Of a stretch of DNA of 64,000 nucleotides, positions 1 through 64,000 are shown in pieces. Each line of letters begins with the position of its first letter. Position 1 is the stretch's first letter. Source of the stretch: an uncultured Cytophagales bacterium. Its GTDB lineage: Bacteria > Bacteroidota > Bacteroidia > Cytophagales > Cyclobacteriaceae. Position numbers and translations under genes: made by a program. The stretch covers positions 39,132 to 103,131 of the forward strand of contig CAYQLY010000009.1 in the NCBI GenBank assembly GCA_964418605.1, read 5' to 3'. Below the pieces are notes generated by a model that had not been told where the DNA came from, did no database searches, and was given only the letters and a program-made list of their open reading frames with translations.

Positions 1-138
1 TTTAAAAAAATAAAATCAACGACATCTACTGACATCCTAAGAAAGAGAATAAGAGTGCCAAACTATCAAAAACTAAGTTTATTAATAGCTTCTTTTTTTA
101 AATACAGATTACGTACCATATAACTTAAACTATAAACG

Positions 139-666
139 ATGCATCATTCACAAGATTACGTTATACTGATTGATCAGCAGGACAATGAAATAGGTAGTAT
201 GGAAAAAATACAAGCACATCAACAAGGCAAACTTCATCGTGCTTTTTCTATATTTATTTTTAATTCAAAAAAAGAACTTCTTATACAAAAACGAGCTGAC
301 AACAAATACCACTCTGGCGGATTGTGGAGTAATACATGCTGTGGCCACCCACGACCAGGCGAACTTACAGAAAATGCTGCACAACGTAGACTACAAGAAG
401 AAATAGGAATAACATGCCAACTCCATTATTTATTTCCATTTACTTATTTTGTTAAATTTGATAATAATTTAATAGAAAATGAACTTGATCACATATTCAC
501 AGGCATAACAGATAAAACACCACTAATTAATCCAAATGAAATTAGCGATTTTAAATACATGACCATGGCAGCTATTAGTAATGAATTAGAAAAAACACCC
601 ACCAGCTACACCGTATGGTTTAAACTTATTTTTAATCAACTACAAAAAACTATTTATCAATTATGA
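139..666 (+). CDS. idi: Isopentenyl-diphosphate delta-isomerase, type 1 (Nudix family)
   Basis: 175-aa ORF. IDI-1-like sequence 'HRAFSIFIFN...LIQKRA..K..SGGLWSNTCCGHP' and a Nudix-like 'E.A.RRL.EE.GI' box. Stop overlaps the crtZ start. Confidence 0.85.
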   Translation: MHHSQDYVILIDQQDNEIGSMEKIQAHQQGKLHRAFSIFIFNSKKELLIQKRADNKYHSGGLWSNTCCGHPRPGELTENAAQRRLQEEIGITCQLHYLFPFTYFVKFDNNLIENELDHIFTGITDKTPLINPNEISDFKYMTMAAISNELEKTPTSYTVWFKLIFNQLQKTIYQL

Positions 667-1127
667 TTGCATCTATAATTATTACATGTTTAAGTTTTGG
701 AGCTATGGAGTCGGTAGCTTGGCTGGCGCATAAATACGTTATGCATGGATTATTATGGAATTTACACGAAGATCATCACAAGAAAGATGTTACGTCTTTC
801 TTTGAAAAAAACGACTACTTCTTTTTATTATTTGCAACACCAGGCATAATTTGTTTAGGCTTAGGAGGCTTTATACCTTCTATTCACTTCTTATTTTATA
901 TTGGACTAGGTATTACGTTATATGGGTTTGCTTATTTTTTAGTTCACGATATTTTTATTCATCAACGTTTTAATTTATTTAAACGAACAGACAATGTTTA
1001 TTTTAGAGCCATTCGCAAAGCACATAAAATGCATCATAAACATTTAGAAAAAGAAGATGGTGAATGCTTTGGTATGCTACTTGTTCCATTCAAATATTTT
1101 AAAGAAGAAATGAAAAAAAATAAATAA
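663..1127 (+). CDS. crtZ: Beta-carotene hydroxylase (fatty-acid hydroxylase superfamily)
   Basis: 154-aa membrane ORF with CrtZ histidine boxes 'HEDHH', 'HDIFIHQR' and 'HKMHHKH'. Overlaps idi by 4 nt. Confidence 0.8.
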   Translation: MIASIIITCLSFGAMESVAWLAHKYVMHGLLWNLHEDHHKKDVTSFFEKNDYFFLLFATPGIICLGLGGFIPSIHFLFYIGLGITLYGFAYFLVHDIFIHQRFNLFKRTDNVYFRAIRKAHKMHHKHLEKEDGECFGMLLVPFKYFKEEMKKNK

Positions 1128-1129
1128 GG

Positions 1130-1819
1130 ATGGAAAAATATACTTATCTCCTTGTTGATTTTTTTTGCATTATTATTCCTTTCATTTTTTCTTTTCATCC
1201 AAAACTAAAATTTATAAAACAGTGGCGGCATTTTGCTATCCCCTGTTTAGCAACGGCTTCCTTTTTTTTAATTTGGGATATTTTATTCACCTGTCATGGG
1301 GTTTGGAGTTTTAATTCTAAAAAAGTAATTGGTATTTATTTTTTTAATCTCCCAGTAGAAGAACTATTATTTTTTATATGTATTCCATACGCATGCCTAT
1401 TCACTTATCACGCTATTAGTTTATTTGTGAAAATAAAATATTATACAAAACCAACCTCTATTTTTTCTATCTTTTTAATTCTATGTTTAGTACTAACAGC
1501 AGTACTTCATATAAAGCAGCTCTACACTTCAGTTACTTTTTTTTTATTAGCCATAATGTTTATTTTTATTTTATTTAAGAAAGTAAATTGGCTAACTCAT
1601 TTTTATTTTTCATTTCTACTCATTCTAATTCCATTTTTCATTTCAAATGGAGTTCTCACAGGCAGTTGGATAGATGCCCCTGTTGTGATCTATAACGACA
1701 GGTATAATTTAGGCATACGCTTATTAACCATCCCCTTGGAGGATATTTTTTATGGCATGTTATTATTCCTAATGAACGTTAATGGATTTGAATTTTCTAA
1801 AAGAAAATTTATTTTGTAA
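1130..1819 (+). CDS. Lycopene cyclase domain protein (fused CrtYc/Yd-type)
   Basis: 229-aa polytopic membrane ORF with two PxE(E/D) motifs ('LPVEELLFF', 'IPLEDIFYG') typical of heterodimeric-type lycopene cyclases. Carotenoid gene context. Confidence 0.65.
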   Translation: MEKYTYLLVDFFCIIIPFIFSFHPKLKFIKQWRHFAIPCLATASFFLIWDILFTCHGVWSFNSKKVIGIYFFNLPVEELLFFICIPYACLFTYHAISLFVKIKYYTKPTSIFSIFLILCLVLTAVLHIKQLYTSVTFFLLAIMFIFILFKKVNWLTHFYFSFLLILIPFFISNGVLTGSWIDAPVVIYNDRYNLGIRLLTIPLEDIFYGMLLFLMNVNGFEFSKRKFIL

Positions 1820-2180
1820 GAAATACACCTAAAAAGGTAGCAGCAATACCTAAAATTACACTTAATATGATATATAAAAAAAGTACACTATAATTTTCTG
1901 ACTTTAACAATAGTATACTTTCATATGAAAAAGCTGAAAAGGTAGTATACCCTCCACAAATGCCTGTTGCTAAAAACAAGCGCGACTCAGAGCTAAGCCA
2001 ATTGCCCTTTTCAGAAAATCCATAGATTAAGCCGATACACAAACAACCTAAAATGTTAACAAAAAATGTACCAAGAGGATAAACACCTGTATTGTACTTA
2101 GAGATGACTTGTTGCGTTAAATAACGAGCTACACTTCCAATAAATCCACCAGAACCTACTACTAAAACTATTCTATACAT
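1809..2180 (-). CDS. crcB: Fluoride ion channel CrcB/FluC
   Basis: 123-aa ORF 'VVGSGGFIGSVARY...GGYTTFSAFSYE', four TM segments. Its 3' end overlaps the convergent cyclase gene by 11 nt. Confidence 0.85.
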   Translation of the reverse strand: MYRIVLVVGSGGFIGSVARYLTQQVISKYNTGVYPLGTFFVNILGCLCIGLIYGFSEKGNWLSSESRLFLATGICGGYTTFSAFSYESILLLKSENYSVLFLYIILSVILGIAATFLGVFLTK

Positions 2181-2190
2181 GGTTATGTAG

Positions 2191-2279
2191 CGGAGAAAGG
2201 GGGATTCGAACCCCCGGTACGGTTTGACCCGTACGGCGGTTTAGCAAACCGCTGGTTTAAGCCACTCACCCATCTCTCC
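2191..2279 (-). tRNA. tRNA-Ser (anticodon GCU), long variable arm, CCA not encoded
   Basis: Minus-strand read GGAGAGATGGGTGAGTGGCTTAAACCAGCGGTTTGCTAAACCGCCGTACGGGTCAAACCGTACCGGGGGTTCGAATCCCCCTTTCTCCG. It folds by eye into a cloverleaf with a 7-bp acceptor stem, anticodon loop TTGCTAA, a long extra arm and a GGTTCGAATCC T-loop. Confidence 0.85.
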
Positions 2280-2398
2280 GAGACTTGATTTAAAATGAGT
2301 GCAAATATACTACTATTTTTTCAATGATTTACTATACTTAAACTTCTAGCCTTTATTCAAAAAAAATCTTTAAATTTAGTCCTAACTTAATTGTAAAA

Positions 2399-3382
2399 AT
2401 GTACGGCGGAGGTAATTTATTTGAAGCACTCACAAATGATCTTGAAAATGAAGACCAGCATGAATTAGCACTATTTGAGGCACGCATCCAGCGAGGTGAA
2501 AAAATAGAGCCAAAAGACTGGATGCCAGCACTTTACCGAAAGCAACTTATACGCATGATTGAACAACATGCGCACTCTGAAATCATTGGAGCCTTGCCTG
2601 AGGGAACCTGGATTACCAGAGCTCCGGGATTCAAACGAAAACTAGCCCTCATGGCAAAAGTTCAAGATGAGGTAGGTCATGCCCAATTACTCTACAGCGC
2701 AGCTGAAACATTGGGGAAATCGCGCGAGCAAATGATTACGGATCTTATCAATGGAAAATCAAAATATTCTAATGTATTTAACTATCCTGCTTTTACATGG
2801 GCTGATTCAACTGTGATCTCATGGTTGGTAGATGCCGGAGCTATTGTCAATCAATTAGCTAATTCAAAAGGAAGCTATGGGCCTTATTGCCGAGCACTGG
2901 AACGTATTTGCGCAGAAGAGTCTTTTCATTTAAAATATGGGCATGATGCGGTTACTTATTTAGCTACAGGCACTCCTACTCAACGTCAAATGATTCAAGA
3001 AGCTCTTACACGATGGTGGCCTCCTATCATGCATTTCTTTGGTCCTCCAGATAAACTTTCTGTTCATACGGAAATTCTAGTGAAATGGAAAGTAAAAATG
3101 GCAACAAATGATGAATGCCGTCAGCAGTTTTTGGATATGTATGTTCCTAAAATTTGGGAATTAGGGCTTACTGTGCCTGATCCTAACTTGAAAAAAAATC
3201 CAGAAACAAACCAATGGGAATACACTGAACCTGATTGGGAGGAATTTAAACGTGTCATTAATGGAGGTGGACCTTGTAATAAAGAACGGTTAGCTGTCCG
3301 ACAAACAGCAGAAGAACGAGGAAAATGGGTGCGACAAGCATTAGCCAATCCAAAAGCAACCTACATTACACCTTTGGCTTAA
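2399..3382 (+). CDS. paaA: 1,2-phenylacetyl-CoA epoxidase subunit A (diiron)
   Basis: 327-aa ORF with ferritin-like diiron motifs '[10 protein letters not shown]' and '[11 protein letters not shown]...EESFHLKYG'. Confidence 0.85.
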
Positions 3383-3388
3383 TTTTAA

Positions 3389-3979
3389 TTGAAGAAAACT
3401 ATTAAAAATTCTAAACTCATATTCATTTATTTTTTTTCAATTTGTATCTCCATGTTTTCTTGTAAAATTTCTGTTACTGATATTAAAAAAGAAAAAAAAT
3501 TAACTAAGGCAAATTTAGTTTCTCCAGATGTTTTTTTAGAAAAACGCATGGAAAATACAATTAAAAAAATGCTCGGTTTCAATTGGGAGATATTGATTGT
3601 AAAAGATAGATATGTATATTGGGGGTATCCTACTGCTAGCCTTTTCTCTTCTTCTTATAAAATCAAAAAGAAACATTTTTTTAAAACCTCTCTCCAAGAG
3701 TTACAAGCTGATTTGCCTGATTATGAGAAATTAGATGGGATTTATATTTTCAAGATAATTAGAGAAAAAATTACAAAAGAATTAGGTCCTAAATTAGAAA
3801 ACTATACTCTAGGAGATGTTGGAAAAAAATATAAAAATGTTTTATTAAATAAAGAGAAACAAGAAATAATAATTACAATGGCTATTACTTGGGGGAAATC
3901 ATGGGAAAATAAAAATGAATTACTAATCATTCTCAATTCAAAAAATATAGATGAAATAAAAGAAATAAAAATTCAATAG
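3389..3979 (+). CDS. Hypothetical lipoprotein (ORFan-like, AT-rich)
   Basis: 196-aa ORF with a TTG start 7 nt after the paaA stop. Signal peptide with lipobox-like 'SMFSC'. K/I/N-rich, no recognisable family. Confidence 0.45.
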   Translation: MKKTIKNSKLIFIYFFSICISMFSCKISVTDIKKEKKLTKANLVSPDVFLEKRMENTIKKMLGFNWEILIVKDRYVYWGYPTASLFSSSYKIKKKHFFKTSLQELQADLPDYEKLDGIYIFKIIREKITKELGPKLENYTLGDVGKKYKNVLLNKEKQEIIITMAITWGKSWENKNELLIILNSKNIDEIKEIKIQ

Positions 3980-3981
3980 GC

Positions 3982-4224
3982 ATGGGGAATTGGGGTGCCT
4001 TTTTTCAAAAAAAAAAAAAAAACAAACAGCTCACCTATATAGATGATGCAAAATATAGCTTTGATACTTTCTTTAGAATGTTATTTACACCTAATGATAT
4101 CGTAGAAAATGGAAGAAACACAGATAAATACATAGACTTTATTACTTTATTTGAAACAAAAAACAAAATAGAATTAGAAAAAAATCAACATTTACCTTTT
4201 GGTTATATTGATTATGCGATTTGA
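3982..4224 (+). CDS. Hypothetical small protein containing an A16 homopolymer in codons 9-15
   Basis: 80-aa ORF. A run at 4007-4022 encodes the K-rich stretch QKKKKN. No family recognised. May be the 5' part of a slippage-dependent gene. Confidence 0.3.
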   Translation: MGNWGAFFQKKKKNKQLTYIDDAKYSFDTFFRMLFTPNDIVENGRNTDKYIDFITLFETKNKIELEKNQHLPFGYIDYAI

Positions 4225-4948
4225 TTGGGATCAGAAAAAAAATTTATTATTCAATGATTACCTTGTTAATTTTAATTCAAAATTCACGTCATTACTTTTA
4301 AAAGATATTCAAAAAGTATGGCCTACTTGGGAAATCACTTATTGCTGGTTTGGGATGAAAGATATATTAGTTCACTTAAATGCCACTAGCGAATCAGATC
4401 AATTTTATCGCGTTTCAAAAATAGATTATTTAGAAACAACTAGATTTGAGAGGAGGCAAGATTACATGAAAGTAACACTAGAATTAGGAAAAGAACTTGA
4501 ATTTGATGAAAATAAAACGTATGATGAAAGTTATTTTATTTATCGAGAAAATAGATATATTGATTTTTTTATAACAATCATAGAATCTGACCAAATCAAA
4601 AATTATGCGGCTACTAGTTACGATATAGTAAGTATAGGAGAAAATATTTTCAACTACATTAAGTTAGAAAATAAATCTATGATTGATCCTCCGTGTTTAA
4701 CAGAAGATGTGGTACTAAATGGAATTATAATTAATAAACAGGAAAAAGAAATAAATAGTTGGTGGAGTCAAAGCAAAGATGGAATTGTTTTAATGGATTT
4801 AATCAAAGCTCATTGGAATGGTTGGACAATTAATCATTTAGAAAAAGGGTTAGAAAGCCATCTAAAGATCATTAATCAATTAGAAAATGAAGAAATAATA
4901 CAACTAACAACGGCATATCAAGATTTTATTAATAAATATAAAAAATGA
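4199..4948 (+). CDS. Hypothetical protein (ORFan-like, AT-rich)
   Basis: 249-aa ORF from TTG 4199. A more likely ATG at 4214 (MRFDWDQKK) overlaps the upstream stop by 11 nt. The stop overlaps the paaB start (ATGA). Confidence 0.45.
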   Translation: MVILIMRFDWDQKKNLLFNDYLVNFNSKFTSLLLKDIQKVWPTWEITYCWFGMKDILVHLNATSESDQFYRVSKIDYLETTRFERRQDYMKVTLELGKELEFDENKTYDESYFIYRENRYIDFFITIIESDQIKNYAATSYDIVSIGENIFNYIKLENKSMIDPPCLTEDVVLNGIIINKQEKEINSWWSQSKDGIVLMDLIKAHWNGWTINHLEKGLESHLKIINQLENEEIIQLTTAYQDFINKYKK

Positions 4949-5574
4949 AACTACAATCACTCGATCCAAGAATTAATCGATTAGGAATTGAAGAACAAGC
5001 AACTGAATTTAATAATTCATCCTTAGATCAAGGAGAAACATACGAAGCATTTGTTCAAGTTAAAGAAGGGAAACCTTATGAACATGTTGGAATTATTCAT
5101 GCGACAAATGAATCTATGGCTATGCTCTTTGCAAAGGAGCAATACAGCAGACGTGGAAATACGTGTACAGGATTATGGGTGGTAAAAACACAACATATCC
5201 AAGTTTCTGAGTATATCGATAACAATCAAAATATATATGATAAGCTACAACAGAACATCACCTCTTATCAAAACTCGAATCCATTTGAATCTTATGAAGT
5301 TTTTCATTTAAAGAAAAGGGGGAAGCAACATATTCATGCAGGCACTGTACAAGCGACGCAATATGAGGACGCATTTCAACAGGCTACTTTTACGTTAAAT
5401 GACAAAACGCCTTTACTTAATGTCTGGATTATACGATCAGCAGATATCTTTCGAACATCCTCTACAGATGGTGATATTTGGGATACATTACCTGAAAAAA
5501 AGTACCGCGAAGCGATGGCATACAAGGCTGGAGATAAATTGAAAAAATTTAAGGAAAATAATTTAAACAAGTAG
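4945..5574 (+). CDS. paaB: 1,2-phenylacetyl-CoA epoxidase subunit B, tandem two-domain form
   Basis: 209-aa ORF with two PaaB-like halves ('YEAFVQVKEGKPYEHVGIIHA...LWVV' and 'YEVFHLKKRGKQHIHAGTVQA...VWII'). Confidence 0.7.
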   Translation: MKLQSLDPRINRLGIEEQATEFNNSSLDQGETYEAFVQVKEGKPYEHVGIIHATNESMAMLFAKEQYSRRGNTCTGLWVVKTQHIQVSEYIDNNQNIYDKLQQNITSYQNSNPFESYEVFHLKKRGKQHIHAGTVQATQYEDAFQQATFTLNDKTPLLNVWIIRSADIFRTSSTDGDIWDTLPEKKYREAMAYKAGDKLKKFKENNLNK

Positions 5575-5577
5575 AAA

Positions 5578-6333
5578 ATGAATACTAGTGCAATCAAAGA
5601 ACTCCTCTACAAAATAGCCGATGACCAACTGATCATCGGGCATCGTAATTCCGAATGGACAGGCATCGGACCTTTATTGGAAGAAGATATTGCTTTCTCA
5701 TCTATGGCTCAGGATAAAGTGGGGCAAAGCCAGGCTTTTTATAAACTACTGCATGACTTAGGAGAATCAGAACCTGACACGGTGGCCTTTACCCGAAATG
5801 CAGAACAATTTCATTGTTGTCAGTTTGTAGAGTTACCCATTGGTGAATATGAGTTTAGCTTGATTCGTCATTTTTTATTTGATCATGCTGAACTGATTCG
5901 ATTTGAATTATTAACTCAATCGTCATACAAGCCCTTAGCTCAACTAGCTCAAAAAATAAAAGGAGAAATTAAATACCATATGATGCATGCCAACGAATGG
6001 ATCAAGCAATTAGGTAATGCAACAGAAGAAAGCATTGCACGTATGCAACAAGCATTAGATCAAGCTTTGCCTTATGCATTGGGAATATTTGAACCTTCTC
6101 CTTATGAAAAGGAATTGATTCAAGAACAACTATTCCAAGGAGAAAAAAAATTACAAGAGCAATGGGTTAAAAATATTAGTTCAATTATTCAACTTACTCA
6201 ACTAAAACTGATTAATTTCGATATACTAAAACCAATATATGGGGGCCGACTAGGAAAACATACTACACACCTACAACCTTTACTAGATGAGATGACTGAG
6301 GTTTTCCGAATTGACCCGAGTGCAGAATGGTAA
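5578..6333 (+). CDS. paaC: 1,2-phenylacetyl-CoA epoxidase subunit C
   Basis: 251-aa ORF with 'DDQLIIGHRNSEWTGIGPLLEEDIAFSSMAQDKVGQ', typical of PaaC/PaaI. Confidence 0.75.
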   Translation: MNTSAIKELLYKIADDQLIIGHRNSEWTGIGPLLEEDIAFSSMAQDKVGQSQAFYKLLHDLGESEPDTVAFTRNAEQFHCCQFVELPIGEYEFSLIRHFLFDHAELIRFELLTQSSYKPLAQLAQKIKGEIKYHMMHANEWIKQLGNATEESIARMQQALDQALPYALGIFEPSPYEKELIQEQLFQGEKKLQEQWVKNISSIIQLTQLKLINFDILKPIYGGRLGKHTTHLQPLLDEMTEVFRIDPSAEW

Positions 6334-6430
6334 AAAATAATTATTAAACTAAAATAAACTTTTATCTTATATTTTTTATAACCAATAAACTAAGTTTATA
6401 CTCTCTTAATGACAATAGAACAAAAACTAT

Positions 6431-6853
6431 ATGAAATACTACCACATTATTCTGATCATTATTGGATTCATTGTTTTCTTTTGTGCACTTTGGATCTTTA
6501 TTACTTTTTTAATTTCACGTACGGGAAGTTGGCATCAATTAAGTAAAACATATACTACATCGTATATCCCTCCAAAAGAAAAAATAATAAAAAGGCAATT
6601 AGGTAAAATAGGCATTGCTCGTTATAAGTTTAGTTTAACTATTGCTTTTACAGACCAAGGGCTTTATTTATCCGTAAATAAAGCATTTCGACTATTTCAT
6701 CCACCATTACTTATACCTTGGAATAAAATAAAAAATCCAAGAAAGTCAGCTGATATTCCTTACCGTTATGTAGTGGTGGATGTAAATGGCATAAAAGTAT
6801 CACTAGCTGAAAAACACTACGATTTGATTATGAAATACTTATCTATAAAGTAA
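6431..6853 (+). CDS. Hypothetical membrane-anchored protein
   Basis: 140-aa ORF with one N-terminal TM helix. No family recognised. Confidence 0.4.
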   Translation: MKYYHIILIIIGFIVFFCALWIFITFLISRTGSWHQLSKTYTTSYIPPKEKIIKRQLGKIGIARYKFSLTIAFTDQGLYLSVNKAFRLFHPPLLIPWNKIKNPRKSADIPYRYVVVDVNGIKVSLAEKHYDLIMKYLSIK

Positions 6854-6867
6854 ACTATAGCTAAAAA

Positions 6868-6904
6868 GAAAAAAGAGGGTTATATTCATTAACCCTCTTT
6901 TTTA
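6868..6904. terminator. Bidirectional intrinsic terminator between convergent genes
   Basis: AGAGGGTTA (6874-6882), 7-nt loop, TAACCCTCT (6890-6898), flanked by an A-run and a T-run. Confidence 0.6.
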
Positions 6905-6928
6905 AATAAGTAATTATTACAATACTAT

Positions 6929-8944
6929 TTACTCAATAATCATGCGCTTAACATCTACTTCAGATCCATCTACCATAAGGGTATAAATATACATTCCTTG
7001 AGCTAAATCTGCACCTGATTGTAACTTGATTTGACCTTCGCCTCTCGTAGCTATTTCTTGGCTTTTTATTTTTTTACCTGTCATATCATAAATCACTAAT
7101 ACGGCTCGTTGACTAGATTCAGGAATATGATAACCAATCACTGTTTCTCCTGAAAATGGATTAGGTATATTTTGGTCTAAGCGAGCTAATTTCAATGCAG
7201 ATATTTCTCCTTCCTGACGCATAGTAATAGAACCATTTAGTGATGTGGCATTTTTAAGCTCACCAATCTCTTTAGCTTGACGTGCTAGTTCTTGTTTCTG
7301 TTGATCAACCAAACTATTCAATTCTTTGATTGAATTAATTAACATATAAAAAACATCATTAGGATTATAAGATAAATATTCTTCCCTCACACCTGTTGTA
7401 TCTTGATATACATATGATCGGACTGTATGTGGTGCAATTTGCTGCATATCTTGTGCGACAATACCTACAAATGTTTCCGTAGTTGGAAGACCTGCTTTGC
7501 CGTTATATTTAAATAGTACAGGATTAATCTTTAAAATAGTAGAAAGACCATCTTTATATGGGGCTATAACTTCTTTCAATCGTCGATCTGAGGTTACTGT
7601 CCAAAATACACTACCTGGTTTTCCAGCATCATTTTTACTCAATTGAAATTGAAAACTTGGATTTGATAATCCTATACCTACCAAAGCAGAGTCAACATCC
7701 ACTCGTCCAAGCACAACACCATTACGCACAGTAGATCTACTTCTAGATCCAAGAGCTACACTGTAAGAAAAATTAGTTTTACTACCAGTTCCAAGAGCTA
7801 CAGAAAAGCTAGACTCTCCTAGTATAGATGATCCATTACCAATAGATACATTATTGACTCCATCTATATTACCATAACCAGAAAAAGAACCTATAAATAC
7901 ATTACCAACACCTGACTTGCTAGTAGGAGCTGAGGTGTATCCTATATAAGTATTAAAATCTCCACTCTCCGCTTTATTACCTGCTAAAGCACCAAGAAAC
8001 ATATTATTACTACCTATTATATTAGCTGCAGCTGTTTTATATCCCAAAAATACATTATAATTACCCGTTGTATTACTCATCGCTGTACTATCTCCTGCAA
8101 ATAAATTATGGCTTCCTGTACTATTAGAACTCCCTGTTTTATATCCTAAAAAAACATTGGAGCTCCCTGTTGTATTAGAAGAACCCGTAAGAAAACCTAG
8201 CATAACATTATACCCTCCCTCTGTATTAGAAAAACCAGCTTGAGCACCAACAAATACATTTTGTAACCCTGTTGTATTAAGATAGCCAGACTCTTTCCCA
8301 ATAAATGTATTCCAACTTCCATTATTAGAATACCCAGCTTGATCACCAATAAAAACATTAGCATATGCATCTAAATTAGAATACCCAGACTCACGACCTA
8401 TAAATGTATTGTAGCCACCTATTGTATTAGTATTACCTGATGCAAATCCCAAAAAAGTATTGTAATCTCCTGTATTGCGGAAACCCGAACCAGACCCAAT
8501 CAACGTACTGCCTTTAACACTAACTCCGGAATAACCTGTATTTACTCCAATATACACATTACTATAACCACTAATATTAGAATAACCTGCCTGAGTACCT
8601 ATAAATAAATTAAAACTACCATCTAAATTAGAATATCCGGACTTAGCCCCCATAAACAAGTTATATTCTCCACTTGTATTTTGAACACCAGCATCACTTC
8701 CTAAGAATACATTATAAGATCCAGAATTTCTAAATCCTGCCTGAAAACCTATGGAAACAGTATTCATACCCGAATCTTTATTCAATTCACCGGCCTTAAA
8801 ACCATAAAAACAAGAACCTGGGCCTTTTGATCCAGAATTTACTCCATAAGAAGTAATTGCCTGAGCATTAATCATTTTTGATTGATACATTATGCTAGAT
8901 AGCATAACTAGTTTAATAACTGAACTATAAATCTTCTTTTTCAT
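6929..8944 (-). CDS. Tail-fibre-like repeat protein with peptidase S74 intramolecular chaperone domain and T9SS type-A C-terminal sorting domain
   Basis: ORF 6929..8965, with the probable start at M8 (8944) giving signal peptide MKKKIYSS...INAQA. About 25 copies of a ~14-15-aa 'G(Y/F)SNtxGxxNvFxG' repeat (residues ~40-410). 'TSDRRLKE...VGIVAQDMQQIAPHTV' is an S74 autoproteolysis module. Coiled coil follows, then a C-terminal 'NIPNPFSGET...GMYIYTLMVDG...KRMIIE' T9SS tail. Confidence 0.75.
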   Translation of the reverse strand: MKKKIYSSVIKLVMLSSIMYQSKMINAQAITSYGVNSGSKGPGSCFYGFKAGELNKDSGMNTVSIGFQAGFRNSGSYNVFLGSDAGVQNTSGEYNLFMGAKSGYSNLDGSFNLFIGTQAGYSNISGYSNVYIGVNTGYSGVSVKGSTLIGSGSGFRNTGDYNTFLGFASGNTNTIGGYNTFIGRESGYSNLDAYANVFIGDQAGYSNNGSWNTFIGKESGYLNTTGLQNVFVGAQAGFSNTEGGYNVMLGFLTGSSNTTGSSNVFLGYKTGSSNSTGSHNLFAGDSTAMSNTTGNYNVFLGYKTAAANIIGSNNMFLGALAGNKAESGDFNTYIGYTSAPTSKSGVGNVFIGSFSGYGNIDGVNNVSIGNGSSILGESSFSVALGTGSKTNFSYSVALGSRSRSTVRNGVVLGRVDVDSALVGIGLSNPSFQFQLSKNDAGKPGSVFWTVTSDRRLKEVIAPYKDGLSTILKINPVLFKYNGKAGLPTTETFVGIVAQDMQQIAPHTVRSYVYQDTTGVREEYLSYNPNDVFYMLINSIKELNSLVDQQKQELARQAKEIGELKNATSLNGSITMRQEGEISALKLARLDQNIPNPFSGETVIGYHIPESSQRAVLVIYDMTGKKIKSQEIATRGEGQIKLQSGADLAQGMYIYTLMVDGSEVDVKRMIIE

Positions 8945-9070
8945 AATATATATATTTTTTTGCAATATACTATAAATTATAAAAATATCCTAAATTACTA
9001 TTTATTTAAACTCTCAAGAGTTATAGTGCCTAAAAATGATTAAATTTATTCGTCAATTTTTACCTTTTCA

Positions 9071-9553
9071 ATGCTGAGTAAAAAACACATTATAGACTTA
9101 TTAGAGAATGTAAAAGATCCTGAAATTCCAGTCTTATCATTAATAGATCTAGGGGTAATCACTACTATTGCTATTGAAAATAATAAAGTAATTATTGAAA
9201 TGACACCTACTTTTGTAGGATGCCCAGCAATAGATGTAATGAAAGAAAATGTAGAACATGTATTAAAAAAAAATGGAATCGAACAATACGATGTAATCAT
9301 TTCTTTTGAAAAACCATGGTCATCTAATCTCATAACTGAAAAAGGAAAAGAAGCACTAAAAAAATTTGGCCTTGCACCTCCCCCTTCTCATCAGAATTTA
9401 ATTGTAGATATCGATCTTATTTCTCATGTGAAATGTCCCTACTGTGACAGTGATAATACAGAAATGAAATCTCTTTTTGGACCAACACTTTGTCGATCTC
9501 TTCACTATTGCAATAATTGCCAGCAAGCTTTTGAGCAATTTAAACCGATATAA
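9071..9553 (+). CDS. paaD: 1,2-phenylacetyl-CoA epoxidase subunit D (DUF59 plus Cys-rich tail)
   Basis: 160-aa ORF with 'VKDPEIPVLSLIDLGVI...TPTFVGCPA' and a C-terminal CPYC...CNNC zinc-ribbon-like motif. Confidence 0.75.
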   Translation: MLSKKHIIDLLENVKDPEIPVLSLIDLGVITTIAIENNKVIIEMTPTFVGCPAIDVMKENVEHVLKKNGIEQYDVIISFEKPWSSNLITEKGKEALKKFGLAPPPSHQNLIVDIDLISHVKCPYCDSDNTEMKSLFGPTLCRSLHYCNNCQQAFEQFKPI

Positions 9554-9633
9554 AACAAAAAGTTAATTTTTTATTACTAAAAATAATTGGTTTATTCCTT
9601 GAAGATGACTGCATAAGCCTCTATTTTTGCTGC

Positions 9634-9999
9634 ATGGATACTTCATTTTATCATTATCTTCCTATTATTCTTCAGTTTGTAGTGGCTGGTGGATTTGTTG
9701 TTACAACTATTTTATTAACTCATTTTTTAGGCCCTAAACGAAAAACAAAAGATAAATTAGAAAATTTTGAATGTGGTATTGAATCAGATGGAAATGCGCG
9801 TCTCCCCTTTTCAATCAAATATTTTCTGACAGCTATTTTATTCGTCTTATTTGATGTAGAAGTTATCTTTTTGTACCCATGGGCTGTAAATTTCAAGGAG
9901 CTCGGCATGGTTGGATTCACCCAAATGGCTTTATTTTTAGGATTACTTCTTATTGGATTTATATACATTATTAAAAAAGGAGCCTTAAAATGGGAATAA
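9634..9999 (+). CDS. nuoA: NADH-quinone oxidoreductase subunit A
   Basis: 121-aa, 3-TM ORF with 'FECG...FLTAILFVLFDVEVIFLYPWA'. First gene of the nuo operon. Confidence 0.9.
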   Translation: MDTSFYHYLPIILQFVVAGGFVVTTILLTHFLGPKRKTKDKLENFECGIESDGNARLPFSIKYFLTAILFVLFDVEVIFLYPWAVNFKELGMVGFTQMALFLGLLLIGFIYIIKKGALKWE

Positions 10000-10020
10000 G
10001 CTTATTAAACAGGCTAGGAT

Positions 10021-10572
10021 ATGGAACCTAAAAGCAACGTAACATTAGTAGAAAAGCCTGAAGGTGTTGAAGGACAAGGCTATTTTCTTACCAAATTTGA
10101 AAAAGTCATTGGGCTAGCACGAGCTAATTCCATTTGGCCTCTTCCATTTGCTACATCCTGCTGTGGCATCGAGTTCATGGCTACAATGGGTGCAAACTAT
10201 GACTTAGCGCGATTTGGCTCTGAACGACTAAGTTTTTCTCCTCGACAAGCTGATTTATTAATGGTCATGGGAACGATTGCTAAAAAAATGGGACCTATTG
10301 TAAAACAAGTTTATTTACAAATGGCCGAACCTCGATGGGTAATTGCTGTAGGTGCTTGCGCATCAAGTGGAGGAATATTTGATACCTATAGTGTGCTTCA
10401 AGGAATTGACAAAGTAGTTCCTGTCGATGTCTACGTTCCTGGCTGCCCTCCTCGCCCAGAACAAATATTAGATGGCATCACAAAAATTCAAGAGTTAATT
10501 AAACATGAATCGCTTCGTCGACGAAATGAACCTGACTATAAAAAATTATTGGCATCTTACGGAATTGAATAA
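10021..10572 (+). CDS. nuoB: NADH-quinone oxidoreductase subunit B
   Basis: 183 aa with 'SCCGIEFMA...GACASSGG...PGCPPRPE' N2 cluster ligands. Confidence 0.95.
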   Translation: MEPKSNVTLVEKPEGVEGQGYFLTKFEKVIGLARANSIWPLPFATSCCGIEFMATMGANYDLARFGSERLSFSPRQADLLMVMGTIAKKMGPIVKQVYLQMAEPRWVIAVGACASSGGIFDTYSVLQGIDKVVPVDVYVPGCPPRPEQILDGITKIQELIKHESLRRRNEPDYKKLLASYGIE

Positions 10573-11078
10573 TGAACAATCTAACAAATGAAAAAATTCT
10601 AGAAGCTATCAAATCTTCATTTGGAGAAATTATTCTTCATGCTGAAGAACCATATGGATTACTCACCATTACTATTACAAAAGAGAACAATATAAAACTT
10701 ATAACCTGGTTAAAAAATCATTCTGAATTTCAATTTACATTTTTAACTGATCTCTGTGGCATTCATTATCCAGAATCAAAAAATAAAGAATTAGGGGTCA
10801 TCTATCACTTACATAGTTTTGTAAATAATATACGTATTCGAATCAAAGCATTTATATCAATCGATCAACCTTCTATCTCATCCCTGACTTCTATTTTTTC
10901 ATCTGCGAATTGGATGGAAAGAGAAACCTATGATTTTTATGGCATTCAATTTGAGGGGCATCCTAATTTGAAACGAATATTAAATGTAGATGAGATGGAC
11001 TATTTTCCAATGCTCAAACATTATCCATTGGAAGATGGAACACGAACTGATAAAGACGATAAATTTTTTGGAAGATGA
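10572..11078 (+). CDS. nuoC: NADH-quinone oxidoreductase subunit C
   Basis: 168 aa with 'ANWMERETYDFYGIQFEGHP'. Overlaps neighbouring genes. Confidence 0.9.
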   Translation: MNNLTNEKILEAIKSSFGEIILHAEEPYGLLTITITKENNIKLITWLKNHSEFQFTFLTDLCGIHYPESKNKELGVIYHLHSFVNNIRIRIKAFISIDQPSISSLTSIFSSANWMERETYDFYGIQFEGHPNLKRILNVDEMDYFPMLKHYPLEDGTRTDKDDKFFGR

Positions 11079-12283
11079 TAGAAAATCCTGTCGTAGAATC
11101 GACCGAAGAAAATAAAGAAAAGCAATATACAACCCTTAATTTAGGTCCTACACACCCTGCAACACACGGTATTTTTCAGAATATATTAAAAATGGATGGC
11201 GAAATTATTGTGGACGGTGAACCTACAGTAGGCTATATTCATCGCGCATTTGAAAAAATTGCTGAGCACAAACCTTATTATCAAGTTACACCTCTTACTG
11301 ATCGATTAAACTATTGTTCCTCTCCTATTAATAATATGGGATGGCATATGACAGTAGAAAAGTTACTTGGCATACAAACACCAAAACGCGTTGATTACAT
11401 GCGTGTTATTATTATGGAGCTTGCTCGTATTTCTGATCACCTCATTTGCAACAGTGTATTAGGTGTAGATACAGGAGCTGTAACAGGTTTCTTATATTTA
11501 TTTCAAGAGCGTGAAAAAATTTATGAAATCTATGAAGAAATATGTGGCGCACGACTCACCACAAACATTGGTCGCATCGGTGGCTTAGAAAGAGACTTTA
11601 ATGAAAATGTCCATAAAAAACTAAAAAAATTCTTAAAAGAGTTTCCAAAAAAATTCAAAGAATTTGAAAACTTAATCAAACGCAATCGCATCTTCATGGA
11701 CCGAACAGTAAATGTTGGAGCTATAAGTGCTGAACGAGCGCTAAATTATGGATTTACCGGGCCTAATTTACGTGCAACGGGCGTTGATTATGATGTGCGC
11801 ATCATTAACCCCTATTGTTCATATGGTGATTTTGAATTTGATATTCCGGTAGGAAAAAATGGAGATACTTACGATCGATTTTTAGTTCGAAATGAGGAGG
11901 TATGGCAAAGTTTAAGAATAATTGAACAAGCTTATAATAACTTGCCAGAAGGCCCTTATTATGCTGAGGTTCCTGAATTTTATCTGCCACCAAAAGAAGA
12001 TGTATACACAACAATGGAGGCCCTTATTTGGCATTTCAAAATTGTAATGGGAGAAACAGAAATTAAAAAAGGAGAAGTATATCATGCTGTAGAAGGTGGA
12101 AATGGAGAGCTTGGATTTTATTTGGTAAGTGATGGTGGAAGACAACCTTATCGCTTGCACTTTAGACGACCTTGTTTTATTTATTATCAAGCCTATCCAG
12201 AAATGATTAGAGGAAGCTTATTATCAGATGCTATCATTACGATGAGTAGCCTAAATGTTATTGCAGGAGAATTAGATGCTTAA
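11075..12283 (+). CDS. nuoD: NADH-quinone oxidoreductase subunit D
   Basis: 402 aa with 'LNLGPTHPATHG' and a typical 49-kDa subunit C-terminus. Confidence 0.95.
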   Translation: MIENPVVESTEENKEKQYTTLNLGPTHPATHGIFQNILKMDGEIIVDGEPTVGYIHRAFEKIAEHKPYYQVTPLTDRLNYCSSPINNMGWHMTVEKLLGIQTPKRVDYMRVIIMELARISDHLICNSVLGVDTGAVTGFLYLFQEREKIYEIYEEICGARLTTNIGRIGGLERDFNENVHKKLKKFLKEFPKKFKEFENLIKRNRIFMDRTVNVGAISAERALNYGFTGPNLRATGVDYDVRIINPYCSYGDFEFDIPVGKNGDTYDRFLVRNEEVWQSLRIIEQAYNNLPEGPYYAEVPEFYLPPKEDVYTTMEALIWHFKIVMGETEIKKGEVYHAVEGGNGELGFYLVSDGGRQPYRLHFRRPCFIYYQAYPEMIRGSLLSDAIITMSSLNVIAGELDA

Positions 12284-12303
12284 TTTTTTTTATATAAAAC
12301 AGT

Positions 12304-12810
12304 ATGACCGAAAAAACAGAAATCACATTCTCTGCTGAAATAAAAAAAGAGCTAGAAAAAATAATTCAAAAATATCCAGAAGGAAAACAAAAATCAGCTC
12401 TCCTTCCTATCCTACATTTGGTTCAAAAAGAATCGAATGGCTATTTATCTGTTCCTGTAATGGATTATGTAGCTAAGTTATTAAACATCAAACCTATTGA
12501 AGTTTATGAAGTAGCAAGCTTTTATACGATGTATAATCTCAAACCTGTAGGAAAAGTGGTTTTAGAATTTTGCCGTACAAGTCCTTGCTGTTTAAATGGT
12601 GCTGAAAAAATTATTAAATACACAGAAAAAAAACTAGGAATTAAAAATGGAGAAACTACTTCTGACGGAATGTTCACCATTAAATGTACAGAATGTTTAG
12701 GTGCATGTGGATATGCTCCAATGATGCAAGTAGGTGACCATTATTATGAATATCTCACGGAAGAAAAAATAGATTCCTTGTTAGACGAATTTAGAAAAAA
12801 TGCAAATTAG
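12304..12810 (+). CDS. nuoE: NADH-quinone oxidoreductase subunit E (2Fe-2S)
   Basis: 168 aa, thioredoxin-like ferredoxin with Cys ligands 'CRTSPCC...CLGACGYAP'. Confidence 0.9.
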   Translation: MTEKTEITFSAEIKKELEKIIQKYPEGKQKSALLPILHLVQKESNGYLSVPVMDYVAKLLNIKPIEVYEVASFYTMYNLKPVGKVVLEFCRTSPCCLNGAEKIIKYTEKKLGIKNGETTSDGMFTIKCTECLGACGYAPMMQVGDHYYEYLTEEKIDSLLDEFRKNAN

Positions 12811-12813
12811 CTC

Positions 12814-14160
12814 ATGGCTAGAAAAATATTATTAGAACATATCAACGTTCCAGGAATTAATACCTACGAAGTGTATCGTAAACAAGGAGGATATGCTTCA
12901 GTAGAAAAAGCATTGAAGACAATGACGCCTGATGCGATTGTAGAAGAAGTAAAAAAATCAGGATTACGTGGACGTGGAGGTGCAGGGTTTCCAACAGGGA
13001 TGAAATGGAGTTTTTTAGCTAAACCTGAAGGGAAACCACGTTACTTACTTTGCAATGCAGATGAAAGTGAACCAGGTACATTTAAAGATCGCTACTTGAT
13101 GGAAAAAATCCCTCATCTCTTAATTGAAGGAATGATTGTATCCAGCTTTGCTCTAGGTGCTAATCGATCCTACATTTACATCCGCGGAGAATACCGATGG
13201 ATTTTTAACATTCTTGAAAAAGCAATTGCAGAAGCGTATGCCAATGGTTTGTTAGGAAAAAATATTCTAGGCTCAGGATATTCATTAGATCTTTTTGTTC
13301 ATCCAGGTGCAGGCGCGTATATCTGTGGCGAAGAAACAGCATTAATTGAATCACTAGAAGGCAAACGGGGAAATCCACGAATTAAGCCTCCCTTCCCTGC
13401 CGTACAAGGATTATGGAACTGCCCAACTGTAGTAAATAACGTAGAATCAATTGCTACTGTTCCTTGGATCATCAATAATACAGGTGATGAATATGCAAAA
13501 ATAGGATTGGGAAAAAGTACAGGAACAAAATTAATCTCTGCTTGTGGGCATATTAATAATCCAGGTGTATATGAAATAGAATTAGGATTACCAGTTGAAG
13601 AATTTGTTTATTCGGATGTTTATTGTGGAGGAATAAAAAATAAAAAAGAATTAAAAGCGCTTGTAGCTGGTGGATCATCCGTTCCTATTCTTCCTAAAAG
13701 TTTAATTTTCAAAACAGCCAAAGGAGAAAATCGATTGATGACGTATGAATCATTATCAGACGGTGGATTTGTATCTGGAACCATGTTAGGTTCAGGTGGA
13801 TTTATTGTCTATGATGAAACATCTTGTATTGTAAGAAACACATGGAACTTCACTCGATTTTATCATCATGAATCTTGCGGACAATGTAGTCCTTGTAGAG
13901 AAGGGACAGGTTGGATGGAAAAAGTATTACATCGAATCGAAGAAGGACATGGAAAAATGGAGGACATTGATTTATTAGTCGATGTAGCAAAAAAGATAGA
14001 AGGCAATACAATTTGTCCATTAGGAGATGCGGCAGCTTGGCCAGTGGCAAGTGCGATTCGACATTTCCGCCATGAGTTTGAATATCATGTAAAATATCCA
14101 AATAAAGTTCACGATCCAAATCATGTGTATCAACCTGAGTTAAATTTAATTTCAAATTAA
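12814..14160 (+). CDS. nuoF: NADH-quinone oxidoreductase subunit F (FMN/NADH-binding)
   Basis: 448 aa with 'GLRGRGGAGFPTGMKW' and 'ESCGQCSPCREG'. Confidence 0.95.
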   Translation: MARKILLEHINVPGINTYEVYRKQGGYASVEKALKTMTPDAIVEEVKKSGLRGRGGAGFPTGMKWSFLAKPEGKPRYLLCNADESEPGTFKDRYLMEKIPHLLIEGMIVSSFALGANRSYIYIRGEYRWIFNILEKAIAEAYANGLLGKNILGSGYSLDLFVHPGAGAYICGEETALIESLEGKRGNPRIKPPFPAVQGLWNCPTVVNNVESIATVPWIINNTGDEYAKIGLGKSTGTKLISACGHINNPGVYEIELGLPVEEFVYSDVYCGGIKNKKELKALVAGGSSVPILPKSLIFKTAKGENRLMTYESLSDGGFVSGTMLGSGGFIVYDETSCIVRNTWNFTRFYHHESCGQCSPCREGTGWMEKVLHRIEEGHGKMEDIDLLVDVAKKIEGNTICPLGDAAAWPVASAIRHFRHEFEYHVKYPNKVHDPNHVYQPELNLISN

Positions 14161-14169
14161 TTTAAAAAA

Positions 14170-15123
14170 ATGATGAAGGTAACAATAGATGGCATTGAAA
14201 TAGAAGTAGAAGAAGGTACTACGATATTAAACGCTGCTCGAAAAATTGGTGGAAAAATTGTACCTCCTGCGATGTGCTATTACTCTAAGCTGGAAGGAAG
14301 TGGTGGTAAGTGCAGAGTATGTTTAGTAAAAGTAGCACAAGGTTCTACTAAAGATCCAAGACCTATGCCAAAATTAGTAGCATCTTGTCGTACTCCAGCT
14401 CAAGATGGAATGGTGGTTGAAAACATTACTAGCCAAGAAGTATTAGATGCACGAAAAGCAGTCGTAGAATTTCTATTAATTAACCACCCGCTTGATTGTC
14501 CAATATGTGACCAAGCTGGTGAATGTGATCTTCAAAACTTATCCTATGAACATGGAAAATCAAAATCACGTTATGAATTCAAAAGAAGAGAATTTGAAAA
14601 AATAGATATTGGAGATAAAATTCAACTCCACATGACACGTTGCATCTTATGTTACCGATGCACACAAACAGCTGATCAATTAACCAATCAACGTGTTCAT
14701 GGTGTACTCAATCGAGGTGATGTATCTGAAATAAGTACTTACATCAAAAACTCGATCAATAATGATTTCTCAGGCAATATGATTGATGTTTGTCCAGTAG
14801 GTGCATTGACAGATAAAACATTCCGATTCAAAAGTCGAGTTTGGTTTACCAAGCCGATGGATGCACATCGCGATTGCAAAACATGCTGTGGAAAAGTTGT
14901 ACTTTGGTATCAAGGCGAAGAAGTCCTACGTGTGACAGGACGCAAAGATGCCTATGGAGAATTAGAAGAATTTATTTGCAATGAATGCCGTTTTGAAAAA
15001 AAGAAAACAAGCGACTGGATCATTGAAGGACCTCGTCTTATTTCAAAAGAATCTGTTATATCTCAAAACCATTACGAAATAATAGCAAATCCAATTTATA
15101 AAAAAATAGAAGACAAAAAATAA
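14170..15123 (+). CDS. nuoG: NADH-quinone oxidoreductase subunit G, short form (Fe-S N-terminal module only)
   Basis: 317 aa with 2Fe-2S and 4Fe-4S Cys motifs ('CRVCLV', 'HPLDCPICDQAGEC', 'CILCYRC'). No molybdopterin-like domain, as in other Bacteroidota. Confidence 0.85.
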   Translation: MMKVTIDGIEIEVEEGTTILNAARKIGGKIVPPAMCYYSKLEGSGGKCRVCLVKVAQGSTKDPRPMPKLVASCRTPAQDGMVVENITSQEVLDARKAVVEFLLINHPLDCPICDQAGECDLQNLSYEHGKSKSRYEFKRREFEKIDIGDKIQLHMTRCILCYRCTQTADQLTNQRVHGVLNRGDVSEISTYIKNSINNDFSGNMIDVCPVGALTDKTFRFKSRVWFTKPMDAHRDCKTCCGKVVLWYQGEEVLRVTGRKDAYGELEEFICNECRFEKKKTSDWIIEGPRLISKESVISQNHYEIIANPIYKKIEDKK

Positions 15124-16160
15124 TGGACATTATATTTATCTTAAATAAAGCCATTTTAGTACTTATTATTTTTGCAATTACATTATTAATTGCAGCCTAT
15201 AGCACATATGCTGAGCGAAAAGTTTCTGCTTTCATGCAAGATCGCCTAGGCCCTAATAGAACGGGGCCCTTTGGATTACTACAGCCTTTAGCCGATGCAG
15301 GAAAAATGTTTTTTAAAGAAGAAATTATTCCAAACTCATCAGATCGTCTTCTTTTTATTATTGCACCAGCTATTGCCATGCTTACTGCATTAATGACAAG
15401 CGCTGTCATTCCTTGGGGAAAATCATTACTCATTCATGGAAAAGAGTTTCCACTTCAAGTCACAAATTTAAATATTGGTGTTCTTTATGTTTTTGGTGTA
15501 GTATCATTAGGCGTTTATGGTATCATGATCGGAGGCTGGGCATCCAACAATAAATTTTCATTATTAGGAGCTATTCGCGCCTCATCACAAATGATCAGTT
15601 ACGAACTAGCCATGGGGTTAGCTATTATTGCTTTGATCATGTCAGCAGGATCACTTAATATCCGTGATATTGTAGAGGGTCAACAAGGCTGGCATTGGAA
15701 TGTTTTTTATCAACCTATTGGATTTTTAATTTTCATCATTTGTGCTTTTGCAGAATGCAATCGGGCACCTTTTGATTTACCAGAATGTGAAACAGAGCTA
15801 GTAGGAGGTTATCATACAGAATACAGTAGCATGAAATTAGGATTATACTTATTTGCCGAATATGTGAATATGTTTATATCATCAGCCATGATTGCTTCTC
15901 TCTATTTTGGAGGTTATCATTTTCCTTTTATCGACCGATTAGGCTTAGACAATAATACAGCAGCTATGCTGAGTGTTATTATATTTTTTGCAAAAACACT
16001 CTTCTTTGTTTTCTTTTTCATGTGGATACGTTGGACATTGCCACGTTTCCGCTATGATCAACTGATGAAGTTAGGATGGCAGATATTAATTCCGGCAGCT
16101 GTGATTAATATTTTACTCACAGGCGGATGGTATGTTTTACGTGATTTTATAAAATTTTAA
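15123..16160 (+). CDS. nuoH: NADH-quinone oxidoreductase subunit H
   Basis: 345-aa polytopic ORF with 'ERKVSAFMQDRLGPNR' and 'NRAPFDLPECETELVGGYHTEYS'. Confidence 0.95.
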   Translation: MDIIFILNKAILVLIIFAITLLIAAYSTYAERKVSAFMQDRLGPNRTGPFGLLQPLADAGKMFFKEEIIPNSSDRLLFIIAPAIAMLTALMTSAVIPWGKSLLIHGKEFPLQVTNLNIGVLYVFGVVSLGVYGIMIGGWASNNKFSLLGAIRASSQMISYELAMGLAIIALIMSAGSLNIRDIVEGQQGWHWNVFYQPIGFLIFIICAFAECNRAPFDLPECETELVGGYHTEYSSMKLGLYLFAEYVNMFISSAMIASLYFGGYHFPFIDRLGLDNNTAAMLSVIIFFAKTLFFVFFFMWIRWTLPRFRYDQLMKLGWQILIPAAVINILLTGGWYVLRDFIKF

Positions 16161-16169
16161 TACATAAAA

Positions 16170-16697
16170 ATGATTACCCTTTCAAATCGAAGCAAAGTCA
16201 TTGAACGTAAGAAACTCACGTTCTGGGAGAGACTATATATTCCAGCTATTCTACAAGGATTATCTATTACACTCAACCATTTTTTCAAAAAAAAATCTAC
16301 GATACAATACCCTGAAGTCAATCGAAAATTTAGTAGTGTATTCAGAGGCAAACATGTTCTAAAACGAGACGAAAAAGGAGCTGAACGATGTACGGCTTGT
16401 GGATTATGCGCTGTAGCTTGCCCTGCAGAAGCCATTACCATGGTTGCTGCTGAGCGAAAACCAGGCGAAGAGAATTTATATAGAGAAGAAAAATACGCTT
16501 CAATGTATGAAATTAATATGCTACGTTGCATATTCTGTGGATTATGTGAAGAAGCTTGCCCTAAACAAGCTATTTACTTGACAGAAGAAACTGTAAAATC
16601 AAGCTACCATCGTCATGATTTTATTTTTGGTAAAGATCGATTGGTAGAACCTGTTGACATCAACCAACGCATTGATATAAGTAAACGTAAAAAATAG
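16170..16697 (+). CDS. nuoI: NADH-quinone oxidoreductase subunit I (2x 4Fe-4S)
   Basis: 175 aa with two CxxCxxCxxxCP motifs. Confidence 0.9.
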   Translation: MITLSNRSKVIERKKLTFWERLYIPAILQGLSITLNHFFKKKSTIQYPEVNRKFSSVFRGKHVLKRDEKGAERCTACGLCAVACPAEAITMVAAERKPGEENLYREEKYASMYEINMLRCIFCGLCEEACPKQAIYLTEETVKSSYHRHDFIFGKDRLVEPVDINQRIDISKRKK

Positions 16698-16787
16698 AAC
16701 TTTTAATTTATTCGAAATTATAAATAATATTGCAGCAACAACTTTTATGATCCAAGCACATTACACCAGCTCAGATATACTTCTTTT

Positions 16788-17279
16788 ATGATGTCATACG
16801 TATTTTACTTTTTAGCAGCCGTTTCCATACTCACCGCTATACTTGTGGTTACAGCTAAAAATCCTATCCATAGTGTATTGTATCTTATTGTATGTTTTTT
16901 TAGCATAGCAGGACATTATGTCATTCTTCAAGCTGATTTTTTAGCTGTTGTTCATATCATTGTATATGCTGGTGCGATCATGGTTTTATTCTTATTTATA
17001 ATCATGCTCTTAAATCTAAATAAAGACACTGAACCACATAAATCAACTTTACTTAAAATAGCCGCTATCATTTCCGGAAGCACATTAGGACTTTTGTTAT
17101 TAAGTTCATTAAAAACACAACAAACTTACTTACAAGCCGAAAAAATAAATAACAATTTAGGCACTGTAAAAAACCTAGGAAAGATACTATTTACTGACTA
17201 TCTTCTCCCTTTTGAAATCTCTTCTATACTTTTTATTGCAGCCATGGTAGGAGCTGTTATTTTAGCTAAAAAAGACTAA
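16788..17279 (+). CDS. nuoJ: NADH-quinone oxidoreductase subunit J
   Basis: 163-aa membrane ORF at the operon position between nuoI and nuoK. Confidence 0.85.
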   Translation: MMSYVFYFLAAVSILTAILVVTAKNPIHSVLYLIVCFFSIAGHYVILQADFLAVVHIIVYAGAIMVLFLFIIMLLNLNKDTEPHKSTLLKIAAIISGSTLGLLLLSSLKTQQTYLQAEKINNNLGTVKNLGKILFTDYLLPFEISSILFIAAMVGAVILAKKD

Positions 17280-17285
17280 CACAAC

Positions 17286-17594
17286 ATGAACGAAATCACT
17301 GTTACGCATTACCTTTACCTTAGCACATTTCTATTTATTATAGGAATAATTGGCGTTTTATCTAGACGCAATGCAATCATTATTTTTATGTCTATTGAAT
17401 TGATGCTTAATGCAGTTAACTTATTACTTGTCGCTTTTTCACACTTTGCTCAAGATGCCGATGGACAAATATTTGTATTTTTTATCATGATTGTTGCAGC
17501 TGCAGAGGTCGCAGTAGGATTAGCCATCCTTGTCATGATTTATAGAAATATAAAAAGTGTAGATATTAATATATTAAATAAATTAAAATGGTAA
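17286..17594 (+). CDS. nuoK: NADH-quinone oxidoreductase subunit K
   Basis: 102 aa, 3 TM, with '[10 protein letters not shown]...[11 protein letters not shown]'. Confidence 0.9.
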
Positions 17595-17613
17595 ATAAAA
17601 ACTATCTATCAAT

Positions 17614-19506
17614 ATGAATTTTTATTATAATGCCCTCCTATTTATTTTACTGCTTCCTTTTATAGGGTTTGTAGTAAATGGATTAAGTAAAAAAATAATA
17701 TCTAAAAAAGCAGCTGGAGTTATTAGCACAATAGCGGTGTTTATTCCTTTTTGCATTGCAATTATTTTATTTACTCGATCTATTCATCCATTTTCTTCCA
17801 CCCTTGTTAACTATTTTACATGGATAAAAGTTGGATCACTCCAAATTGATTTTTCTTTCTTAATTGATCGATTATCTATAGCCATGATGATGATCATCAC
17901 TGGCATAGGAACATTAATTCATATTTATTCAATAGGATATATGAAAGATGATGAACGATTCCATCATTTCTTTTCTTATTTAAATTTATTTATCTTCTTC
18001 ATGTTGATTCTTGTTCTAGGAGCCAACTATCCTGTTTTATTTATTGGTTGGGAAGGAGTTGGACTTTGCTCTTATTTACTTATTGGATTCTGGTTCAAAA
18101 ATCAATCTTATAATCAAGCAGCAAATAAAGCATTCATTATCAATCGAATCGGTGATTTAGGTTTTTTGTTAGGTATCTTTCTTATTTTTCAAACATTCGG
18201 ATCTGTCAGCTTCACAGATGTTTTTACCAAAGCACCTTCATTAACAAGTAATAATCCAACACTTATTCTTATTACTATTTTATTATTTATAGGAGCAACA
18301 GGAAAAAGTGCACAAATTCCTTTATATACTTGGTTACCAGATGCGATGGCAGGCCCTACTCCTGTATCAGCTCTTATTCACGCAGCAACAATGGTTACAG
18401 CTGGAATATATATGATCATTCGATCTCATATTTTATTTTCGCTCGCTCCTACTACCCTATCTGTTATTTTACTAATTGGTTTAGTCACTGCATTATTTGC
18501 AGCTACGATTGGATTAAAACAAAATGATATTAAGAAAATTTTAGCTTATTCTACTGTAAGTCAATTAGGTTATATGTTTATTGCATTAGGATTAGGTGCT
18601 TATACAACTGCTTTTTTTCATTTAGCCACACATGCTTTCTTTAAAGCGCTTTTATTCTTAGGTGCAGGAAGTGTCATTCATGCGATGAGTGGCGAACAAG
18701 ATATTATACAAATGGGAGGTCTGCGAAAAAAAATCCCAATTACATTTATTACTTTTTTAATTGCTACATTGGCAATTAGTGGAATTCCTCCTTTTGCTGG
18801 ATTTTTTTCCAAAGATGAAATTTTAGCTAAAGCATTTGAGTACAATCCATTCATTTGGGCATTAGCCATGATTGGATCTGCGTTGACTACATTTTATATG
18901 TTTCGTTTACTCTATCTTGTTTTCTTTGGAGAATTTAGAGGAACAACTGAGCAAAAAAATCATTTACACGAATCTCCTCTTTCGATGACGATTCCATTGA
19001 TAATTTTAGCTGTCTTATCTACATTCGCTGGATTTATTGGAATACCGAATTTTATTTCTCATTCTCATCTAATAAATCATTATCTTCATTCCTTCGATCC
19101 ATTTGCTTCTGAATCTGAGCTAAGCCACTCCACTGAAATCATTTTAATATGTTGCTCTACGGGATTAATTATTTTAACTATTTTCTTGGCTTCCTTTATT
19201 TTCTTGAAGAAAAAATCAGCGATCACCTCAAAAGAAGAAAAAGGATTAGCAAAATTAATCAAAGAAAAATATTACATAGATGAAATCTATGATTTCTTAA
19301 TTACTAAACCTATTTTACGATTATCCGACTTTTTTTACAAAACAATAGATAAAAAAGGGATAGATCGCATTGTAAATAATATAGGCGCAAATACGCAAGC
19401 AAGCTCAAGTTATTTTAGACTCCTTCAAACAGGGAATCTAGGCACCTATTTATTCATTATGGTTATAGGTATAATCCTATTAGTTGGACTTAAATTATTA
19501 CTATAA
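17614..19506 (+). CDS. nuoL: NADH-quinone oxidoreductase subunit L
   Basis: 630-aa antiporter-like subunit with 'WEGVGLCSYLLIGFW' and 'LPDAMAGPTPVSALIHAATMV'. Confidence 0.95.
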   Translation: MNFYYNALLFILLLPFIGFVVNGLSKKIISKKAAGVISTIAVFIPFCIAIILFTRSIHPFSSTLVNYFTWIKVGSLQIDFSFLIDRLSIAMMMIITGIGTLIHIYSIGYMKDDERFHHFFSYLNLFIFFMLILVLGANYPVLFIGWEGVGLCSYLLIGFWFKNQSYNQAANKAFIINRIGDLGFLLGIFLIFQTFGSVSFTDVFTKAPSLTSNNPTLILITILLFIGATGKSAQIPLYTWLPDAMAGPTPVSALIHAATMVTAGIYMIIRSHILFSLAPTTLSVILLIGLVTALFAATIGLKQNDIKKILAYSTVSQLGYMFIALGLGAYTTAFFHLATHAFFKALLFLGAGSVIHAMSGEQDIIQMGGLRKKIPITFITFLIATLAISGIPPFAGFFSKDEILAKAFEYNPFIWALAMIGSALTTFYMFRLLYLVFFGEFRGTTEQKNHLHESPLSMTIPLIILAVLSTFAGFIGIPNFISHSHLINHYLHSFDPFASESELSHSTEIILICCSTGLIILTIFLASFIFLKKKSAITSKEEKGLAKLIKEKYYIDEIYDFLITKPILRLSDFFYKTIDKKGIDRIVNNIGANTQASSSYFRLLQTGNLGTYLFIMVIGIILLVGLKLLL

Positions 19507-19507
19507 A

Positions 19508-20968
19508 ATGATCAGTATATTATTACTTAGTCTTCCTTTCATAAGTGCCATTGGGCTATTTTTTCTAAAAAAAGAACAGTTCAAGTATGGTGCCCTTATC
19601 CTTTCCATTCCAAATCTAATCTTATCACTTATAGCGGCGATTTTATATACCCAAAATACAACAGATAATCTACTCTCAACGGATGTCACCTGGATTCCGG
19701 ATTTAAATATTCATTTTAAAATTGGTATAGATGGAATTAACATACCACTTTTACTCCTAACCAATCTATTAACTCCTCTTATTATTCTATCTACATTCTC
19801 AACAACACAGCATAGGTCTTTATATATACTTGTATTAGTTATGCATGGAGCCTTAAATGGTGTATTTATGGCTATGGATATGTTTTTATACTACATCTGT
19901 TGGGAAGCTGCTTTAATACCAATTTATTTTATACTATTCCGATGGGGCGGCGAAAACAAAGAAAAAATAACTATAAAATTTTTCCTTTATACCTTAGTGG
20001 GAAGTTTGCTCATGCTAGCAGGTATTGTTTTACTATATATTCAAACAGGTTCAAACGGATTTGGAGTGGAAATTTTTTACACCTCTCTACTTCCTGAAAA
20101 TAGTCAAAAAATTATATTCATTTTATTATTTGCAGCCTACGCTGTAAAAATTCCCATATTTCCTTTCCACAGTTGGCAACCTGAAACTTATACACAAGCT
20201 CCAACTACAGGCACCATGTTACTCTCAGGCATCATGCTTAAAATGGGATTATATAGCATTCTCCGATGGTTAATACCTATCACACCACTAGCCATAAGTG
20301 AATGGGGCATTTATGCTATGATCTTATGTTTAATTGGCGTGCTATACGGAGGAATTATTGCTATGAAACAAAATCATATGAAAACACTGTTAGCCTACTC
20401 TTCACTGTCACACGTAGGCTTAATTGCTATCGGATTATTTTCTCTTTCCATCCAAGGCATACAAGGTGCACTCATTCAAATGGTATCGCACGGCATCAAT
20501 GTTGTAGGATTATTTTTGATTGCTGATAGTATTCAACGTCGCACAGGAACATATGCCCTTGATCAGCTCGGAGGCATTCGACAAAAATCACCTTTTTTAG
20601 CTACAACATGCCTGATTATCGTACTAGGAAGTATTGGTCTACCTTTAACCAATGGATTTGTAGGTGAATTTTTAATTCTTTCAGGTGCCTATCAAAACTA
20701 TACATGGATAGCCATCTTCGGAAGCTTAACGATTGTATTAGGTGCTACATATATGCTGAGACTATATCAAAACCTATTTTTGGGACCGACAAACCCTGCA
20801 ACAGATCATCTCACTTCTATACATTGGAGCGAAAAAACCATTCTAGGAATAATCACCATACTTATAATTATAATAGGTATTTATCCTAATCCATTATTAC
20901 AACTAACTGACAAAAAAGAGATCGAGCGTTTAATAGCGCCTTACATCATGTTACATTATTACAATTAA
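19508..20968 (+). CDS. nuoM: NADH-quinone oxidoreductase subunit M
   Basis: The ORF opens at 19484, but ATG 19508 (MISILLL...) lies 2 nt after the nuoL stop and avoids an overlap. Antiporter-like sequence. Confidence 0.9.
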   Translation: MISILLLSLPFISAIGLFFLKKEQFKYGALILSIPNLILSLIAAILYTQNTTDNLLSTDVTWIPDLNIHFKIGIDGINIPLLLLTNLLTPLIILSTFSTTQHRSLYILVLVMHGALNGVFMAMDMFLYYICWEAALIPIYFILFRWGGENKEKITIKFFLYTLVGSLLMLAGIVLLYIQTGSNGFGVEIFYTSLLPENSQKIIFILLFAAYAVKIPIFPFHSWQPETYTQAPTTGTMLLSGIMLKMGLYSILRWLIPITPLAISEWGIYAMILCLIGVLYGGIIAMKQNHMKTLLAYSSLSHVGLIAIGLFSLSIQGIQGALIQMVSHGINVVGLFLIADSIQRRTGTYALDQLGGIRQKSPFLATTCLIIVLGSIGLPLTNGFVGEFLILSGAYQNYTWIAIFGSLTIVLGATYMLRLYQNLFLGPTNPATDHLTSIHWSEKTILGIITILIIIIGIYPNPLLQLTDKKEIERLIAPYIMLHYYN

Positions 20969-20974
20969 TTACAT

Positions 20975-22381
20975 ATGAAGACAATTATTCTGATTTCAGT
21001 ACTAGGTATTGCATCTTTATTTGGGGGGATATTTAATATAAAAAATACCATTTTATTAATTTTTATATTAATAGGACTAATTTTAGGTATTTTTTTTAAT
21101 ATCAACGATTGGAATACTTCTATTCAATATTTCAATGAAATGATATGGTATGATAACTATACTATTGTATTTAGTTCTACTATATTAATAGCCTCTATAT
21201 TTATATTTTCAACCTGCTTCTCTTATTATAAAAAAGAGTTCCAACACACTTCTGATATTTATGGACTAGTGCTTTTTATGCTTGTAGGCGGCATCGTGAT
21301 GATAGCCGCATGCAACTTTGTTATGTTTTTTATTGGATTAGAAATACTTTCTATATCTCTGTATATTTTAACAGGCAGTAATCGTAAAAATAAATTATCA
21401 AATGAAGCCTCTTTAAAATATTTTCTAACAGGATCAATGGCTAGTGGTATTCTCTTATTTGGAATAGCACTTGTATACGGAGCGACGACGAGTTTTAACT
21501 TTCAACAGATATCCCAAAAGGCTTCTACATTTACAGCAGCTTCCCCAATGCTTTCTATAGGCTATCTTTTGATTACAATTGGATTTTTATTTAAAATATC
21601 TGCAGTGCCTTTCCACACATGGACACCAGATGTATACGAAGGATCGCCTACTATTATCACCATGTTTATGTCTACCGTAGTAAAAACAGCCGCTGTAGGT
21701 TCACTGCTTCGATTTTTATGGCTAGCAAAATTATCCGACGCACTATCTTTTTCACATGAATGGGAAATTATATTTTCAATCATTGCAACAGCTACATTAC
21801 TCATTGGAAATATAACTGCTTTATATCAAACTAATTTAAAACGATTATTAGCTTATTCCAGTATATCACATATTGGGTACCTCTTACTTGGTATTGGCTT
21901 CATGAATAATAATCCACAGTTTTTTAATTGGATTGTCTACTATCTCATTGCTTACTCACTCGCTACTATTGCTGTTTTCACTATTATATTAGTTATTAAA
22001 GACAATAAAAACAAAGTAAGCATTGAGTTAGAAGATCTATCAGGATTAGGAAAAACAAATCCTGTTTTAAGTTTCATATTATCCCTTTCATTATTTTCAT
22101 TAGCAGGCATACCACCACTTGCTGGGTTCATGGCTAAATATTATATGTTTACTATTGCCCTTGAAAAAAATTATTTATGGTTAGTTATTATTGCCGTTAT
22201 TACCTCAACTGTTGGCCTGTATTACTACATACGACTTATTAATCGTATGTACAGAGAAGATGGATCAACTACTACTACTCAACTCAAGATAGATCGGCCT
22301 TATTACATCGTACTGGTTATAATAAGCATCTTACTTATCATAATAGGTTTATTTCCACAACTTATTACACACTTTTTATAA
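20975..22381 (+). CDS. nuoN: NADH-quinone oxidoreductase subunit N
   Basis: 468-aa antiporter-like subunit, last nuo gene. Confidence 0.9.
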   Translation: MKTIILISVLGIASLFGGIFNIKNTILLIFILIGLILGIFFNINDWNTSIQYFNEMIWYDNYTIVFSSTILIASIFIFSTCFSYYKKEFQHTSDIYGLVLFMLVGGIVMIAACNFVMFFIGLEILSISLYILTGSNRKNKLSNEASLKYFLTGSMASGILLFGIALVYGATTSFNFQQISQKASTFTAASPMLSIGYLLITIGFLFKISAVPFHTWTPDVYEGSPTIITMFMSTVVKTAAVGSLLRFLWLAKLSDALSFSHEWEIIFSIIATATLLIGNITALYQTNLKRLLAYSSISHIGYLLLGIGFMNNNPQFFNWIVYYLIAYSLATIAVFTIILVIKDNKNKVSIELEDLSGLGKTNPVLSFILSLSLFSLAGIPPLAGFMAKYYMFTIALEKNYLWLVIIAVITSTVGLYYYIRLINRMYREDGSTTTTQLKIDRPYYIVLVIISILLIIIGLFPQLITHFL

Positions 22382-22385
22382 GCTA

Positions 22386-22886
22386 ATGCTCAACATTACC
22401 ATTAGAAATGCTGAACGAAAAGATCTAGATCGCATTGTAGAAATATACAACTCTACTATTCCTCTTGGAACCGTAACTGCTGACACCGAACCTGTAACAA
22501 CTGAAAGTCGTGAATATTGGTTCAATGAACATCAAAATCAAAATCGTCCCTTATGGGTAGCAGAACAAAATAATATCATTATCGGATGGTTAAGTTTTAA
22601 AAATTTTTATGGCAGACCTGCTTATATACATACAGCCGAGCTAAGCATCTATTTAGACCCCGCATATAGAAAACAAAGTATAGGTAAACTACTTCTAAAC
22701 AAAGCTATTGCTACATCCTCTCAGCTCAATATAAAAACTTTACTAACCTTTGTTTTTAGTACGAATACCCCCAGCTTAAAGCTATTAAAGCAATACGGAT
22801 TCGAGCAATGGGGGTATCTGCCTGAAATAGCTGAAATCAAAGGTGAAAATCGGGATGTTATAATTTTAGGTAAAAAAATAATCTAA
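22386..22886 (+). CDS. GNAT-family N-acetyltransferase (phosphinothricin acetyltransferase-like)
   Basis: 166 aa with 'IRNAERKDLDRIVEIYN...' and an acetyl-CoA-site-like 'YRKQSIGKLLL'. Starts 4 nt after nuoN. Confidence 0.7.
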   Translation: MLNITIRNAERKDLDRIVEIYNSTIPLGTVTADTEPVTTESREYWFNEHQNQNRPLWVAEQNNIIIGWLSFKNFYGRPAYIHTAELSIYLDPAYRKQSIGKLLLNKAIATSSQLNIKTLLTFVFSTNTPSLKLLKQYGFEQWGYLPEIAEIKGENRDVIILGKKII

Positions 22887-22955
22887 ATCAGCATTTCTTT
22901 TTTTTAGTACCAGTCTTTTAGACGAAATTTGCACTATTAATTTTTAAGTAATCGC

Positions 22956-24884
22956 ATGATTACCATACACGACATCTCTTTTCATTTCGGAAGCCGAACA
23001 TTGTATGAGGACGCTTCTCTGCATATTAAGCCAAAAGATAAAATTGGCTTAATTGGAGCCAATGGTACAGGAAAATCTACATTGTTACGATTAATTACTG
23101 GAGAATACCAACCAGATAAAGGAAGCATCCGAAAAAGCAATGAATGTACGATTGGTTTTTTAAACCAAGACCTTCTCTCCTATCAAGATGAAGACAGTAT
23201 TTTATCTGTAGTGATGCAAGCATTTATACGTCAAAATATACTTCAAAAAGAAATTGACAAAACGTTACATGATTTAGAGCATCACTATGAAGAAAAATTA
23301 ATAGAAAAACTAACTAAACTTCAAGAAGAATTTGGAGCATTGGATGGCTATTCTATTCAAGCACAGGCAGAAGCCGTATTAGAAGGACTAGGATTTCAAA
23401 CTGAGGATTTGCACCGTCCTATTAAACAGTTTTCAGGCGGATGGCGTATGCGAGTTATGTTAGGTAAGCTATTATTACAAAAGCCATCTCTACTCATGCT
23501 TGATGAGCCTACCAATCACTTAGACTTACCTTCTATTGAATGGTTAGAAAACTATCTAAAAGAATATGAAGGTGCTATCATCATCGTCTCTCACGATCGT
23601 CAATTTTTAGATAATGTCATTACCTCTACAGTCGAAGTCGCGGGTCAAAAGTTAAATAGTTATGCTGGCAACTATTCATTCTACTTAGAAGAAAAAGCAT
23701 TGCGTACAGAAATACAAAAAAGTGCTTATGAAAATCAACAACAAAAAATAAGAGAAACAGAACGATTTATTGAACGTTTCAAGGCAAAAGCGAGCAAAGC
23801 TAAACAAGCTCAATCACGAATAAAAGCGTTGGAAAAAATGGAGCTAATAGAAAATGTAGATCCTGAACTCGCTCAAGTCCATTTTAGATTTCGTTATAAG
23901 CAACAACCTGGTCGATTTATTTTAAGCCTAGAGCATGTTTCAAAATCATTTGGAGACCTACATATCTTAAAGAATACAAATGCTCAAATCGAACGTGGAG
24001 ATAAAATTGCGCTCATTGGTGCTAATGGAAAAGGAAAATCAACACTGCTCCGCATCATGGCTGGCATTGAGCCTTGTGAAGGAGAACGAAAATTAGGACA
24101 CAATGTCATCGATTCTCTTTTTGCACAACATCAGCTCGAAGCACTACACATTGAAAATACAATATTGGAGGAACTCAAACAAACTGGTAGTGATAAAACT
24201 GAAACAGAGCTACGTACTATTTTAGGTTGCTTTTTATTTTCAAATGATGATGTATTTAAAAAAATAAAAATATTATCTGGAGGAGAAAAGTCACGTGTGG
24301 CCTTAGCAAAAACATTAATATCGGACGCTAATTTCCTACTGCTTGATGAACCTACTAACCACTTAGATATTTCTTCTATTAATATTCTTATTCAAGCATT
24401 ACAACAGTATGAAGGTACCTTTGTAACCATCTCTCATGATCGGCACTTTATAGCACAAGTAGCTACAAAAATTTGGTATATTGAAAATCATGAAATAAAA
24501 GAATACCCAGGCACTTTTGAAGAATATGATTATTGGAAAAGCCAACAAAAAGACAGTTCTTCTACATCAAAAACTAAAAAAGAATCTAAAAAAAAACCTG
24601 TACAAGAAACACTCCATGTAAAAAATGAAGAAAAAGAATTAACTCAAAAAAAAATTAAAAAGAATAAAGATCAACTTGGAAAAATAGAACAAAAAATCAG
24701 TACAGCAGAAAAGCAAAAGATTATACTTGAGCAAGAAATGGCTTCACCCGCTATTCACTCCAATCCAAAAGAATACGAAAAAATTAATCTTCAATACCAA
24801 CAACTATGTGCTACACTAATTCAACTTCAAACCGAATGGGATCAGCTGGCAACAGAATTGGAAGACTTAGAAAAAAAGATATAA
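22956..24884 (+). CDS. ABC-F family ATPase (two NBDs, K-rich coiled-coil tail)
   Basis: 642 aa with two Walker A motifs (GANGTGKST, GANGKGKST), two signature motifs (SGGWRMR, SGGEKSR) and no TM domain. Confidence 0.85.
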   Translation: MITIHDISFHFGSRTLYEDASLHIKPKDKIGLIGANGTGKSTLLRLITGEYQPDKGSIRKSNECTIGFLNQDLLSYQDEDSILSVVMQAFIRQNILQKEIDKTLHDLEHHYEEKLIEKLTKLQEEFGALDGYSIQAQAEAVLEGLGFQTEDLHRPIKQFSGGWRMRVMLGKLLLQKPSLLMLDEPTNHLDLPSIEWLENYLKEYEGAIIIVSHDRQFLDNVITSTVEVAGQKLNSYAGNYSFYLEEKALRTEIQKSAYENQQQKIRETERFIERFKAKASKAKQAQSRIKALEKMELIENVDPELAQVHFRFRYKQQPGRFILSLEHVSKSFGDLHILKNTNAQIERGDKIALIGANGKGKSTLLRIMAGIEPCEGERKLGHNVIDSLFAQHQLEALHIENTILEELKQTGSDKTETELRTILGCFLFSNDDVFKKIKILSGGEKSRVALAKTLISDANFLLLDEPTNHLDISSINILIQALQQYEGTFVTISHDRHFIAQVATKIWYIENHEIKEYPGTFEEYDYWKSQQKDSSSTSKTKKESKKKPVQETLHVKNEEKELTQKKIKKNKDQLGKIEQKISTAEKQKIILEQEMASPAIHSNPKEYEKINLQYQQLCATLIQLQTEWDQLATELEDLEKKI

Positions 24885-26188
24885 AAAAAATAAAACAGTG
24901 TTTTTTTTTAGTATTACTCATTTTAGTTATACCTATTGCTACAGAGGCTCAAATTAGTATTACGACATACCACGATTCTTTACAAACGCATATCAAAGAA
25001 AAATACCACGTACTTTCAGAAGATACAACTCAACTTGATGGACCTTATCAAAAATTTTATCCTACTGGAGAATTAGAAATTACTACCTTTTTCAAAAAAG
25101 GTAAAAAAGATAGCCTCTATACAGAATATTACCCTAACGGACAAAAAAAGATGACTACTGTATTTAGAGATGGTCTTCAACAAGGTCTATTTTATTCTTA
25201 CTCAAATAAGGGAACTGTGATTCAATCTGGCACTTATGATAAAGGCGAACTCATAGGAGCCATTATAAGCTATTATGAAAATGGTTCTATCAAAAAAGAA
25301 ATTCAATTTGAAAATGGTCTTCCACATGGATTAATTAAAGATTATTATCCTACTGGCAGAGTCAAGCAAGAGCTTTATTATGAGCATGGGAAACAACGTG
25401 GGTTAGCAAAAACCTATTATGAAAATGGAGGTTTAGAAACAGAAGCTTTTTATGAAAACGGATTTATTAATGGCTTTTTTAAAACATATTATACTACGGG
25501 ACAGTTAAATACACACTATACTATAGAAAAAGGAAGCAAAAATGGAGTTTTCAAAACATACTTTCTTAATGGTAAATTACAACTAGAGGGCAGCTATAAA
25601 AATGGAAAGCCTGATGGTATGAATAAAGAATACGATGAAAATGGAAAGATCAAACATGAGTTTTATTATTCAGAAGGATTTAAAACAGGACTAAATACAA
25701 CTTACTATCCATCAGGTAAGATCAAAGAAAAAATAAAATACGCTAACCAAGAAAAAGACCGTGATAGTAAACTATATAATGAACATGGTATTCTTCAGAA
25801 ACAAAGTAGTTATAAAAATGGGGTTCCAGATAATACATGGAGTTATTTTTATGAAAATGGAAACACTTATATTAAAGAATCCTATACAAACGGAAAATTA
25901 GATGGGAAAAGATACACCTTCTACCCCACAGGGAAAATCAAAGTGGAAGAAAATTATACAGCAGGAACTAAAACAGGATTAGAAAAAGGATTTTACACAA
26001 CAGAAAAAATAAACTATGAAGCTATCTATTCAAACAACGCTAAAAATGGGACATATACATCCTATTTTGAGAATGGCACTATAGACTCCACAGGCACTTT
26101 TAAAAATAATAAACCTGTTGGAAAATGGATATACTATAATGAAGACGGGAAAATAAGTAAGAGTAAAAATTGGAATAAAAAAAGGTAA
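24836..26188 (+). CDS. Secreted MORN-variant / YwqK-type repeat protein
   Basis: About 16 copies of the 'G.k.G....YY.nG' repeat. Signal peptide KKIKQCFFLVLLILVIPIATEAQ. Start uncertain: the ORF opens at 24806 inside the ABC-F gene and 24836 is the last in-frame ATG before the signal peptide. Confidence 0.6.
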   Translation: MGSAGNRIGRLRKKDIKKIKQCFFLVLLILVIPIATEAQISITTYHDSLQTHIKEKYHVLSEDTTQLDGPYQKFYPTGELEITTFFKKGKKDSLYTEYYPNGQKKMTTVFRDGLQQGLFYSYSNKGTVIQSGTYDKGELIGAIISYYENGSIKKEIQFENGLPHGLIKDYYPTGRVKQELYYEHGKQRGLAKTYYENGGLETEAFYENGFINGFFKTYYTTGQLNTHYTIEKGSKNGVFKTYFLNGKLQLEGSYKNGKPDGMNKEYDENGKIKHEFYYSEGFKTGLNTTYYPSGKIKEKIKYANQEKDRDSKLYNEHGILQKQSSYKNGVPDNTWSYFYENGNTYIKESYTNGKLDGKRYTFYPTGKIKVEENYTAGTKTGLEKGFYTTEKINYEAIYSNNAKNGTYTSYFENGTIDSTGTFKNNKPVGKWIYYNEDGKISKSKNWNKKR

Positions 26189-26232
26189 GTTTAAAGTTTG
26201 CCTTTTTTCAAAAGAATCTAAACAACTATATT

Positions 26233-26811
26233 TTAGTTGTTTTTTACTTCTTTATACCTAAAACAGGTGACCAAGTGGTCATTGACAAGGCCAGCAGCTT
26301 GAAGATGGGCATAAATAACTGTAGAACCTACAAACTTGAACCCTTTCTGCTTTAAGTCTTTGCTAACTGTATCCGAAAGAACTGTTCGTGGAGGAACTTG
26401 TTTGATCGATTTCCATTTATTGACAACGGGTTTTCCATTTACAAAATCCCAAAAATAATCTGTAAAACTTCCATACTTCTTTTGAACATCTAAGAACAGT
26501 TTTGCATTATGAATAGCCGATTCAATTTTTAATTGATTGCGAATAATCCCAGGATTGTTTAATAACTTAGCTTTTCGAGCTTCAGTATACCGCGCCACTT
26601 TTTGTGGATCAAACTGATCAAACGCTTTTCGATAGTTTTCACGCTTCTTCAACACCGTTAACCAACTTAGTCCGGCTTGAGCAGCCTCTAAAACTAAAAA
26701 CTCAAAATGTTTATGATCATCGTATAAAGGCACACCCCATTCCTCATCATGATACTTAATATGTTCTGCATAGCCTAAGCACCAATCACATCGTTTAATC
26801 AATTTATTCAT
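26233..26811 (-). CDS. tag: DNA-3-methyladenine glycosylase I
   Basis: 192 aa with 'RCDWC...YHDEEWGVP..DD...FE.L.LE..QAGLSW'. Confidence 0.85.
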   Translation of the reverse strand: MNKLIKRCDWCLGYAEHIKYHDEEWGVPLYDDHKHFEFLVLEAAQAGLSWLTVLKKRENYRKAFDQFDPQKVARYTEARKAKLLNNPGIIRNQLKIESAIHNAKLFLDVQKKYGSFTDYFWDFVNGKPVVNKWKSIKQVPPRTVLSDTVSKDLKQKGFKFVGSTVIYAHLQAAGLVNDHLVTCFRYKEVKNN

Positions 26812-26823
26812 AATAAACTAAAA

Positions 26824-27636
26824 TCAAATAACTACATTATTCTCTCGTAATGCTTCATTCAAAGATGTTTTCAAATCAGTACTTGCACTACGCTTACCAA
26901 TGATCAATGCACAAGGTACATGGTAATCTCCGGCTCGAAATTTTTTAGTATAAGATCCTGGAATAACCACTGAGCGTTCAGGTATATACCCTTTATATTC
27001 CACGGGTTGATCGCCAGTCACATCAATAATCTTCGAACTCCCAGTAACTACTACATTAGCTCCTATCACAGCTTCCTTACCAACCCGTATGCCTTCAACT
27101 AATATACAACGCGAACCAATAAATGCACCATCTTCTACAATTACTGGAGAGGCTTGAACAGGCTCCAAAACACCACCAATGCCTACACCCCCACTAAGAT
27201 GAACATGCTTGCCAATTTGAGCACAGCTGCCTACAGTAGCCCATGTATCTACCATTGTTCCTTCATCGACATAAGCACCAATATTTACGTATGATGGCAT
27301 AAGAATAACACCTTTACCTAAAAAGGCCCCATATCGAGCAATGGCATGAGGCACCACACGAACACCTAACTTTTTATAGCCTTTCTTCAAAGCCATCTTA
27401 TCATAAAATTCAAAAGGCCCAACTTCCATCACCTCCATCGTACGAATAGGGAAATAAAGAATAACTGCTTTTTTGATCCATTCATTCACGTGCCATCCTC
27501 CTTTGGCAGTAGGCTCTGCAACACGTAATGCACCTTCGTTAAGTTTTTCTATAATACCTTCAATAGATTCTATAACATGCTTATCTTGAAGCAACTGCCG
27601 ATTTTCCCAAGCTGACTCAATGATATCTTTATTCAT
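26824..27636 (-). CDS. dapD: 2,3,4,5-tetrahydropyridine-2,6-dicarboxylate N-succinyltransferase
   Basis: Hexapeptide-repeat enzyme. The ORF extends to 27687, but M18 (27636, MNKDIIESAWENR) is preferred because the extension runs into a terminator hairpin. Confidence 0.85.
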   Translation of the reverse strand: MNKDIIESAWENRQLLQDKHVIESIEGIIEKLNEGALRVAEPTAKGGWHVNEWIKKAVILYFPIRTMEVMEVGPFEFYDKMALKKGYKKLGVRVVPHAIARYGAFLGKGVILMPSYVNIGAYVDEGTMVDTWATVGSCAQIGKHVHLSGGVGIGGVLEPVQASPVIVEDGAFIGSRCILVEGIRVGKEAVIGANVVVTGSSKIIDVTGDQPVEYKGYIPERSVVIPGSYTKKFRAGDYHVPCALIIGKRSASTDLKTSLNEALRENNVVI

Positions 27637-27676
27637 AACAAATAATACTGATAAAAGATACGAATACTTTTTAAAT

Positions 27677-27707
27677 AAAACAACCACTTTTTAAAAGTGG
27701 TTGTTTT
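27677..27707 (-). terminator. Intrinsic terminator downstream of the 936-aa T9SS cargo gene
   Basis: Near-perfect palindrome AAAACAACCACTTTTT/AAAAGTGGTTGTTTT with core stem CAACCAC/GTGGTTG. Confidence 0.55.
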
Positions 27708-27737
27708 AAGAACTTTATTCTAATTTAAAAACGACAA

Positions 27738-30548
27738 CTATCGAATAATTAAACGTTTCTCCCAAGTTTTACCATCGTGAGTAAGCAATAACATGTAAAT
27801 ACCTGGTTGAAGGTTATACTCTTGTAAGTTAAGTACAACATCTTCAGATGCCGTAGATGTTGAATCCATTGATTGATTGATAACAATCTGTCCATGCATA
27901 TCGATCAAACGAAGATGTATTGATTTTGATTTCACATCTGCAGGTAATGTGATAGTAATAGAATTATTTCTTGTAGCAGGGTTAGGCGCTATGGACATAC
28001 CATTAGCATCCAATACTGACAGCATGGTTGTCATAGAGGCCTTATCCAAAGATGTTAGAGTTGGGAATGGATAAGGATCTTTGCCATTATAAAATCTGAA
28101 GGTTAGTGAAGAAACTTGCTGAGAGGATGTTGCAGGATTAACATCTGCAAGAGTAGCTATGTAAAAGCTATTATTTAGTTCAGCATAACTCAATGAATAA
28201 CGTACAACATGCACTAATCCAGCATAACTTGATTTATACTTATATAAAAAGCAAACTTTACCAAAAATAAGAAATTCTTGTCTTCCAATATAGGGTGCTA
28301 CTCCCACATTAAAACCTTTACTACCAACGCCACTGAGTGCATCCCCATTTAATTGTAATAAACGAAGCTTTTGAATATCTGGATCATCTACTGTCAATGA
28401 AAAATGTTTAGCTGATATATTATAAGAACCAGAAGATAATTTACTTTCTGCTGAGATACGCCAATTAGGGCCAGCAATGACATTAACCTGATCTCCTCCA
28501 TCAATATAGTTACATCTTGCTATTAACATTTTATTACCTGAATACTCGTGATATCCTTTATAGGTTACAGATATATATCCTCCTGATTGAGGAATTGTAT
28601 TTGCCGCAATGCGTATTAACCGACCTGGATTATCTCTGTCAAGATGCATAGTAACTCCTGAGCATCCACCAAAATCCCGCATAGTTTGAATATCTACAAT
28701 ATAAAAAGGTAAGTCTGAAGCAGCGTAATCATTTAACTCGTCATTAAGTTTCAAAAATTTCTTATCACGTTTAAGATAACGTGTCAATGTGCCATTGAAT
28801 ACACCTCTGCTAATGTTATCAACAGCCATATACCCTGGTTTGCTATCAGATACCCCTGTTTTTAATTCTTGTTTATTCAAATTCATATTTCGAAATAACC
28901 GCGTCGTGTCACTCACCATAATGTTTGTTTTTAAAATAGGTCCACTCCAAAAATCATCCAAAGGCTTGAATGGATCAGTATCGATCTGTAACGATGAAAA
29001 TGTGGTGATAGAGTTACCCGCAATATATTGATAGCGTCCATTAAAGCTAACCCAACTGGAATGTGCTATAAATGTACCATCATTGTAAAACCCAATCGAA
29101 TCATTTTCAGAACGAGCACCCATAATACGCATCACCGTATGTGTGCTGAGTGTACGATCATCCATCATATCAAATGTCTTATCTTTTCCTATCTTTAAAC
29201 TTAACACATCAAACGTCCAGCCTTGTGGGGTCAATTGACACATATGAGTGTAAGGAACTACTACAATAGCAGACACAACATCTCTTCCTATAGTCATATG
29301 TGGAAATTGCCGGCATCCTGTAAAGCGAAATCGTTGACTTCCAATTGTATACATGCCGCCAAAGTGAACCTCTCCACCACTTACATTGGTTATGTTTGAC
29401 ATTAACTCAAAATCAGTAGGGGTTGTCACACTAGGATCTGTATAGGATGAGGCATTGTGAATAGTAATACGGCCAAAAGACATGTTGAAAGAAGAGGTTT
29501 CTGTAAATTTAAGTGTCTCTACAGTAGTTTTTTCAACCCCTACATCCATACTTGAATTCATAACCATATGAAAATTCACTGATGAAGATGGAGTCATGGG
29601 ATCATTTTTAAATGCCCCAGCTATAAACAAGTTACTTTTATCTTGAAGAGTAATGTCTGCTTGATTTCCTTGATAATATAATCCGTATGGTGTAGGGCCT
29701 TTTCCTATTAAACCCGTTGATACGGCTAATGTGCCACCAGCTAATCGAATATTACCACGTAAATAGGTAGTATTATTAATAGGAATAGTCATTTTCCCCT
29801 GAAACACTTCTATTGTTACATTTTCTGATATTACCATCGGATCATTTAACGTCATACCTGGTTGATAAATATTATCAAGTTCTTCAACATTGTTATGACG
29901 AAAAATACCTCTGTTTAAATCAATAGATGAATGGCCAACTAGCTTAGAACCATCCGTGAGCTCTTTAGATAAAGCAGGATCTTGCATATCTACAAGGATA
30001 GCAGGTATGTTCTTATTCATGCGCAGATAAGCTAAATGATACGTTCCGCCAGCAGCTGAAACCACGCTAGGAATACTACCTGTAAAATTCAATCCCACAT
30101 AATTAGATGCATCAGAACGAAGATTTAGTTGTCCTTTATTAGATAAATTCCCATCTATAAATAGATTGTGGATTAATCCAAGTGTACCTGTGTATTCTAT
30201 TTTGCCATTTCTTTCAATGGTTAAATCTCCGCCTTGTACATATAGAAAAGATGATACAGCGGTTGAATACGAAATGATTCCATCCACTACATCTACTTTT
30301 TTACAAATAATATTTCCTTCTAAGATGATCTTATTTCCTCCGCAAATAACTGCCGTATCTCCTGAAATAGGATACATTCCTGCATTAATTGTACTAGAAC
30401 AACTGCCTGTCACCCAAGACATTGCATCATTCCAATTCCCTCCCTTTGAATAATAAGTTGTTGAAAAACCTTGCTGAAAAAATGTGAATAAGGTAAGAAC
30501 TAAGCCTATTCCTCGAATAAGCTTATATTTAGTTTGGATTTTAATCAT
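27738..30548 (-). CDS. Large secreted beta-helix-like protein with T9SS type-A C-terminal domain (paralogue A)
   Basis: 936 aa with a signal peptide. N-terminal 'TTYYSKGGNWNDAMSWVTGSC...YPISGDTAVIC' is homologous over more than 250 aa to the 40124..42829 product. C-terminal 'IAPNPA...GIYMLLLTHDGKTWEKRLIIR' sorting domain. Confidence 0.7.
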   Translation of the reverse strand: MIKIQTKYKLIRGIGLVLTLFTFFQQGFSTTYYSKGGNWNDAMSWVTGSCSSTINAGMYPISGDTAVICGGNKIILEGNIICKKVDVVDGIISYSTAVSSFLYVQGGDLTIERNGKIEYTGTLGLIHNLFIDGNLSNKGQLNLRSDASNYVGLNFTGSIPSVVSAAGGTYHLAYLRMNKNIPAILVDMQDPALSKELTDGSKLVGHSSIDLNRGIFRHNNVEELDNIYQPGMTLNDPMVISENVTIEVFQGKMTIPINNTTYLRGNIRLAGGTLAVSTGLIGKGPTPYGLYYQGNQADITLQDKSNLFIAGAFKNDPMTPSSSVNFHMVMNSSMDVGVEKTTVETLKFTETSSFNMSFGRITIHNASSYTDPSVTTPTDFELMSNITNVSGGEVHFGGMYTIGSQRFRFTGCRQFPHMTIGRDVVSAIVVVPYTHMCQLTPQGWTFDVLSLKIGKDKTFDMMDDRTLSTHTVMRIMGARSENDSIGFYNDGTFIAHSSWVSFNGRYQYIAGNSITTFSSLQIDTDPFKPLDDFWSGPILKTNIMVSDTTRLFRNMNLNKQELKTGVSDSKPGYMAVDNISRGVFNGTLTRYLKRDKKFLKLNDELNDYAASDLPFYIVDIQTMRDFGGCSGVTMHLDRDNPGRLIRIAANTIPQSGGYISVTYKGYHEYSGNKMLIARCNYIDGGDQVNVIAGPNWRISAESKLSSGSYNISAKHFSLTVDDPDIQKLRLLQLNGDALSGVGSKGFNVGVAPYIGRQEFLIFGKVCFLYKYKSSYAGLVHVVRYSLSYAELNNSFYIATLADVNPATSSQQVSSLTFRFYNGKDPYPFPTLTSLDKASMTTMLSVLDANGMSIAPNPATRNNSITITLPADVKSKSIHLRLIDMHGQIVINQSMDSTSTASEDVVLNLQEYNLQPGIYMLLLTHDGKTWEKRLIIR

Positions 30549-30644
30549 AGTTTTAATTGTTTTATTTTGAACAAAATTAATAAAAACTAGGACTTTATTT
30601 ACAATATTTAAGTTGAAATATTTTTATTCTTCAAGTTTTTTTTG

Positions 30645-30652
30645 TATACTTG
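30645..30652 (+). promoter_or_regulatory. Candidate Bacteroidota -7 box (TATACTTG, one mismatch to TAnnTTTG) for L31
   Basis: Lies 25 nt upstream of ATG 30677 and overlaps the TTG that opens the longer ORF, which argues for the shorter start. Confidence 0.3.
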
Positions 30653-30676
30653 CATCCTCAAAAGGATAAACAAATT

Positions 30677-30925
30677 ATGAAAAAAGGCATACATCCTGAG
30701 TACCACGAAGTTGTTTTTATGGACACCTCCAGTAACTTTAAGTTCATCACACGCTCTACAATGAATTCTAGCGAAACCATAAAATGGGAAGATGGAAAAA
30801 CATACCCTTTAATCAAAGTTGAGGTGAGCTCTGCTTCGCATCCATTTTATACAGGACAAAATTTACTGGTAGATACAGCAGGACGAGTAGAAAAATTCAA
30901 CAAACGATATACTAAGAAAAAATAA
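30677..30925 (+). CDS. rpmE: 50S ribosomal protein L31, type B (no CxxC zinc motif)
   Basis: '[16 protein letters not shown]...HPFYTGQ' matches L31. The 30650 TTG extension was rejected. Confidence 0.85.
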
Positions 30926-30945
30926 TAATATACATTCATTTTCTT

Positions 30946-30977
30946 AAAAGTCTTCTGAAAAACAGAAGACTTTTTTA
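30946..30977 (+). terminator. Intrinsic terminator after rpmE
   Basis: GTCTTCTG (30950-57), loop AAAAA, CAGAAGAC (30963-70), then T6. Confidence 0.65.
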
Positions 30978-30996
30978 TTTTTGGAACAATATAAAT

Positions 30997-32205
30997 ATGC
31001 CAAACCTTATACTTATCGATAGCCCATCAACCTGGCAGAACCTCTTGCCCATCACATTCACAAGACCAATTAGTGAACTACGTATTGGTATATTAACTAT
31101 TTCTGAAAAGTGGAAACGATATCTAAAAATCAATCAAATCTATTACAAGACAGAAGATTATTTACAAGAAAAATTCCCTTGTATCCTATCTGAGGACAAT
31201 CTGATTATATACAGTCATTTTCTACCAGACAAAAACAGTGTTCAAAAAATTAAAAAGCTAAAACAAAATGAGTGTTTAGTTCAAAAAAAAGAACTTATCG
31301 CTATCCGATGCACTAAAGAAGATGCAAAAAATATTTTAAAACACAAGCCTACCTCTACTTTATTCAAAACTATAGATTACGACACGGATCTAATTCAAAT
31401 TAATCATCCATGGGATTTGTTTATACATAATGGAAAAGAAATCAGAAAAGATTTTGCTCTCATTACGCACCAGAAAAAATCACACCGTATTAAAGATAAG
31501 CATACTGTATTATATAATCCTAAACATATTTTTATAGAAGAAGGTGTACAAGTTAAAGCAGCTATCCTAAATGCTGAAGAAGGACCTATATTTATTGGTA
31601 AAAATTCATCCATTCAAGAAGGAGCTATCATTAAAGGACCATTCTGCCTTAATGAAGGAGGTGTTATCAATATGGGTGCAAAAATGCGTGAAGATACTAC
31701 GATTGGACCTTATTCTAAAGTAGGAGGAGAAATCAGTAATTCTATTATACTGGGGTATAGCAATAAAGCACACGATGGATTTCTTGGCAACTCCATCATA
31801 GGCGAATGGTGTAATCTAGGAGCTGATACAAATACATCTAACCTAAAAAACAATTATTCGCATATAAAAGCCTGGAGCTATCCTCACGAAGATTTTCAAG
31901 ATACGCAAAGACAGTTTCTTGGATTAATCATGGGTGACCACTCTAAGTCAGGAATAAATACGATGTTTAATACAGGGACATCCGTTGGTATAGCAGCTAA
32001 CATTTTTGGAGGCGATTTCCCACCAAAGTTTATACCTTCTTTCTATTGGGGGGGAGTAATGATGCAGGACGTTTTTGAAATAAAGAAAGCTTTTGAAGCT
32101 GCTGAAAAAATGATGGGCAGAAGAGGTAAAAATTTAACTCAACAAGATAAAAAAATAATAGCTCATATATTTAATATAACTCAAAAAGATAGAACAAAAA
32201 AATAA
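30997..32205 (+). CDS. Putative sugar-phosphate nucleotidyltransferase/acyltransferase with left-handed beta-helix (GlmU-like family)
   Basis: 402 aa. The C-terminal half has hexapeptide repeats ('IGKNSSIQEGAIIKGP...IGPYSKVGGEISNSII'). Resembles the Bacteroidota 'GlmU family protein'. Confidence 0.55.
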   Translation: MPNLILIDSPSTWQNLLPITFTRPISELRIGILTISEKWKRYLKINQIYYKTEDYLQEKFPCILSEDNLIIYSHFLPDKNSVQKIKKLKQNECLVQKKELIAIRCTKEDAKNILKHKPTSTLFKTIDYDTDLIQINHPWDLFIHNGKEIRKDFALITHQKKSHRIKDKHTVLYNPKHIFIEEGVQVKAAILNAEEGPIFIGKNSSIQEGAIIKGPFCLNEGGVINMGAKMREDTTIGPYSKVGGEISNSIILGYSNKAHDGFLGNSIIGEWCNLGADTNTSNLKNNYSHIKAWSYPHEDFQDTQRQFLGLIMGDHSKSGINTMFNTGTSVGIAANIFGGDFPPKFIPSFYWGGVMMQDVFEIKKAFEAAEKMMGRRGKNLTQQDKKIIAHIFNITQKDRTKK

Positions 32206-32214
32206 TAAAAACTG

Positions 32215-32751
32215 ATGATATTAACAGATAATCAAATTCTAGAAGAAATAAAAAAGGGGACCATCAAAATTGACCCTTACCAAAAGGAATGCCTAGGAAC
32301 AAATTCCTATGATGTCCATCTAGGAAAATATCTAGCCACTTATAAAGATGATATACTTGATGCAAAAAAGCATAACCTGATTAATCATTTTGAAATTCCA
32401 TCAGATGGCTATGTATTACATCCTGGCAAAGTATATCTTGGAGTAACAGTAGAATATACTGAAACACATGCACACGTTCCTTTTTTAGAAGGCAAATCAA
32501 GTATAGGAAGACTTGGTATCGATATTCACGCGACAGCTGGAAAAGGAGATGTAGGATTTTGTAACCACTGGACATTAGAAATATCCGTACAACAGCCCGT
32601 TCGCATTTATGAAGGAATGCCGATTGGCCAAATTATCTACTTCAAAGTAGATGGACATATTGATAACTATTACCACAAAAAAACATCTGCTAAATACAAT
32701 GAGATTAGCAAAAGACCTATGGAGTCAATGATGTGGAAAAACAAATGGTAA
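32215..32751 (+). CDS. dcd: dCTP deaminase
   Basis: 178 aa with 'NSYDVHLG' and 'LEGKSSIGRLGI..H.TAG' motifs. Confidence 0.85.
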   Translation: MILTDNQILEEIKKGTIKIDPYQKECLGTNSYDVHLGKYLATYKDDILDAKKHNLINHFEIPSDGYVLHPGKVYLGVTVEYTETHAHVPFLEGKSSIGRLGIDIHATAGKGDVGFCNHWTLEISVQQPVRIYEGMPIGQIIYFKVDGHIDNYYHKKTSAKYNEISKRPMESMMWKNKW

Positions 32752-32758
32752 ACTTAAA

Positions 32759-33811
32759 TTAAAAAGAAGGACATGGAAGACGCCGAACATCACGAGGTGG
32801 CTTCAATTTTTTCTGATTACGATACCCCAAATGAAAATCATAGATGAAAGAAATTTCATGAGAGCCCCCTGTATAGGCAGCTAGTTTAGAAACTGTTAAA
32901 TCATAACTATAACATAAGCTAAAATTCATATGTTTTACCCCAAGTAAAAATACAACTGCATCATTATATTGTGTAAGTAGGCCTTTATACCACGTTCCAA
33001 CAACGATAGGCTCATATGTCAAATAAAATCCAATATCCATCTGCTGAGCTCCTCCTTGATATCTATAGTTAACCACAGGTGAAAAGCTTGTTTCACGTGG
33101 TGGAGCATCAGGATTTCTTTTATGCATTTTTTTTCTATAATCTCTAACTCTAGGAAAATGTTCTTTCGCACCAATAGGTATCTTACTACCTACCTGCAAT
33201 GACCATCTTACAGGAAGATATGATGCAGCACTTTCAATAAAAGATAAACTTGGCCTGGTGATATGATGTGCCCCTAGTCCAATCCACATCTTATGCGAAT
33301 ACAACACGCCACCCATGCCCATATCAAAATATGAAAGTGTAGATGTAACATAATTTTCATCAGGAGAACTTCCAACTATAAATCCATCGTTGGTATATTG
33401 ATTACCAAACGTTAATCCTGACCCATTAGATAATGTGAAACTCATATAGGATGCCTGGGCTCCTAACCGAAATGTTAACTTATTAGTAAGTGGAAGTTGA
33501 TAAGCATACATACCACTGATTCCATTCAAACTTATTCCAAATGAAGGAACCTGATTAGACAAAGCAAAAAAACCTACACCACTTTTAGCTTTTTTAAAAT
33601 AATGGTCAAATGAAGCAGCATAGGCTTGATTTTTACTTGATAAGCTTGGCCATTGATACCTATAATTCAAAATAAATCTAGTCTCTTGAGTAGCACCTGC
33701 AAATGCCGGATTAATATTCAAAGGAGAAGCATAAAATTGAGAGAATTGAACATCTTGAGCATACACAGCATGGGTGATTACAAAACTAAAAACTAATACA
33801 CAATACTTCAT
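32759..33811 (-). CDS. T9SS membrane protein, PorP/SprF family
   Basis: 350 aa. Signal peptide followed by 'AQDVQFSQFYASPLNINPAFAG', the family hallmark. Beta-barrel-like sequence. Confidence 0.75.
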   Translation of the reverse strand: MKYCVLVFSFVITHAVYAQDVQFSQFYASPLNINPAFAGATQETRFILNYRYQWPSLSSKNQAYAASFDHYFKKAKSGVGFFALSNQVPSFGISLNGISGMYAYQLPLTNKLTFRLGAQASYMSFTLSNGSGLTFGNQYTNDGFIVGSSPDENYVTSTLSYFDMGMGGVLYSHKMWIGLGAHHITRPSLSFIESAASYLPVRWSLQVGSKIPIGAKEHFPRVRDYRKKMHKRNPDAPPRETSFSPVVNYRYQGGAQQMDIGFYLTYEPIVVGTWYKGLLTQYNDAVVFLLGVKHMNFSLCYSYDLTVSKLAAYTGGSHEISFIYDFHLGYRNQKKLKPPRDVRRLPCPSF

Positions 33812-33905
33812 CCTTTCAACTTTATTAGTAAATAACGTTTTTACGCGTCTAAAATTACCATATTTTTTTAAGATAACTTAAAAATTAAGTATTTTTGCAG
33901 CAAAT

Positions 33906-33979
33906 GCATCCGTAGTTCAATTGGATAGAATATCAGATTTCGGCTCTGAGGGTTGAGGGTTCGAGTCCTTCCGGATGCA
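33906..33979 (+). tRNA. tRNA-Arg (anticodon UCG)
   Basis: GCATCCGTAGTTCAATTGGATAGAATATCAGATTTCGGCTCTGAGGGTTGAGGGTTCGAGTCCTTCCGGATGCA. Cloverleaf by eye, with anticodon stem TCAGA/TCTGA and loop TTTCGGC. Confidence 0.8.
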
Positions 33980-33997
33980 CAAGTTCAAGTTTAGTGA

Positions 33998-34031
33998 ATC
34001 TCTATAAAGTAAACATTATAGAGATTTTTTT
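33998..34031. terminator. Intrinsic terminator after tRNA-Arg, also facing the dprA 3' end
   Basis: ATCTCTATAA (33998-34007), 8-nt loop, TTATAGAGAT (34016-25), then T6. Confidence 0.6.
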
Positions 34032-34037
34032 ATAGAA

Positions 34038-35144
34038 TTATTTCAAACTAACCTTATATTTTTTCCCAGGCATTAATTTTATCAATCCTTCTAATTCCAA
34101 CTTTAATAAAAAAGAAGAAAGTTTATGAATTGGAATTTGTGATTTCAAACTAATCTCATCAATGTGCATCTCATTTACATTTTGATTCAGTAAAGCTAGA
34201 ATCGTTCCTTCTTCAGAACAAAGTGAAGAAGGAAGTTGCATGTCCTTTTTAATTATCTCTTTAGTTTCATCCCAATTCATCATCTGTTTTAAATCATCTA
34301 CGTTAGTCAACAAATGGGCACGATTCGACTTAATTAAATTATTACATCCCTGAGAATAAAGTTGATCTACATTACCAGGTACAGCAAAAACATCTTTGTT
34401 ATACCCATTCGCTAGATCTGCTGTTATTAAAGCCCCGCCTTTTTCAGAAGCTTCTACAACAACGACAGCATCTGCTAGACCTGCAATTAATCGATTTCTA
34501 GCTGGAAAATTTAATCGTTCGGGTTTAACTCCAAACGAATATTCAGTTAAAAGCCCTCCCTGATTGACCATCTTTTTAGAGATCAGATGATGTGAAGAAG
34601 GGTACACTATATCTAATCCATGAGCCAAGACACCAATGGTAGGAAGTTGACACTCTAATGCTATTTGGTGAGCATACACATCAATGCCATAAGCTAATCC
34701 ACTAACAATAATAGGCTGTAAGGGCAACAAATCATAAATAAACTTCTTCAAAAAAGATCTCCCATAATCCGTTGCATTCCTTGTACCAACTATTGCAATC
34801 ATAGGTGAATAATTTAGATTACTATTTCCCTTCCAGTAAATCAAAGCGGGTGAATCAATAATCTCCTTAAAACGTGACGGATAGCTTTCATCTGTAAAAA
34901 ACAATACAGATACATCTTCCTTTAAGGCCTTTTCTATTTTTTTTGTTGCCTCATCAAAATAATTTTTTTTCAGAACAGTTCGAGCAAGCTTCTCTCCTAT
35001 TCCTGAAATCTTTATAAGTTTAGAAAAAGAAGATTCAAAAACACCTTGAGCACTCCCACAATAACTCACCAAGTGCTTAATCAATACATTCCCTATTCCT
35101 GGTACTAAAGTTAAAGCGACCTGGTAAATCTTCTCATTCGTCAT
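34038..35144 (-). CDS. dprA: DNA-processing protein DprA
   Basis: 368 aa with 'VGTRNATDYG...SGLAYGIDVYAH' Rossmann-like core. Confidence 0.85.
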   Translation of the reverse strand: MTNEKIYQVALTLVPGIGNVLIKHLVSYCGSAQGVFESSFSKLIKISGIGEKLARTVLKKNYFDEATKKIEKALKEDVSVLFFTDESYPSRFKEIIDSPALIYWKGNSNLNYSPMIAIVGTRNATDYGRSFLKKFIYDLLPLQPIIVSGLAYGIDVYAHQIALECQLPTIGVLAHGLDIVYPSSHHLISKKMVNQGGLLTEYSFGVKPERLNFPARNRLIAGLADAVVVVEASEKGGALITADLANGYNKDVFAVPGNVDQLYSQGCNNLIKSNRAHLLTNVDDLKQMMNWDETKEIIKKDMQLPSSLCSEEGTILALLNQNVNEMHIDEISLKSQIPIHKLSSFLLKLELEGLIKLMPGKKYKVSLK

Positions 35145-35153
35145 GTAAGGATA

Positions 35154-35477
35154 CTACAGCTGATTTTTGATTTCTTCCAGAACTTTTTTTATAGAAGTTA
35201 ATGAATCTATAACCTCTTTTTTATTTTTTAATGCTTTATATTTCTTACTTAAGACCTCCTTAGCACCCTGCAATGTATAACCTTTTACTTTAACTAAATG
35301 ATATACCATTTTGACATGTTCAATATCTTCTGATGTAAACTGCCTATTGCCCTTACTGCTTTTTTTAGGACGAATGACAGGAAACTCTTTCTCCCAAAAG
35401 CGTAATAAAGAAGTGCTAACGCCTATGAGTTTAGCTACTTCTCCAATGGTATAATATTTTTTTAAATAATTCTTCAA
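35154..35477 (-). CDS. MerR-family transcriptional regulator
   Basis: 107 aa with N-terminal wHTH 'YTIGEVAKLIGVSTSLLRFWEKEF'. Confidence 0.75.
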   Translation of the reverse strand: MKNYLKKYYTIGEVAKLIGVSTSLLRFWEKEFPVIRPKKSSKGNRQFTSEDIEHVKMVYHLVKVKGYTLQGAKEVLSKKYKALKNKKEVIDSLTSIKKVLEEIKNQL

Positions 35478-35519
35478 GAGAATATAAATATATTAAAAAG
35501 CAAAAATAATATTATTTTT

Positions 35520-36113
35520 CTAATTTGCACTACTAATAGCAGATTTTGCTACATCCGGAGAAATTAATGAGTTTGCAATATAGCTTTTAAACTTATTCCA
35601 ACTTTGATCTTTATACTTATTTAAAAAATCATTGTAAGCTGGTATCAAAAGAGTAAGAATTCGAGTTGTTTTTCTTTTATGCGTTACAGCTTCAACATAT
35701 TCTGCAAAAAGTGAAACCAAATCCGCTACTTCTTCAGAAAATTTTTTCTTTGACTTATCAAAGTTGAAATCATAAATAGCATAGTATGTTATACATATAT
35801 ACCTGTTAAGATAATCATATACTGATACAGCCATCATAAAATCAGCACGTAAATGTTTCTTTCTATAAATACGATAGGCTTCTTCCCATGCCTCTTGATC
35901 GCTGCTAAAAATAGAGACGCGTTTTTTACCTCCAAAAAGAGAAAATTTATATTCTTTAAAGGAGGCTATTTTTTTAAAAGCAGAATCAGCTATAAAAGTG
36001 TTATCTATTCTTCGCCATGACATAAACTGACCTGACAGTTCCAAACAATATGAAACTTTACTTTTAACTAACAGGTGATTAATCGACTTATCAGAGCATA
36101 CTATCTTCATCAA
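35520..36113 (-). CDS. Hypothetical protein
   Basis: 197-aa ORF, co-directional between bcp and merR. No family recognised. Confidence 0.4.
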   Translation of the reverse strand: MMKIVCSDKSINHLLVKSKVSYCLELSGQFMSWRRIDNTFIADSAFKKIASFKEYKFSLFGGKKRVSIFSSDQEAWEEAYRIYRKKHLRADFMMAVSVYDYLNRYICITYYAIYDFNFDKSKKKFSEEVADLVSLFAEYVEAVTHKRKTTRILTLLIPAYNDFLNKYKDQSWNKFKSYIANSLISPDVAKSAISSAN

Positions 36114-36137
36114 GAAAAAGTCTCATTTCTTATTATA

Positions 36138-36590
36138 TCAATTATTCAATAGTTGTTCAGCATGATTTTTAGTATTTACCTTATCAATAATTCTAACAAT
36201 TATACCTTTTTGATCAATAACAAAAGTAGTCCGAGCAGTACCCATATACGTTTTACCATACATGCTTTTTTCTACCCATACCCCATATGCCTTATTAATT
36301 TCTTTATCTACATCAGCAATTAATATAAAAGGCAAATTATATTTTTCAATAAATTTTTTATGTGATTTTTCACTATCACTACTTACACCTATCACTACAT
36401 AACCAGCCTTCTTTAACTCTGAATCAGAATCCCTTAAACTACAAGCCTCTGCTGTACAACCAGGTGTATTATCCTTAGGATAAAAATAAAGTACTACAGA
36501 TTGACCACGATATGTATCTAGCTTTACAAGCTTTCCATCTTGATCTTTACCCTCAAATAGAGGAGCTTTATCACCCACCTTTAAAATCAT
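36138..36590 (-). CDS. bcp: Thioredoxin-dependent thiol peroxidase (Bcp/PrxQ)
   Basis: 150 aa with 'VLYFYPKDNTPGCTAEAC'. Confidence 0.85.
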   Translation of the reverse strand: MILKVGDKAPLFEGKDQDGKLVKLDTYRGQSVVLYFYPKDNTPGCTAEACSLRDSDSELKKAGYVVIGVSSDSEKSHKKFIEKYNLPFILIADVDKEINKAYGVWVEKSMYGKTYMGTARTTFVIDQKGIIVRIIDKVNTKNHAEQLLNN

Positions 36591-36657
36591 ATCTGTTTTT
36601 AAATCTCTTTACTTTTGTAAATATAAACAACGCCAAAAGTGAAACCAAATTACCAAC

Positions 36658-38547
36658 CTAAAGTTTCATCTCATATACTCTTTTATTTCCTACGCAATCT
36701 GTCACCTCAAGTTGAAATATTCCTTTTAAACTATGTTGATTGTTTTTTGCTTGAGAATATAGTAAATTCTTTTTACGATCATAACACATTAATATCCACT
36801 TACCATTTAACATAGCCCTAAATGAAGCAATACCAGACAGATCATCTCTAATCTTAAAGCTAATGGTATACAATGTCTTTTTAACGAGCTGAACACCTGG
36901 AGCAATTGTATCTGCAAGAACTAAAAAATCACCCAATACGTCTGTCTGAAAAGATAAATTAGTGCCCTGAAAAACACCTCCTTTAAATACTAATACGCCT
37001 TTTTTATCAATAACATATACCCCAATTTTGTGAGAAGGTATAGTCTCCCACTTATCCAAGTTAACCTTTAGAGTTATGAATATATCAGAAGCTAATGGTA
37101 TAGTTCTATTCCCAATAGACCACCTATCTCTATTTTTATTTACGTCTAAAAAAAGTGTATCAAACAACGAAGCAGGAGGAAACAAAATAGATAATGAATC
37201 TGTTTGATAGTAATTCTGCCTTCCAGGATATAAGACAGTCTTGATAGAAAAAGTTTTTCTAAATCCACCAACTTCTAATGAATCAGGAATAATCTTTCTA
37301 CAATCTATCAAATATGTTAACCTATTTTTAGTAATGCACGAAGGCCTTATAACATGCAGTGAATCAGAAACATACAATTTTCCAATACGGTATACTTCTG
37401 CATTAGGAAGAGTAATTTTCAAAAAATTCTCGCTCATCTCTTCTCTAAACAAAACAGAATTCATAGAAGAAGTATAATTTAAAAAAAGAGAATCATGTTG
37501 ATAGCCTTTGATATAAAAAAAAGTCGATGAGATATTATTCCTAGAATCTTTCAACACAACCTTACCAAGATGAACCAATGTATCACTCACATTATACTTC
37601 CCCAGCAAGTCATTCATCTTATAAACAGGCAATTCATTCCCATCAGATAAAAATAAACGCTGAAATTTTTTCCCCACTTCAGTAAATACATCAAAATCGC
37701 CATGCAGAAAAGAATGTGTATTGCAATAAAATGACATACACGATAGATCAAAGGAGTAAATTTTCTTACCATCAATCCACAACTCCGCAAACTTAACACC
37801 CATCTGATGATGAACACCATCCATACGATCATACGCCAATATCTCAAAACCAATAAGGCCTTTGACATAAATTGTATCTCTTAAATAATAAGATTTACCA
37901 TTATATGAAAGTGGATAGTCAAATCTACCAAACTCCCCAGAAACTCGGGCATTAGCATTTAATGTACGAATAACTATCCGTTGACTCACTGGAGGTAAAT
38001 GATCTTTAATCTCAGAAAATCCAAAAGCAAGTGGATCTAAAAAATTTTCTAATGAATCTCTAATCTCAAAATGTAAATGTGGACCATACGAATACCCTGT
38101 ATTACCTGAAAAAGCAATTGTATCGCCACGCTTATATAAAAACTGATTTTTATAAGGAAATAACTCTATTTCAAATGCCTCCTTTGCATATTGATTTGTT
38201 AAAACATAGTCAGCGATCTTCCTAGAGAATGATTTCAAATGAGCATATACTGTAGTCAATCCATTGGGATGCGTAACATATAAAACATAGCCATAGCCAT
38301 CAGCCGAAACCTTAATGCGAGAAACATACCCATCTGCGACTGCTAATACTGGACTACCTATTCCTACTTTAATATCAATGCCTGCATGAAAATGCCCCGT
38401 ACGCAACTCCCCCATATTACCAGCTAAAAAAGCTTGCCTCTTTGGATAGACCGGAAATAAAAAATGAGCAGAATTGGTAGATTGGCTATACCCAGTCTGT
38501 AGTAACGTGCCTAAAACTACTATAAAAACACTCCTACTTAACTTCAA
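36658..38547 (-). CDS. M23-family metallopeptidase, large form
   Basis: 629 aa. Signal peptide, then 'HFHAGIDI' and 'GNTGYSYGPHLHFEI' motifs. Confidence 0.75.
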   Translation of the reverse strand: MKLSRSVFIVVLGTLLQTGYSQSTNSAHFLFPVYPKRQAFLAGNMGELRTGHFHAGIDIKVGIGSPVLAVADGYVSRIKVSADGYGYVLYVTHPNGLTTVYAHLKSFSRKIADYVLTNQYAKEAFEIELFPYKNQFLYKRGDTIAFSGNTGYSYGPHLHFEIRDSLENFLDPLAFGFSEIKDHLPPVSQRIVIRTLNANARVSGEFGRFDYPLSYNGKSYYLRDTIYVKGLIGFEILAYDRMDGVHHQMGVKFAELWIDGKKIYSFDLSCMSFYCNTHSFLHGDFDVFTEVGKKFQRLFLSDGNELPVYKMNDLLGKYNVSDTLVHLGKVVLKDSRNNISSTFFYIKGYQHDSLFLNYTSSMNSVLFREEMSENFLKITLPNAEVYRIGKLYVSDSLHVIRPSCITKNRLTYLIDCRKIIPDSLEVGGFRKTFSIKTVLYPGRQNYYQTDSLSILFPPASLFDTLFLDVNKNRDRWSIGNRTIPLASDIFITLKVNLDKWETIPSHKIGVYVIDKKGVLVFKGGVFQGTNLSFQTDVLGDFLVLADTIAPGVQLVKKTLYTISFKIRDDLSGIASFRAMLNGKWILMCYDRKKNLLYSQAKNNQHSLKGIFQLEVTDCVGNKRVYEMKL

Positions 38548-39145
38548 AATCTAACATTTTTTTATCCCCTATAAATGCTTCTAATCTATCTCCTACATGC
38601 ACAGGCCCTACGCCAGACGGAGTACCTGTAAATACAACATCCCCTTTTTTTAATGTAAAAAAAGTAGATATATAGGATATGATATAATCAAAGTCAAAAA
38701 TCATCAAGGATGTATCTCCAAATTGCTTCTGCTCTCCATTCACTTTTAAACTAAAGGTCAAGCCTGACAAGTTTGTAAAGGAAGATTTAGGTATAAAATC
38801 AGAAATAGGAGCGGACCCATTAAAGCCTTTGGCGATATCCCAAGGCAATCCCTTCAGTTTTAACTTATTCTGAATATCACGTGCTGTAAAATCAATACCA
38901 ACACCTATCCCTTCGTAATACTTATGAGCAAATCTTTTCTCAATATTTTTCCCTTCTTTATTGATTAGAAGCAAAATCTCCACCTCATAATGGATATCTT
39001 GGCTAAAACTAGGATAGTAAAAAGGTGCATTCTGCCGAATGATGGCCGTTTCAGGCTTTAAAAAAACAACTGGTTCATCAGGAAGCTCATTTTTTAACTC
39101 CTCTGCATGAGCTTTGTAATTCCGACCTATTGCAAAAATTTTCAT
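38534..39145 (-). CDS. Fumarylacetoacetate hydrolase (FAH) family protein
   Basis: The ORF extends to 39205, but M21 (39145, MKIFAIGRNY) is the likely start. C-terminal 'GDVVFTGTPSGVGPV' motif. Confidence 0.75.
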   Translation of the reverse strand: MKIFAIGRNYKAHAEELKNELPDEPVVFLKPETAIIRQNAPFYYPSFSQDIHYEVEILLLINKEGKNIEKRFAHKYYEGIGVGIDFTARDIQNKLKLKGLPWDIAKGFNGSAPISDFIPKSSFTNLSGLTFSLKVNGEQKQFGDTSLMIFDFDYIISYISTFFTLKKGDVVFTGTPSGVGPVHVGDRLEAFIGDKKMLDFEVK

Positions 39146-39240
39146 AATTAAACTCTCAAATAACGTAAATCTTAGCCATCTGCAAAAATAAATAACCCCA
39201 AGCATAAGATTTTTAAAGCTTTCCTATTTGATCTAAATTG

Positions 39241-39660
39241 AATTAAATTAATAAATTTTATAACTATTTTATTATATTATAATATTTATATAATATTTTT
39301 ATTTTATAAAAATAATTATATAAATATATACAAATTATTATAAAAATTATATTTATGTAATTATTATTGAATTATTTTTATATAAAATATAATAATATTT
39401 TTGTAAATTAATATATAATATAAATCTTAATTTATATTATATATATAAATATTATACTATTATTTTAATTAAAAATTTGAATTAACTACTTGATAAACAA
39501 TATAATATTAAATAATAAAAAAAATAGTATATTTGTTTTGTAATAAAAAAAAATAATTGTATATTTGATACCTTTTTTAAAACAAGGTGATTAAATAAAA
39601 AACATATAATTCATATTTAATTATATATATAAATATATTTTTATATATGATTAAATAGAT
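39241..39660. other. Extreme A+T tract (hand count 27 G/C in 420 nt; 8 G/C in the first 240 nt)
   Basis: Counted directly from the sequence. No ORF. Irregular low-complexity ATA/TAT/AAT words with no fixed period. Confidence 0.85.
39528..39567 (+). promoter_or_regulatory. Two tandem TATATTTG boxes (Bacteroidota -7 consensus TAnnTTTG), each preceded by an A8-9 run
   Basis: TATATTTG at 39528-39535 and 39560-39567. The same octamer precedes the cobalamin riboswitch at 42903. Confidence 0.3.
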
Positions 39661-39677
39661 TAATAAAATTGGATAAA

Positions 39678-39875
39678 ATGAAATTAGAATATAAAAAATA
39701 TAAAAATATAGATGCCTCTTACACTTTTGAGGGGGCAAAACGGCTTTGGACTACCATAAACAACAAAACAAACAAAACCTACTTTACGGTCCAAACAACC
39801 GGAGATGGGATAATCTTAACCTATCCTATCTCCTTTTTATTATTTTTCAATAGAAACAACTTAAGTGGTACATAA
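39678..39875 (+). CDS. Small hypothetical ORF (65 aa from the ATG), or the body of a non-coding RNA
   Basis: The only G/C-normal island in a 0.9-kb intergenic gap. The ORF is bisected by a strong terminator-like hairpin at 39801-39838, so its coding status is doubtful. Confidence 0.3.
   Translation: MKLEYKKYKNIDASYTFEGAKRLWTTINNKTNKTYFTVQTTGDGIILTYPISFLLFFNRNNLSGT
39801..39838 (+). terminator. Intrinsic terminator-like hairpin inside the small ORF
   Basis: 12-bp stem GGAGATGGGATA / TATCCTATCTCC (one G-U pair), 9-nt loop, followed by TTTTTATTATTTTT. Confidence 0.5.
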
Positions 39876-39906
39876 AAGTAAGTGTTAATTAAAAAGCGTA
39901 AAAACT

Positions 39907-39941
39907 GAAAAATAGCCATCTTTTAGATGGCTATTTTTTTA
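39907..39941 (+). terminator. Second intrinsic terminator
   Basis: ATAGCCATC (39912-20) / GATGGCTAT (39926-34), with an A-run before and T7 after. Confidence 0.6.
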
Positions 39942-40123
39942 TCCCTAAATTGATAAAAAATCAACATTTTATTAAACTTTGATTAATACATAGCCTAAAT
40001 CAATAGGATTTAAAATTTAACTTATTTAATATTAAATTAAATTTTTTTTAGTTTCTTCTCTTGTAGATTATTAAAAAAATAACTAAATTCGCATGCTAAA
40101 AAAGATTAATACACTTAACACTT

Positions 40124-42829
40124 ATGAGAAACATATACAAAATAGCAACATTAGTCTTATCAACAATCTTAGTCAGCTCAATTACTTATGCCACTACCTA
40201 CTATGCTAGGAATACAGGAGATTGGAATAGCGCAATGACCTGGGTAACAGGTGACTGTGCCAGCATGACGAATGCAACTGGAAGCTATCCTAAAGCGGGA
40301 GACTTGGCTGTATTATGCAATAATAAAACGGTAACAATCAAAGGCAATGAATCTGTTCAAGATATAAGTATTGACGATGGAACACTTGCTTTTGGAAACG
40401 GGGCAAACTATACCTTAACTATTTCTGGAAATCTTACTCTTAATAACAAAGGAATTCTGGAGTATACATTTAATTCTGGAAGACAGCATACGCTTAGTAT
40501 TGGGGGAAACTTGACTAATGAAGGGAAAGTAGATCTATTAAGTGATTCCAATGATTATGTCAGCATTACATTCAATGGTGCTTCTAACACGGTTGTATCT
40601 GGTGGGGGGCAATGGCGGTCTTTAGCCTTCATAACACTGAATAAAAGCACTAAAAACACAGTGTTAGACTTGCAAGACGCTGGTTTTTCTAACGAACTCA
40701 CTAAAGGGGCTAATACTATTTCAAAAACTTCAGTCGTACTTACAAGAGGTACACTAAAACACAATAATACAGGAACATTAGGGAATGTATATGAAGCAGG
40801 GCTTACAAAGGCAGATATATTTCATATACCTTATGATGTGATTTTACAAGTAAGCAAAGGTGTAGTAGATAATCCTTCTACAGAATCAACCTATTTAAAT
40901 GGAAAAATTATTGTGGATGGGGGAACATTAAATATCACATCTGGTTCTACTTTTCCTACCTATGAAGGATTACTGTATACTAATACCACAAATTACGCAG
41001 AATTATACATTACATCAGGAACTCTAAATATAAGTGGTGCATTTACGAATCAAGGTAGTAGCTTAGTTGATTTTAACATGTCTGGCGGAACTATGAATAT
41101 ATCTACCAACGGCGCAACAGGAGAAACGTTTTATTTAGTTTCTGATTGTAATTTTAACATGTCTGGTGGAACTATTATTATTCACAATAAATCAAACTAT
41201 ACTCATCCTCTAATTGGACCTAAAGTCGATTTCAGTGTATGGGAAGCAAGCACCTATAATGTAACCGGTGGCACTATTCAGTTTGGTGGATCTTCTTCTA
41301 CAACTGCTCAAACATTTCGCCTAGATACAGATACCGAAATATTACCAAATATTGTTCTAGCAGGTCCGATGGGTAAAGGAGCTACTCTTCTTCCTTATGA
41401 TGGTGGAGATCTTAAAATGATGAGTTTAAAAATTAATACAGGTAATACATTTGATATCCGAGATATTCAATTTTTTTATAATGACTCTAAAAAGTTAACC
41501 CTCACGTCTACTAACAATGGAGGTTATGCTTTTTCTAATAGTGGTACATTCACTGCTCGTACGAGTACAGTTATACTCAATGGAGCTGATCAAAGTATTT
41601 CAGGAAGTACAGCAACTAATTTTTACAATTTAACAATTAATAATATTACTGCTCTATTACCAGCTGCCACAACCTTCAATACCAATGCTACGGTGACCAA
41701 TACGCTTACGATGTTGAATGGGCTTATAAGTTTAAATAGCAACACATTGACATTAGGAACTTCTGCTGCAAGTACAGGAACATTAGCATATACTTCAGGT
41801 TGGATGGAAGGTGGTACATTTACACGATTCTTTTCTACAACTACCATTGCTGATGGTACCGGAACAACTAAAGGTTTTTTCCCTATGGGAACTAAAACCG
41901 ATGCACGTTCTTTTTATCTATCAGCCCCTACAACAGCACCTACAACTGGTGGTTCTGTATCAATATCTCATACCTCTACAAAAAAACGTACAGCTGTTTC
42001 ATTTCCAGATGGTATGGCTATGGTTCTTGCACGTCGAGATGACCCATGGAGTATAACTTCTAATCTAGTTGGTGGAACTTATAACTTAGTAGCAGGTGGT
42101 ACTGGCTTCCCTGGTATAGGCAATATTGCTAATCTAAGACTTACTTTGAACACTAGCGTAGTAGGAACTGCTGGAACCAATACAGGAACTAATGCAAATC
42201 CACAGGTACAACGTACAGGTCTTAGTGCTGGGCAGCTTTCTAATAACTTCTTCATTAGTTCTGTAGACATTATTAACTCACCATTACCTGTAGAGCTTAC
42301 AGCCTTTTATGCGCACCCTCTATCTGAAACAATCACTATCTTTTGGACTACAGCTAGTGAAAAGAATAATGCTTCTTTCGAAGTATTAAAAAGTACAGAT
42401 GGCATCACATTTAGTACAATTGCCACTATACAAGGAAAAGGCAATTCCAATACAACAACTAACTATGAAACAACTGATGCGTATCCATTAAATGGAACGA
42501 GCTACTACCAGCTCAAACAAATAGATTATGATGGTCACATTAATTATTCTTCTATTATTTCAGGTGAGTGGTCAACAAGTGGATTCCAGATTTATCCTAG
42601 CCCAGTAGAAGCTAATCAGTCTTTACATATCTTAATTCCAATAAGCATGAGCGAAACTCATCTTAAATTAACTACATTATACGGAGATATTGTATTTGAA
42701 AAAACAATCCAGCCTTCTACTCAAAGTGAATTAGTAGAAATTAACTGTGTTCATTTATCTTCTGGTATCTATATAGTCAATAGTTCAAATGGAACAAACC
42801 AGTGGAAAAAGAAAATAATTATAAAATAA
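40124..42829 (+). CDS. Large secreted beta-helix-like protein with T9SS type-A C-terminal domain (paralogue B)
   Basis: 901 aa with a signal peptide. 'TTYYARNTGDWNSAMTWVTGDC...YPKAGDLAVLC' is homologous to the 27738..30548 product. 'LPVELTAFYA...YYQLKQIDYDGH' Ig/Fn3-like module, then 'IYPSPV...GIYIVNSSNG...KKIIIK' tail. Confidence 0.7.
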   Translation: MRNIYKIATLVLSTILVSSITYATTYYARNTGDWNSAMTWVTGDCASMTNATGSYPKAGDLAVLCNNKTVTIKGNESVQDISIDDGTLAFGNGANYTLTISGNLTLNNKGILEYTFNSGRQHTLSIGGNLTNEGKVDLLSDSNDYVSITFNGASNTVVSGGGQWRSLAFITLNKSTKNTVLDLQDAGFSNELTKGANTISKTSVVLTRGTLKHNNTGTLGNVYEAGLTKADIFHIPYDVILQVSKGVVDNPSTESTYLNGKIIVDGGTLNITSGSTFPTYEGLLYTNTTNYAELYITSGTLNISGAFTNQGSSLVDFNMSGGTMNISTNGATGETFYLVSDCNFNMSGGTIIIHNKSNYTHPLIGPKVDFSVWEASTYNVTGGTIQFGGSSSTTAQTFRLDTDTEILPNIVLAGPMGKGATLLPYDGGDLKMMSLKINTGNTFDIRDIQFFYNDSKKLTLTSTNNGGYAFSNSGTFTARTSTVILNGADQSISGSTATNFYNLTINNITALLPAATTFNTNATVTNTLTMLNGLISLNSNTLTLGTSAASTGTLAYTSGWMEGGTFTRFFSTTTIADGTGTTKGFFPMGTKTDARSFYLSAPTTAPTTGGSVSISHTSTKKRTAVSFPDGMAMVLARRDDPWSITSNLVGGTYNLVAGGTGFPGIGNIANLRLTLNTSVVGTAGTNTGTNANPQVQRTGLSAGQLSNNFFISSVDIINSPLPVELTAFYAHPLSETITIFWTTASEKNNASFEVLKSTDGITFSTIATIQGKGNSNTTTNYETTDAYPLNGTSYYQLKQIDYDGHINYSSIISGEWSTSGFQIYPSPVEANQSLHILIPISMSETHLKLTTLYGDIVFEKTIQPSTQSELVEINCVHLSSGIYIVNSSNGTNQWKKKIIIK

Positions 42830-42848
42830 CAAACTGTATAGTTTTTTA

Positions 42849-42884
42849 AAAAAAGAGAGGCTGATTTTGGTCTCTCTTTTTTTT
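42849..42884 (+). terminator. Intrinsic terminator after paralogue B
   Basis: GAGAGGC (42855-61) pairs with GGTCTCTC (42869-76), flanked by an A-run and T8. Confidence 0.6.
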
Positions 42885-42902
42885 ATTACACTTATAAAAA
42901 CC

Positions 42903-42910
42903 TATATTTG
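42903..42910 (+). promoter_or_regulatory. Candidate -7 box TATATTTG for the riboswitch-btuB transcript
   Basis: Exact TAnnTTTG match just upstream of the riboswitch aptamer. Confidence 0.4.
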
Positions 42911-42914
42911 CTAC

Positions 42915-43075
42915 AAGTAAGTATAGGTGTTCGCAAGAACTTAATAGGGAATTTCGTGTAAAACGAAAGCTGTTCCCGCAACTGTAACCTCTACAAAGCT
43001 GTTATCAACAAAGTCACTCTTTTTAAAAAAGGGGAAGACCATAACAGTGAGGCAAGCCAGGAGACCTACCTGTAC
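42915..43075 (+). promoter_or_regulatory. Cobalamin (B12) riboswitch
   Basis: Conserved core 'AATAGGGAA...GTG.AAA.CGAAAGCTGTTCCCGCAACTGTAA' and B12 box 'AAGCCAGGAGACCTACC'. Lies immediately upstream of a BtuB-like TonB-dependent receptor. The expression platform (43076-43200) is not resolved. Confidence 0.8.
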
Positions 43076-43202
43076 ATTAAATTTCTTTTAAGCGCTTTCG
43101 GGTAAAAAGCAGAAAGGATGAGTGTCTTATATTATCCAAAGACATGTCTTCGTTTTTAAATTCCTGAATAGCTCTTAAGAAAGTTAAACTTTTACCTCAT
43201 TA

Positions 43203-45098
43203 ATGAGTTATATATATAAAATTTTTGTTTTATTTTTTCTTCTCCATCTACAACTTTTAGCAGTAGGGCAGCAAGATACTATTCAGCTCAAAGAAATACA
43301 GATTACTACTCCAGCACAACGTGGTATATATACCCATGGCTATAAAATCATAAACTTAGATTCTAGTAGCTCCCTATTACAATCCCAATCACTTTCCTAT
43401 ATCCTATCTCTCCAACCATCTTTATTTATTAAATCCTATGGCAATGGGATGCTATCCACACTATCTATTCGAGGATCAAGCTCTACACATACGGCTTTAT
43501 TATGGAATGGTATTAATATTAATTTACCAACAGTTGGACAAACAGACTTCAGTTTAATAGCGTTGTCAACAGCCGATCATATTTCAATGACGTATGGTGG
43601 CTCAAGTGCATTGGTAGGGAGTGATGGAATTGGAGGAAGTATCAATATATCCTCTTCCATTCCTAAAGAGTGGAATAAATCCAATGAATTAAACATAAGT
43701 CAATCCATTGGTAGCTTTAAAAATATCTATTCTTCTTTACATTTCTCTTCTATAAGGAAAAAAACAAGCCATTCAATTAAAGCATACCGCTCATATTGTG
43801 AAAACCAATTTCCATTTAAGAATATTACTAAACCAGGCTCGCCTATTGAAAAACAACAGAACGCTGATTTTTATCAATATGGGTATACCGAAGATTTTCA
43901 TGTCAAACTCACTAACCGACAGCTTCTTTCTATACATGCATGGGCAACATATATGAATCGAGCTATACAACCAAGCATGTTCAACAATACAATTACAAAT
44001 GAAAAACAAGAGGATGCTAATGTAAGAGGATTACTTTCTTACCAATACGAATCATCTATAGGTTATCTTACCTGCAAGATAGCTTATCTATACGACTGGA
44101 TTGCCTATAGCAATCCACTGCTAGGGCGATTTATTTATCAAACCCACCGCCTAACAGGAACAGCAGAGCAAGATATAAAAAAGTTTAAAAAAACAGCCTT
44201 TAAAATTGGCGGCATATTCAATCATGTCAAAGGCATAGCAAATGAATATGAAGAAGAAATCACTGAATTACGCTATGATATTTATCTCTCTACAGAGTAT
44301 AGACCATCCGAACGCCTCCAATTATCTATGACCTTAAGACAACCTTTTGTTAATAACAGTTCATTACCTCTAATTCCATCCATCGGTGCAGACTACCGCG
44401 TATTTCAAAAACACAATTATACCATCCACATCAAATCAACTCTATCTAAATCTTACAGATTACCTACTTTAAATGAACGCTACTGGAAACCAGGTGGAAA
44501 TCCAGATATCAAACCCGAAGAATCTATCGGTTATGAAACAGGATTTACCATTCAAAAAAGTAGTTCTATGATTGAGCATCAAGTTGAGCTAAGCCATTAC
44601 AATTACACTGTAAAAAATTGGATTTTATGGCTTCCATATGCGTTTTATTTTAAATCTGAAAATATTGAAAAAGTACAAAATTATGGATTTGAATTTTTAT
44701 ATAATTTATCTTATAATTTAAAAAGCATTAAACTGCAATCAAGCGCCAGCTATAGCTATACAAGAACATTTTACATAGAACAAAATAATGAAAAAAAACA
44801 ACTCCCTTATATTCCTTTTCACAGTGGAACAATACACCATTCGATTTCATATAAACAGACTAAATTACATATAAATTGCTCATTTTCAGGATATAAAAAC
44901 ATATCTACTAGTTCGAAATCAACCCCTATTCAACTGATTGATTTGGGCGTAGAAAAAAAATTCAACCTTAAAAAAGAATCGTATTTATGCCTATCATTCT
45001 ATATCAATAATATACTTAATCAGGCTTACCAATTATATGAATATAAATCTATTCCAGGAATTAATTATAATTTATCTATACTTTTTAAAATTAAATAA
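43203..45098 (+). CDS. btuB: TonB-dependent outer-membrane receptor, BtuB-like
   Basis: 631 aa. Signal peptide and plug-domain motifs ('LSIRGSSSTHTALLWNGININ'). Preceded by the B12 riboswitch. Confidence 0.8.
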   Translation: MSYIYKIFVLFFLLHLQLLAVGQQDTIQLKEIQITTPAQRGIYTHGYKIINLDSSSSLLQSQSLSYILSLQPSLFIKSYGNGMLSTLSIRGSSSTHTALLWNGININLPTVGQTDFSLIALSTADHISMTYGGSSALVGSDGIGGSINISSSIPKEWNKSNELNISQSIGSFKNIYSSLHFSSIRKKTSHSIKAYRSYCENQFPFKNITKPGSPIEKQQNADFYQYGYTEDFHVKLTNRQLLSIHAWATYMNRAIQPSMFNNTITNEKQEDANVRGLLSYQYESSIGYLTCKIAYLYDWIAYSNPLLGRFIYQTHRLTGTAEQDIKKFKKTAFKIGGIFNHVKGIANEYEEEITELRYDIYLSTEYRPSERLQLSMTLRQPFVNNSSLPLIPSIGADYRVFQKHNYTIHIKSTLSKSYRLPTLNERYWKPGGNPDIKPEESIGYETGFTIQKSSSMIEHQVELSHYNYTVKNWILWLPYAFYFKSENIEKVQNYGFEFLYNLSYNLKSIKLQSSASYSYTRTFYIEQNNEKKQLPYIPFHSGTIHHSISYKQTKLHINCSFSGYKNISTSSKSTPIQLIDLGVEKKFNLKKESYLCLSFYINNILNQAYQLYEYKSIPGINYNLSILFKIK

Positions 45099-45117
45099 AA
45101 ATTAAAAAATAAAAAAC

Positions 45118-46185
45118 ATGAAAAAAATAATTTTAAATTTAGCAGCAATCATCGCTTTATGGACAGGATGTAACCCTAAAAAAGAAACCGCCCCTACCCC
45201 ATCCGGGAAATTCAAAGAGGGTTTTTTTATTTTAAATGAAGGGAACTTTAACAAAGGAAATGCGAGTATTGATTTTTATCCAACTGCAACAAGCGAAATC
45301 GATACTGATATTTTTAAAAAAGTGAATCAACGACCACTCGGCGATGTACTTCAAGATTTCTATATCCATGAAGATAAAGGATTTATCATTGTCAACAACA
45401 GCCATAAAATGGAAATAGTAGACATAAATACGTTTGAATCCAAAGCCGTGATTGAGAACTTGTCACTCCCACGTTGTATTAGAGTAGCAAATGGCAAAGC
45501 CTACATCAGCGAAACAGTAGACTACACAGGATCGAAAGGAAAAGTATCAATAATTAATATTGAAAACAATACAATCATTAAATCTTTAACCGTAGGCATA
45601 AACCCTGACAAAATGCTTACCCTAAACAATAAACTTTTTTTAGTTAACTCTGGTGAAAATACAGTTTCAGTTATTAATACAACTACAGATGAATTAGAAA
45701 AATCAATTGAAGTTAATCAAAACCCGAATAGCTTAGTTTACGACGGGGAATATCTATGGGTATTATGTGGAGGTAAAAAAGTATACCTCACAGATTGGAC
45801 TGGAATTAATGAAGCATTAAGCACCGCTGGGTCATTACAAAAGATAAATCCAGCTACTGGCGAATTGGTTAAAACTATTCCATTGGATTCTAAAATCATA
45901 ACCCCTAACTACCTCAACTACGTAGGAAATAAAAAATTAATTTACGCTTACGGTGAAAAAATCATGGCTTATGATAGTAATACTGACAAAACAATTACAC
46001 TCATCGAAGAAGCTAAAAATACATATGGTTTAAATACCGATCCTTCTAGTCAACGCTTATACAGAGCAGATCACAATGGGTTCCAAAAAAATAGTACAGT
46101 ATATTGCTATACACTAGATGGGCAACTAGTTTATTCATTTTCTAGTGGAATTGGAACAAACGAGTTTATTTTCTACAACCAATAA
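45118..46185 (+). CDS. Surface lipoprotein, beta-propeller-like (YncE/DUF5074-like); possible B12-capture accessory
   Basis: 355 aa with lipobox 'LWTGC' and repeated beta-strand blades. Gene position resembles that of Bacteroides btuB-linked surface lipoproteins. The family call is tentative. Confidence 0.5.
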   Translation: MKKIILNLAAIIALWTGCNPKKETAPTPSGKFKEGFFILNEGNFNKGNASIDFYPTATSEIDTDIFKKVNQRPLGDVLQDFYIHEDKGFIIVNNSHKMEIVDINTFESKAVIENLSLPRCIRVANGKAYISETVDYTGSKGKVSIINIENNTIIKSLTVGINPDKMLTLNNKLFLVNSGENTVSVINTTTDELEKSIEVNQNPNSLVYDGEYLWVLCGGKKVYLTDWTGINEALSTAGSLQKINPATGELVKTIPLDSKIITPNYLNYVGNKKLIYAYGEKIMAYDSNTDKTITLIEEAKNTYGLNTDPSSQRLYRADHNGFQKNSTVYCYTLDGQLVYSFSSGIGTNEFIFYNQ

Positions 46186-46195
46186 CTTGCCTATT

Positions 46196-46234
46196 TATAA
46201 AGCCCCATTAGACTACAAGAGGGGCTTTATTTTT
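46196..46234 (+). terminator. Intrinsic terminator after the btuB locus
   Basis: AAAGCCCC (46198-205) / GGGGCTTT (46220-27), followed by ATTTTT. Confidence 0.55.
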
Positions 46235-46294
46235 AAATAGAGTCGTATTTGATTTTTAATTAAAATATTCGCTATCTTTCAGTTTTACTATATC

Positions 46295-47152
46295 ATGGAG
46301 CATTTGAAAAAATCAATTCCTGATCTAAAAAAGATAGCATCTCAAATTCGAAGAGATATTTTACGGATGGTCCATGGGGCAAAATCAGGCCATCCAGGAG
46401 GCTCATTAGGTTGTGTAGAGTTTTTTACCCTACTCTATTTTGATATCATGAAACATCATCCTTCCACTTTCACAATGGATGGAAGAAATGAAGACCTATT
46501 TTTTTTATCAAATGGACATATTTCTCCAGTTTGGTACAGTACACTAGCACGATGTGGTTATTTTAACCTGAACGAACTTTCGACTTTCCGAAAAATAAAT
46601 TCACGTTTACAAGGACATCCGGCTACTAAAGAAAAACTACCTGGTATTCGTGTTGCATCCGGATCATTAGGACAAGGATTATCTGTAGCCATTGGAGCAG
46701 CGCAAACAAAAAAATTAAATAATGATCCGCATCTTATATTTGTATTAATGGGCGATGGAGAACAACAAGAAGGCCAGATCTGGGAAGCTGCGATGTATGC
46801 TGCACATCATAAAATCGATAATATCATTGCAACAATTGACGTCAATGGACAACAAATAGATGGACCTGTTGATCAAATCTTATCCTTAAAAAATTTAAAA
46901 GCCAAATGGGAGGCTTTTGGTTGGGTAGTAATAGAGTCCAATGGCAACAATATAGAAAATCTTTTAGAGATACTTCATAAAGGAATAAATTTATTAGGTC
47001 AAGGAAAACCCGTGATCAATTTAATGACAACAGAAATGGGTCATGGGGTGGATTTCATGGCTAATTCACATAAATGGCATGGGGTGGCTCCTACTGATGA
47101 GCAACTTACTCGTGCACTAGAACAATTAACTGAGACAATAGGCGATTATTAA
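46295..47152 (+). CDS. Transketolase, N-terminal (TPP-binding) subunit of a split enzyme
   Basis: 285 aa with 'SGHPGGSLG', 'GHISP' and 'GSLGQGLSVAIG...GDGEQQEG' motifs. Confidence 0.85.
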   Translation: MEHLKKSIPDLKKIASQIRRDILRMVHGAKSGHPGGSLGCVEFFTLLYFDIMKHHPSTFTMDGRNEDLFFLSNGHISPVWYSTLARCGYFNLNELSTFRKINSRLQGHPATKEKLPGIRVASGSLGQGLSVAIGAAQTKKLNNDPHLIFVLMGDGEQQEGQIWEAAMYAAHHKIDNIIATIDVNGQQIDGPVDQILSLKNLKAKWEAFGWVVIESNGNNIENLLEILHKGINLLGQGKPVINLMTTEMGHGVDFMANSHKWHGVAPTDEQLTRALEQLTETIGDY

Positions 47153-47169
47153 GTTTACTAAAAAATAGT

Positions 47170-48843
47170 ATGAATACATCTCAACCTTGGTTTAAAAATT
47201 ATCCTACAGGAGTACCATTCGAAATTAATCCAGAAAAATATGAAAGTATTCTGGAGTTATTAGAAGAGTGTTTCGAAAAATACGCAGATCTTCCAGCCTT
47301 TGTGAATATGGGAAAAGCACTAACCTATCGAGAGGTTGATACACTTTCCAAGCGATTTGCAGGATATCTTCAACATGAAATGAAGTTACAACCTGGAGAT
47401 CGCATTGCTATACAACTTCCTAATCTATTACAATACCCTATCGTATTATTCGGAGCACTTCGAGCTGGGTGTGTTGTAGTAAATACAAATCCACTTTATA
47501 CTCCACGCGAAATGGAATACCAATTTAACGATGCTGGGGTAAAAGCTGTCATTATATTAGCTAACTTCGCTACGAACTTAGAAAAAATTATTTCACACAC
47601 TCTGATTGAAAAAGTTATCATCACTGAAATTGGAGATATGCTGGGTGGTCTAAAAGGCAAGATTGTAAACTTCGTGGTAAAATATATCAAAAAAATGGTT
47701 CCTTCATACCATTTACCACACGCCCTATCTCTACGAAAAATTTTAAATGAACACCACGAATCAAACTATAAAAGTAGATCAATCAAAGGCAAAGACTTAG
47801 CCTTCCTTCAATACACTGGTGGAACAACCGGCGTATCTAAAGGCGCGATGCTCAGCCATCGAAACATTATAGCTAATGTAGAGCAATGCAGCGCTTGGTG
47901 GCTCAACATACTTAAAGAAAAGGAGGAGATCGTTATTACACCTCTTCCACTTTATCATATTTTTTCATTGACCGTCAATGCACTTTGTATGAGTAAAATA
48001 GGCGCTAAAAATATATTAATTACCAACCCAAAAGATCTCAAAGGATTTATCAAAGAAATTAAAAAATATCCTTTTACTGTTTTAACCGGTGTAAATACGT
48101 TATTTAATGGTATGCTGCATCGACCTGAATTTAAAAGTATAGATTTTTCTCATATCAGAGCCATTATTGCAGGCGGAATGGCTCTCCAGCGACCTGTTGC
48201 TGAAAAATGGAAACAGATGACTAACACCACTATTTCTGAAGGCTATGGACTAACAGAAACATCTCCCGTACTTTGCTGCAATCCAGTAAACGGTCAAGAC
48301 TATCCAGGAACAATTGGTTTTCCATTCCCCAATACCGATCTTAAAGTGATTGATGATGATGGCAATGATCTAGGTATTGAAAAAGTAGGCGAATTATGCG
48401 TAAAGGGGCCTCAAGTGATGGCTGGATATTGGAATAAACCTGAGGAAACCACACACGCACTCCAAGATGGTTGGTTTAAAACAGGTGATATAGGTATGAT
48501 ACTAGAAAATGGTACAATCAAAATTGTAGACCGAAAAAAAGACATGATTGTTGTATCTGGGTTTAAAGTATTCCCGAATGAAATTGAGGATATCTTTTCA
48601 AAACATCCAGGTGTATTGGAGGTTGCAGCCATTGGTGTACCTGATGAAAAATCAACAGAGGCTGTAAAGGTGTTTATTGTAAAAAAAGACCCTAAACTAA
48701 CCGAGCAAGACCTTCGACTATTTGCTGAAGAAAACTTCACACACTATAAACTTCCCAAATATTACGAGTTTCGAACGGAACTTCCCAAGACTAATGTAGG
48801 TAAAATTTTACGCCGAAAATTAAAAGAAGAAACTACCAAATAA
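47170..48843 (+). CDS. fadD: Long-chain fatty-acid--CoA ligase
   Basis: 557 aa with the AMP-binding motif 'YTGGTTGVSKGAMLSHRN' and 'GYGLTETSP'. Confidence 0.85.
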   Translation: MNTSQPWFKNYPTGVPFEINPEKYESILELLEECFEKYADLPAFVNMGKALTYREVDTLSKRFAGYLQHEMKLQPGDRIAIQLPNLLQYPIVLFGALRAGCVVVNTNPLYTPREMEYQFNDAGVKAVIILANFATNLEKIISHTLIEKVIITEIGDMLGGLKGKIVNFVVKYIKKMVPSYHLPHALSLRKILNEHHESNYKSRSIKGKDLAFLQYTGGTTGVSKGAMLSHRNIIANVEQCSAWWLNILKEKEEIVITPLPLYHIFSLTVNALCMSKIGAKNILITNPKDLKGFIKEIKKYPFTVLTGVNTLFNGMLHRPEFKSIDFSHIRAIIAGGMALQRPVAEKWKQMTNTTISEGYGLTETSPVLCCNPVNGQDYPGTIGFPFPNTDLKVIDDDGNDLGIEKVGELCVKGPQVMAGYWNKPEETTHALQDGWFKTGDIGMILENGTIKIVDRKKDMIVVSGFKVFPNEIEDIFSKHPGVLEVAAIGVPDEKSTEAVKVFIVKKDPKLTEQDLRLFAEENFTHYKLPKYYEFRTELPKTNVGKILRRKLKEETTK

Positions 48844-48845
48844 TA

Positions 48846-49574
48846 CTAATCGGTAGGCGATTGATGTAAAGCTAAATATTTTATAAAATTACGTTTGACA
48901 ATTGGAAGAATTGTTTCATGAAAAGGATAATCTATATTAACCTCAATAATATAGCTAGCGGGTACAGGCAAATGTTTATACCGTTTTACTAAACTTATTT
49001 TAAGCGCCTCAGGTGTTGAAGTTAACGTTCGCTTTACCGATTCTATATAAGATGTATGAATGCCTCTATACCTTCCTAATGAACTTTCAAAAAATGTAAT
49101 CTGATATTGATAAATAGATGTCATATCTACGTTTAACTGCTGCAGAAAAAAATAGCCTTCATCTGTATATAAAACATTTATACCAACAGGACCAATTTGA
49201 ATATGTTCTTGAACAAATTCATAAATATCTTTACCATCATTTACAACCTCCTCCAATTGAGGTATAGCAAAATGAACAATCTCCTCTAACTCTTTCATCA
49301 TGTCATCATCTTGTACTATCTTTTCATAAATCAATTCAAGATTTCTTAAATCTGCTAGAGTTAATTTTTGAGGAAAAGAATCATAAACAAGTGTTTTATT
49401 TTTTTTAAAAGACACTAAATTTTGGTAATGTACAACCAGATCAGATAAATAAGGATACAACCTATATTGATCAAACTCTTTCTTAACTTCTTTTAAGTAC
49501 GCAAGTAAAGTATATTTTTTATACTCAAAATCGATCAATCCGCTAGTTAACCAATCTTTTTTTAAATTTTTCAT
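48846..49574 (-). CDS. Hypothetical protein
   Basis: The ORF extends to 49610, with a likely start at M13 (49574, MKNLKKDWL). No family recognised. Confidence 0.4.
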   Translation of the reverse strand: MKNLKKDWLTSGLIDFEYKKYTLLAYLKEVKKEFDQYRLYPYLSDLVVHYQNLVSFKKNKTLVYDSFPQKLTLADLRNLELIYEKIVQDDDMMKELEEIVHFAIPQLEEVVNDGKDIYEFVQEHIQIGPVGINVLYTDEGYFFLQQLNVDMTSIYQYQITFFESSLGRYRGIHTSYIESVKRTLTSTPEALKISLVKRYKHLPVPASYIIEVNIDYPFHETILPIVKRNFIKYLALHQSPTD

Positions 49575-49784
49575 ATCGTTTAAATAGTATAAATTATAAA
49601 TAAAATACAATGTTTAATAGGCATAAAAAGAAAAAATGGCATAAACAGTACAGCATAATGCCACAATGCTGTAAATTTGTCCTGCTTTTCATACGATTTT
49701 TTAGCCAAAAAGGTTTGGCACAAAAATGGATAGACTAGCAATGAATTGAACTTCTTTTAAATTTTAAAAAAACATACACGAACT

Positions 49785-50063
49785 ATGTCAAAAGTAAAAA
49801 TTAAGCCCCTATCAGACCGAGTTCTGGTAGAGCCTGAAGCAGCAGAAACAAAAACCGCATCTGGCATCATTATTCCAGATACAGCTAAAGAAAAACCTCA
49901 AAAAGGGAAAATAATAGCTGTAGGAAATGGTAAAAAAGATGAGCCTATCACTGTTAAGGTTGGTGATACGGTCCTTTATGGTAAATATTCAGGTACTGAA
50001 ATTACAGTTGAAGGGAAAGAATATTTAATCATGAGAGAATCTGACATTTTTGCAGTTCTTTAG
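49785..50063 (+). CDS. groES: Co-chaperonin GroES
   Basis: 92 aa with '[11 protein letters not shown]...[16 protein letters not shown]'. Confidence 0.95.
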
Positions 50064-50111
50064 TTTTAATTTCAAACTAACCACATTTAAAATAAATACT
50101 AAAAAAATTAA

Positions 50112-51773
<1,662 letters not shown>

Positions 51774-51795
51774 GAATCAGTTATAATCAACCAAT

Positions 51796-51845
51796 CACAT
51801 AAAAAAAAAGCGTTAGATTAATCTAACGCTTTTTTTTTATGTGAT
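51796..51845. terminator. Bidirectional intrinsic terminator between groEL and hldD
   Basis: 50-nt palindrome CACAT-A9-GCGTTAGATTAATCTAACGC-T9-ATGTG. Confidence 0.7.
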
Positions 51846-51854
51846 TTTTTAAGA

Positions 51855-52820
51855 TTAATAATATTTTTGACTAATCAAATAACTTTTCACATAATCCTCT
51901 ATCCCATCTTCTAGTTTTGTAAATTCTTTTTGATAGCCAATCGTTTTTAATTTATCCATCTTGGCTTCAGTGAAATATTGGTATTTATCGCGAATATCCT
52001 CTGGCGTATCGATAAATTCAACTTGAGGCTTCTTATTTAATGAATAAAAAACTACATGTGCTAAATCTAAAAATGTACGGGCTCTCCCACTCCCTAAATT
52101 ATATATACCTGAATTTTTTCGATGATGCATCAAAAATAGACATACGTCTATAACATCTTTTACATAGACAAAATCACGCTTTTGCTCCCCATCTTTAAAG
52201 TCAGAGTTATGCGAGCGAAATAATTTCATTTTACTTGTCTCTTTAATTTGATTGTAGGCATGGAATACCACCGAAGCCATTCTTCCTTTATGGTATTCAT
52301 TAGGCCCGTATACATTAAAAAATTTTAATCCTGCCCAAAAAAAAGGTTTCTTTTCTTGAGTTAAGACCCATTTGTCGAAGTCATTTTTAGATTCACCATA
52401 TGGATTTAACGGATGAAGTTGTGGGATGAGTGCCTCATTATCATCATAGCCTAACTCTCCCAATCCATAGGTTGCAGCCGAAGAAGCATAAACTAATGGA
52501 ATTTGATAAGCAATACACTTTTCCCAAACCTTTTTAGAATAATCCAAGTTAAGATGTGTAAGAATCGTTTTATCAAACTCGGTTGTATCTGTACGTGCAC
52601 CAATATGAAAGAAAAATTCTACATGCTCATAATTTTTATCTAACCATTCAAAAAAAATTTCTCGGTCCACTTTTTCTTTAATCGTTTTACCTTCTAAATT
52701 TTTATGTTTTTCCGGATCACTAAAATCATCTACTGCGATGATATAATTAAATCGATCTGCATTCAATCGACTAATTAAACAACTTCCAATAAACCCAGCG
52801 GCACCTGTAACAATAATCAT
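51855..52820 (-). CDS. hldD: ADP-L-glycero-D-manno-heptose 6-epimerase
   Basis: 321-aa SDR with 'IIVTGAAGFIGS' and 'YGESK'. Resembles the RfaD family overall. Confidence 0.8.
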   Translation of the reverse strand: MIIVTGAAGFIGSCLISRLNADRFNYIIAVDDFSDPEKHKNLEGKTIKEKVDREIFFEWLDKNYEHVEFFFHIGARTDTTEFDKTILTHLNLDYSKKVWEKCIAYQIPLVYASSAATYGLGELGYDDNEALIPQLHPLNPYGESKNDFDKWVLTQEKKPFFWAGLKFFNVYGPNEYHKGRMASVVFHAYNQIKETSKMKLFRSHNSDFKDGEQKRDFVYVKDVIDVCLFLMHHRKNSGIYNLGSGRARTFLDLAHVVFYSLNKKPQVEFIDTPEDIRDKYQYFTEAKMDKLKTIGYQKEFTKLEDGIEDYVKSYLISQKYY

Positions 52821-52880
52821 ACTTTTATTTTACTATTTTTGTATGCTTAAATTTACAAAATTGAAATCACATGATTTAAT

Positions 52881-53711
52881 ATGAAAAAAATAATTATTTA
52901 CCTAGTAGTCTTAGTTAATTTTGGAATCAATCAAAAGAGCTTTAGTCAAACTGCTGATTCCACCACAACAAACCCACCTGCAGCTGATCCTCCTCCATCT
53001 GCAAATTATAGCGAAACAAATAATTTAGCAGAGGTATTTACGGGACCAACAGGAAATAAAGGGTTAAAGTATAAAGTTACAGCGGATGGTATGCTATCTC
53101 AAGGTAATGTTGAGCGGACATTAGTAGTATTAAGAACTGATTTTTCATATGCTAATCAAGCTATTGATATTTCAACTCATCCGCGTTTTACTTATGGAAA
53201 ACAAAATGGAGTCGTAGCCGAGCGTGATTTTTTTGGAGATCTGAATATAAGCTTATATGATCAACATACAGTATATGGATTTGGAATAGGTATTGTAGAA
53301 ACAAGCAATCTACGTGGCATCGAGCTTCGATCTTTAGGCGGCTTAGGTATTGGTTTTCGAGTTATAAAAAAAGAAAATCACAAATTTTCAATCACCAACG
53401 CATTGATGTATGAGAGTACTACATTTATCCCAGACACAACCATTCAAACACTACGAAGCTCTTTACGTTTAAAAGGGGATCATTATTTTTTCAACAAAAA
53501 AGCGAAACTCACACACATTAGCTTTTTTCAACCATCTTTACTCAATATCAATAACATTAGAGCAAACACGACCATTACATTAGAAATTCCACTTAGCCGG
53601 ATGCTGAGTATACGTACATCATTTGAAGATTCTTATGAAAGTATTGTAAGAGGCGAAAGAAAACAAAATGATTCGCGCTGGACATTTGGCATAGCAATTG
53701 GTAACTTTTAG
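52881..53711 (+). CDS. Putative outer-membrane beta-barrel protein (DUF481-like)
   Basis: 276 aa. Signal peptide, alternating beta-strand pattern and a C-terminal aromatic (…IGNF). The family call is tentative. Confidence 0.4.
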   Translation: MKKIIIYLVVLVNFGINQKSFSQTADSTTTNPPAADPPPSANYSETNNLAEVFTGPTGNKGLKYKVTADGMLSQGNVERTLVVLRTDFSYANQAIDISTHPRFTYGKQNGVVAERDFFGDLNISLYDQHTVYGFGIGIVETSNLRGIELRSLGGLGIGFRVIKKENHKFSITNALMYESTTFIPDTTIQTLRSSLRLKGDHYFFNKKAKLTHISFFQPSLLNINNIRANTTITLEIPLSRMLSIRTSFEDSYESIVRGERKQNDSRWTFGIAIGNF

Positions 53712-53716
53712 AGCAC

Positions 53717-54625
53717 ATGCGAACACTGCCTTACATCTTAATGTTATTAACCATTACCCTTTCTTGTCAACGCTATGTTAAAAAAAAAGATACTGTTTAT
53801 AGCTTTATTTACTACGATGATTTAGGACGAAAAATCAGTCTCACACATACACCGAAGCGAATCCTATCCCTCGCCCCTTCCATGACTGAAATGCTTTTTG
53901 CTGTATGCGATACAAGCTATATTATTGGTGTAACAGAACATTGCAACTATCCAGAAGCCGCAGTTCATAAAGAAAAAATACATACTTATCCGCTTGATGT
54001 AGAACATATTTTTACGCTAAAGCCTGATATTATTTTTACAAAAGACGGGATGATCTCCTTAGATCATATTCAGAAGATAGAAGAAATGGGTATACCACTA
54101 TACATTCAGAGCTATAAAACGGTAAATGACATTTTCAATGGATTATTAAAAATTGGCAAGATTATTGGTGAAGAAAAAAAGTCAATAATACTTGTTGATT
54201 CATTAAAGAAAGAATTAGAAAAAATTAAAATAAATACCACGTCTAAGAAAAAGATAACTGTATTAGCTATCACCTGGTATGATCCTATTTACGCCTATGG
54301 ATATTCTTCTTTATTTACAGACAAACTGCATTTACTCGGTGTAGACAATGCGGTAGACTCATCAATCTCTTCTCCTTATCCGGTCTTGAGTCGCGAATAT
54401 ATTTTAAAGATTAATCCAGATATTATTATTGGAAAATCATTTGATACCATGAACTCTTCTTTTTTTATATTATATCCAGAGCTCAAATCGATAAAAGCCT
54501 ACAAAAACAATCATATATACGCCATTACAGATGACTTACATTCAAGACCAAGTCCCCGTATTATTGAATCCATGATTGAGCTGAAAAATATTATTAACTT
54601 TACAATAGCTAATAAAACATTATAA
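53717..54625 (+). CDS. ABC transporter periplasmic binding lipoprotein, BtuF/FhuD-like (cluster A-II)
   Basis: 302 aa with lipobox 'LSC' and 'PKRILSLAPSMTEMLFAV...KPDIIF', typical of B12/siderophore binding proteins. Confidence 0.75.
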   Translation: MRTLPYILMLLTITLSCQRYVKKKDTVYSFIYYDDLGRKISLTHTPKRILSLAPSMTEMLFAVCDTSYIIGVTEHCNYPEAAVHKEKIHTYPLDVEHIFTLKPDIIFTKDGMISLDHIQKIEEMGIPLYIQSYKTVNDIFNGLLKIGKIIGEEKKSIILVDSLKKELEKIKINTTSKKKITVLAITWYDPIYAYGYSSLFTDKLHLLGVDNAVDSSISSPYPVLSREYILKINPDIIIGKSFDTMNSSFFILYPELKSIKAYKNNHIYAITDDLHSRPSPRIIESMIELKNIINFTIANKTL

Positions 54626-54630
54626 AAGTT

Positions 54631-55749
54631 ATGATAACAAAACGAAGTACTTTGTCTTTTATTTTACTTTTTTATACATTAAGCCTCTATAGCCAAATGA
54701 ACAACACTTCCAAATGGTTTTTACTTCCCCAAAAAACAGAAACCAAACTTTGCACATTTGTGAATAACAAAATTATGGAAATAACAGTAATAGATGTTCC
54801 TCAGAATAGTAAATATGCTATTGATGAAAATGATTTTGTTGTAAACTTAGACTTAGATACAATTTATATTTGCCAGATTAATGAAAAAAAGGAGTCAATT
54901 AAATATTATCCTAAATTACCTATTCCACCTACCATAGCTGCTGATTGTATTGCTATAAAAGATGGCATCATCTATATAGGAGGGAAAAAAAATCAAGGGC
55001 ATGGCGAAATTCTATTATTATACGATATAAAAAAAGAAGAATGGAGAACTATACCTATACCAGCTGAAATTATTACAGGATACACAAAATCTATTGATGA
55101 CCTACTCATTGAAAAGGATATATTAATTGCTGTTGACGATATTGCATCTCCAAAATATCTTATTGAATACACTATCCAAAATCCTTCTTCACCTGTTTTA
55201 TCAAAAGTACAAAAACTTGAAAATTCAGGGCCTTATGAACATATTCAAAAAGGATCTTCAAATTCGAATTACATCGCACTACTATCTACTTCATCTGGAC
55301 TTTATGAAATATCAAACATTATTGCTATTTATTCAAAAAAAAGAAACTATCAAAATCCGTTTATTTGGTTAACAAGTAAAAAACAGGGGGAGACATCCAC
55401 CAAATCCAATAAAAAAAATAATCCAAATATAGGGTTAGACCCTTTCTATGAATGGAAAGATATTTTACTTATAGAGAACCATCTATTTATCGCTGCTAAG
55501 GAAGAAGGCATAGGTCATTTTATATTTTCAGATAGTCTTTTCAAAAGCTCTAGTGATCAATCAAAATTTATTCAAAACTATATAGAAAAATATCATGGCA
55601 TCATTAATTACATAAAACAAAAAGAAGGTAGTGTAGTAAAATTACAAGCCATCCCAAATAATACCCACTTTTTCATAGCTATTATCCAGTATAATGGGAT
55701 TTATACTTATAAACTAATCCCTACCTCTCCTAATAATGAAAAAAAATAA
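54631..55749 (+). CDS. Hypothetical secreted protein inserted between the btuF-like and btuC-like genes
   Basis: 372 aa with a signal peptide. AT-rich, no family recognised. Overlaps the permease start by 14 nt. Confidence 0.45.
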   Translation: MITKRSTLSFILLFYTLSLYSQMNNTSKWFLLPQKTETKLCTFVNNKIMEITVIDVPQNSKYAIDENDFVVNLDLDTIYICQINEKKESIKYYPKLPIPPTIAADCIAIKDGIIYIGGKKNQGHGEILLLYDIKKEEWRTIPIPAEIITGYTKSIDDLLIEKDILIAVDDIASPKYLIEYTIQNPSSPVLSKVQKLENSGPYEHIQKGSSNSNYIALLSTSSGLYEISNIIAIYSKKRNYQNPFIWLTSKKQGETSTKSNKKNNPNIGLDPFYEWKDILLIENHLFIAAKEEGIGHFIFSDSLFKSSSDQSKFIQNYIEKYHGIINYIKQKEGSVVKLQAIPNNTHFFIAIIQYNGIYTYKLIPTSPNNEKK

Positions 55750-56743
55750 TCTATTAACTATATTAGCTTTTTTCTTAATTCCGTTATTAGTAAGCTATGA
55801 ACTCTATTTAGGAAGCATACCTATTAAAACATCCACCATAATCAACTCACTCGTTGATTATGATTCTTCCAACCAGCTTCATTACGTTATTATTTATTTG
55901 CGATTACCTCGCATTATATTAGCTTTTTTGGTTGGAAGTGGATTAGCACTAAGTGGCTATTTAATGCAGTCTTTATTAAATAACCCATTAGCTGATCCTT
56001 ATACTTTAGGCACAGCTGCAGGCGGGGCATTAGGTGCTAGTGTTGCTTTTCTAGGGCTACCTATTTTTTCTTTTCTTCACTTTATTTACTCTCCTTTTAT
56101 TTTTGCATTCATAGGATCATTAAGCGTGACTATTCTCGTTGTCTCACTCGCTTATCGAAAGAAAAACATAAGCACCAATCATCTTCTCCTCGCAGGTATT
56201 TCTATAAGCTCACTGATCGCCTCACTCATTACAGTATTGCATTTTTTATCGGACTCTGCAGAAAAGCTTCGAGCAGTTGTTTTTTGGGCTATGGGAGGAT
56301 TAGAAAAGGCCAGTTGGAATTTTATTTTTATTCCTTTTTTTATTATTTTGATAGCCTGGATCTTATTTTCACTTCTACATAAAGAATTAAATATCTTATT
56401 GCTTGGCGAAGCTAAAGCCATCAATATAGGCATGAAGGTAAAAAAAATAAAGTGGATTATCTTATTAGGAAGTTGCTTTGTAACAGGAAGCTTAGTAGCT
56501 ATCTGTGGGCCTATTGGATTCGTTGGATTAATCGTTCCACACGTCGTACGAGGCAGGTATGGCACTACCAATAGATGGAATATCTCCTATTGTATTCTTT
56601 ATGGTGGCATTCTAATGTTAGTAGCAGATAGTGTTTCTCGACTTATTTATCCACCAACTGGTTTACCTGCAGGCATCATTACTTCACTTGTAGGCATTCC
56701 ATTTCTACTGTATTTGCTTTATAAAAAGAATAATTTAGATTAA
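55736..56743 (+). CDS. FecCD-family ABC transporter permease (BtuC-like)
   Basis: 335-aa polytopic ORF with 'NPLADPYTLGTAAGGALGA' and 'GPIGFVGLIVPH' motifs. Confidence 0.8.
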   Translation: MKKNNLLTILAFFLIPLLVSYELYLGSIPIKTSTIINSLVDYDSSNQLHYVIIYLRLPRIILAFLVGSGLALSGYLMQSLLNNPLADPYTLGTAAGGALGASVAFLGLPIFSFLHFIYSPFIFAFIGSLSVTILVVSLAYRKKNISTNHLLLAGISISSLIASLITVLHFLSDSAEKLRAVVFWAMGGLEKASWNFIFIPFFIILIAWILFSLLHKELNILLLGEAKAINIGMKVKKIKWIILLGSCFVTGSLVAICGPIGFVGLIVPHVVRGRYGTTNRWNISYCILYGGILMLVADSVSRLIYPPTGLPAGIITSLVGIPFLLYLLYKKNNLD

Positions 56744-56799
56744 ACCCATTACCTCTACGCACATATTTACATATATTTGCAAAAAAATAAACTATCAAC

Positions 56800-57219
56800 A
56801 TGCCGGTATACGTCAGCCGAAAAGAACATTTTAATGCGGCTCACAAGCTTTATAATCCAACATGGAGTAAAGAAAAAAATGAGGAGGTTTTCGGACCTTG
56901 TGCTAATGTCAACTGGCACGGTCATAATTTTGAATTAATTGTCACTGTAAAAGGCGAGCCCGATCCTGAAACAGGTTTTGTTATTGATTTAAAAAAACTA
57001 AGTACACTTATTAAAAAAGAAATCATCGACAAGCTGGATCATAAAAACATCAACTTAGATGTTGACTTTATGAAAGATAAAATGGCTAGCTGCGAAATGC
57101 TTATTATAGAAATATGGAAAATACTTGACCCATCTATTGAAACTATTTCTAAAGCAAAACTGCATTCCCTAAAACTTTATGAGACCCCACGAAATGCAGT
57201 TGAATATTTTGGAGAGTAA
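56800..57219 (+). CDS. queD: 6-carboxy-5,6,7,8-tetrahydropterin synthase (PTPS family)
   Basis: 139 aa with 'FNAAHKL...CANVNWHGHNFEL'. Confidence 0.85.
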   Translation: MPVYVSRKEHFNAAHKLYNPTWSKEKNEEVFGPCANVNWHGHNFELIVTVKGEPDPETGFVIDLKKLSTLIKKEIIDKLDHKNINLDVDFMKDKMASCEMLIIEIWKILDPSIETISKAKLHSLKLYETPRNAVEYFGE

Positions 57220-57222
57220 AAA

Positions 57223-58833
57223 TTAGTACCTTCGAATATACAGTTTATACTGATACGTTATTTCTTTGCTTTCATTTGCTTTTAACTCCACCTCCCAATC
57301 AACTTGATTTTTTTTACTCAAATAATAGTCATAATAATAGGGAGCTAGTTTTATAACATCCCATTTATGCGTTGACTTAATCATTTCTCCCCAAACCTCT
57401 CTTGTTAAATCAAGCTTCAATGATGTATTCTTATGATTTCTTATTGTTATTGTAGCTTCTACATTAACTAAATCATAATCATAGCCATCTTTCTTCTTTA
57501 CTCTTTCTTCACGAGAAGTTTCTTTTTCACTAGCCATCACTTCTATATCTGGTGACAACGTCAGCTTTACTTTTGCTCTCCCTCCTATGACCGTATAATT
57601 TAATTTATCCTGACTAATGGGTTTTTGAATGCCATTTTCTGCATTCACAACCATTACTGTTCCAGTTGTGAACGGATTCCCTGTTGTATTTTTAAATTGA
57701 ATCGAATGCCATACTTTTTCAGGCTCATTCGATTTTTTTTGACGGTCTTGATCATAGCTGTATGAATACCCATCATTGGAATTCGTAGCCAATACCACTT
57801 CATAAATATGTTCATATTGCAGATCACCACGCAATAATTCATAAATGGCTCGATCTCCTTTCTTTAAATTTATTTTAAATGGGATTTCATAAAAATATAA
57901 ATCTTCACTTGAGGCCATTTTTATTTCTTCAGAATTGCCATCGCTGCCTGCACCATAAGCTAGGGTATTCATCATCGATTGAGACGTAATATTATCCATT
58001 CTTCCTCGGCTATCTATATTTCCATAATTCAATGCTTGTAAAAACTCAATCAACGTTTGCTTTGAAGTCAGTGGTGATTCCAAGAACGAATAAGCAAAAT
58101 TAGGTACACCTACTACCAAACTTAATTTTCCATCTTGAATATCTTCGGCATCATTTGAAAAATTAGCTGTTAAAATCAGAGAAGCATTTTTTTCATCTTT
58201 TAATGTAATTAGATACGAAGGAATCCAACCAATGCCTTTTGACATATACATCATATCTACAGATTGAGAAGTATTTCCTTTCGCAAAATCTAGTCTTACT
58301 ACACGCTTTGACTGTTCACTTATAAATTCTTCATTGGGCTGATCAAAAAAATCAATCGATCGGATGGAATTATCTGAAATCGTTTTCCAACTGTCTTTTG
58401 TTTTTAATAATAAATAAGTATTACTATTACTAACAAGTGGAATATAAGAAGCTTCTATTTTTTCTGATTTAGAATAAGATCCTGTTTTTTCAATTGTACC
58501 CTCTACTGATTCTCCTGATTGAAGAACAATTCGAACTTTTTTACCGGTATTGGCTTTTAATAATTCAAAAAGAGTAGATGCTTTTTGCGTTGAGCTTCCT
58601 AATTCACTTGTAACTGAACGAATAGAGCCATTTTCAGTAGAAAACCAGATGGTTCCAAATAAAGCCTGAGGAAGATTTTCTATTATACTTACACCATCTT
58701 TTATTTTGGGATTTACTTTTTTTATAAAAAAGCCGGTACCGTTTTTAAAAACCGAAATTGTTTGTTTAGATTGTGACATAACGTGTACATTAAGGGTTAA
58801 AATGAATACTGAAAAAATTACTATCTGTCTCAT
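57223..58833 (-). CDS. Hypothetical secreted protein (possibly DUF4139-like)
   Basis: 536 aa with a signal peptide. The family assignment is only an impression. Confidence 0.35.
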   Translation of the reverse strand: MRQIVIFSVFILTLNVHVMSQSKQTISVFKNGTGFFIKKVNPKIKDGVSIIENLPQALFGTIWFSTENGSIRSVTSELGSSTQKASTLFELLKANTGKKVRIVLQSGESVEGTIEKTGSYSKSEKIEASYIPLVSNSNTYLLLKTKDSWKTISDNSIRSIDFFDQPNEEFISEQSKRVVRLDFAKGNTSQSVDMMYMSKGIGWIPSYLITLKDEKNASLILTANFSNDAEDIQDGKLSLVVGVPNFAYSFLESPLTSKQTLIEFLQALNYGNIDSRGRMDNITSQSMMNTLAYGAGSDGNSEEIKMASSEDLYFYEIPFKINLKKGDRAIYELLRGDLQYEHIYEVVLATNSNDGYSYSYDQDRQKKSNEPEKVWHSIQFKNTTGNPFTTGTVMVVNAENGIQKPISQDKLNYTVIGGRAKVKLTLSPDIEVMASEKETSREERVKKKDGYDYDLVNVEATITIRNHKNTSLKLDLTREVWGEMIKSTHKWDVIKLAPYYYDYYLSKKNQVDWEVELKANESKEITYQYKLYIRRY

Positions 58834-58834
58834 A

Positions 58835-59341
58835 TTATTTTATGTTTGCTTTCTTTTTTAAAATTTCTATTTCTTCTTTGGATAATAAATCATACTTTTC
58901 ATTTTCTTGAGCATTTGTTATAAGTACAAGCATAAATTGAATAACTGTATATGAACTAACTATGCATCCCTGTGTATAGTCTAGCTTCTCAGTATCTTTA
59001 ACATGTACTTCCAGAATTGTTTTTACTTTTTTTGATTTTAGTTTAACTAATCCCAAAAATGAATAGCAGCGCACCGCCGGATTAGGGTGGTTTGTTAATT
59101 CTACTAATTCAGGCTCTGTGGCTATTTGTATCAATTTTTCAAACTGAGTATAATGAGCGCTTTTAGAACCAGCCACACCTATGTATGCATCTTCCAACGA
59201 GGACGACATTTCATCAGCTATCTTTATCACTTCTTTATTAGCAATATGATCAGGCTGGTAGTTAAACTTGTTTTTCTTACCCTTACAAAAAGATAAAAAA
59301 GAGAGCGCCGATAATATAATGACAATATATACTTTTTTCAT
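58835..59341 (-). CDS. Hypothetical lipoprotein with HEAT-like helix ('HPNPAVRCY')
   Basis: 168 aa with lipobox-like 'LSFC'. One nucleotide separates it from the downstream gene. Confidence 0.4.
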   Translation of the reverse strand: MKKVYIVIILSALSFLSFCKGKKNKFNYQPDHIANKEVIKIADEMSSSLEDAYIGVAGSKSAHYTQFEKLIQIATEPELVELTNHPNPAVRCYSFLGLVKLKSKKVKTILEVHVKDTEKLDYTQGCIVSSYTVIQFMLVLITNAQENEKYDLLSKEEIEILKKKANIK

Positions 59342-59347
59342 GACTTT

Positions 59348-60322
59348 TTATGACAATGACTGATTCTCTATAGATGCCAATTCAAGTATTTTTTCATACT
59401 CTTTGGGATTTAGATCATTAAAGAAAAAGTGAATAGGATTGATCTTCGAATTATTATGAATCACCTCATAATGTAAATGAGGTGCCACCGATGAACCCGT
59501 ATTACCCACATATCCAATACATTGACCTCGCTTAACACGTTGTCCCATTTTTATATTAAACCCATCCAAATGGGCGTATTTAGTTACATATCCATAACCA
59601 TGATTAATTTCTATTTCTTTCCCATATCCCCCCACACTTGTTTTAACTAACTTTACAACGCCATCACCTGTAGCATAAACAGGCGTCCCTCGAGGAGCTG
59701 CAAAATCAACTCCTGTATGCATTTTTTTCACTTTATAAATCGGATGCATCCGTATACCAAAACCAGAAGCTAATCGTTTTAATTCTTTATTAGAAACAGG
59801 TTGAATAGCAGGAATTGAAGCCAGCATTTTTGACTTATCTTTAATCAGTTTAACTAACTCATCATACGATTTAGTTTGCTTATACATGCTATACCTCATG
59901 GCGGCCAATTTTTCAAAAGACTGTTCAATCAATTCTTTTTCATGAATGTCTTTATTCAATATATCACGGTATCTGTCAGCAATCATACGCTCCCCTTTTA
60001 AAGTATAATCTACAGGCTCAGCTTCAAAAACAACACGATAAATAGTGTTATCACGCTCCTGAAGAGCTCTTATCATCGCATCCATATCTTTTAATTCTTT
60101 GTCAACAATCTTATAGTAAAATTGCAGCTCCTCATTTTCTCTTCGAAGTGCTTTTTCAACTGGAGAATCAAAATATTTACTAAAAAGAAATAAAATAGAT
60201 AAACCTAAAACAATAGATAATGCTAAAAACCCCAAGAAATTGAGTATGATATCCAAAGGTGTTGTACGTATACGCTCATACTTACAATTCTCCGTATCAT
60301 AATAATATTTTATTTTTGCCAT
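59348..60322 (-). CDS. M23-family metallopeptidase with N-terminal TM anchor and coiled coil
   Basis: The ORF extends to 60406 and would overlap alaS. M29 (60322, MAKIKYYYD) is preferred. 'HTGVDFAAP' and 'GNTGSSVAPHLHYEV' motifs. Confidence 0.75.
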   Translation of the reverse strand: MAKIKYYYDTENCKYERIRTTPLDIILNFLGFLALSIVLGLSILFLFSKYFDSPVEKALRRENEELQFYYKIVDKELKDMDAMIRALQERDNTIYRVVFEAEPVDYTLKGERMIADRYRDILNKDIHEKELIEQSFEKLAAMRYSMYKQTKSYDELVKLIKDKSKMLASIPAIQPVSNKELKRLASGFGIRMHPIYKVKKMHTGVDFAAPRGTPVYATGDGVVKLVKTSVGGYGKEIEINHGYGYVTKYAHLDGFNIKMGQRVKRGQCIGYVGNTGSSVAPHLHYEVIHNNSKINPIHFFFNDLNPKEYEKILELASIENQSLS

Positions 60323-60382
60323 TATAGTGTATAATAATAACGTGTTCCTAAATATAACGATTTTCCTTTTACCCTTTTTGCC

Positions 60383-63300
60383 ATGAAAGCTAACGAGATA
60401 CGACAAAAGTTTTTAGATTTTTTTAAAGAAAAAAAACACCTTATCGTTTCCTCAGCTCCTTTGGTCATTAAAAATGATCCTACGCTGCTATTCACCAATG
60501 CAGGTATGAACCCATTTAAAGATTTTTTCTTAGGTCATAAACCCATTACAGATAAACGAATTGCTAACACACAAAAGTGTCTTCGTGTATCAGGAAAACA
60601 CAATGATTTAGAAGAAGTAGGAATTGATACCTACCACCATACATTATTTGAAATGTTAGGCAATTGGTCATTTGGGGATTATTTTAAAAAAGAATCTATT
60701 GCTTGGGCATGGGAGTTATTAACTGAAGTATATCATCTTCCAAAAGAGCGCTTATATGTCACTGTATTTGAAGGTGATCCCTCTGAAAAGTTAGATTTTG
60801 ATCAAGAAGCTTATGATCTTTGGAAACAATTCATCTCCGAAGATCGAATCATACGAGGGTCCAAAAAAGATAACTTTTGGGAAATGGGTGAAACAGGTCC
60901 ATGCGGGCCATGCTCTGAAATTCATATTGACTTACGTTCTGAAGAAAAAATAAAAAAAATACCAGGAAAAAGCTTAGTCAACACAGGCGATCCAGAGGTT
61001 ATTGAAGTATGGAATTTGGTGTTTATGCAATTTAACCGATTAGCCAATGGAAAACTGGAATCACTTCCAGCAAAACATGTAGATACAGGGATGGGATTTG
61101 AACGCTTGGTTCGAGCCATTCAACAAAAATCATCAAACTACGATACCGATGTTTTTCAACCCATTATTCAGTTTATTGAACAACAATCAAAAATTAAATA
61201 TGGCTCAAACGAAAAAACAGATATCGCCATGCGTGTCCTGGCTGACCATATTCGAGCAGTATCGTTTGCCATTGCAGATGGACAATTACCCTCAAATAAT
61301 AAAGCAGGCTATGTCATTCGTCGTATTTTGCGAAGAGCCGTTCGATACGCCTATACATTTCTTCATTTTAAAGAACCGTTTTTATATCAACTCGTTCCAA
61401 TTTTAGCTGCACAATTTAAAGGTGTATTCGATGAACTTTTTTCACAAAAAGAATTTGTCGCTAAGGTGATTCAAGAAGAGGAGAATTCTTTTTTACGAAC
61501 ATTAGAAAATGGAATTAAAAAATTTGAACAAAGTATCGAGAAAAATAAAATTTCTGGAAAAGTAGCATTCGAACTATACGATACATTTGGATTTCCGTTG
61601 GATCTTACACAACTTTTAGCTCGGGAAAAAAATATTGACGTTGATGTCAATGAATTTGAAAAAGAAATGCAAATTCAAAAAGATCGTTCTCGACAAGCTG
61701 ACTCAAAAGAAACAGGCGATTGGATCCAAGTTCATCCCGATGAAAATGTAAAATTTAGTGGATACAATGAATTAGAATCTACTTCAACCATTACCAAATA
61801 CCGACTGATTAAAACAAAAGACCAATCGTATTATCAAATCGTATTGAATAAAACACCTTTTTATGCCGAAAGTGGTGGTCAAATTGGCGATACAGGCTAT
61901 TTAGAGGCTGGAAAAGAAAAAATTGAAATCATTGATACAAAAAAAGAAAATGAATTGATTATTCATATTACTAAAAAACTTCCAACTGAATTAAAAGCTT
62001 CAGTTAAATCTGTAGTGAATAAAGATAAACGCATTCAAACACAAAATAATCACACCGCTACGCATCTTTTACATGCAGCATTGAAACAAGTATTAGGAAC
62101 ACATGTGAATCAAAAAGGATCGTATGTGAGTGATGAAATTCTTCGATTCGATTTTTCTCATTTTAGCAAAATGACAGAAATGGAAATTGAAAAGGTAGAG
62201 CGAATAGTAAATCAAAAAATCCGAGAAAATATTGCAGCTGATATTCAAATCATGCCAATCGAAAAAGCACAACAACTCGGCGCGATGGCTTTATTTGGAG
62301 AAAAATATGGGAACGTCGTTCGCGTGGTTACCTTTGATAAAGATTATTCCATTGAATTATGTGGAGGCACACACGTCGCAGCGACAGGCACCATTGGTTT
62401 TTTCAAAATCACTTCCGAAAGCTCTGTAGCTGCGGGTGTACGAAGAATTGAAGCCATTACCGGAAAAAAAGCAGACGAATATATTAATAGTAAATTAAAA
62501 ATAATAGATGAAATAAAAGAGATTTTAAAAAATCCAAAAGATATTAAAAAAGCAGCTGATAAAATAATAGCTGAAAAAGGAGAATTGGCTAAAGCGGTCG
62601 AATTTGTAAATCATCGACAAGCACAACAAGTAAAACAATACCTACTTGATAAAGCTAAGAAAGAAGGAGTAATTAATTTCATTGCTGAAAAAGTAGATAT
62701 ACCTTCTGAAGAATCAATGAAACAAATTGCTTTTGAACTAAAATCAAAATTATCTAATTTATTTCTAGTAATCGCAGCTGAAATCAATGGAAAACCACAA
62801 ATTGCAATTCTAATTTCTGAGGAGTTAGTAAAATCTAAAAATCATCATGCAGGAAATTTAGTGAAAAAATGGGCAAAAGAAATTAATGGCGATGGTGGTG
62901 GGCAAGCTTTTTATGCAACAGCAGGGGGAACAGATTTAAAGGGATTAGATAATGTTATTATAAAAGCTAGAGATTTGATCCTAGATAAAAATAAATATGC
63001 TAGTGATTTATTAGAAATTGCAAAAAATGATATAGGAGCTTCTAAGCTTTTGTATGAAAACAAGTTTTTTCCTCAATCAGTTTTTTATCTTCAACAAAGT
63101 GTTGAAAAAATAGCTAAAAGTTTTGGAGTATACTTTGAAATAATAATTTCAAAAAAAGATTTAATTAAAGAAATAAATCACAGTCCAAGCAAGGTTTTTC
63201 ATAAGATGTTAGAAATAAGTTTAAACTATACGGATAAAATTCCAGATGAAGAACTTAAAAAAAATATAAATGAAGGAATGAAAGATTCAATAAACATCTC

Positions 63301-63730
63301 TAAACAATTAAATAATAGAAACTTATTTATAGATTTATCAGATAATGAAATAATTGATTTAATAAATTTAGGAACAACTTATGACAATGAAAAAAATGAA
63401 ATTATTAAAAAAATAAATGAACTATCTATTGATCAAACTATAACATTTATAAGATCTAAACTTAACATCCCAGACTTAAATGAATATATTAAAAATGTGA
63501 ATCATAAATTTTTAAAAAAATATTTCATTCATACTATTTTAGCATCATATCTTCCTTTGAGATTAGGAGTATTAGCTAATTTAACACAACATCATGCTAT
63601 AGATTCAAGATATAATAAAGATTCTTATACAGAAAATCTACCTTTGATTAAAAAATTATACCAATTATTTAATTTACTAGATAATAGTATATTAGACATT
63701 GAATATTTAATAAAAGAAACTAATGAATAA
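60383..63730 (+). CDS. alaS: Alanine--tRNA ligase with an in-frame ~245-aa C-terminal HEPN-like extension
   Basis: 1115-aa ORF. Class-II core, editing-site 'HTATHLLH' and 'CGGTH', and C-Ala 'GDGGGQAFYATAGG' are all present by about residue 870. The frame then continues without a stop. Confidence 0.85.
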   Translation: MKANEIRQKFLDFFKEKKHLIVSSAPLVIKNDPTLLFTNAGMNPFKDFFLGHKPITDKRIANTQKCLRVSGKHNDLEEVGIDTYHHTLFEMLGNWSFGDYFKKESIAWAWELLTEVYHLPKERLYVTVFEGDPSEKLDFDQEAYDLWKQFISEDRIIRGSKKDNFWEMGETGPCGPCSEIHIDLRSEEKIKKIPGKSLVNTGDPEVIEVWNLVFMQFNRLANGKLESLPAKHVDTGMGFERLVRAIQQKSSNYDTDVFQPIIQFIEQQSKIKYGSNEKTDIAMRVLADHIRAVSFAIADGQLPSNNKAGYVIRRILRRAVRYAYTFLHFKEPFLYQLVPILAAQFKGVFDELFSQKEFVAKVIQEEENSFLRTLENGIKKFEQSIEKNKISGKVAFELYDTFGFPLDLTQLLAREKNIDVDVNEFEKEMQIQKDRSRQADSKETGDWIQVHPDENVKFSGYNELESTSTITKYRLIKTKDQSYYQIVLNKTPFYAESGGQIGDTGYLEAGKEKIEIIDTKKENELIIHITKKLPTELKASVKSVVNKDKRIQTQNNHTATHLLHAALKQVLGTHVNQKGSYVSDEILRFDFSHFSKMTEMEIEKVERIVNQKIRENIAADIQIMPIEKAQQLGAMALFGEKYGNVVRVVTFDKDYSIELCGGTHVAATGTIGFFKITSESSVAAGVRRIEAITGKKADEYINSKLKIIDEIKEILKNPKDIKKAADKIIAEKGELAKAVEFVNHRQAQQVKQYLLDKAKKEGVINFIAEKVDIPSEESMKQIAFELKSKLSNLFLVIAAEINGKPQIAILISEELVKSKNHHAGNLVKKWAKEINGDGGGQAFYATAGGTDLKGLDNVIIKARDLILDKNKYASDLLEIAKNDIGASKLLYENKFFPQSVFYLQQSVEKIAKSFGVYFEIIISKKDLIKEINHSPSKVFHKMLEISLNYTDKIPDEELKKNINEGMKDSINISKQLNNRNLFIDLSDNEIIDLINLGTTYDNEKNEIIKKINELSIDQTITFIRSKLNIPDLNEYIKNVNHKFLKKYFIHTILASYLPLRLGVLANLTQHHAIDSRYNKDSYTENLPLIKKLYQLFNLLDNSILDIEYLIKETNE
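62983..63727 (+). other. HEPN-like domain region fused to alaS
   Basis: 'LLEIAKNDIGASKLLYENKFFPQSVFYLQQSVEKIAKSF' and 'LTQHHAIDSRYNKDSYTENL' match the first and last conserved helices of classical HEPN. Hand-sampled G+C is about 13-15%, against about 30% in the alaS core. Confidence 0.55.
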
Positions 63731-64000
63731 ATCTTACGAAGCCGTCATCGGATTAGAAGTACATGCGCAATTGCTTACCAAAAGTAAAATGTATTCATCT
63801 GATATTTCGGAATATGGAAACTTACCGAATACAAATATTAGTGTCATCACCCTAGCTCATCCAGGTACACTTCCGAAAGTCAATAAAACAGCCATTGAAT
63901 ATGCGATCAAAATGGGAATTGCCTGTGAATCAAAAATTACAGAATACAATATTTTTGCACGAAAAAACTATTTTTATCCTGATCTTCCAAAAGGATATCA
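63723..64000 (+). CDS. gatB: Asp/Glu-tRNA(Asn/Gln) amidotransferase subunit B (5' part, runs off the window)
   Basis: 'MNKSYEAVIGLEVHAQL...YFYPDLPKGY' is the canonical GatB N-terminus. Its ATG overlaps the alaS-HEPN stop (ATGAATAA). Confidence 0.85.
   Translation, partial: MNKSYEAVIGLEVHAQLLTKSKMYSSDISEYGNLPNTNISVITLAHPGTLPKVNKTAIEYAIKMGIACESKITEYNIFARKNYFYPDLPKGY

What the first reader, a model, noticed from the sequence alone, without database searches (positions are those of the whole stretch)
6929..8944. Phage-tail-fibre-like protein with the T9SS sorting signal downstream of its own S74 self-cleavage site
The protein has a signal peptide and about 370 aa of ~14-15-residue 'GYSNxxGxxNVFxG' repeats, which look like a fibre or head-repeat region. 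It then has an unmistakable peptidase-S74 intramolecular chaperone module. The catalytic Ser-x4-Lys pair 'S459-DRRL-K464' is encoded with the Ser codon at 7589-7591. In endosialidase and T5-type tail fibres this module trimerises the fibre and then cuts itself off exactly at that Ser. Here the module is followed by a coiled coil and a canonical T9SS type-A C-terminal domain (residues ~598-678, nt 6932-7174). If autoproteolysis happens as in phage, the fibre would be separated from the only signal that can carry it across the outer membrane. Either cleavage is delayed until after T9SS export, or only the chaperone fragment is exported, or the fibre stays non-covalently attached. The gene sits on the opposite strand inside the paaC-paaD gap.
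Basis: partly seen in the sequence, partly recalled or inferred. Interest (0 to 1): 0.7.

Follow-up and report, generated by a model that had tools for sequence, protein, structure and literature searches.

The report
Phage-type fibre adapted for T9SS export
This gene encodes a bacterial protein built like a phage tail fibre, and its self-cleaving folding module sits between the fibre and the tag that sends it through the Bacteroidota type IX secretion system; hundreds of related bacterial proteins share this layout, no searched paper describes it, and it is unclear how the fibre stays attached to its export tag.

Summary
ORF 6932-8944(-) (671 aa) has these parts:
- a Sec signal peptide;
- a Peptidase_S74 intramolecular chaperone (43.6 bits, cut-off 22) with the Ser452-x4-Lys457 dyad (Ser codon 7589-7591);
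- a disordered linker;
- a T9SS type-A CTD (TIGR04183, 33.2 bits, cut-off 23).

The "coiled coil" is the chaperone's own C-terminal helix.

The protein is not a one-off. The S74-linker-CTD cassette occurs in at least 379 clusters (50% identity). These span Cytophagales, Chitinophagales, Saprospiraceae and Flavobacteriales, often as tandem paralogues. The dyad is invariant in 85/85 close relatives and kept in 133/138 diverse ones.

All 80 best viral relatives share the repeats and the chaperone. All 80 end at the chaperone, and most or all lack a signal peptide. So this looks like a phage fibre that gained a signal peptide and a CTD.

The cleavage/export-order puzzle is genuine and cannot be resolved here. 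Partial precedents are MyRF (S74 cleavage releases from a C-terminal tether) and Bdellovibrio MAT fibres (cellular, S74 at the C-terminus). No paper linking S74 to T9SS was found.

Verdict: new variant of known kinds, moderate interest.

The parts
8864..8944 (-). Sec (signal peptidase I) signal peptide, aa 1-27 (MKKKIYSSVIKLVMLSSIMYQSKMINA|QA). Predicted cleavage is A27|Q28.
   Evidence: Sequence shows a KKK n-region, a hydrophobic core and I-N-A before Gln. Q28 is conserved in at least 90% of 85 relatives. This fits the Bacteroidota habit of starting mature SPI substrates with Gln (own knowledge). No signal-peptide predictor was available.
7700..8863 (-). Passenger (fibre/spike body), aa 28-415. 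It has about 18 repeats of 17 aa (NxFxGxxAGYSNTTGxx, aa about 61-381), then two YadA-head-like 14-mers.
   Evidence: Period 17 from autocorrelation and motif spacing. AF2 gives a beta-solenoid with pLDDT 80-95. PHROG virion structural, tail-spike and tail-fibre families match. Viral relatives are 28-39% identical (best segment) and match from aa about 30 to 553-573. YadA_head scores 23.2 bits, below its cut-off of 25.
7775..8038 (-). Hypervariable segment of the passenger, aa about 303-390. It lies in the last repeats of the passenger, some 60 aa upstream of the cleavage site.
   Evidence: Only 46-56% identical to the two orthologues, which are otherwise 80-100% identical. For aa 301-400 against L077, dN is 0.43 and dS is 0.99, compared with dS 0.15-0.45 elsewhere. 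This suggests segment replacement by recombination.
7592..7699 (-). Conserved stalk / 'capping-loop' segment before the cleavage site, aa 416-451 (…VGIGLSNPSFQFQL…KPGSVFWTVT).
   Evidence: 100% identical in both orthologues. The family profile aligns here to the tip of Bdellovibrio Bd3182 (8ojn_C, …GINTAAPAYNIHV…WTVAS) and to the MyRF stalk. W448 is invariant. The monomer AF2 model has low pLDDT here.
7589..7591 (-). Ser452 codon (TCA), the predicted S74 nucleophile. The predicted scissile bond is Thr451|Ser452.
   Evidence: invariant in 85/85. It aligns with MyRF S587 (Ala in the crystal construct) and with the SD..[LI]K motif of the phage fibres 8jov and 6f45. MyRF is cut between P586 and S587 (PMC8326128).
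7574..7576 (-). Lys457 codon, the predicted general base of the Ser-Lys dyad.
   Evidence: Invariant in 85/85. Equivalent to MyRF K592 and endoNF K916.
7235..7591 (-). S74 / ICA intramolecular chaperone, aa 452-570.
   Evidence: Pfam PF13884 at 43.6 bits. Foldseek matches MyRF ICA 7dc3 with TM 0.67-0.71. PDB profile hit to 7dc3 at E 2.2e-8. Phage PHROG profiles end at aa about 565. Omega is 0.11.
7166..7234 (-). Flexible linker, aa 571-593, between the chaperone and the CTD. This is the expected region for PorU processing of a type-A cargo.
   Evidence: pLDDT is below 50 for aa 568-584. Sequence is variable (74-83% identity in orthologues). The PorU site is an inference from T9SS knowledge and was not tested.
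6932..7165 (-). T9SS type-A C-terminal sorting domain, aa 594-671.
   Evidence: TIGR04183 at 33.2 bits against a cut-off of 23. PF18962 at 28.5 bits against 27. Seven-strand beta-sandwich with pLDDT about 90. Foldseek matches the NucA and RemA CTDs in T9SS substrate complexes and the PorU CTD. Omega is 0.18.
6869..6903 (-). Terminator-like hairpin 26 nt after the stop codon (6929-6931). It lies between the convergent orf140 and this gene.
   Evidence: (14-pair stem, then a T run). It is the only such site in 6300-9200, and the shuffle expectation is 1.0, so on its own it is weak evidence.

Best explanation

Compared with its viral relatives, the N-terminal virion-attachment region is replaced by a Sec signal peptide. 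A linker and a type-A CTD have been added after the C-terminal S74 intramolecular chaperone.

Proposed mechanism:
1. Sec export, with signal-peptide removal at A27|Q28.
2. The S74/ICA module, driven by its C-terminal helix, trimerises and templates folding of the passenger from the C-terminal end.
3. One or more of the three CTDs engages PorV/SprA, and the protein crosses the outer membrane.
4. The Ser452-Lys457 dyad becomes competent only in the assembled trimer. It cuts Thr451|Ser452 and detaches a mature Q28-T451 homotrimer (about 44 kDa per chain) from an ICA-linker-CTD stub.

I favour cleavage, or at least physical separation, happening at or after export. The S74 module would then act both as the assembly chaperone and as a built-in release step from the CTD-bound shuttle or anchor, as in MyRF. 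Release would also uncover the conserved pre-site stalk (aa 416-451) and bring the nearby variable segment (aa 303-390) close to the new C-terminal end, which I take to be the ligand-binding region.

Shown here: the domain composition and order, the conserved dyad, purifying selection on the chaperone and CTD, the family's breadth, and the relation to viral fibres.

Inferred: trimerisation, self-cleavage, T9SS dependence, the order of events, and the binding function.
For: - Domains and dyad.
- Structure: MyRF ICA TM about 0.7; solved T9SS CTDs; the profile aligns the dyad to the MyRF S587A/K592 positions and to the Bd3182 tip.
- Conservation of the dyad: invariant in 85/85, present in 88/88, kept in 133/138 diverse representatives.
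- Selection: omega 0.11 for the chaperone and 0.18 for the CTD.
- Breadth: 379 clusters at E<=1e-30, and nearly all of the top 150 cover the whole 231-aa cassette and end at the protein's C-terminus. There are 85 S74+CTD ORFs in 76 genomic loci across several Bacteroidota orders, with tandem arrays.
- Viral origin: all 80 best IMG/VR relatives share the repeats and the chaperone and end 94-124 aa after the Ser. None has a CTD. 73 of 80 failed a crude signal-peptide test, and the flagged ones among the 40 N-termini I inspected did not look like real signal peptides. No GenBank phage record covers more than 55% of the cassette.
- The host uses type-A CTDs: two more TIGR04183 proteins lie in the window, and the taxon is Cytophagales.
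- Mechanistic precedents: in MyRF, cleavage requires trimerisation and releases the protein from a C-terminal tether, and TMEM98 can hold cleavage back (PMC8326128). Bd3182 self-cleaves at S782, and tip exposure is needed for binding (PMC10769870).
- The T9SS moves folded cargo (PMC9251779; PMC10202324).
- A variable segment lies in the last repeats before the conserved stalk and the cleavage site.
Against: - There is no experimental evidence for cleavage, trimerisation or secretion of any family member.
- No AlphaFold-multimer model could be made. The monomer model is poor (pLDDT 36-60) around the cleavage site.
- If the T9SS takes only cargo folded in the periplasm, and S74 cleavage follows folding immediately as in phage, the fibre would lose its CTD before export. 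My preferred order therefore needs delayed cleavage or non-covalent retention, and neither is shown.
- Five of 138 diverse family members have lost Ser or Lys but keep the architecture, so cleavage is not indispensable everywhere.
- Nothing indicates where the released trimer would end up. There is no lipobox and no MAT-type N-terminal anchor domain.
Confidence: 0.5

Rival explanations
1. The fibre assembles and is cleaved in the periplasm, then is exported as a non-covalent complex. The trimer folds and S74 cuts itself in the periplasm as in phage. The cleaved ICA-CTD trimer stays clamped on the fibre end, because the cut strand is threaded through the ICA 'donut'. The whole complex is taken through SprA by its CTDs and separates only outside.
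For: T9SS cargo is thought to fold in the periplasm and to cross folded. In the MyRF structure the strand carrying the cleavage site threads through a ring of six beta-strands. S74 cleavage in recombinant Bd3182 and MyRF fragments is spontaneous.
Against: In phage endosialidase, T5 pb1 and Bd3182 the cleaved chaperone comes off as a separate species. No retention mechanism is known. A trimer carrying three CTDs has never been shown to pass the T9SS.
Confidence: 0.22
2. The chaperone does not cleave. The S74 module serves only to trimerise and fold, and the conserved Ser and Lys are structural. The intact trimer is exported. PorU removes the CTDs and attaches the protein by its C-terminus, downstream of the ICA helix, to surface lipopolysaccharide, giving a cell-anchored fibre.
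For: Natural variants with S->A, K->N, K->Q, S->C, or both residues lost keep the full S74+CTD architecture (P0126, P0177, P0223, P0182, P0234). Type-A CTD cargo is often surface-anchored after PorU processing (T9SS reviews). The protein has no other visible anchor.
Against: Ser and Lys are invariant in 85/85 and kept in 133/138. In every S74 protein tested (endoNF, T5 pb1, MyRF, Bd3182) this dyad cleaves, and S->A or K->A blocks cleavage. With C-terminal anchoring, the end homologous to the phage receptor-binding tip, together with the nearby variable segment, would face the cell.
Confidence: 0.15
3. Only the chaperone-CTD fragment is secreted. The fibre stays in the periplasm, or is delivered to the surface by another route.
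For: A sister class in Bacteroidota has a signal peptide, the same kind of passenger and a terminal S74, but no CTD. So some S74 fibres manage without a CTD. The Bdellovibrio MAT fibres also reach the surface by an unidentified route.
Against: It gives no rationale for conserving a CTD on a discarded 25-kDa stub across hundreds of clusters and under purifying selection. This family lacks the conserved N-terminal domain that the CTD-less class and the MAT fibres carry.
Confidence: 0.05
4. It is an ordinary (pro)phage tail-fibre gene or a trimeric autotransporter adhesin, and the CTD hit is spurious.
For: Database names for relatives are 'tail fiber domain-containing protein' and 'trimeric autotransporter adhesin'. 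PHROG tail families match.
Against: The protein has a signal peptide. The CTD passes two curated cut-offs and is structurally a T9SS CTD. The neighbours are paa and nuo housekeeping genes, with the same synteny in an orthologue. None of 80 viral relatives has a CTD. There is no YadA anchor, and YadA_head is below its cut-off.
Confidence: 0.03

Closest known systems
Phage tailspike/tail-fibre C-terminal intramolecular chaperone (Peptidase S74: K1F endosialidase endoNF, T5 L-shaped fibre pb1, GA-1 gp12)
   Same: It has the SDxxxK Ser-Lys dyad, the ICA fold with a C-terminal helix, and a preceding beta-helical stalk with the (V)GIGT..P…L…W motif. The whole passenger plus chaperone is homologous to proteins on viral contigs, at 28-39% identity (best segment) with matches spanning about 500 aa.
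   Different: In all 80 viral relatives, and in the GenBank phage hits, the chaperone is the extreme C-terminus. Most or all lack a signal peptide: 73/80 failed a crude test, and the flagged ones I inspected looked like false positives. Here a Sec signal peptide replaces the virion-attachment N-terminus, and a linker plus a T9SS CTD follow the chaperone.
Bdellovibrio bacteriovorus MAT (mosaic adhesive trimeric) fibres, S74 subgroup, e.g. Bd3182 (Caulton et al. 2024, PMC10769870; PDB 8ojn)
   Same: It is a chromosomal, Sec-exported, phage-like fibre of a Gram-negative cell that ends its passenger with the same capping-loop/WTVAS-type motif and an S74 module. The family profile hits 8ojn_C. Bd3182 self-cleaves at S782, and S782A blocks cleavage.
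   Different: MAT fibres terminate in S74 with nothing after it. They also carry an invariant N-terminal domain of about 130 aa, thought to hold them on the cell. The protein here has no such domain, because the repeats start right after the signal peptide, and it has a T9SS CTD after S74. The phylum and the secretion system both differ. The paper does not mention Bacteroidota or T9SS.
MyRF / MrfA ICA domain (eukaryotic membrane-tethered transcription factors; PDB 7dc3)
   Same: It is the best structural and sequence match in the PDB. It is the only characterised case where S74 is internal and followed by a C-terminal targeting or tethering element, so that self-cleavage releases the N-terminal trimer. 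Cleavage requires trimerisation through the C-terminal coiled coil.
   Different: It is eukaryotic and cytosolic/ER-located. The tether is a transmembrane helix, not a secretion signal. The released part is a DNA-binding domain, not a fibre.
T9SS type-A CTD cargo proteins (TIGR04183 / PF18962; e.g. gingipains, ChiA, NucA, RemA)
   Same: It has an N-terminal Sec signal, a C-terminal Ig-like beta-sandwich of about 78 aa with the PNPF… and G.Y.Y…K motifs, and a flexible linker before it. Its fold matches the NucA and RemA CTDs seen bound in the translocon.
   Different: Within the 7 targeted queries I ran, no paper describes T9SS cargo that is an obligate homotrimer, or that carries a self-cleaving module between passenger and CTD. 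Described cargo is separated from its CTD by the PorU sortase (own knowledge).
Trimeric autotransporter adhesins (type Vc, YadA-like)
   Same: It has a repetitive Gly/Asn-rich beta-solenoid passenger, probably trimeric, with a C-terminal element that drives export and trimerisation. JGI names several relatives this way.
   Different: There is no YadA anchor beta-barrel. YadA_head scores below its cut-off (23.2 against 25 bits). The repeat is 17 aa, not 14. Export would be by T9SS.

Membership tests
[quoted passage not shown] | Profile match above the curated threshold | tested here: met
   PF13884 scores 43.6 bits against a cut-off of 22, E 3.5e-11, aa 452-508.
[quoted passage not shown] | Ser-x4-Lys catalytic dyad (SDxxxK) at the start of the domain | tested here: met
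   The motif is S452-DRRL-K457. It is invariant in 85/85 relatives. It aligns to the MyRF S587(A)/K592 positions and to SD..[LI]K of the phage fibres 8jov and 6f45.
[quoted passage not shown] | ICA fold with a C-terminal helix able to form the trimeric coiled coil | tested here: met
   Foldseek matches 7dc3 with TM 0.67-0.71 over 128 columns. The AF2 model has a helix at 528-570. Only a monomer model was made.
[quoted passage not shown] | Homotrimerisation and autoproteolysis at the Ser | not testable with these tools
   This needs expression of wild type against S452A/K457A, or at least a multimer model.
[quoted passage not shown] | Domain located at the extreme C-terminus (the phage and MAT arrangement) | tested here: not met
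   A further 101 aa (linker plus CTD) follow the chaperone. The distance from the Ser to the end is 220 aa here, against 94-124 aa in 80 viral relatives and 101-138 aa in the CTD-less cellular relatives among the top homologues. MyRF is the known exception.
T9SS type-A CTD cargo | TIGR04183 / PF18962 match above cut-off at the extreme C-terminus | tested here: met
   TIGR04183 scores 33.2 against 23 bits. PF18962 scores 28.5 against 27 bits. The match covers aa 594-670 of 671.
T9SS type-A CTD cargo | Ig-like beta-sandwich fold of solved CTDs | tested here: met
   The model has pLDDT about 90 here. It matches the NucA CTD 8glk_D (TM 0.63), the RemA CTD 8gl6_D (TM 0.54) and PorU 6za2.
T9SS type-A CTD cargo | N-terminal Sec signal peptide | tested here: met
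   By inspection only: a KKK n-region, a hydrophobic core, then INA|Q. The same pattern, …A|Q, occurs in relatives, and Q28 is at least 90% conserved. No predictor was run.
T9SS type-A CTD cargo | Host encodes a T9SS | tested here: inconclusive
   No core T9SS gene was identified among the window ORFs I scanned. Two other TIGR04183 proteins lie in the window, and the organism is a Cytophagales bacterium, an order in which T9SS is general (own knowledge).
T9SS type-A CTD cargo | T9SS-dependent secretion and PorU removal of the CTD | not testable with these tools
   This needs genetics and proteomics.
Bdellovibrio-type MAT fibres | Conserved beta-rich N-terminal domain of about 130 aa directly after the signal peptide | tested here: not met
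   The repeats begin at about aa 45-60, so there is no room for such a domain. No MAT N-terminal sequence was available for a direct comparison.
Bdellovibrio-type MAT fibres | Phage-like trimeric beta-helix ending in the capping-loop motif and S74 | tested here: met
   The family profile aligns to the tip of Bd3182 (8ojn_C), E 2.1e-5.
Trimeric autotransporter adhesin (type Vc) | C-terminal YadA-like membrane anchor, and YadA head or stalk repeats above threshold | tested here: not met
   There is no anchor hit. YadA_head scores 23.2 bits, below its cut-off of 25.

The most novel reading that the evidence does not exclude
In a large Bacteroidota family, the S74 self-cleaving chaperone has been recruited as a release and quality-control step for T9SS cargo that does not depend on the PorU sortase. 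The T9SS would carry a homotrimer bearing three CTDs, or would allow trimerisation as the C-terminus emerges. Only correctly assembled fibres would cut themselves free of the CTD-bound shuttle. This would mean that the T9SS can handle obligate oligomers. It would also mean that cargo release need not go through PorU.
Probability: 0.3. Interest if true: 0.75.

Novelty: new variant of a known kind. Interest (0 to 1): 0.55.

Why it matters
The T9SS is the main protein-export route of Bacteroidota. How it handles large, folded or oligomeric cargo, and how cargo is released from the CTD, are still open questions.

This family is a natural test case, and it is abundant, with hundreds of clusters and tandem arrays in culturable genera such as Dyadobacter, Hymenobacter and Rhodocytophaga. 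An obligate-trimer cargo has its passenger separated from the export signal by a protease site with a known mechanism. That site can be switched off by a single S->A or K->A change.

Following the two halves in wild-type and T9SS-mutant backgrounds would show directly three things:
- whether assembly comes before export;
- whether trimers can pass SprA;
- whether release can bypass PorU.

The family is also a clear example of a phage receptor-binding fibre taken over by cells. A signal peptide replaces the virion adaptor and a CTD is appended. This parallels the Bdellovibrio MAT fibres but uses a different export solution. The fibres themselves may be adhesins or cell-cell recognition factors in soil and water Bacteroidota.

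Tried and rejected
1. Literature. Seven targeted ones looked for S74 or the intramolecular chaperone together with T9SS, Bacteroidetes, 'tail fiber domain-containing protein' or MAT. None found a paper describing this architecture. The one co-occurrence was a Tannerella OMV proteome that lists a 362-aa 'tail fiber domain-containing protein'. It was uninformative because that protein is not flagged as T9SS cargo and I could not check its sequence.
2. Exact look-up of the window protein found no record. Only orthologue P0002 gave a contig.
3. Paralogues in the window: none with S74, and none close to this CTD by phmmer. A profile search later found two other type-A CTD proteins.
4. Prophage or mobile-element origin of the locus was rejected. 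The flanks are paa and nuo genes, and the synteny is conserved.
5. The trimeric autotransporter reading was rejected.
6. The sigma-70 promoter scan is not above chance: 13 found against 15 expected. It is not meaningful for Bacteroidota in any case.
7. Positive selection on the variable segment was not supported. Omega is 0.44, and dS is also about two- to six-fold higher than in the other segments, so recombinational replacement is the better reading.
8. A trimer model could not be made, because only monomer AF2 was available and concatenated sequences are not accepted. The geometry of the dyad and the width of the trimer relative to the SprA lumen were therefore not assessed.
9. orf140 (6431-6853) is not a conserved partner. 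It has no family hit, and a 48-aa ORF takes its place in the orthologous locus.


Full report
**1. What is in the sequence**

The minus-strand ORF 6929-8965 opens at a TTG (678 aa). The ATG at 8944 gives a 671-aa protein that begins MKKKIYSS…. The two closest database orthologues (86% and 82% identical, both 671 aa) begin the same way. I number from that ATG.

Profile searches confirm both key domains in one polypeptide:
- Peptidase_S74: 43.6 bits (cut-off 22), aa 452-508.
- Por_Secre_tail: 28.5 bits (cut-off 27), aa 594-670.
- TIGR04183 (T9SS type-A sorting domain): 33.2 bits (cut-off 23).

The N-terminus reads as a signal-peptidase-I signal: KKK, a hydrophobic core, then INA|Q. Gln28 is conserved in at least 90% of relatives.

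The repeat region is real, but its period is 17 residues (NxFxGxxAGYSNTTGxx, about 18 copies). Autocorrelation is 0.30 at lag 17 and 0.24 at lag 34.

**2. Anatomy from the model and from homologues**

An AF2 model built on 85 relatives has mean pLDDT 78.5. It shows:
- a beta-solenoid at aa 45-412 (pLDDT 80-95);
- a poorly modelled stretch at 416-449, as expected for a strand-swapped trimeric stalk modelled as a monomer;
- the chaperone at 450-527, followed by one 43-residue helix (528-570);
- a disordered linker (568-584);
- a beta-sandwich CTD at 593-670 (pLDDT about 90).

Foldseek against the PDB gives the MyRF ICA domain as the best match (7dc3, TM 0.67-0.71 over 128 columns). The C-terminal sandwich matches solved T9SS CTDs: NucA CTD in 8glk (TM 0.63), RemA CTD in 8gl6, and PorU 6za2.

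A profile of the family hits 7dc3 at E 2.2e-8. That alignment puts the family's 'aSDkrLK' on MyRF 'pADLRAK', the S587A crystal construct with K592. The same profile hits the tip of Bdellovibrio Bd3182 (8ojn_C, …WTVAS).

Phage tail-spike and tail-fibre PHROG profiles end at aa about 565 of this protein. In MyRF that helix forms the triple coiled coil that drives trimerisation (PMC8326128). Only about 23 flexible residues separate the chaperone from the CTD.

**3. Context**

The gene is convergent with a small unannotated ORF (6431-6853). It lies between paaB-paaC and paaD-nuoA-nuoB. A terminator-like hairpin lies 26 nt past its stop codon. An 82%-identical orthologue on a Logan contig sits in the same paaC|gene|paaD-nuo position. 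So this is a stable chromosomal gene, not a prophage remnant.

GroEL in the window is 89% identical to that of a Cytophagales MAG and 87% identical to Rhodoflexus and Bernardetiaceae. Two other TIGR04183 proteins lie in the window. The host is therefore a T9SS-using Cytophagales bacterium, although no core T9SS gene was identified among the window ORFs I scanned.

**4. This is a large family, not a curiosity**

- Among the 120 best homologues, 88 carry S74 followed by a CTD, and all 88 keep SD..[LFI]K.
- In these 88, the distance from the Ser to the C-terminus is 198-239 aa. In 19 relatives that end with S74 it is 101-138 aa.
- In an 85-sequence alignment S452, D453 and K457 are invariant.
- An exhaustive HMMER scan of 1.84 billion cluster representatives with the 231-aa cassette (aa 441-671) found 379 clusters at E<=1e-30. 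Nearly all of the top 150 align over the whole cassette and end at their C-terminus.
- All 139 new representatives have both modules. The dyad is kept in 133 of the 138 that include the site. The exceptions are S->A, S->C, K->N, K->Q, and one that lost both residues.
- A scan of GTDB species genomes found 154 relatives. The 76 loci kept hold 85 S74+CTD genes. They come from Dyadobacter (tandem arrays of up to five), Rhodocytophaga, Hymenobacter, Chryseosolibacter, Taibaiella, Flavitalea, Saprospiraceae and Flavobacteriaceae.
- Databases name these proteins 'tail fiber domain-containing protein' or, wrongly, 'trimeric autotransporter adhesin'.

**5. Relation to phage**

IMG/VR holds 386 relatives. 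The best 80 match this protein from about aa 30 to about aa 553-573 at 28-39% identity (best segment), so they share both the repeat passenger and the chaperone.

All 80 end 94-124 aa after the catalytic Ser, and none has a CTD. On a crude signal-peptide test 73 of 80 were negative. Among the 40 N-termini I inspected, the flagged ones looked like false positives, and the sequences were typical virion-adaptor N-termini. In 50,697 GenBank phage records, no hit covers more than 55% of the cassette, and the hits cover the S74 part only.

The simplest history is that a phage fibre was taken over by Bacteroidota cells. A Sec signal replaced the virion-attachment end, and a linker plus a type-A CTD were added after the chaperone.

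**6. How it most likely works**

Established knowledge:
- S74/ICA modules trimerise, template the upstream beta-helix, and then cut immediately before the Ser using the Ser-Lys dyad. In MyRF the cut is P586|S587 and needs trimerisation; S587A or K592A abolishes it; and a partner protein (TMEM98) can hold it back (PMC8326128).
- In the cellular Bdellovibrio fibre Bd3182, S782A blocks cleavage, and exposing the tip by S74 proteolysis is considered necessary for ligand binding (PMC10769870).
- T9SS cargo is thought to fold in the periplasm and to cross SprA folded, guided by the CTD (PMC10202324, PMC9251779).

Observed here:
- The chaperone and the CTD are both under purifying selection (omega 0.11 and 0.18 against the orthologue).
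- The passenger segment aa 301-400, in the last repeats before the conserved stalk and the cleavage site, is only 46-56% identical between orthologues that are otherwise 80-100% identical. Both dN and dS are raised there, which suggests segment swapping. This is the behaviour expected of a ligand-binding region.

My reading is as follows. The protein is Sec-exported and trimerised by its ICA. It is taken across the outer membrane through its CTD(s). It is then cut at T451|S452, so that a mature Q28-T451 trimer is freed from an ICA-linker-CTD stub. I favour separation at or after export, with S74 acting as a MyRF-like release step. Otherwise conserving a CTD downstream of a conserved protease site makes little sense.

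Trimerisation, cleavage, T9SS dependence and the order of events are all inferences. The rivals cannot be excluded:
- a cleaved but non-covalently held complex is exported;
- there is no cleavage, and the protein is anchored through PorU;
- only the stub is exported.

The five natural dyad-loss variants show that an uncleaved form is viable in some lineages.

**7. Comparison with what is known, and novelty**

The protein meets the tested criteria for an S74/ICA domain, except the usual terminal position. It meets the tested criteria for a T9SS type-A cargo. It fails the criteria for a trimeric autotransporter: there is no anchor, and YadA_head is below its cut-off. It lacks the N-terminal anchor domain of MAT fibres.

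Its nearest functional analogies are:
- MyRF, where an internal S74 releases the trimer from a C-terminal tether;
- Bdellovibrio MAT fibres, which are cellular, Sec-exported fibres matured by S74.

Neither involves the T9SS. The MAT paper and its supplements do not mention Bacteroidota.

I therefore class the finding as a new variant of known kinds. The parts are familiar. The architecture is already visible in automatic annotation. The combination, and the export/cleavage problem it poses, appear not to have been described.

Interest is moderate, 0.55. The question is sharp and easy to test with single point mutants in culturable genera, but partial precedents exist, and nothing here shows what actually happens.

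Noticed in passing
Proteins P0016, P0024, P0025, P0051, P0082, P0112 etc. (relatives); loci L062, L067-L070, L076: A sister class of Bacteroidota proteins has a signal peptide, a conserved motif right after it (Q-x-P-x-x-F-N-Y-Q-A-V-x-R-N), the same kind of repeat passenger and a terminal S74, but no CTD. This resembles the Bdellovibrio MAT layout, which has a conserved N-terminal domain. How these proteins cross the outer membrane is unknown.
   Followed up: partly
Proteins P0121 (1693 aa), P0227 (771 aa), P0240 (1091 aa): Some family members carry two S74 modules in one chain, for example P0227 with S74 at 247-303 and at about 552-668, then a CTD at 693-766. If both modules cut, the protein would be split into several pieces.
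   Followed up: partly
Proteins P0126, P0177, P0182, P0223, P0234: These are natural variants of the S74+CTD family with the catalytic Ser or Lys replaced (S->A, K->N, S->C, K->Q, or both lost) and the architecture otherwise intact. They are ready-made non-cleaving controls.
   Followed up: partly
window 7775-8038 (aa about 303-390 of the protein): This segment is only 46-56% identical to orthologues that are 80-100% identical elsewhere. For aa 301-400, dN is 0.43 and dS is 0.99, so it looks like a recombinationally swapped cassette inside the repeat array.
   Followed up: yes
L007, L019, L023, L028 (Dyadobacter genomes); L003, L004, L022 (Sphingobacteriales MAG): S74+CTD genes occur as head-to-tail tandem arrays of two to five paralogues. 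One MAG has at least six loci spread over its genome.
   Followed up: partly
window 27741-30548 (-) and 40124-42826 (+): Two further large proteins (936 and 901 aa) end in a T9SS type-A sorting domain (TIGR04183, 39.5 and 29.1 bits). Their passengers had no NCBIfam match above cut-off.
   Followed up: no
window 42908-43087 (+) and 43203-45095 (+): A cobalamin riboswitch (104.5 bits) lies directly upstream of a TonB-dependent receptor with weak BtuB-like matches. This is the usual B12-uptake arrangement.
   Followed up: no
window 4945-5571 (+): The PaaB homologue is 209 aa with two matched stretches, roughly twice the length of the 89-position PaaB profile. It looks like a duplicated or fused PaaB. 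The orthologous locus has a 211-aa version.
   Followed up: no
window 6431-6853 (+): This 140-aa ORF has an N-terminal hydrophobic helix and no Pfam match. It is convergent with the fibre gene. In the orthologous locus L077 only a 48-aa ORF occupies this position, so it is not a conserved partner.
   Followed up: partly
window 24806-26185 (+): This 460-aa protein has three sub-threshold stretches matching the Leptospira LIC20035 adhesin family (98.7 bits against a cut-off of 250).
   Followed up: no
window 39001-40000: G+C drops to 0.20, against about 0.33 for the window. The drop lies just upstream of the 901-aa CTD protein gene.
   Followed up: no
BFVD entry A0A6J5M064 (uncultured Caudovirales phage): A viral protein annotated 'Secretion system C-terminal sorting domain' matched the CTD part of the model. 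So CTD-like domains do occur on some viral contigs, although none of the 80 S74 viral relatives has one.
   Followed up: no

What the first reader, a model, noticed from the sequence alone, without database searches (positions are those of the whole stretch)
62980..63730. AlaRS continues in frame into a very AT-rich HEPN-like domain that overlaps gatB
Every recognisable AlaRS module is complete by about residue 870 ('...GDGGGQAFYATAGGTDLKGLDNVIIKARDLI'). That is where bacterial AlaRS normally ends, about 25 aa after the GGG..A.AGG motif. Here the frame stays open for about 245 more codons. The extension opens with 'LLEIAKNDIGASKLLYENKFFPQSVFYLQQSVEKIAKSF', which fits the classical HEPN pattern A..DL..A..L...........QQ..EK..K. 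It closes with 'HHAIDSRYNKDSYTENL', which fits the HEPN C-terminal ..sRYp....y helix. A K/N/I-rich insert of about 130 aa lies between them. I see no Rx4-6H RNase motif, so the domain may bind RNA without cleaving it, or be divergent. Composition drops sharply: hand-sampled lines give about 13-15% G+C, against about 30% in the catalytic core. This suggests a late acquisition. The stop codon overlaps the gatB ATG, so the extra domain sits between two tRNA-charging enzymes. HEPN modules are the RNA-targeting parts of toxin-antitoxin and defence systems, and HepT-type HEPN toxins cut tRNA 3' acceptor ends. I do not know of a HEPN domain covalently fused to a tRNA synthetase.
Basis: partly seen in the sequence, partly recalled or inferred. 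Interest (0 to 1): 0.75.

Follow-up and report, generated by a model that had tools for sequence, protein, structure and literature searches.

The report
AlaRS with an acquired HEPN tail
In this low-GC Bacteroidota genome the alanyl-tRNA synthetase gene runs without a stop codon into a foreign-looking HEPN domain of about 240 residues wedged between alaS and gatB; no other sequence I could search has this domain combination, but it rests on one genome and its function is untested.

Summary
ORF 60383-63730 encodes 1115 aa: a complete AlaRS (residues 1-865) followed in frame by 250 more residues. Its stop overlaps the gatB ATG (ATGAATAA).

The extension is a real HEPN domain. It scores 34.3 bits against Pfam PF05168 (cut-off 22). 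It aligns end to end with a large family of stand-alone HEPN proteins of about 285 aa that carry a helical insert. It keeps the family's most conserved polar residues (E908, K909, H933, H1071, R1076, Y1077).

It has no Rx4-6H motif. Instead it has the alternative His + Arg arrangement described for AF0298/TM0613-type HEPNs and AbiV.

The domain looks acquired. G+C is 20.9% against 33.5±3.4% for 51 neighbouring ORFs. The closest Cytophagales relatives have alaS-gatB with only a 17-100 nt spacer. All 71 related AlaRS that could be parsed end at 846-907 aa.

Stand-alone homologues mostly sit in defence islands, a type I R-M operon or an IS-flanked region, never next to alaS or gatB. No second AlaRS-HEPN fusion was found.

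The junction could not be checked independently, because the source genome is not in the searchable collections. Whether the tail does anything for AlaRS is unknown. I rate it a new domain architecture built from known parts, of moderate interest.

The parts
60383..62977 (+). alaS proper: AlaRS residues 1-865, comprising the aminoacylation, tRNA_SAD/editing and C-Ala/DHHA1 domains
   Evidence: TIGR00344 at 947 bits covers residues 5-848. PF01411 covers 5-541, PF07973 646-690 and PF02272 765-865. The editing motifs HLLH and CGGTH are visible in the translation. Orthologues end at the equivalent of residues 865-875.
62978..63007 (+). Junction or linker 'ILDKNKYASD' (residues 866-875). It contains the A5 run at 62987-62991. 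No stop codon and no in-frame ATG or GTG lie here; the only in-frame alternative start nearby is TTG at 62975.
   Evidence: Stand-alone homologues begin with M plus 4-8 residues directly before the LLEIA helix. The AF2 model makes residues 4-27 of the extension one helix.
63008..63142 (+). HEPN helices 1-2 ('LLEIAKNDIGASKLLYENKFFPQSVFYLQQSVEKIAKSFG'). They carry family-invariant Q905, E908, K909 and K912.
   Evidence: PF05168 positions 2-48 match at 34.3 bits. Conserved columns are listed. pLDDT is 91-98. Foldseek gives a local match to 1ufb with rmsd 0.6 Å over 44 columns.
63179..63181 (+). Codon for H933 (extension residue H68). This is the family-invariant histidine just after helix 2, and the candidate 'alternative' catalytic His.
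   Evidence: It is 100% conserved in the 75 family members. The position corresponds to the alternative His described for AF0298-type HEPN-T proteins and AbiV (PMC3710099, read).
63143..63502 (+). Helical insert between HEPN helix 2 and helix 3 (extension residues 56-175). It is K/N/I-rich and has the lowest G+C of the extension.
   Evidence: The insert is present in all homologues and is about 40 aa shorter here. AF2 predicts helices with pLDDT 58-92. G+C is 17.7-20.7%.
63503..63628 (+). HEPN helix 3 and the H-x4-R-Y motif ('LANLTQHHAIDSRYNKDSY'). It carries H1070/H1071, R1076, Y1077 and Y1082.
   Evidence: Family columns are H 91%, R 99%, Y 99% and Y 95% conserved, and all are kept here. The stretch aligns weakly to the RYP motif of TM0613. 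With the insert removed in silico, the PF05168 match extends to model position 97 of 117 at 38.4 bits.
63641..63727 (+). HEPN helix 4 ('PLIKKLYQLFNLLDNSILDIEYLIKETNE')
   Evidence: The family HMM aligns through position 280 of 288. AF2 predicts a helix at extension residues 227-249 with pLDDT 88-95.
63723..63730 (+). ATGAATAA: the gatB start codon (63723-25) overlapping the fusion ORF's stop (63728-30)
   Evidence: The gatB N-terminus MNKSYEAVIGLEVH matches relatives from residue 1-5 onward.
63723..64000 (+). gatB, 5' part (runs off the end of the window)
   Evidence: tblastn gives 50-83% identity to the gene immediately downstream of alaS in Cytophagales loci.

Best explanation
A mobile, stand-alone HEPN gene of the type found in defence islands landed in the short spacer between alaS and gatB of this lineage. 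alaS then lost its stop codon and the HEPN gene lost its own start. The housekeeping AlaRS is therefore now made with a C-terminal HEPN tail of about 240 residues, and the end of that tail overlaps the gatB start.

Shown:
- The reading frame is continuous.
- The AlaRS part is complete.
- The tail is a full-length member of a large 'long HEPN' family within PF05168 and keeps that family's conserved polar residues.
- Its composition looks foreign.
- Relatives have alaS-gatB without it.
- Stand-alone homologues live in defence or mobile contexts.

Inferred:
- The AlaRS part works as a normal synthetase.
- The tail folds as a HEPN four-helix core with a helical insert and probably pairs with the tail of the second subunit, because AlaRS dimerises through C-Ala and HEPN domains act as dimers.
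- If active, it is a metal-independent RNA-binding or RNase module that uses H933/H1071 + R1076 rather than Rx4-6H. It would then be a leftover or co-opted conflict-system effector, not part of aminoacylation.
- Translation through the tail now also delivers ribosomes to gatB, which helps keep the frame open.
For: Frame and AlaRS:
- ORF is continuous, with 0 stops in 250 codons against 12-43 in the other frames.
- AlaRS is complete.

HEPN identity:
- PF05168 scores above its cut-off for the window and for all 12 homologues.
- A family HMM built without the window matches positions 4-280 of 288 at 132.5 bits.
- 25 of 32 strongly conserved columns are kept; family members average 27.9, minimum 21.
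- A family profile hits TM0613 (1o3u) at E = 3.3e-4.
- The AF2 model has pLDDT 82 and is all-helical. Foldseek gives local matches to the HEPN structures 1ufb (prob 0.99) and 1wol (prob 0.94).

Acquisition:
- G+C is 20.9% and GC3 10.8%, against 33.5±3.4% and 24.0±3.2% for 51 ORFs.
- M23 peptidase-alaS-gatB synteny with a 17-100 nt spacer is seen in the closest Cytophagales genomes.
- No canonical start codon exists for a separate HEPN gene.

Context of homologues:
- Neighbours include GmrSD plus methyltransferases, SIR2_2, DUF4145, a position between hsdS and hsdR alongside TIR/AbiJ genes, and IS transposases.

Literature:
- The alternative-His arrangement and the linkage of this HEPN clade to R-M systems are described in PMC3710099.
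- AbiV is reported as an RNase in bioRxiv 10.1101/2024.05.05.592566.
Against: - Only one genome carries the fusion. The source genome and any close relative are missing from every collection (best AlaRS identity 63%). The junction therefore cannot be verified, and selection on the tail cannot be measured.
- A 1-nt homopolymer error in the A5 run would restore a normal-length AlaRS.
- Intact conserved residues could reflect a very recent acquisition rather than selection. The un-ameliorated GC3 fits that.
- Structural support for the C-terminal half of the HEPN core is weak. Foldseek E-values exceed 1. Removing the insert in silico raises the Pfam score by only 4 bits. The C-terminal part alone gives no Pfam hit.
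- No RNase or RNA-binding activity has been shown for any member of this long-HEPN family.
- A constitutively co-expressed active RNase on an essential enzyme would be expected to be harmful.
Confidence: 0.55

Rival explanations
1. Artefact or separate expression. alaS really ends near ...DLILDKK, and the HEPN protein is made separately. The continuous ORF would then come from a base-calling or assembly error in the A-rich junction. Alternatively the HEPN part is translated on its own from the in-frame TTG at 62975.
For: One extra A in the A5 run 62987-62991 gives TAA and an AlaRS of 875 aa, exactly the orthologue length. All 162 homologues whose lengths were seen are stand-alone proteins of 200-350 aa. 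An in-frame TTG lies 11 codons before the LLEIA helix.
Against: After such a correction the HEPN frame is closed upstream by TAG. It then has no ATG, GTG or TTG before the conserved first helix, so a second error or a non-canonical start would be needed (and direct reading). In DNA with 21% G+C almost any frameshift meets a stop at once, so 'one base away from a stop' is not evidence of error. The neighbouring genes checked give full-length Pfam matches, so the assembly shows no sign of frequent indels.
Confidence: 0.2
2. Neutral passenger. The fusion is real, but the tail is functionless baggage on AlaRS. The frame would be kept open only because gatB translation is now coupled to it, and the tail is drifting towards AT-richness and deletion.
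For: It has the lowest G+C and GC3 of any coding stretch in the window. It is about 40 aa shorter than family members and has lost the Pro of RYP and six residues after it. No partner gene or defence context surrounds it. The 8-nt overlap with gatB suggests translational coupling.
Against: Every invariant or near-invariant polar residue of the family is retained. Its conserved-column score (25 of 32) is within the family range. There are no frameshifts or stops in 250 codons of DNA that is 79% A+T. These facts would also fit a very recent acquisition, so this rival is weakened rather than excluded.
Confidence: 0.15
3. Co-opted tRNA module. The HEPN tail has been recruited to AlaRS function itself. 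It might serve as an extra tRNA-binding or regulatory domain, or as a tRNA-directed nuclease that acts on tRNA bound to, or released from, the synthetase.
For: HEPN nucleases with tRNA substrates are established. PrrC and RloC cut anticodon loops (PMC3710099). From my own knowledge, some HepT toxins trim tRNA 3' ends. One stand-alone homologue occupies the PrrC-like slot between hsdS and hsdR. C-Ala, to which the tail is attached, binds the tRNA elbow and dimerises AlaRS (established knowledge). The family's polar constellation is intact.
Against: No second example of any AlaRS-HEPN fusion was found in the searches run. None of the 8 homologue neighbourhoods contains alaS, gatB or any other recognised translation gene. 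The alaS-gatB adjacency is ancestral synteny, not something organised around the tail. The tail's net charge is near neutral (pI 6.4, only 4 Arg).
Confidence: 0.1

Closest known systems
Stand-alone PF05168 'HEPN-T' proteins (TM0613 / 1o3u, AF0298 / 2hsb, TT1696 / 1ufb, ST0689 / 1wol)
   Same: The helix-1/helix-2 signature (DL..A..L....QQ..EK..K) is the same. So are the conserved His after helix 2 and the Arg-Tyr(-Pro) motif before helix 4, without the His of Rx4-6H. Both are linked to R-M systems and defence islands.
   Different: [quoted passage not shown] It is covalently attached to an aminoacyl-tRNA synthetase. No MNT partner is present.
AbiV (Lactococcus abortive-infection HEPN RNase; PF18728, TIGR04498)
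   Same: Both have an all-helical HEPN core. AbiV's closest solved structural neighbours, 2hsb and 1ufb, are the type of HEPN structure this domain matches. There is weak sequence similarity (18.3 bits for PF18728). A preprint reports AbiV as a metal-independent RNase acting on rRNA.
   Different: The match is below both curated cut-offs (27.1 and 27 bits). AbiV uses 91-RNHKSKH-97, an Rx5H motif, which is absent here. AbiV has about 200 aa and works with an RNA partner (abiV2).
PrrC / RloC anticodon nucleases
   Same: These are HEPN nucleases aimed at tRNA. PrrC sits inside a type I R-M operon, as does the stand-alone homologue P0093, which lies between hsdS and hsdR.
   Different: PrrC and RloC have an N-terminal ABC-ATPase regulator and a canonical Rx4-6H motif. 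No sequence match to them was seen. Here the N-terminal partner is a housekeeping synthetase.
HepT-MntA (HEPN-MNT, type VII toxin-antitoxin)
   Same: It belongs to the HEPN superfamily. From my own knowledge, some HepT toxins cleave tRNA acceptor ends.
   Different: No MNT gene lies beside the window's domain or in any of the 8 homologue neighbourhoods. There is no Rx4HxY motif. It belongs to a different Pfam family (PF05168, not the HepT/DUF86 type).
Canonical bacterial AlaRS (TIGR00344)
   Same: Residues 1-865 are an ordinary, complete AlaRS in the orthologous M23 peptidase-alaS-gatB position.
   Different: It has 250 extra C-terminal residues. The 71 related Bacteroidota AlaRS that could be parsed end at 846-907 aa.

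Membership tests
HEPN domain, Pfam PF05168 | Score at or above the Pfam gathering cut-off (22 bits) | tested here: met
   The score is 34.3 bits, but only model positions 2-48 of 117 are covered. It rises to 38.4 bits over positions 2-97 when the insert is removed in silico. All 12 homologues also pass.
HEPN domain, Pfam PF05168 | Four-helix up-and-down bundle resembling solved HEPN structures | tested here: inconclusive
   The AF2 model has pLDDT 82 and is all-helical. Foldseek finds only local matches to 1ufb (44 columns, prob 0.99) and 1wol (66 columns, prob 0.94), with E-values above 1. No global match appears, because of the insert. A family profile hits 1o3u at E = 3.3e-4.
HEPN superfamily (catalytic versions) | Rx4-6H endoRNase motif | tested here: not met
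   The regular-expression scan finds none; only H1070-x5-R1076 is present.
AF0298/TM0613-type HEPN-T clade (Anantharaman et al. 2013) | [quoted passage not shown] | tested here: met
   R1076 is 99% conserved and H933 100% conserved in 75 family members, and both are present in the window. The clade description is from PMC3710099.
'Long HEPN' family (stand-alone proteins of about 285 aa; 2043 representatives at E ≤ 1e-3) | End-to-end match to a family profile built without the query | tested here: met
   HMM positions 4-280 of 288 match at 132.5 bits. 25 of 32 conserved columns are kept.
AbiV (PF18728 / TIGR04498) | Score at or above the curated cut-offs (27.1 and 27 bits) | tested here: not met
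   Scores are 18.3 and 14.5 bits.
HEPN-MNT type VII toxin-antitoxin | An adjacent minimal nucleotidyltransferase gene | tested here: not met
   The neighbours here are the alaS body and gatB. No nucleotidyltransferase (MNT) Pfam family appears among the genes listed in the 8 homologue contexts.
Known anti-phage defence systems (PADLOC-DB 2.0) | A significant match to a system component model | tested here: not met
   Only chance-level hits were found, with E = 0.027 for the window.
HEPN RNases in general | Homodimer with a composite active site; metal-independent RNA cleavage | not testable with these tools
   This needs a multimer model or biochemistry.
Alanine-tRNA ligase (TIGR00344 equivalog) | Full-length match above the cut-off (457 bits), with editing motifs and C-Ala present | tested here: met
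   The score is 947 bits over model positions 1-846 of 847. The motifs HLLH, CGGTH and GGGQ..ATAGG are in the translation.

The most novel reading that the evidence does not exclude
The HEPN tail is a working RNA nuclease or sensor that evolution has tethered to AlaRS. The synthetase would deliver or present tRNA (tRNA-Ala or others) to it. This could form a built-in abortive-infection or stress switch that cuts tRNA at the charging enzyme. It would be the first aminoacyl-tRNA synthetase with a covalently attached HEPN effector.
Probability: 0.12. Interest if true: 0.8.

Novelty: new variant of a known kind. Interest (0 to 1): 0.45.

Why it matters
HEPN domains are the RNA-cutting parts of many defence and toxin systems, and several of them act on tRNA. 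Substrates are unknown for most stand-alone PF05168-type HEPNs, including this large insert-bearing family of 2043 representative clusters.

A natural fusion to AlaRS would be a rare Rosetta-stone hint that this family acts on tRNA or on the translation apparatus. It would also show a defence-island gene captured by an essential housekeeping operon.

If the fusion is only a recent accident, it still shows how stop-codon loss in an AT-rich genome can weld a mobile gene onto an essential enzyme and couple it to the next gene. Either way the claim rests on a single sequence, so its weight is limited until the junction and a phenotype are confirmed.

Tried and rejected
1. Independent copies of the junction. 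Exact look-ups of the 1115-aa protein, of GroEL and of a neighbouring 536-aa protein found nothing. The source genome is therefore not on record. The best AlaRS in 185,579 species genomes is 63% identical.
2. Metagenome scan for any GGGQ...QQxxEK arrangement. None of the 120 loci encodes an AlaRS C-terminus or a family member, so the scan is uninformative.
3. Viral contigs (IMG/VR) searched with the family alignment gave no relatives. The phage collection gave none. Plasmids gave two weak Sulfolobus hits.
4. Global fold search of the AF2 model against PDB and BFVD gave no significant global match.
5. Conserved partner gene. The small ORFs downstream of two homologues are unrelated to each other and match no defence model.
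6. Mobile-element scars around the insertion. There are no flanking repeats at the borders, no terminator, and promoter-like sites at the chance level.
7. A combined C-Ala + HEPN alignment for a second AF2 run (A2) misaligned the HEPN half, so the job was not submitted.
8. I rejected it as evidence, because off-frame stops are everywhere in this DNA (12-43 per frame). The possibility of an error remains.
9. L079's 'X' run at the AlaRS C-terminus is a 100-N scaffold gap, not a masked relative. L020's apparent match to residue 902 is not an extension; its ORF is 875 aa.
Full report
**What is in the sequence**

The + strand ORF 60383..63730 encodes 1115 aa with no internal stop. Residues 5-848 match the alaS equivalog TIGR00344 at 947 bits. 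Pfam places tRNA-synt_2c at 5-541, tRNA_SAD at 646-690 and DHHA1 at 765-865.

I fetched the 80 most similar AlaRS genes from one genome for each of 185,579 species; identity was at most 63%, and Cytophagales ranked first. All 71 that my script could parse end at 846-907 aa, which is 0-6 residues after the position of the window's '...KARDLI'. So AlaRS is complete at about residue 865-875, and the frame then continues for 250 codons (62978-63727).

That stretch has no stop in frame, while the other five frames carry 12-43 stops. For its base composition, 250 open codons have a chance of about 2e-12. It is therefore a real coding frame. The stop TAA (63728-30) overlaps the ATG of gatB (63723-25) in ATGAATAA.

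**Composition**

The extension has 20.9% G+C and 10.8% GC3. The 51 other ORFs of at least 150 aa in the window average 33.5±3.4% and 24.0±3.2%, with minima of 24.4% and 15.9%. The AlaRS core has 33.8% and 21.8%.

**What the extension is**

- Pfam HEPN (PF05168) matches extension residues 9-55 at 34.3 bits (cut-off 22). AbiV models score below their cut-offs.
- A search of 5.8 billion proteins returned only stand-alone PF05168 proteins of 200-310 aa. The best full-length identity was 30-34%.
- An exhaustive profile search of 1.84 billion cluster representatives found 2043 family members at E ≤ 1e-3 and 270 at E ≤ 1e-30. The 150 best are all 219-347 aa.
- An HMM built from 75 members without the window aligns to the extension end to end (positions 4-280 of 288, 132.5 bits).
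- The K/N/I-rich middle is therefore a family-wide helical insertion between HEPN helix 2 and helix 3, about 40 aa shorter here. It is not a private low-complexity filler.
- Of 32 columns conserved in at least 70% of members, the window keeps 25; members average 27.9, with a minimum of 21. The kept columns include every invariant or near-invariant polar residue: Q905, E908, K909, K912, H933, H1071, R1076, Y1077 and Y1082 (full-length number = extension number + 865).
- The family profile hits the solved HEPN protein TM0613 (1o3u) at E = 3.3e-4. A second, weak segment pairs the family's SRYP...Y motif with TM0613's TRYP...RY.
- An AlphaFold2 model (pLDDT 82.4, pTM 0.82) is entirely helical. Foldseek finds no significant global match. 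It gives local matches to the HEPN structures 1ufb (44 columns, rmsd 0.6 Å, prob 0.99) and 1wol (66 columns, prob 0.94).
- Removing the insert in silico lets the Pfam model align through position 97 of 117 and raises the score only to 38.4 bits. The C-terminal piece alone gives no hit.

I take membership of the HEPN superfamily as well supported for the N-terminal half. For the C-terminal half it is supported by motifs rather than proven by structure.

**Catalytic motif**

Anantharaman et al. [quoted passage not shown] In those proteins the Arg is kept and the motif's His is lost. [quoted passage not shown]

H933 (100% conserved) and R1076 (99%) fit that description. A preprint reports AbiV as an EDTA-insensitive RNase acting on rRNA, although AbiV itself has an Rx5H motif. 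'No Rx4-6H' therefore does not imply a non-catalytic domain. Activity is simply untested for this family.

**How it got there**

In the nearest Cytophagales genomes the order is M23 peptidase (opposite strand), then alaS, then gatB. Only 17-100 nt separate the alaS stop from the gatB start, and there is no HEPN gene. The window has the same flanks, with about 730 nt of HEPN coding sequence filling the spacer. Together with the composition, this indicates a lineage-specific insertion of foreign DNA.

I examined eight neighbourhoods of stand-alone homologues. They contain:
- GmrSD plus two methyltransferases, HNH and SNase genes;
- SIR2_2 (two neighbourhoods) and DUF4145;
- a DUF87 ATPase and a DEAD_2 helicase;
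- a type I R-M operon, in which the homologue lies between hsdS and hsdR beside TIR, AbiJ and Schlafen-like genes;
- IS transposases.

Two neighbourhoods were uninformative. None has alaS, gatB or any other recognised translation gene. No conserved partner gene and no PADLOC system match were found. No relatives occur in IMG/VR viral contigs or in the phage collection, and two weak hits lie on Sulfolobus plasmids. The family behaves like the R-M- and defence-island-linked solo HEPNs of the literature. The window's copy is out of that context.

**Is the fusion real?**

One extra A would give ...DLILDKK*, a normal AlaRS length. In DNA that is 79% A+T, however, nearly any frameshift meets a stop at once, so this is not evidence of error.

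After such a correction the HEPN frame would be closed by TAG just upstream. It would have no ATG, GTG or TTG before its conserved first helix. The only in-frame alternative starts are TTG 62975, inside the AlaRS tail, and TTG 63050, inside helix 1. Stand-alone relatives start 4-8 residues before LLEIA. Two independent errors, or a non-canonical start, would be needed to separate the genes.

The neighbouring genes checked give full-length Pfam matches, which argues against an indel-ridden assembly. Single substitutions such as TAA to AAA or TAA to TAT at the junction codons would be enough to remove a stop. I cannot go further: the genome and any close relative are absent from every searchable collection. 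This also means the apparent uniqueness of the fusion may partly reflect that absence.

**Mechanism**

My best reading (confidence 0.55) is a genuine translational fusion. A normal AlaRS carries a captured conflict-system HEPN module at the end of C-Ala.

AlaRS dimerises through C-Ala, and HEPN nucleases work as dimers (established knowledge; for AbiV). The two tails could therefore pair. If active, they would form a metal-independent RNA-binding or RNase site from H933, H1071 and R1076. The 8-nt overlap with gatB means ribosomes finishing the tail are positioned at the gatB start, which adds pressure to keep the frame open.

The rivals are:
- a sequencing artefact or separate expression (0.2);
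- a real but functionless, decaying passenger (0.15), weakened by the retained conserved residues but not excluded, because a very recent acquisition would look the same;
- true co-option for tRNA handling (0.1), attractive because PrrC, RloC and some HepT toxins cut tRNA, but unsupported by any second example or by gene context.

**Novelty and score**

Both parts are known kinds; the combination is new as far as I could search. No protein carried both domains among the hits. None of the 71 parsed related AlaRS is extended. None of the top 150 family representatives is long. The literature search for HEPN with alanyl-tRNA synthetase returned no papers.

I rate it a new variant (a new domain architecture) of known kinds, with interest 0.45. 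It is a suggestive Rosetta-stone-type hint for an uncharacterised HEPN family, but it is a single unverified instance with no functional evidence.

Noticed in passing
window 39205-40124: A non-coding stretch of about 920 nt with roughly 16% G+C. It is full of AT-only low-complexity tandem repeats. It lies upstream of a 901-aa protein with a Por_Secre_tail (T9SS sorting) domain (40124-42829). It is the only other place in the window as AT-rich as the HEPN extension.
   Followed up: partly
window 42908-43087 (+): A cobalamin riboswitch (RF00174, 104.5 bits) upstream of ORF 43203-45098. FecCD-type permease and periplasmic-binding-protein genes lie further downstream, at 53717-56743.
   Followed up: no
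window 62875-62888 and 63712-63725: A 14-nt direct repeat AAAAGAAAYTAATG (13 of 14 identical). One copy is inside alaS (..AKEING..); the other ends in the gatB ATG. It does not sit at the insertion borders and may be chance in AT-rich DNA.
   Followed up: no
L001, L003, L004, L006, L012, L020, L028, L060 (positions about 2900-7000): The order M23 peptidase (divergent), then alaS, then gatB is conserved in the closest Cytophagales genomes, with a 17-100 nt alaS-gatB spacer. Some of them carry two or three tandem M23 paralogues upstream.
   Followed up: partly
L090 / L091, 1-8475: A metagenomic type I R-M operon (hsdM ... hsdS, HEPN, hsdR). The long-HEPN homologue P0093 overlaps both hsdS and hsdR. 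Schlafen/AlbA, AbiJ_NTD4 and TIR genes are inserted between hsdM and hsdS. This layout resembles PrrC.
   Followed up: partly
window 3389-3979 and 4199-4948: These are the lowest-G+C ORFs elsewhere in the window (24.4% and 26.7%), so they may be further acquired genes.
   Followed up: no
L079 6565-6664: A 100-N scaffold gap falls exactly on the C-terminus of that MAG's alaS. Its AlaRS end therefore cannot be read, and it was excluded from the length survey.
   Followed up: yes
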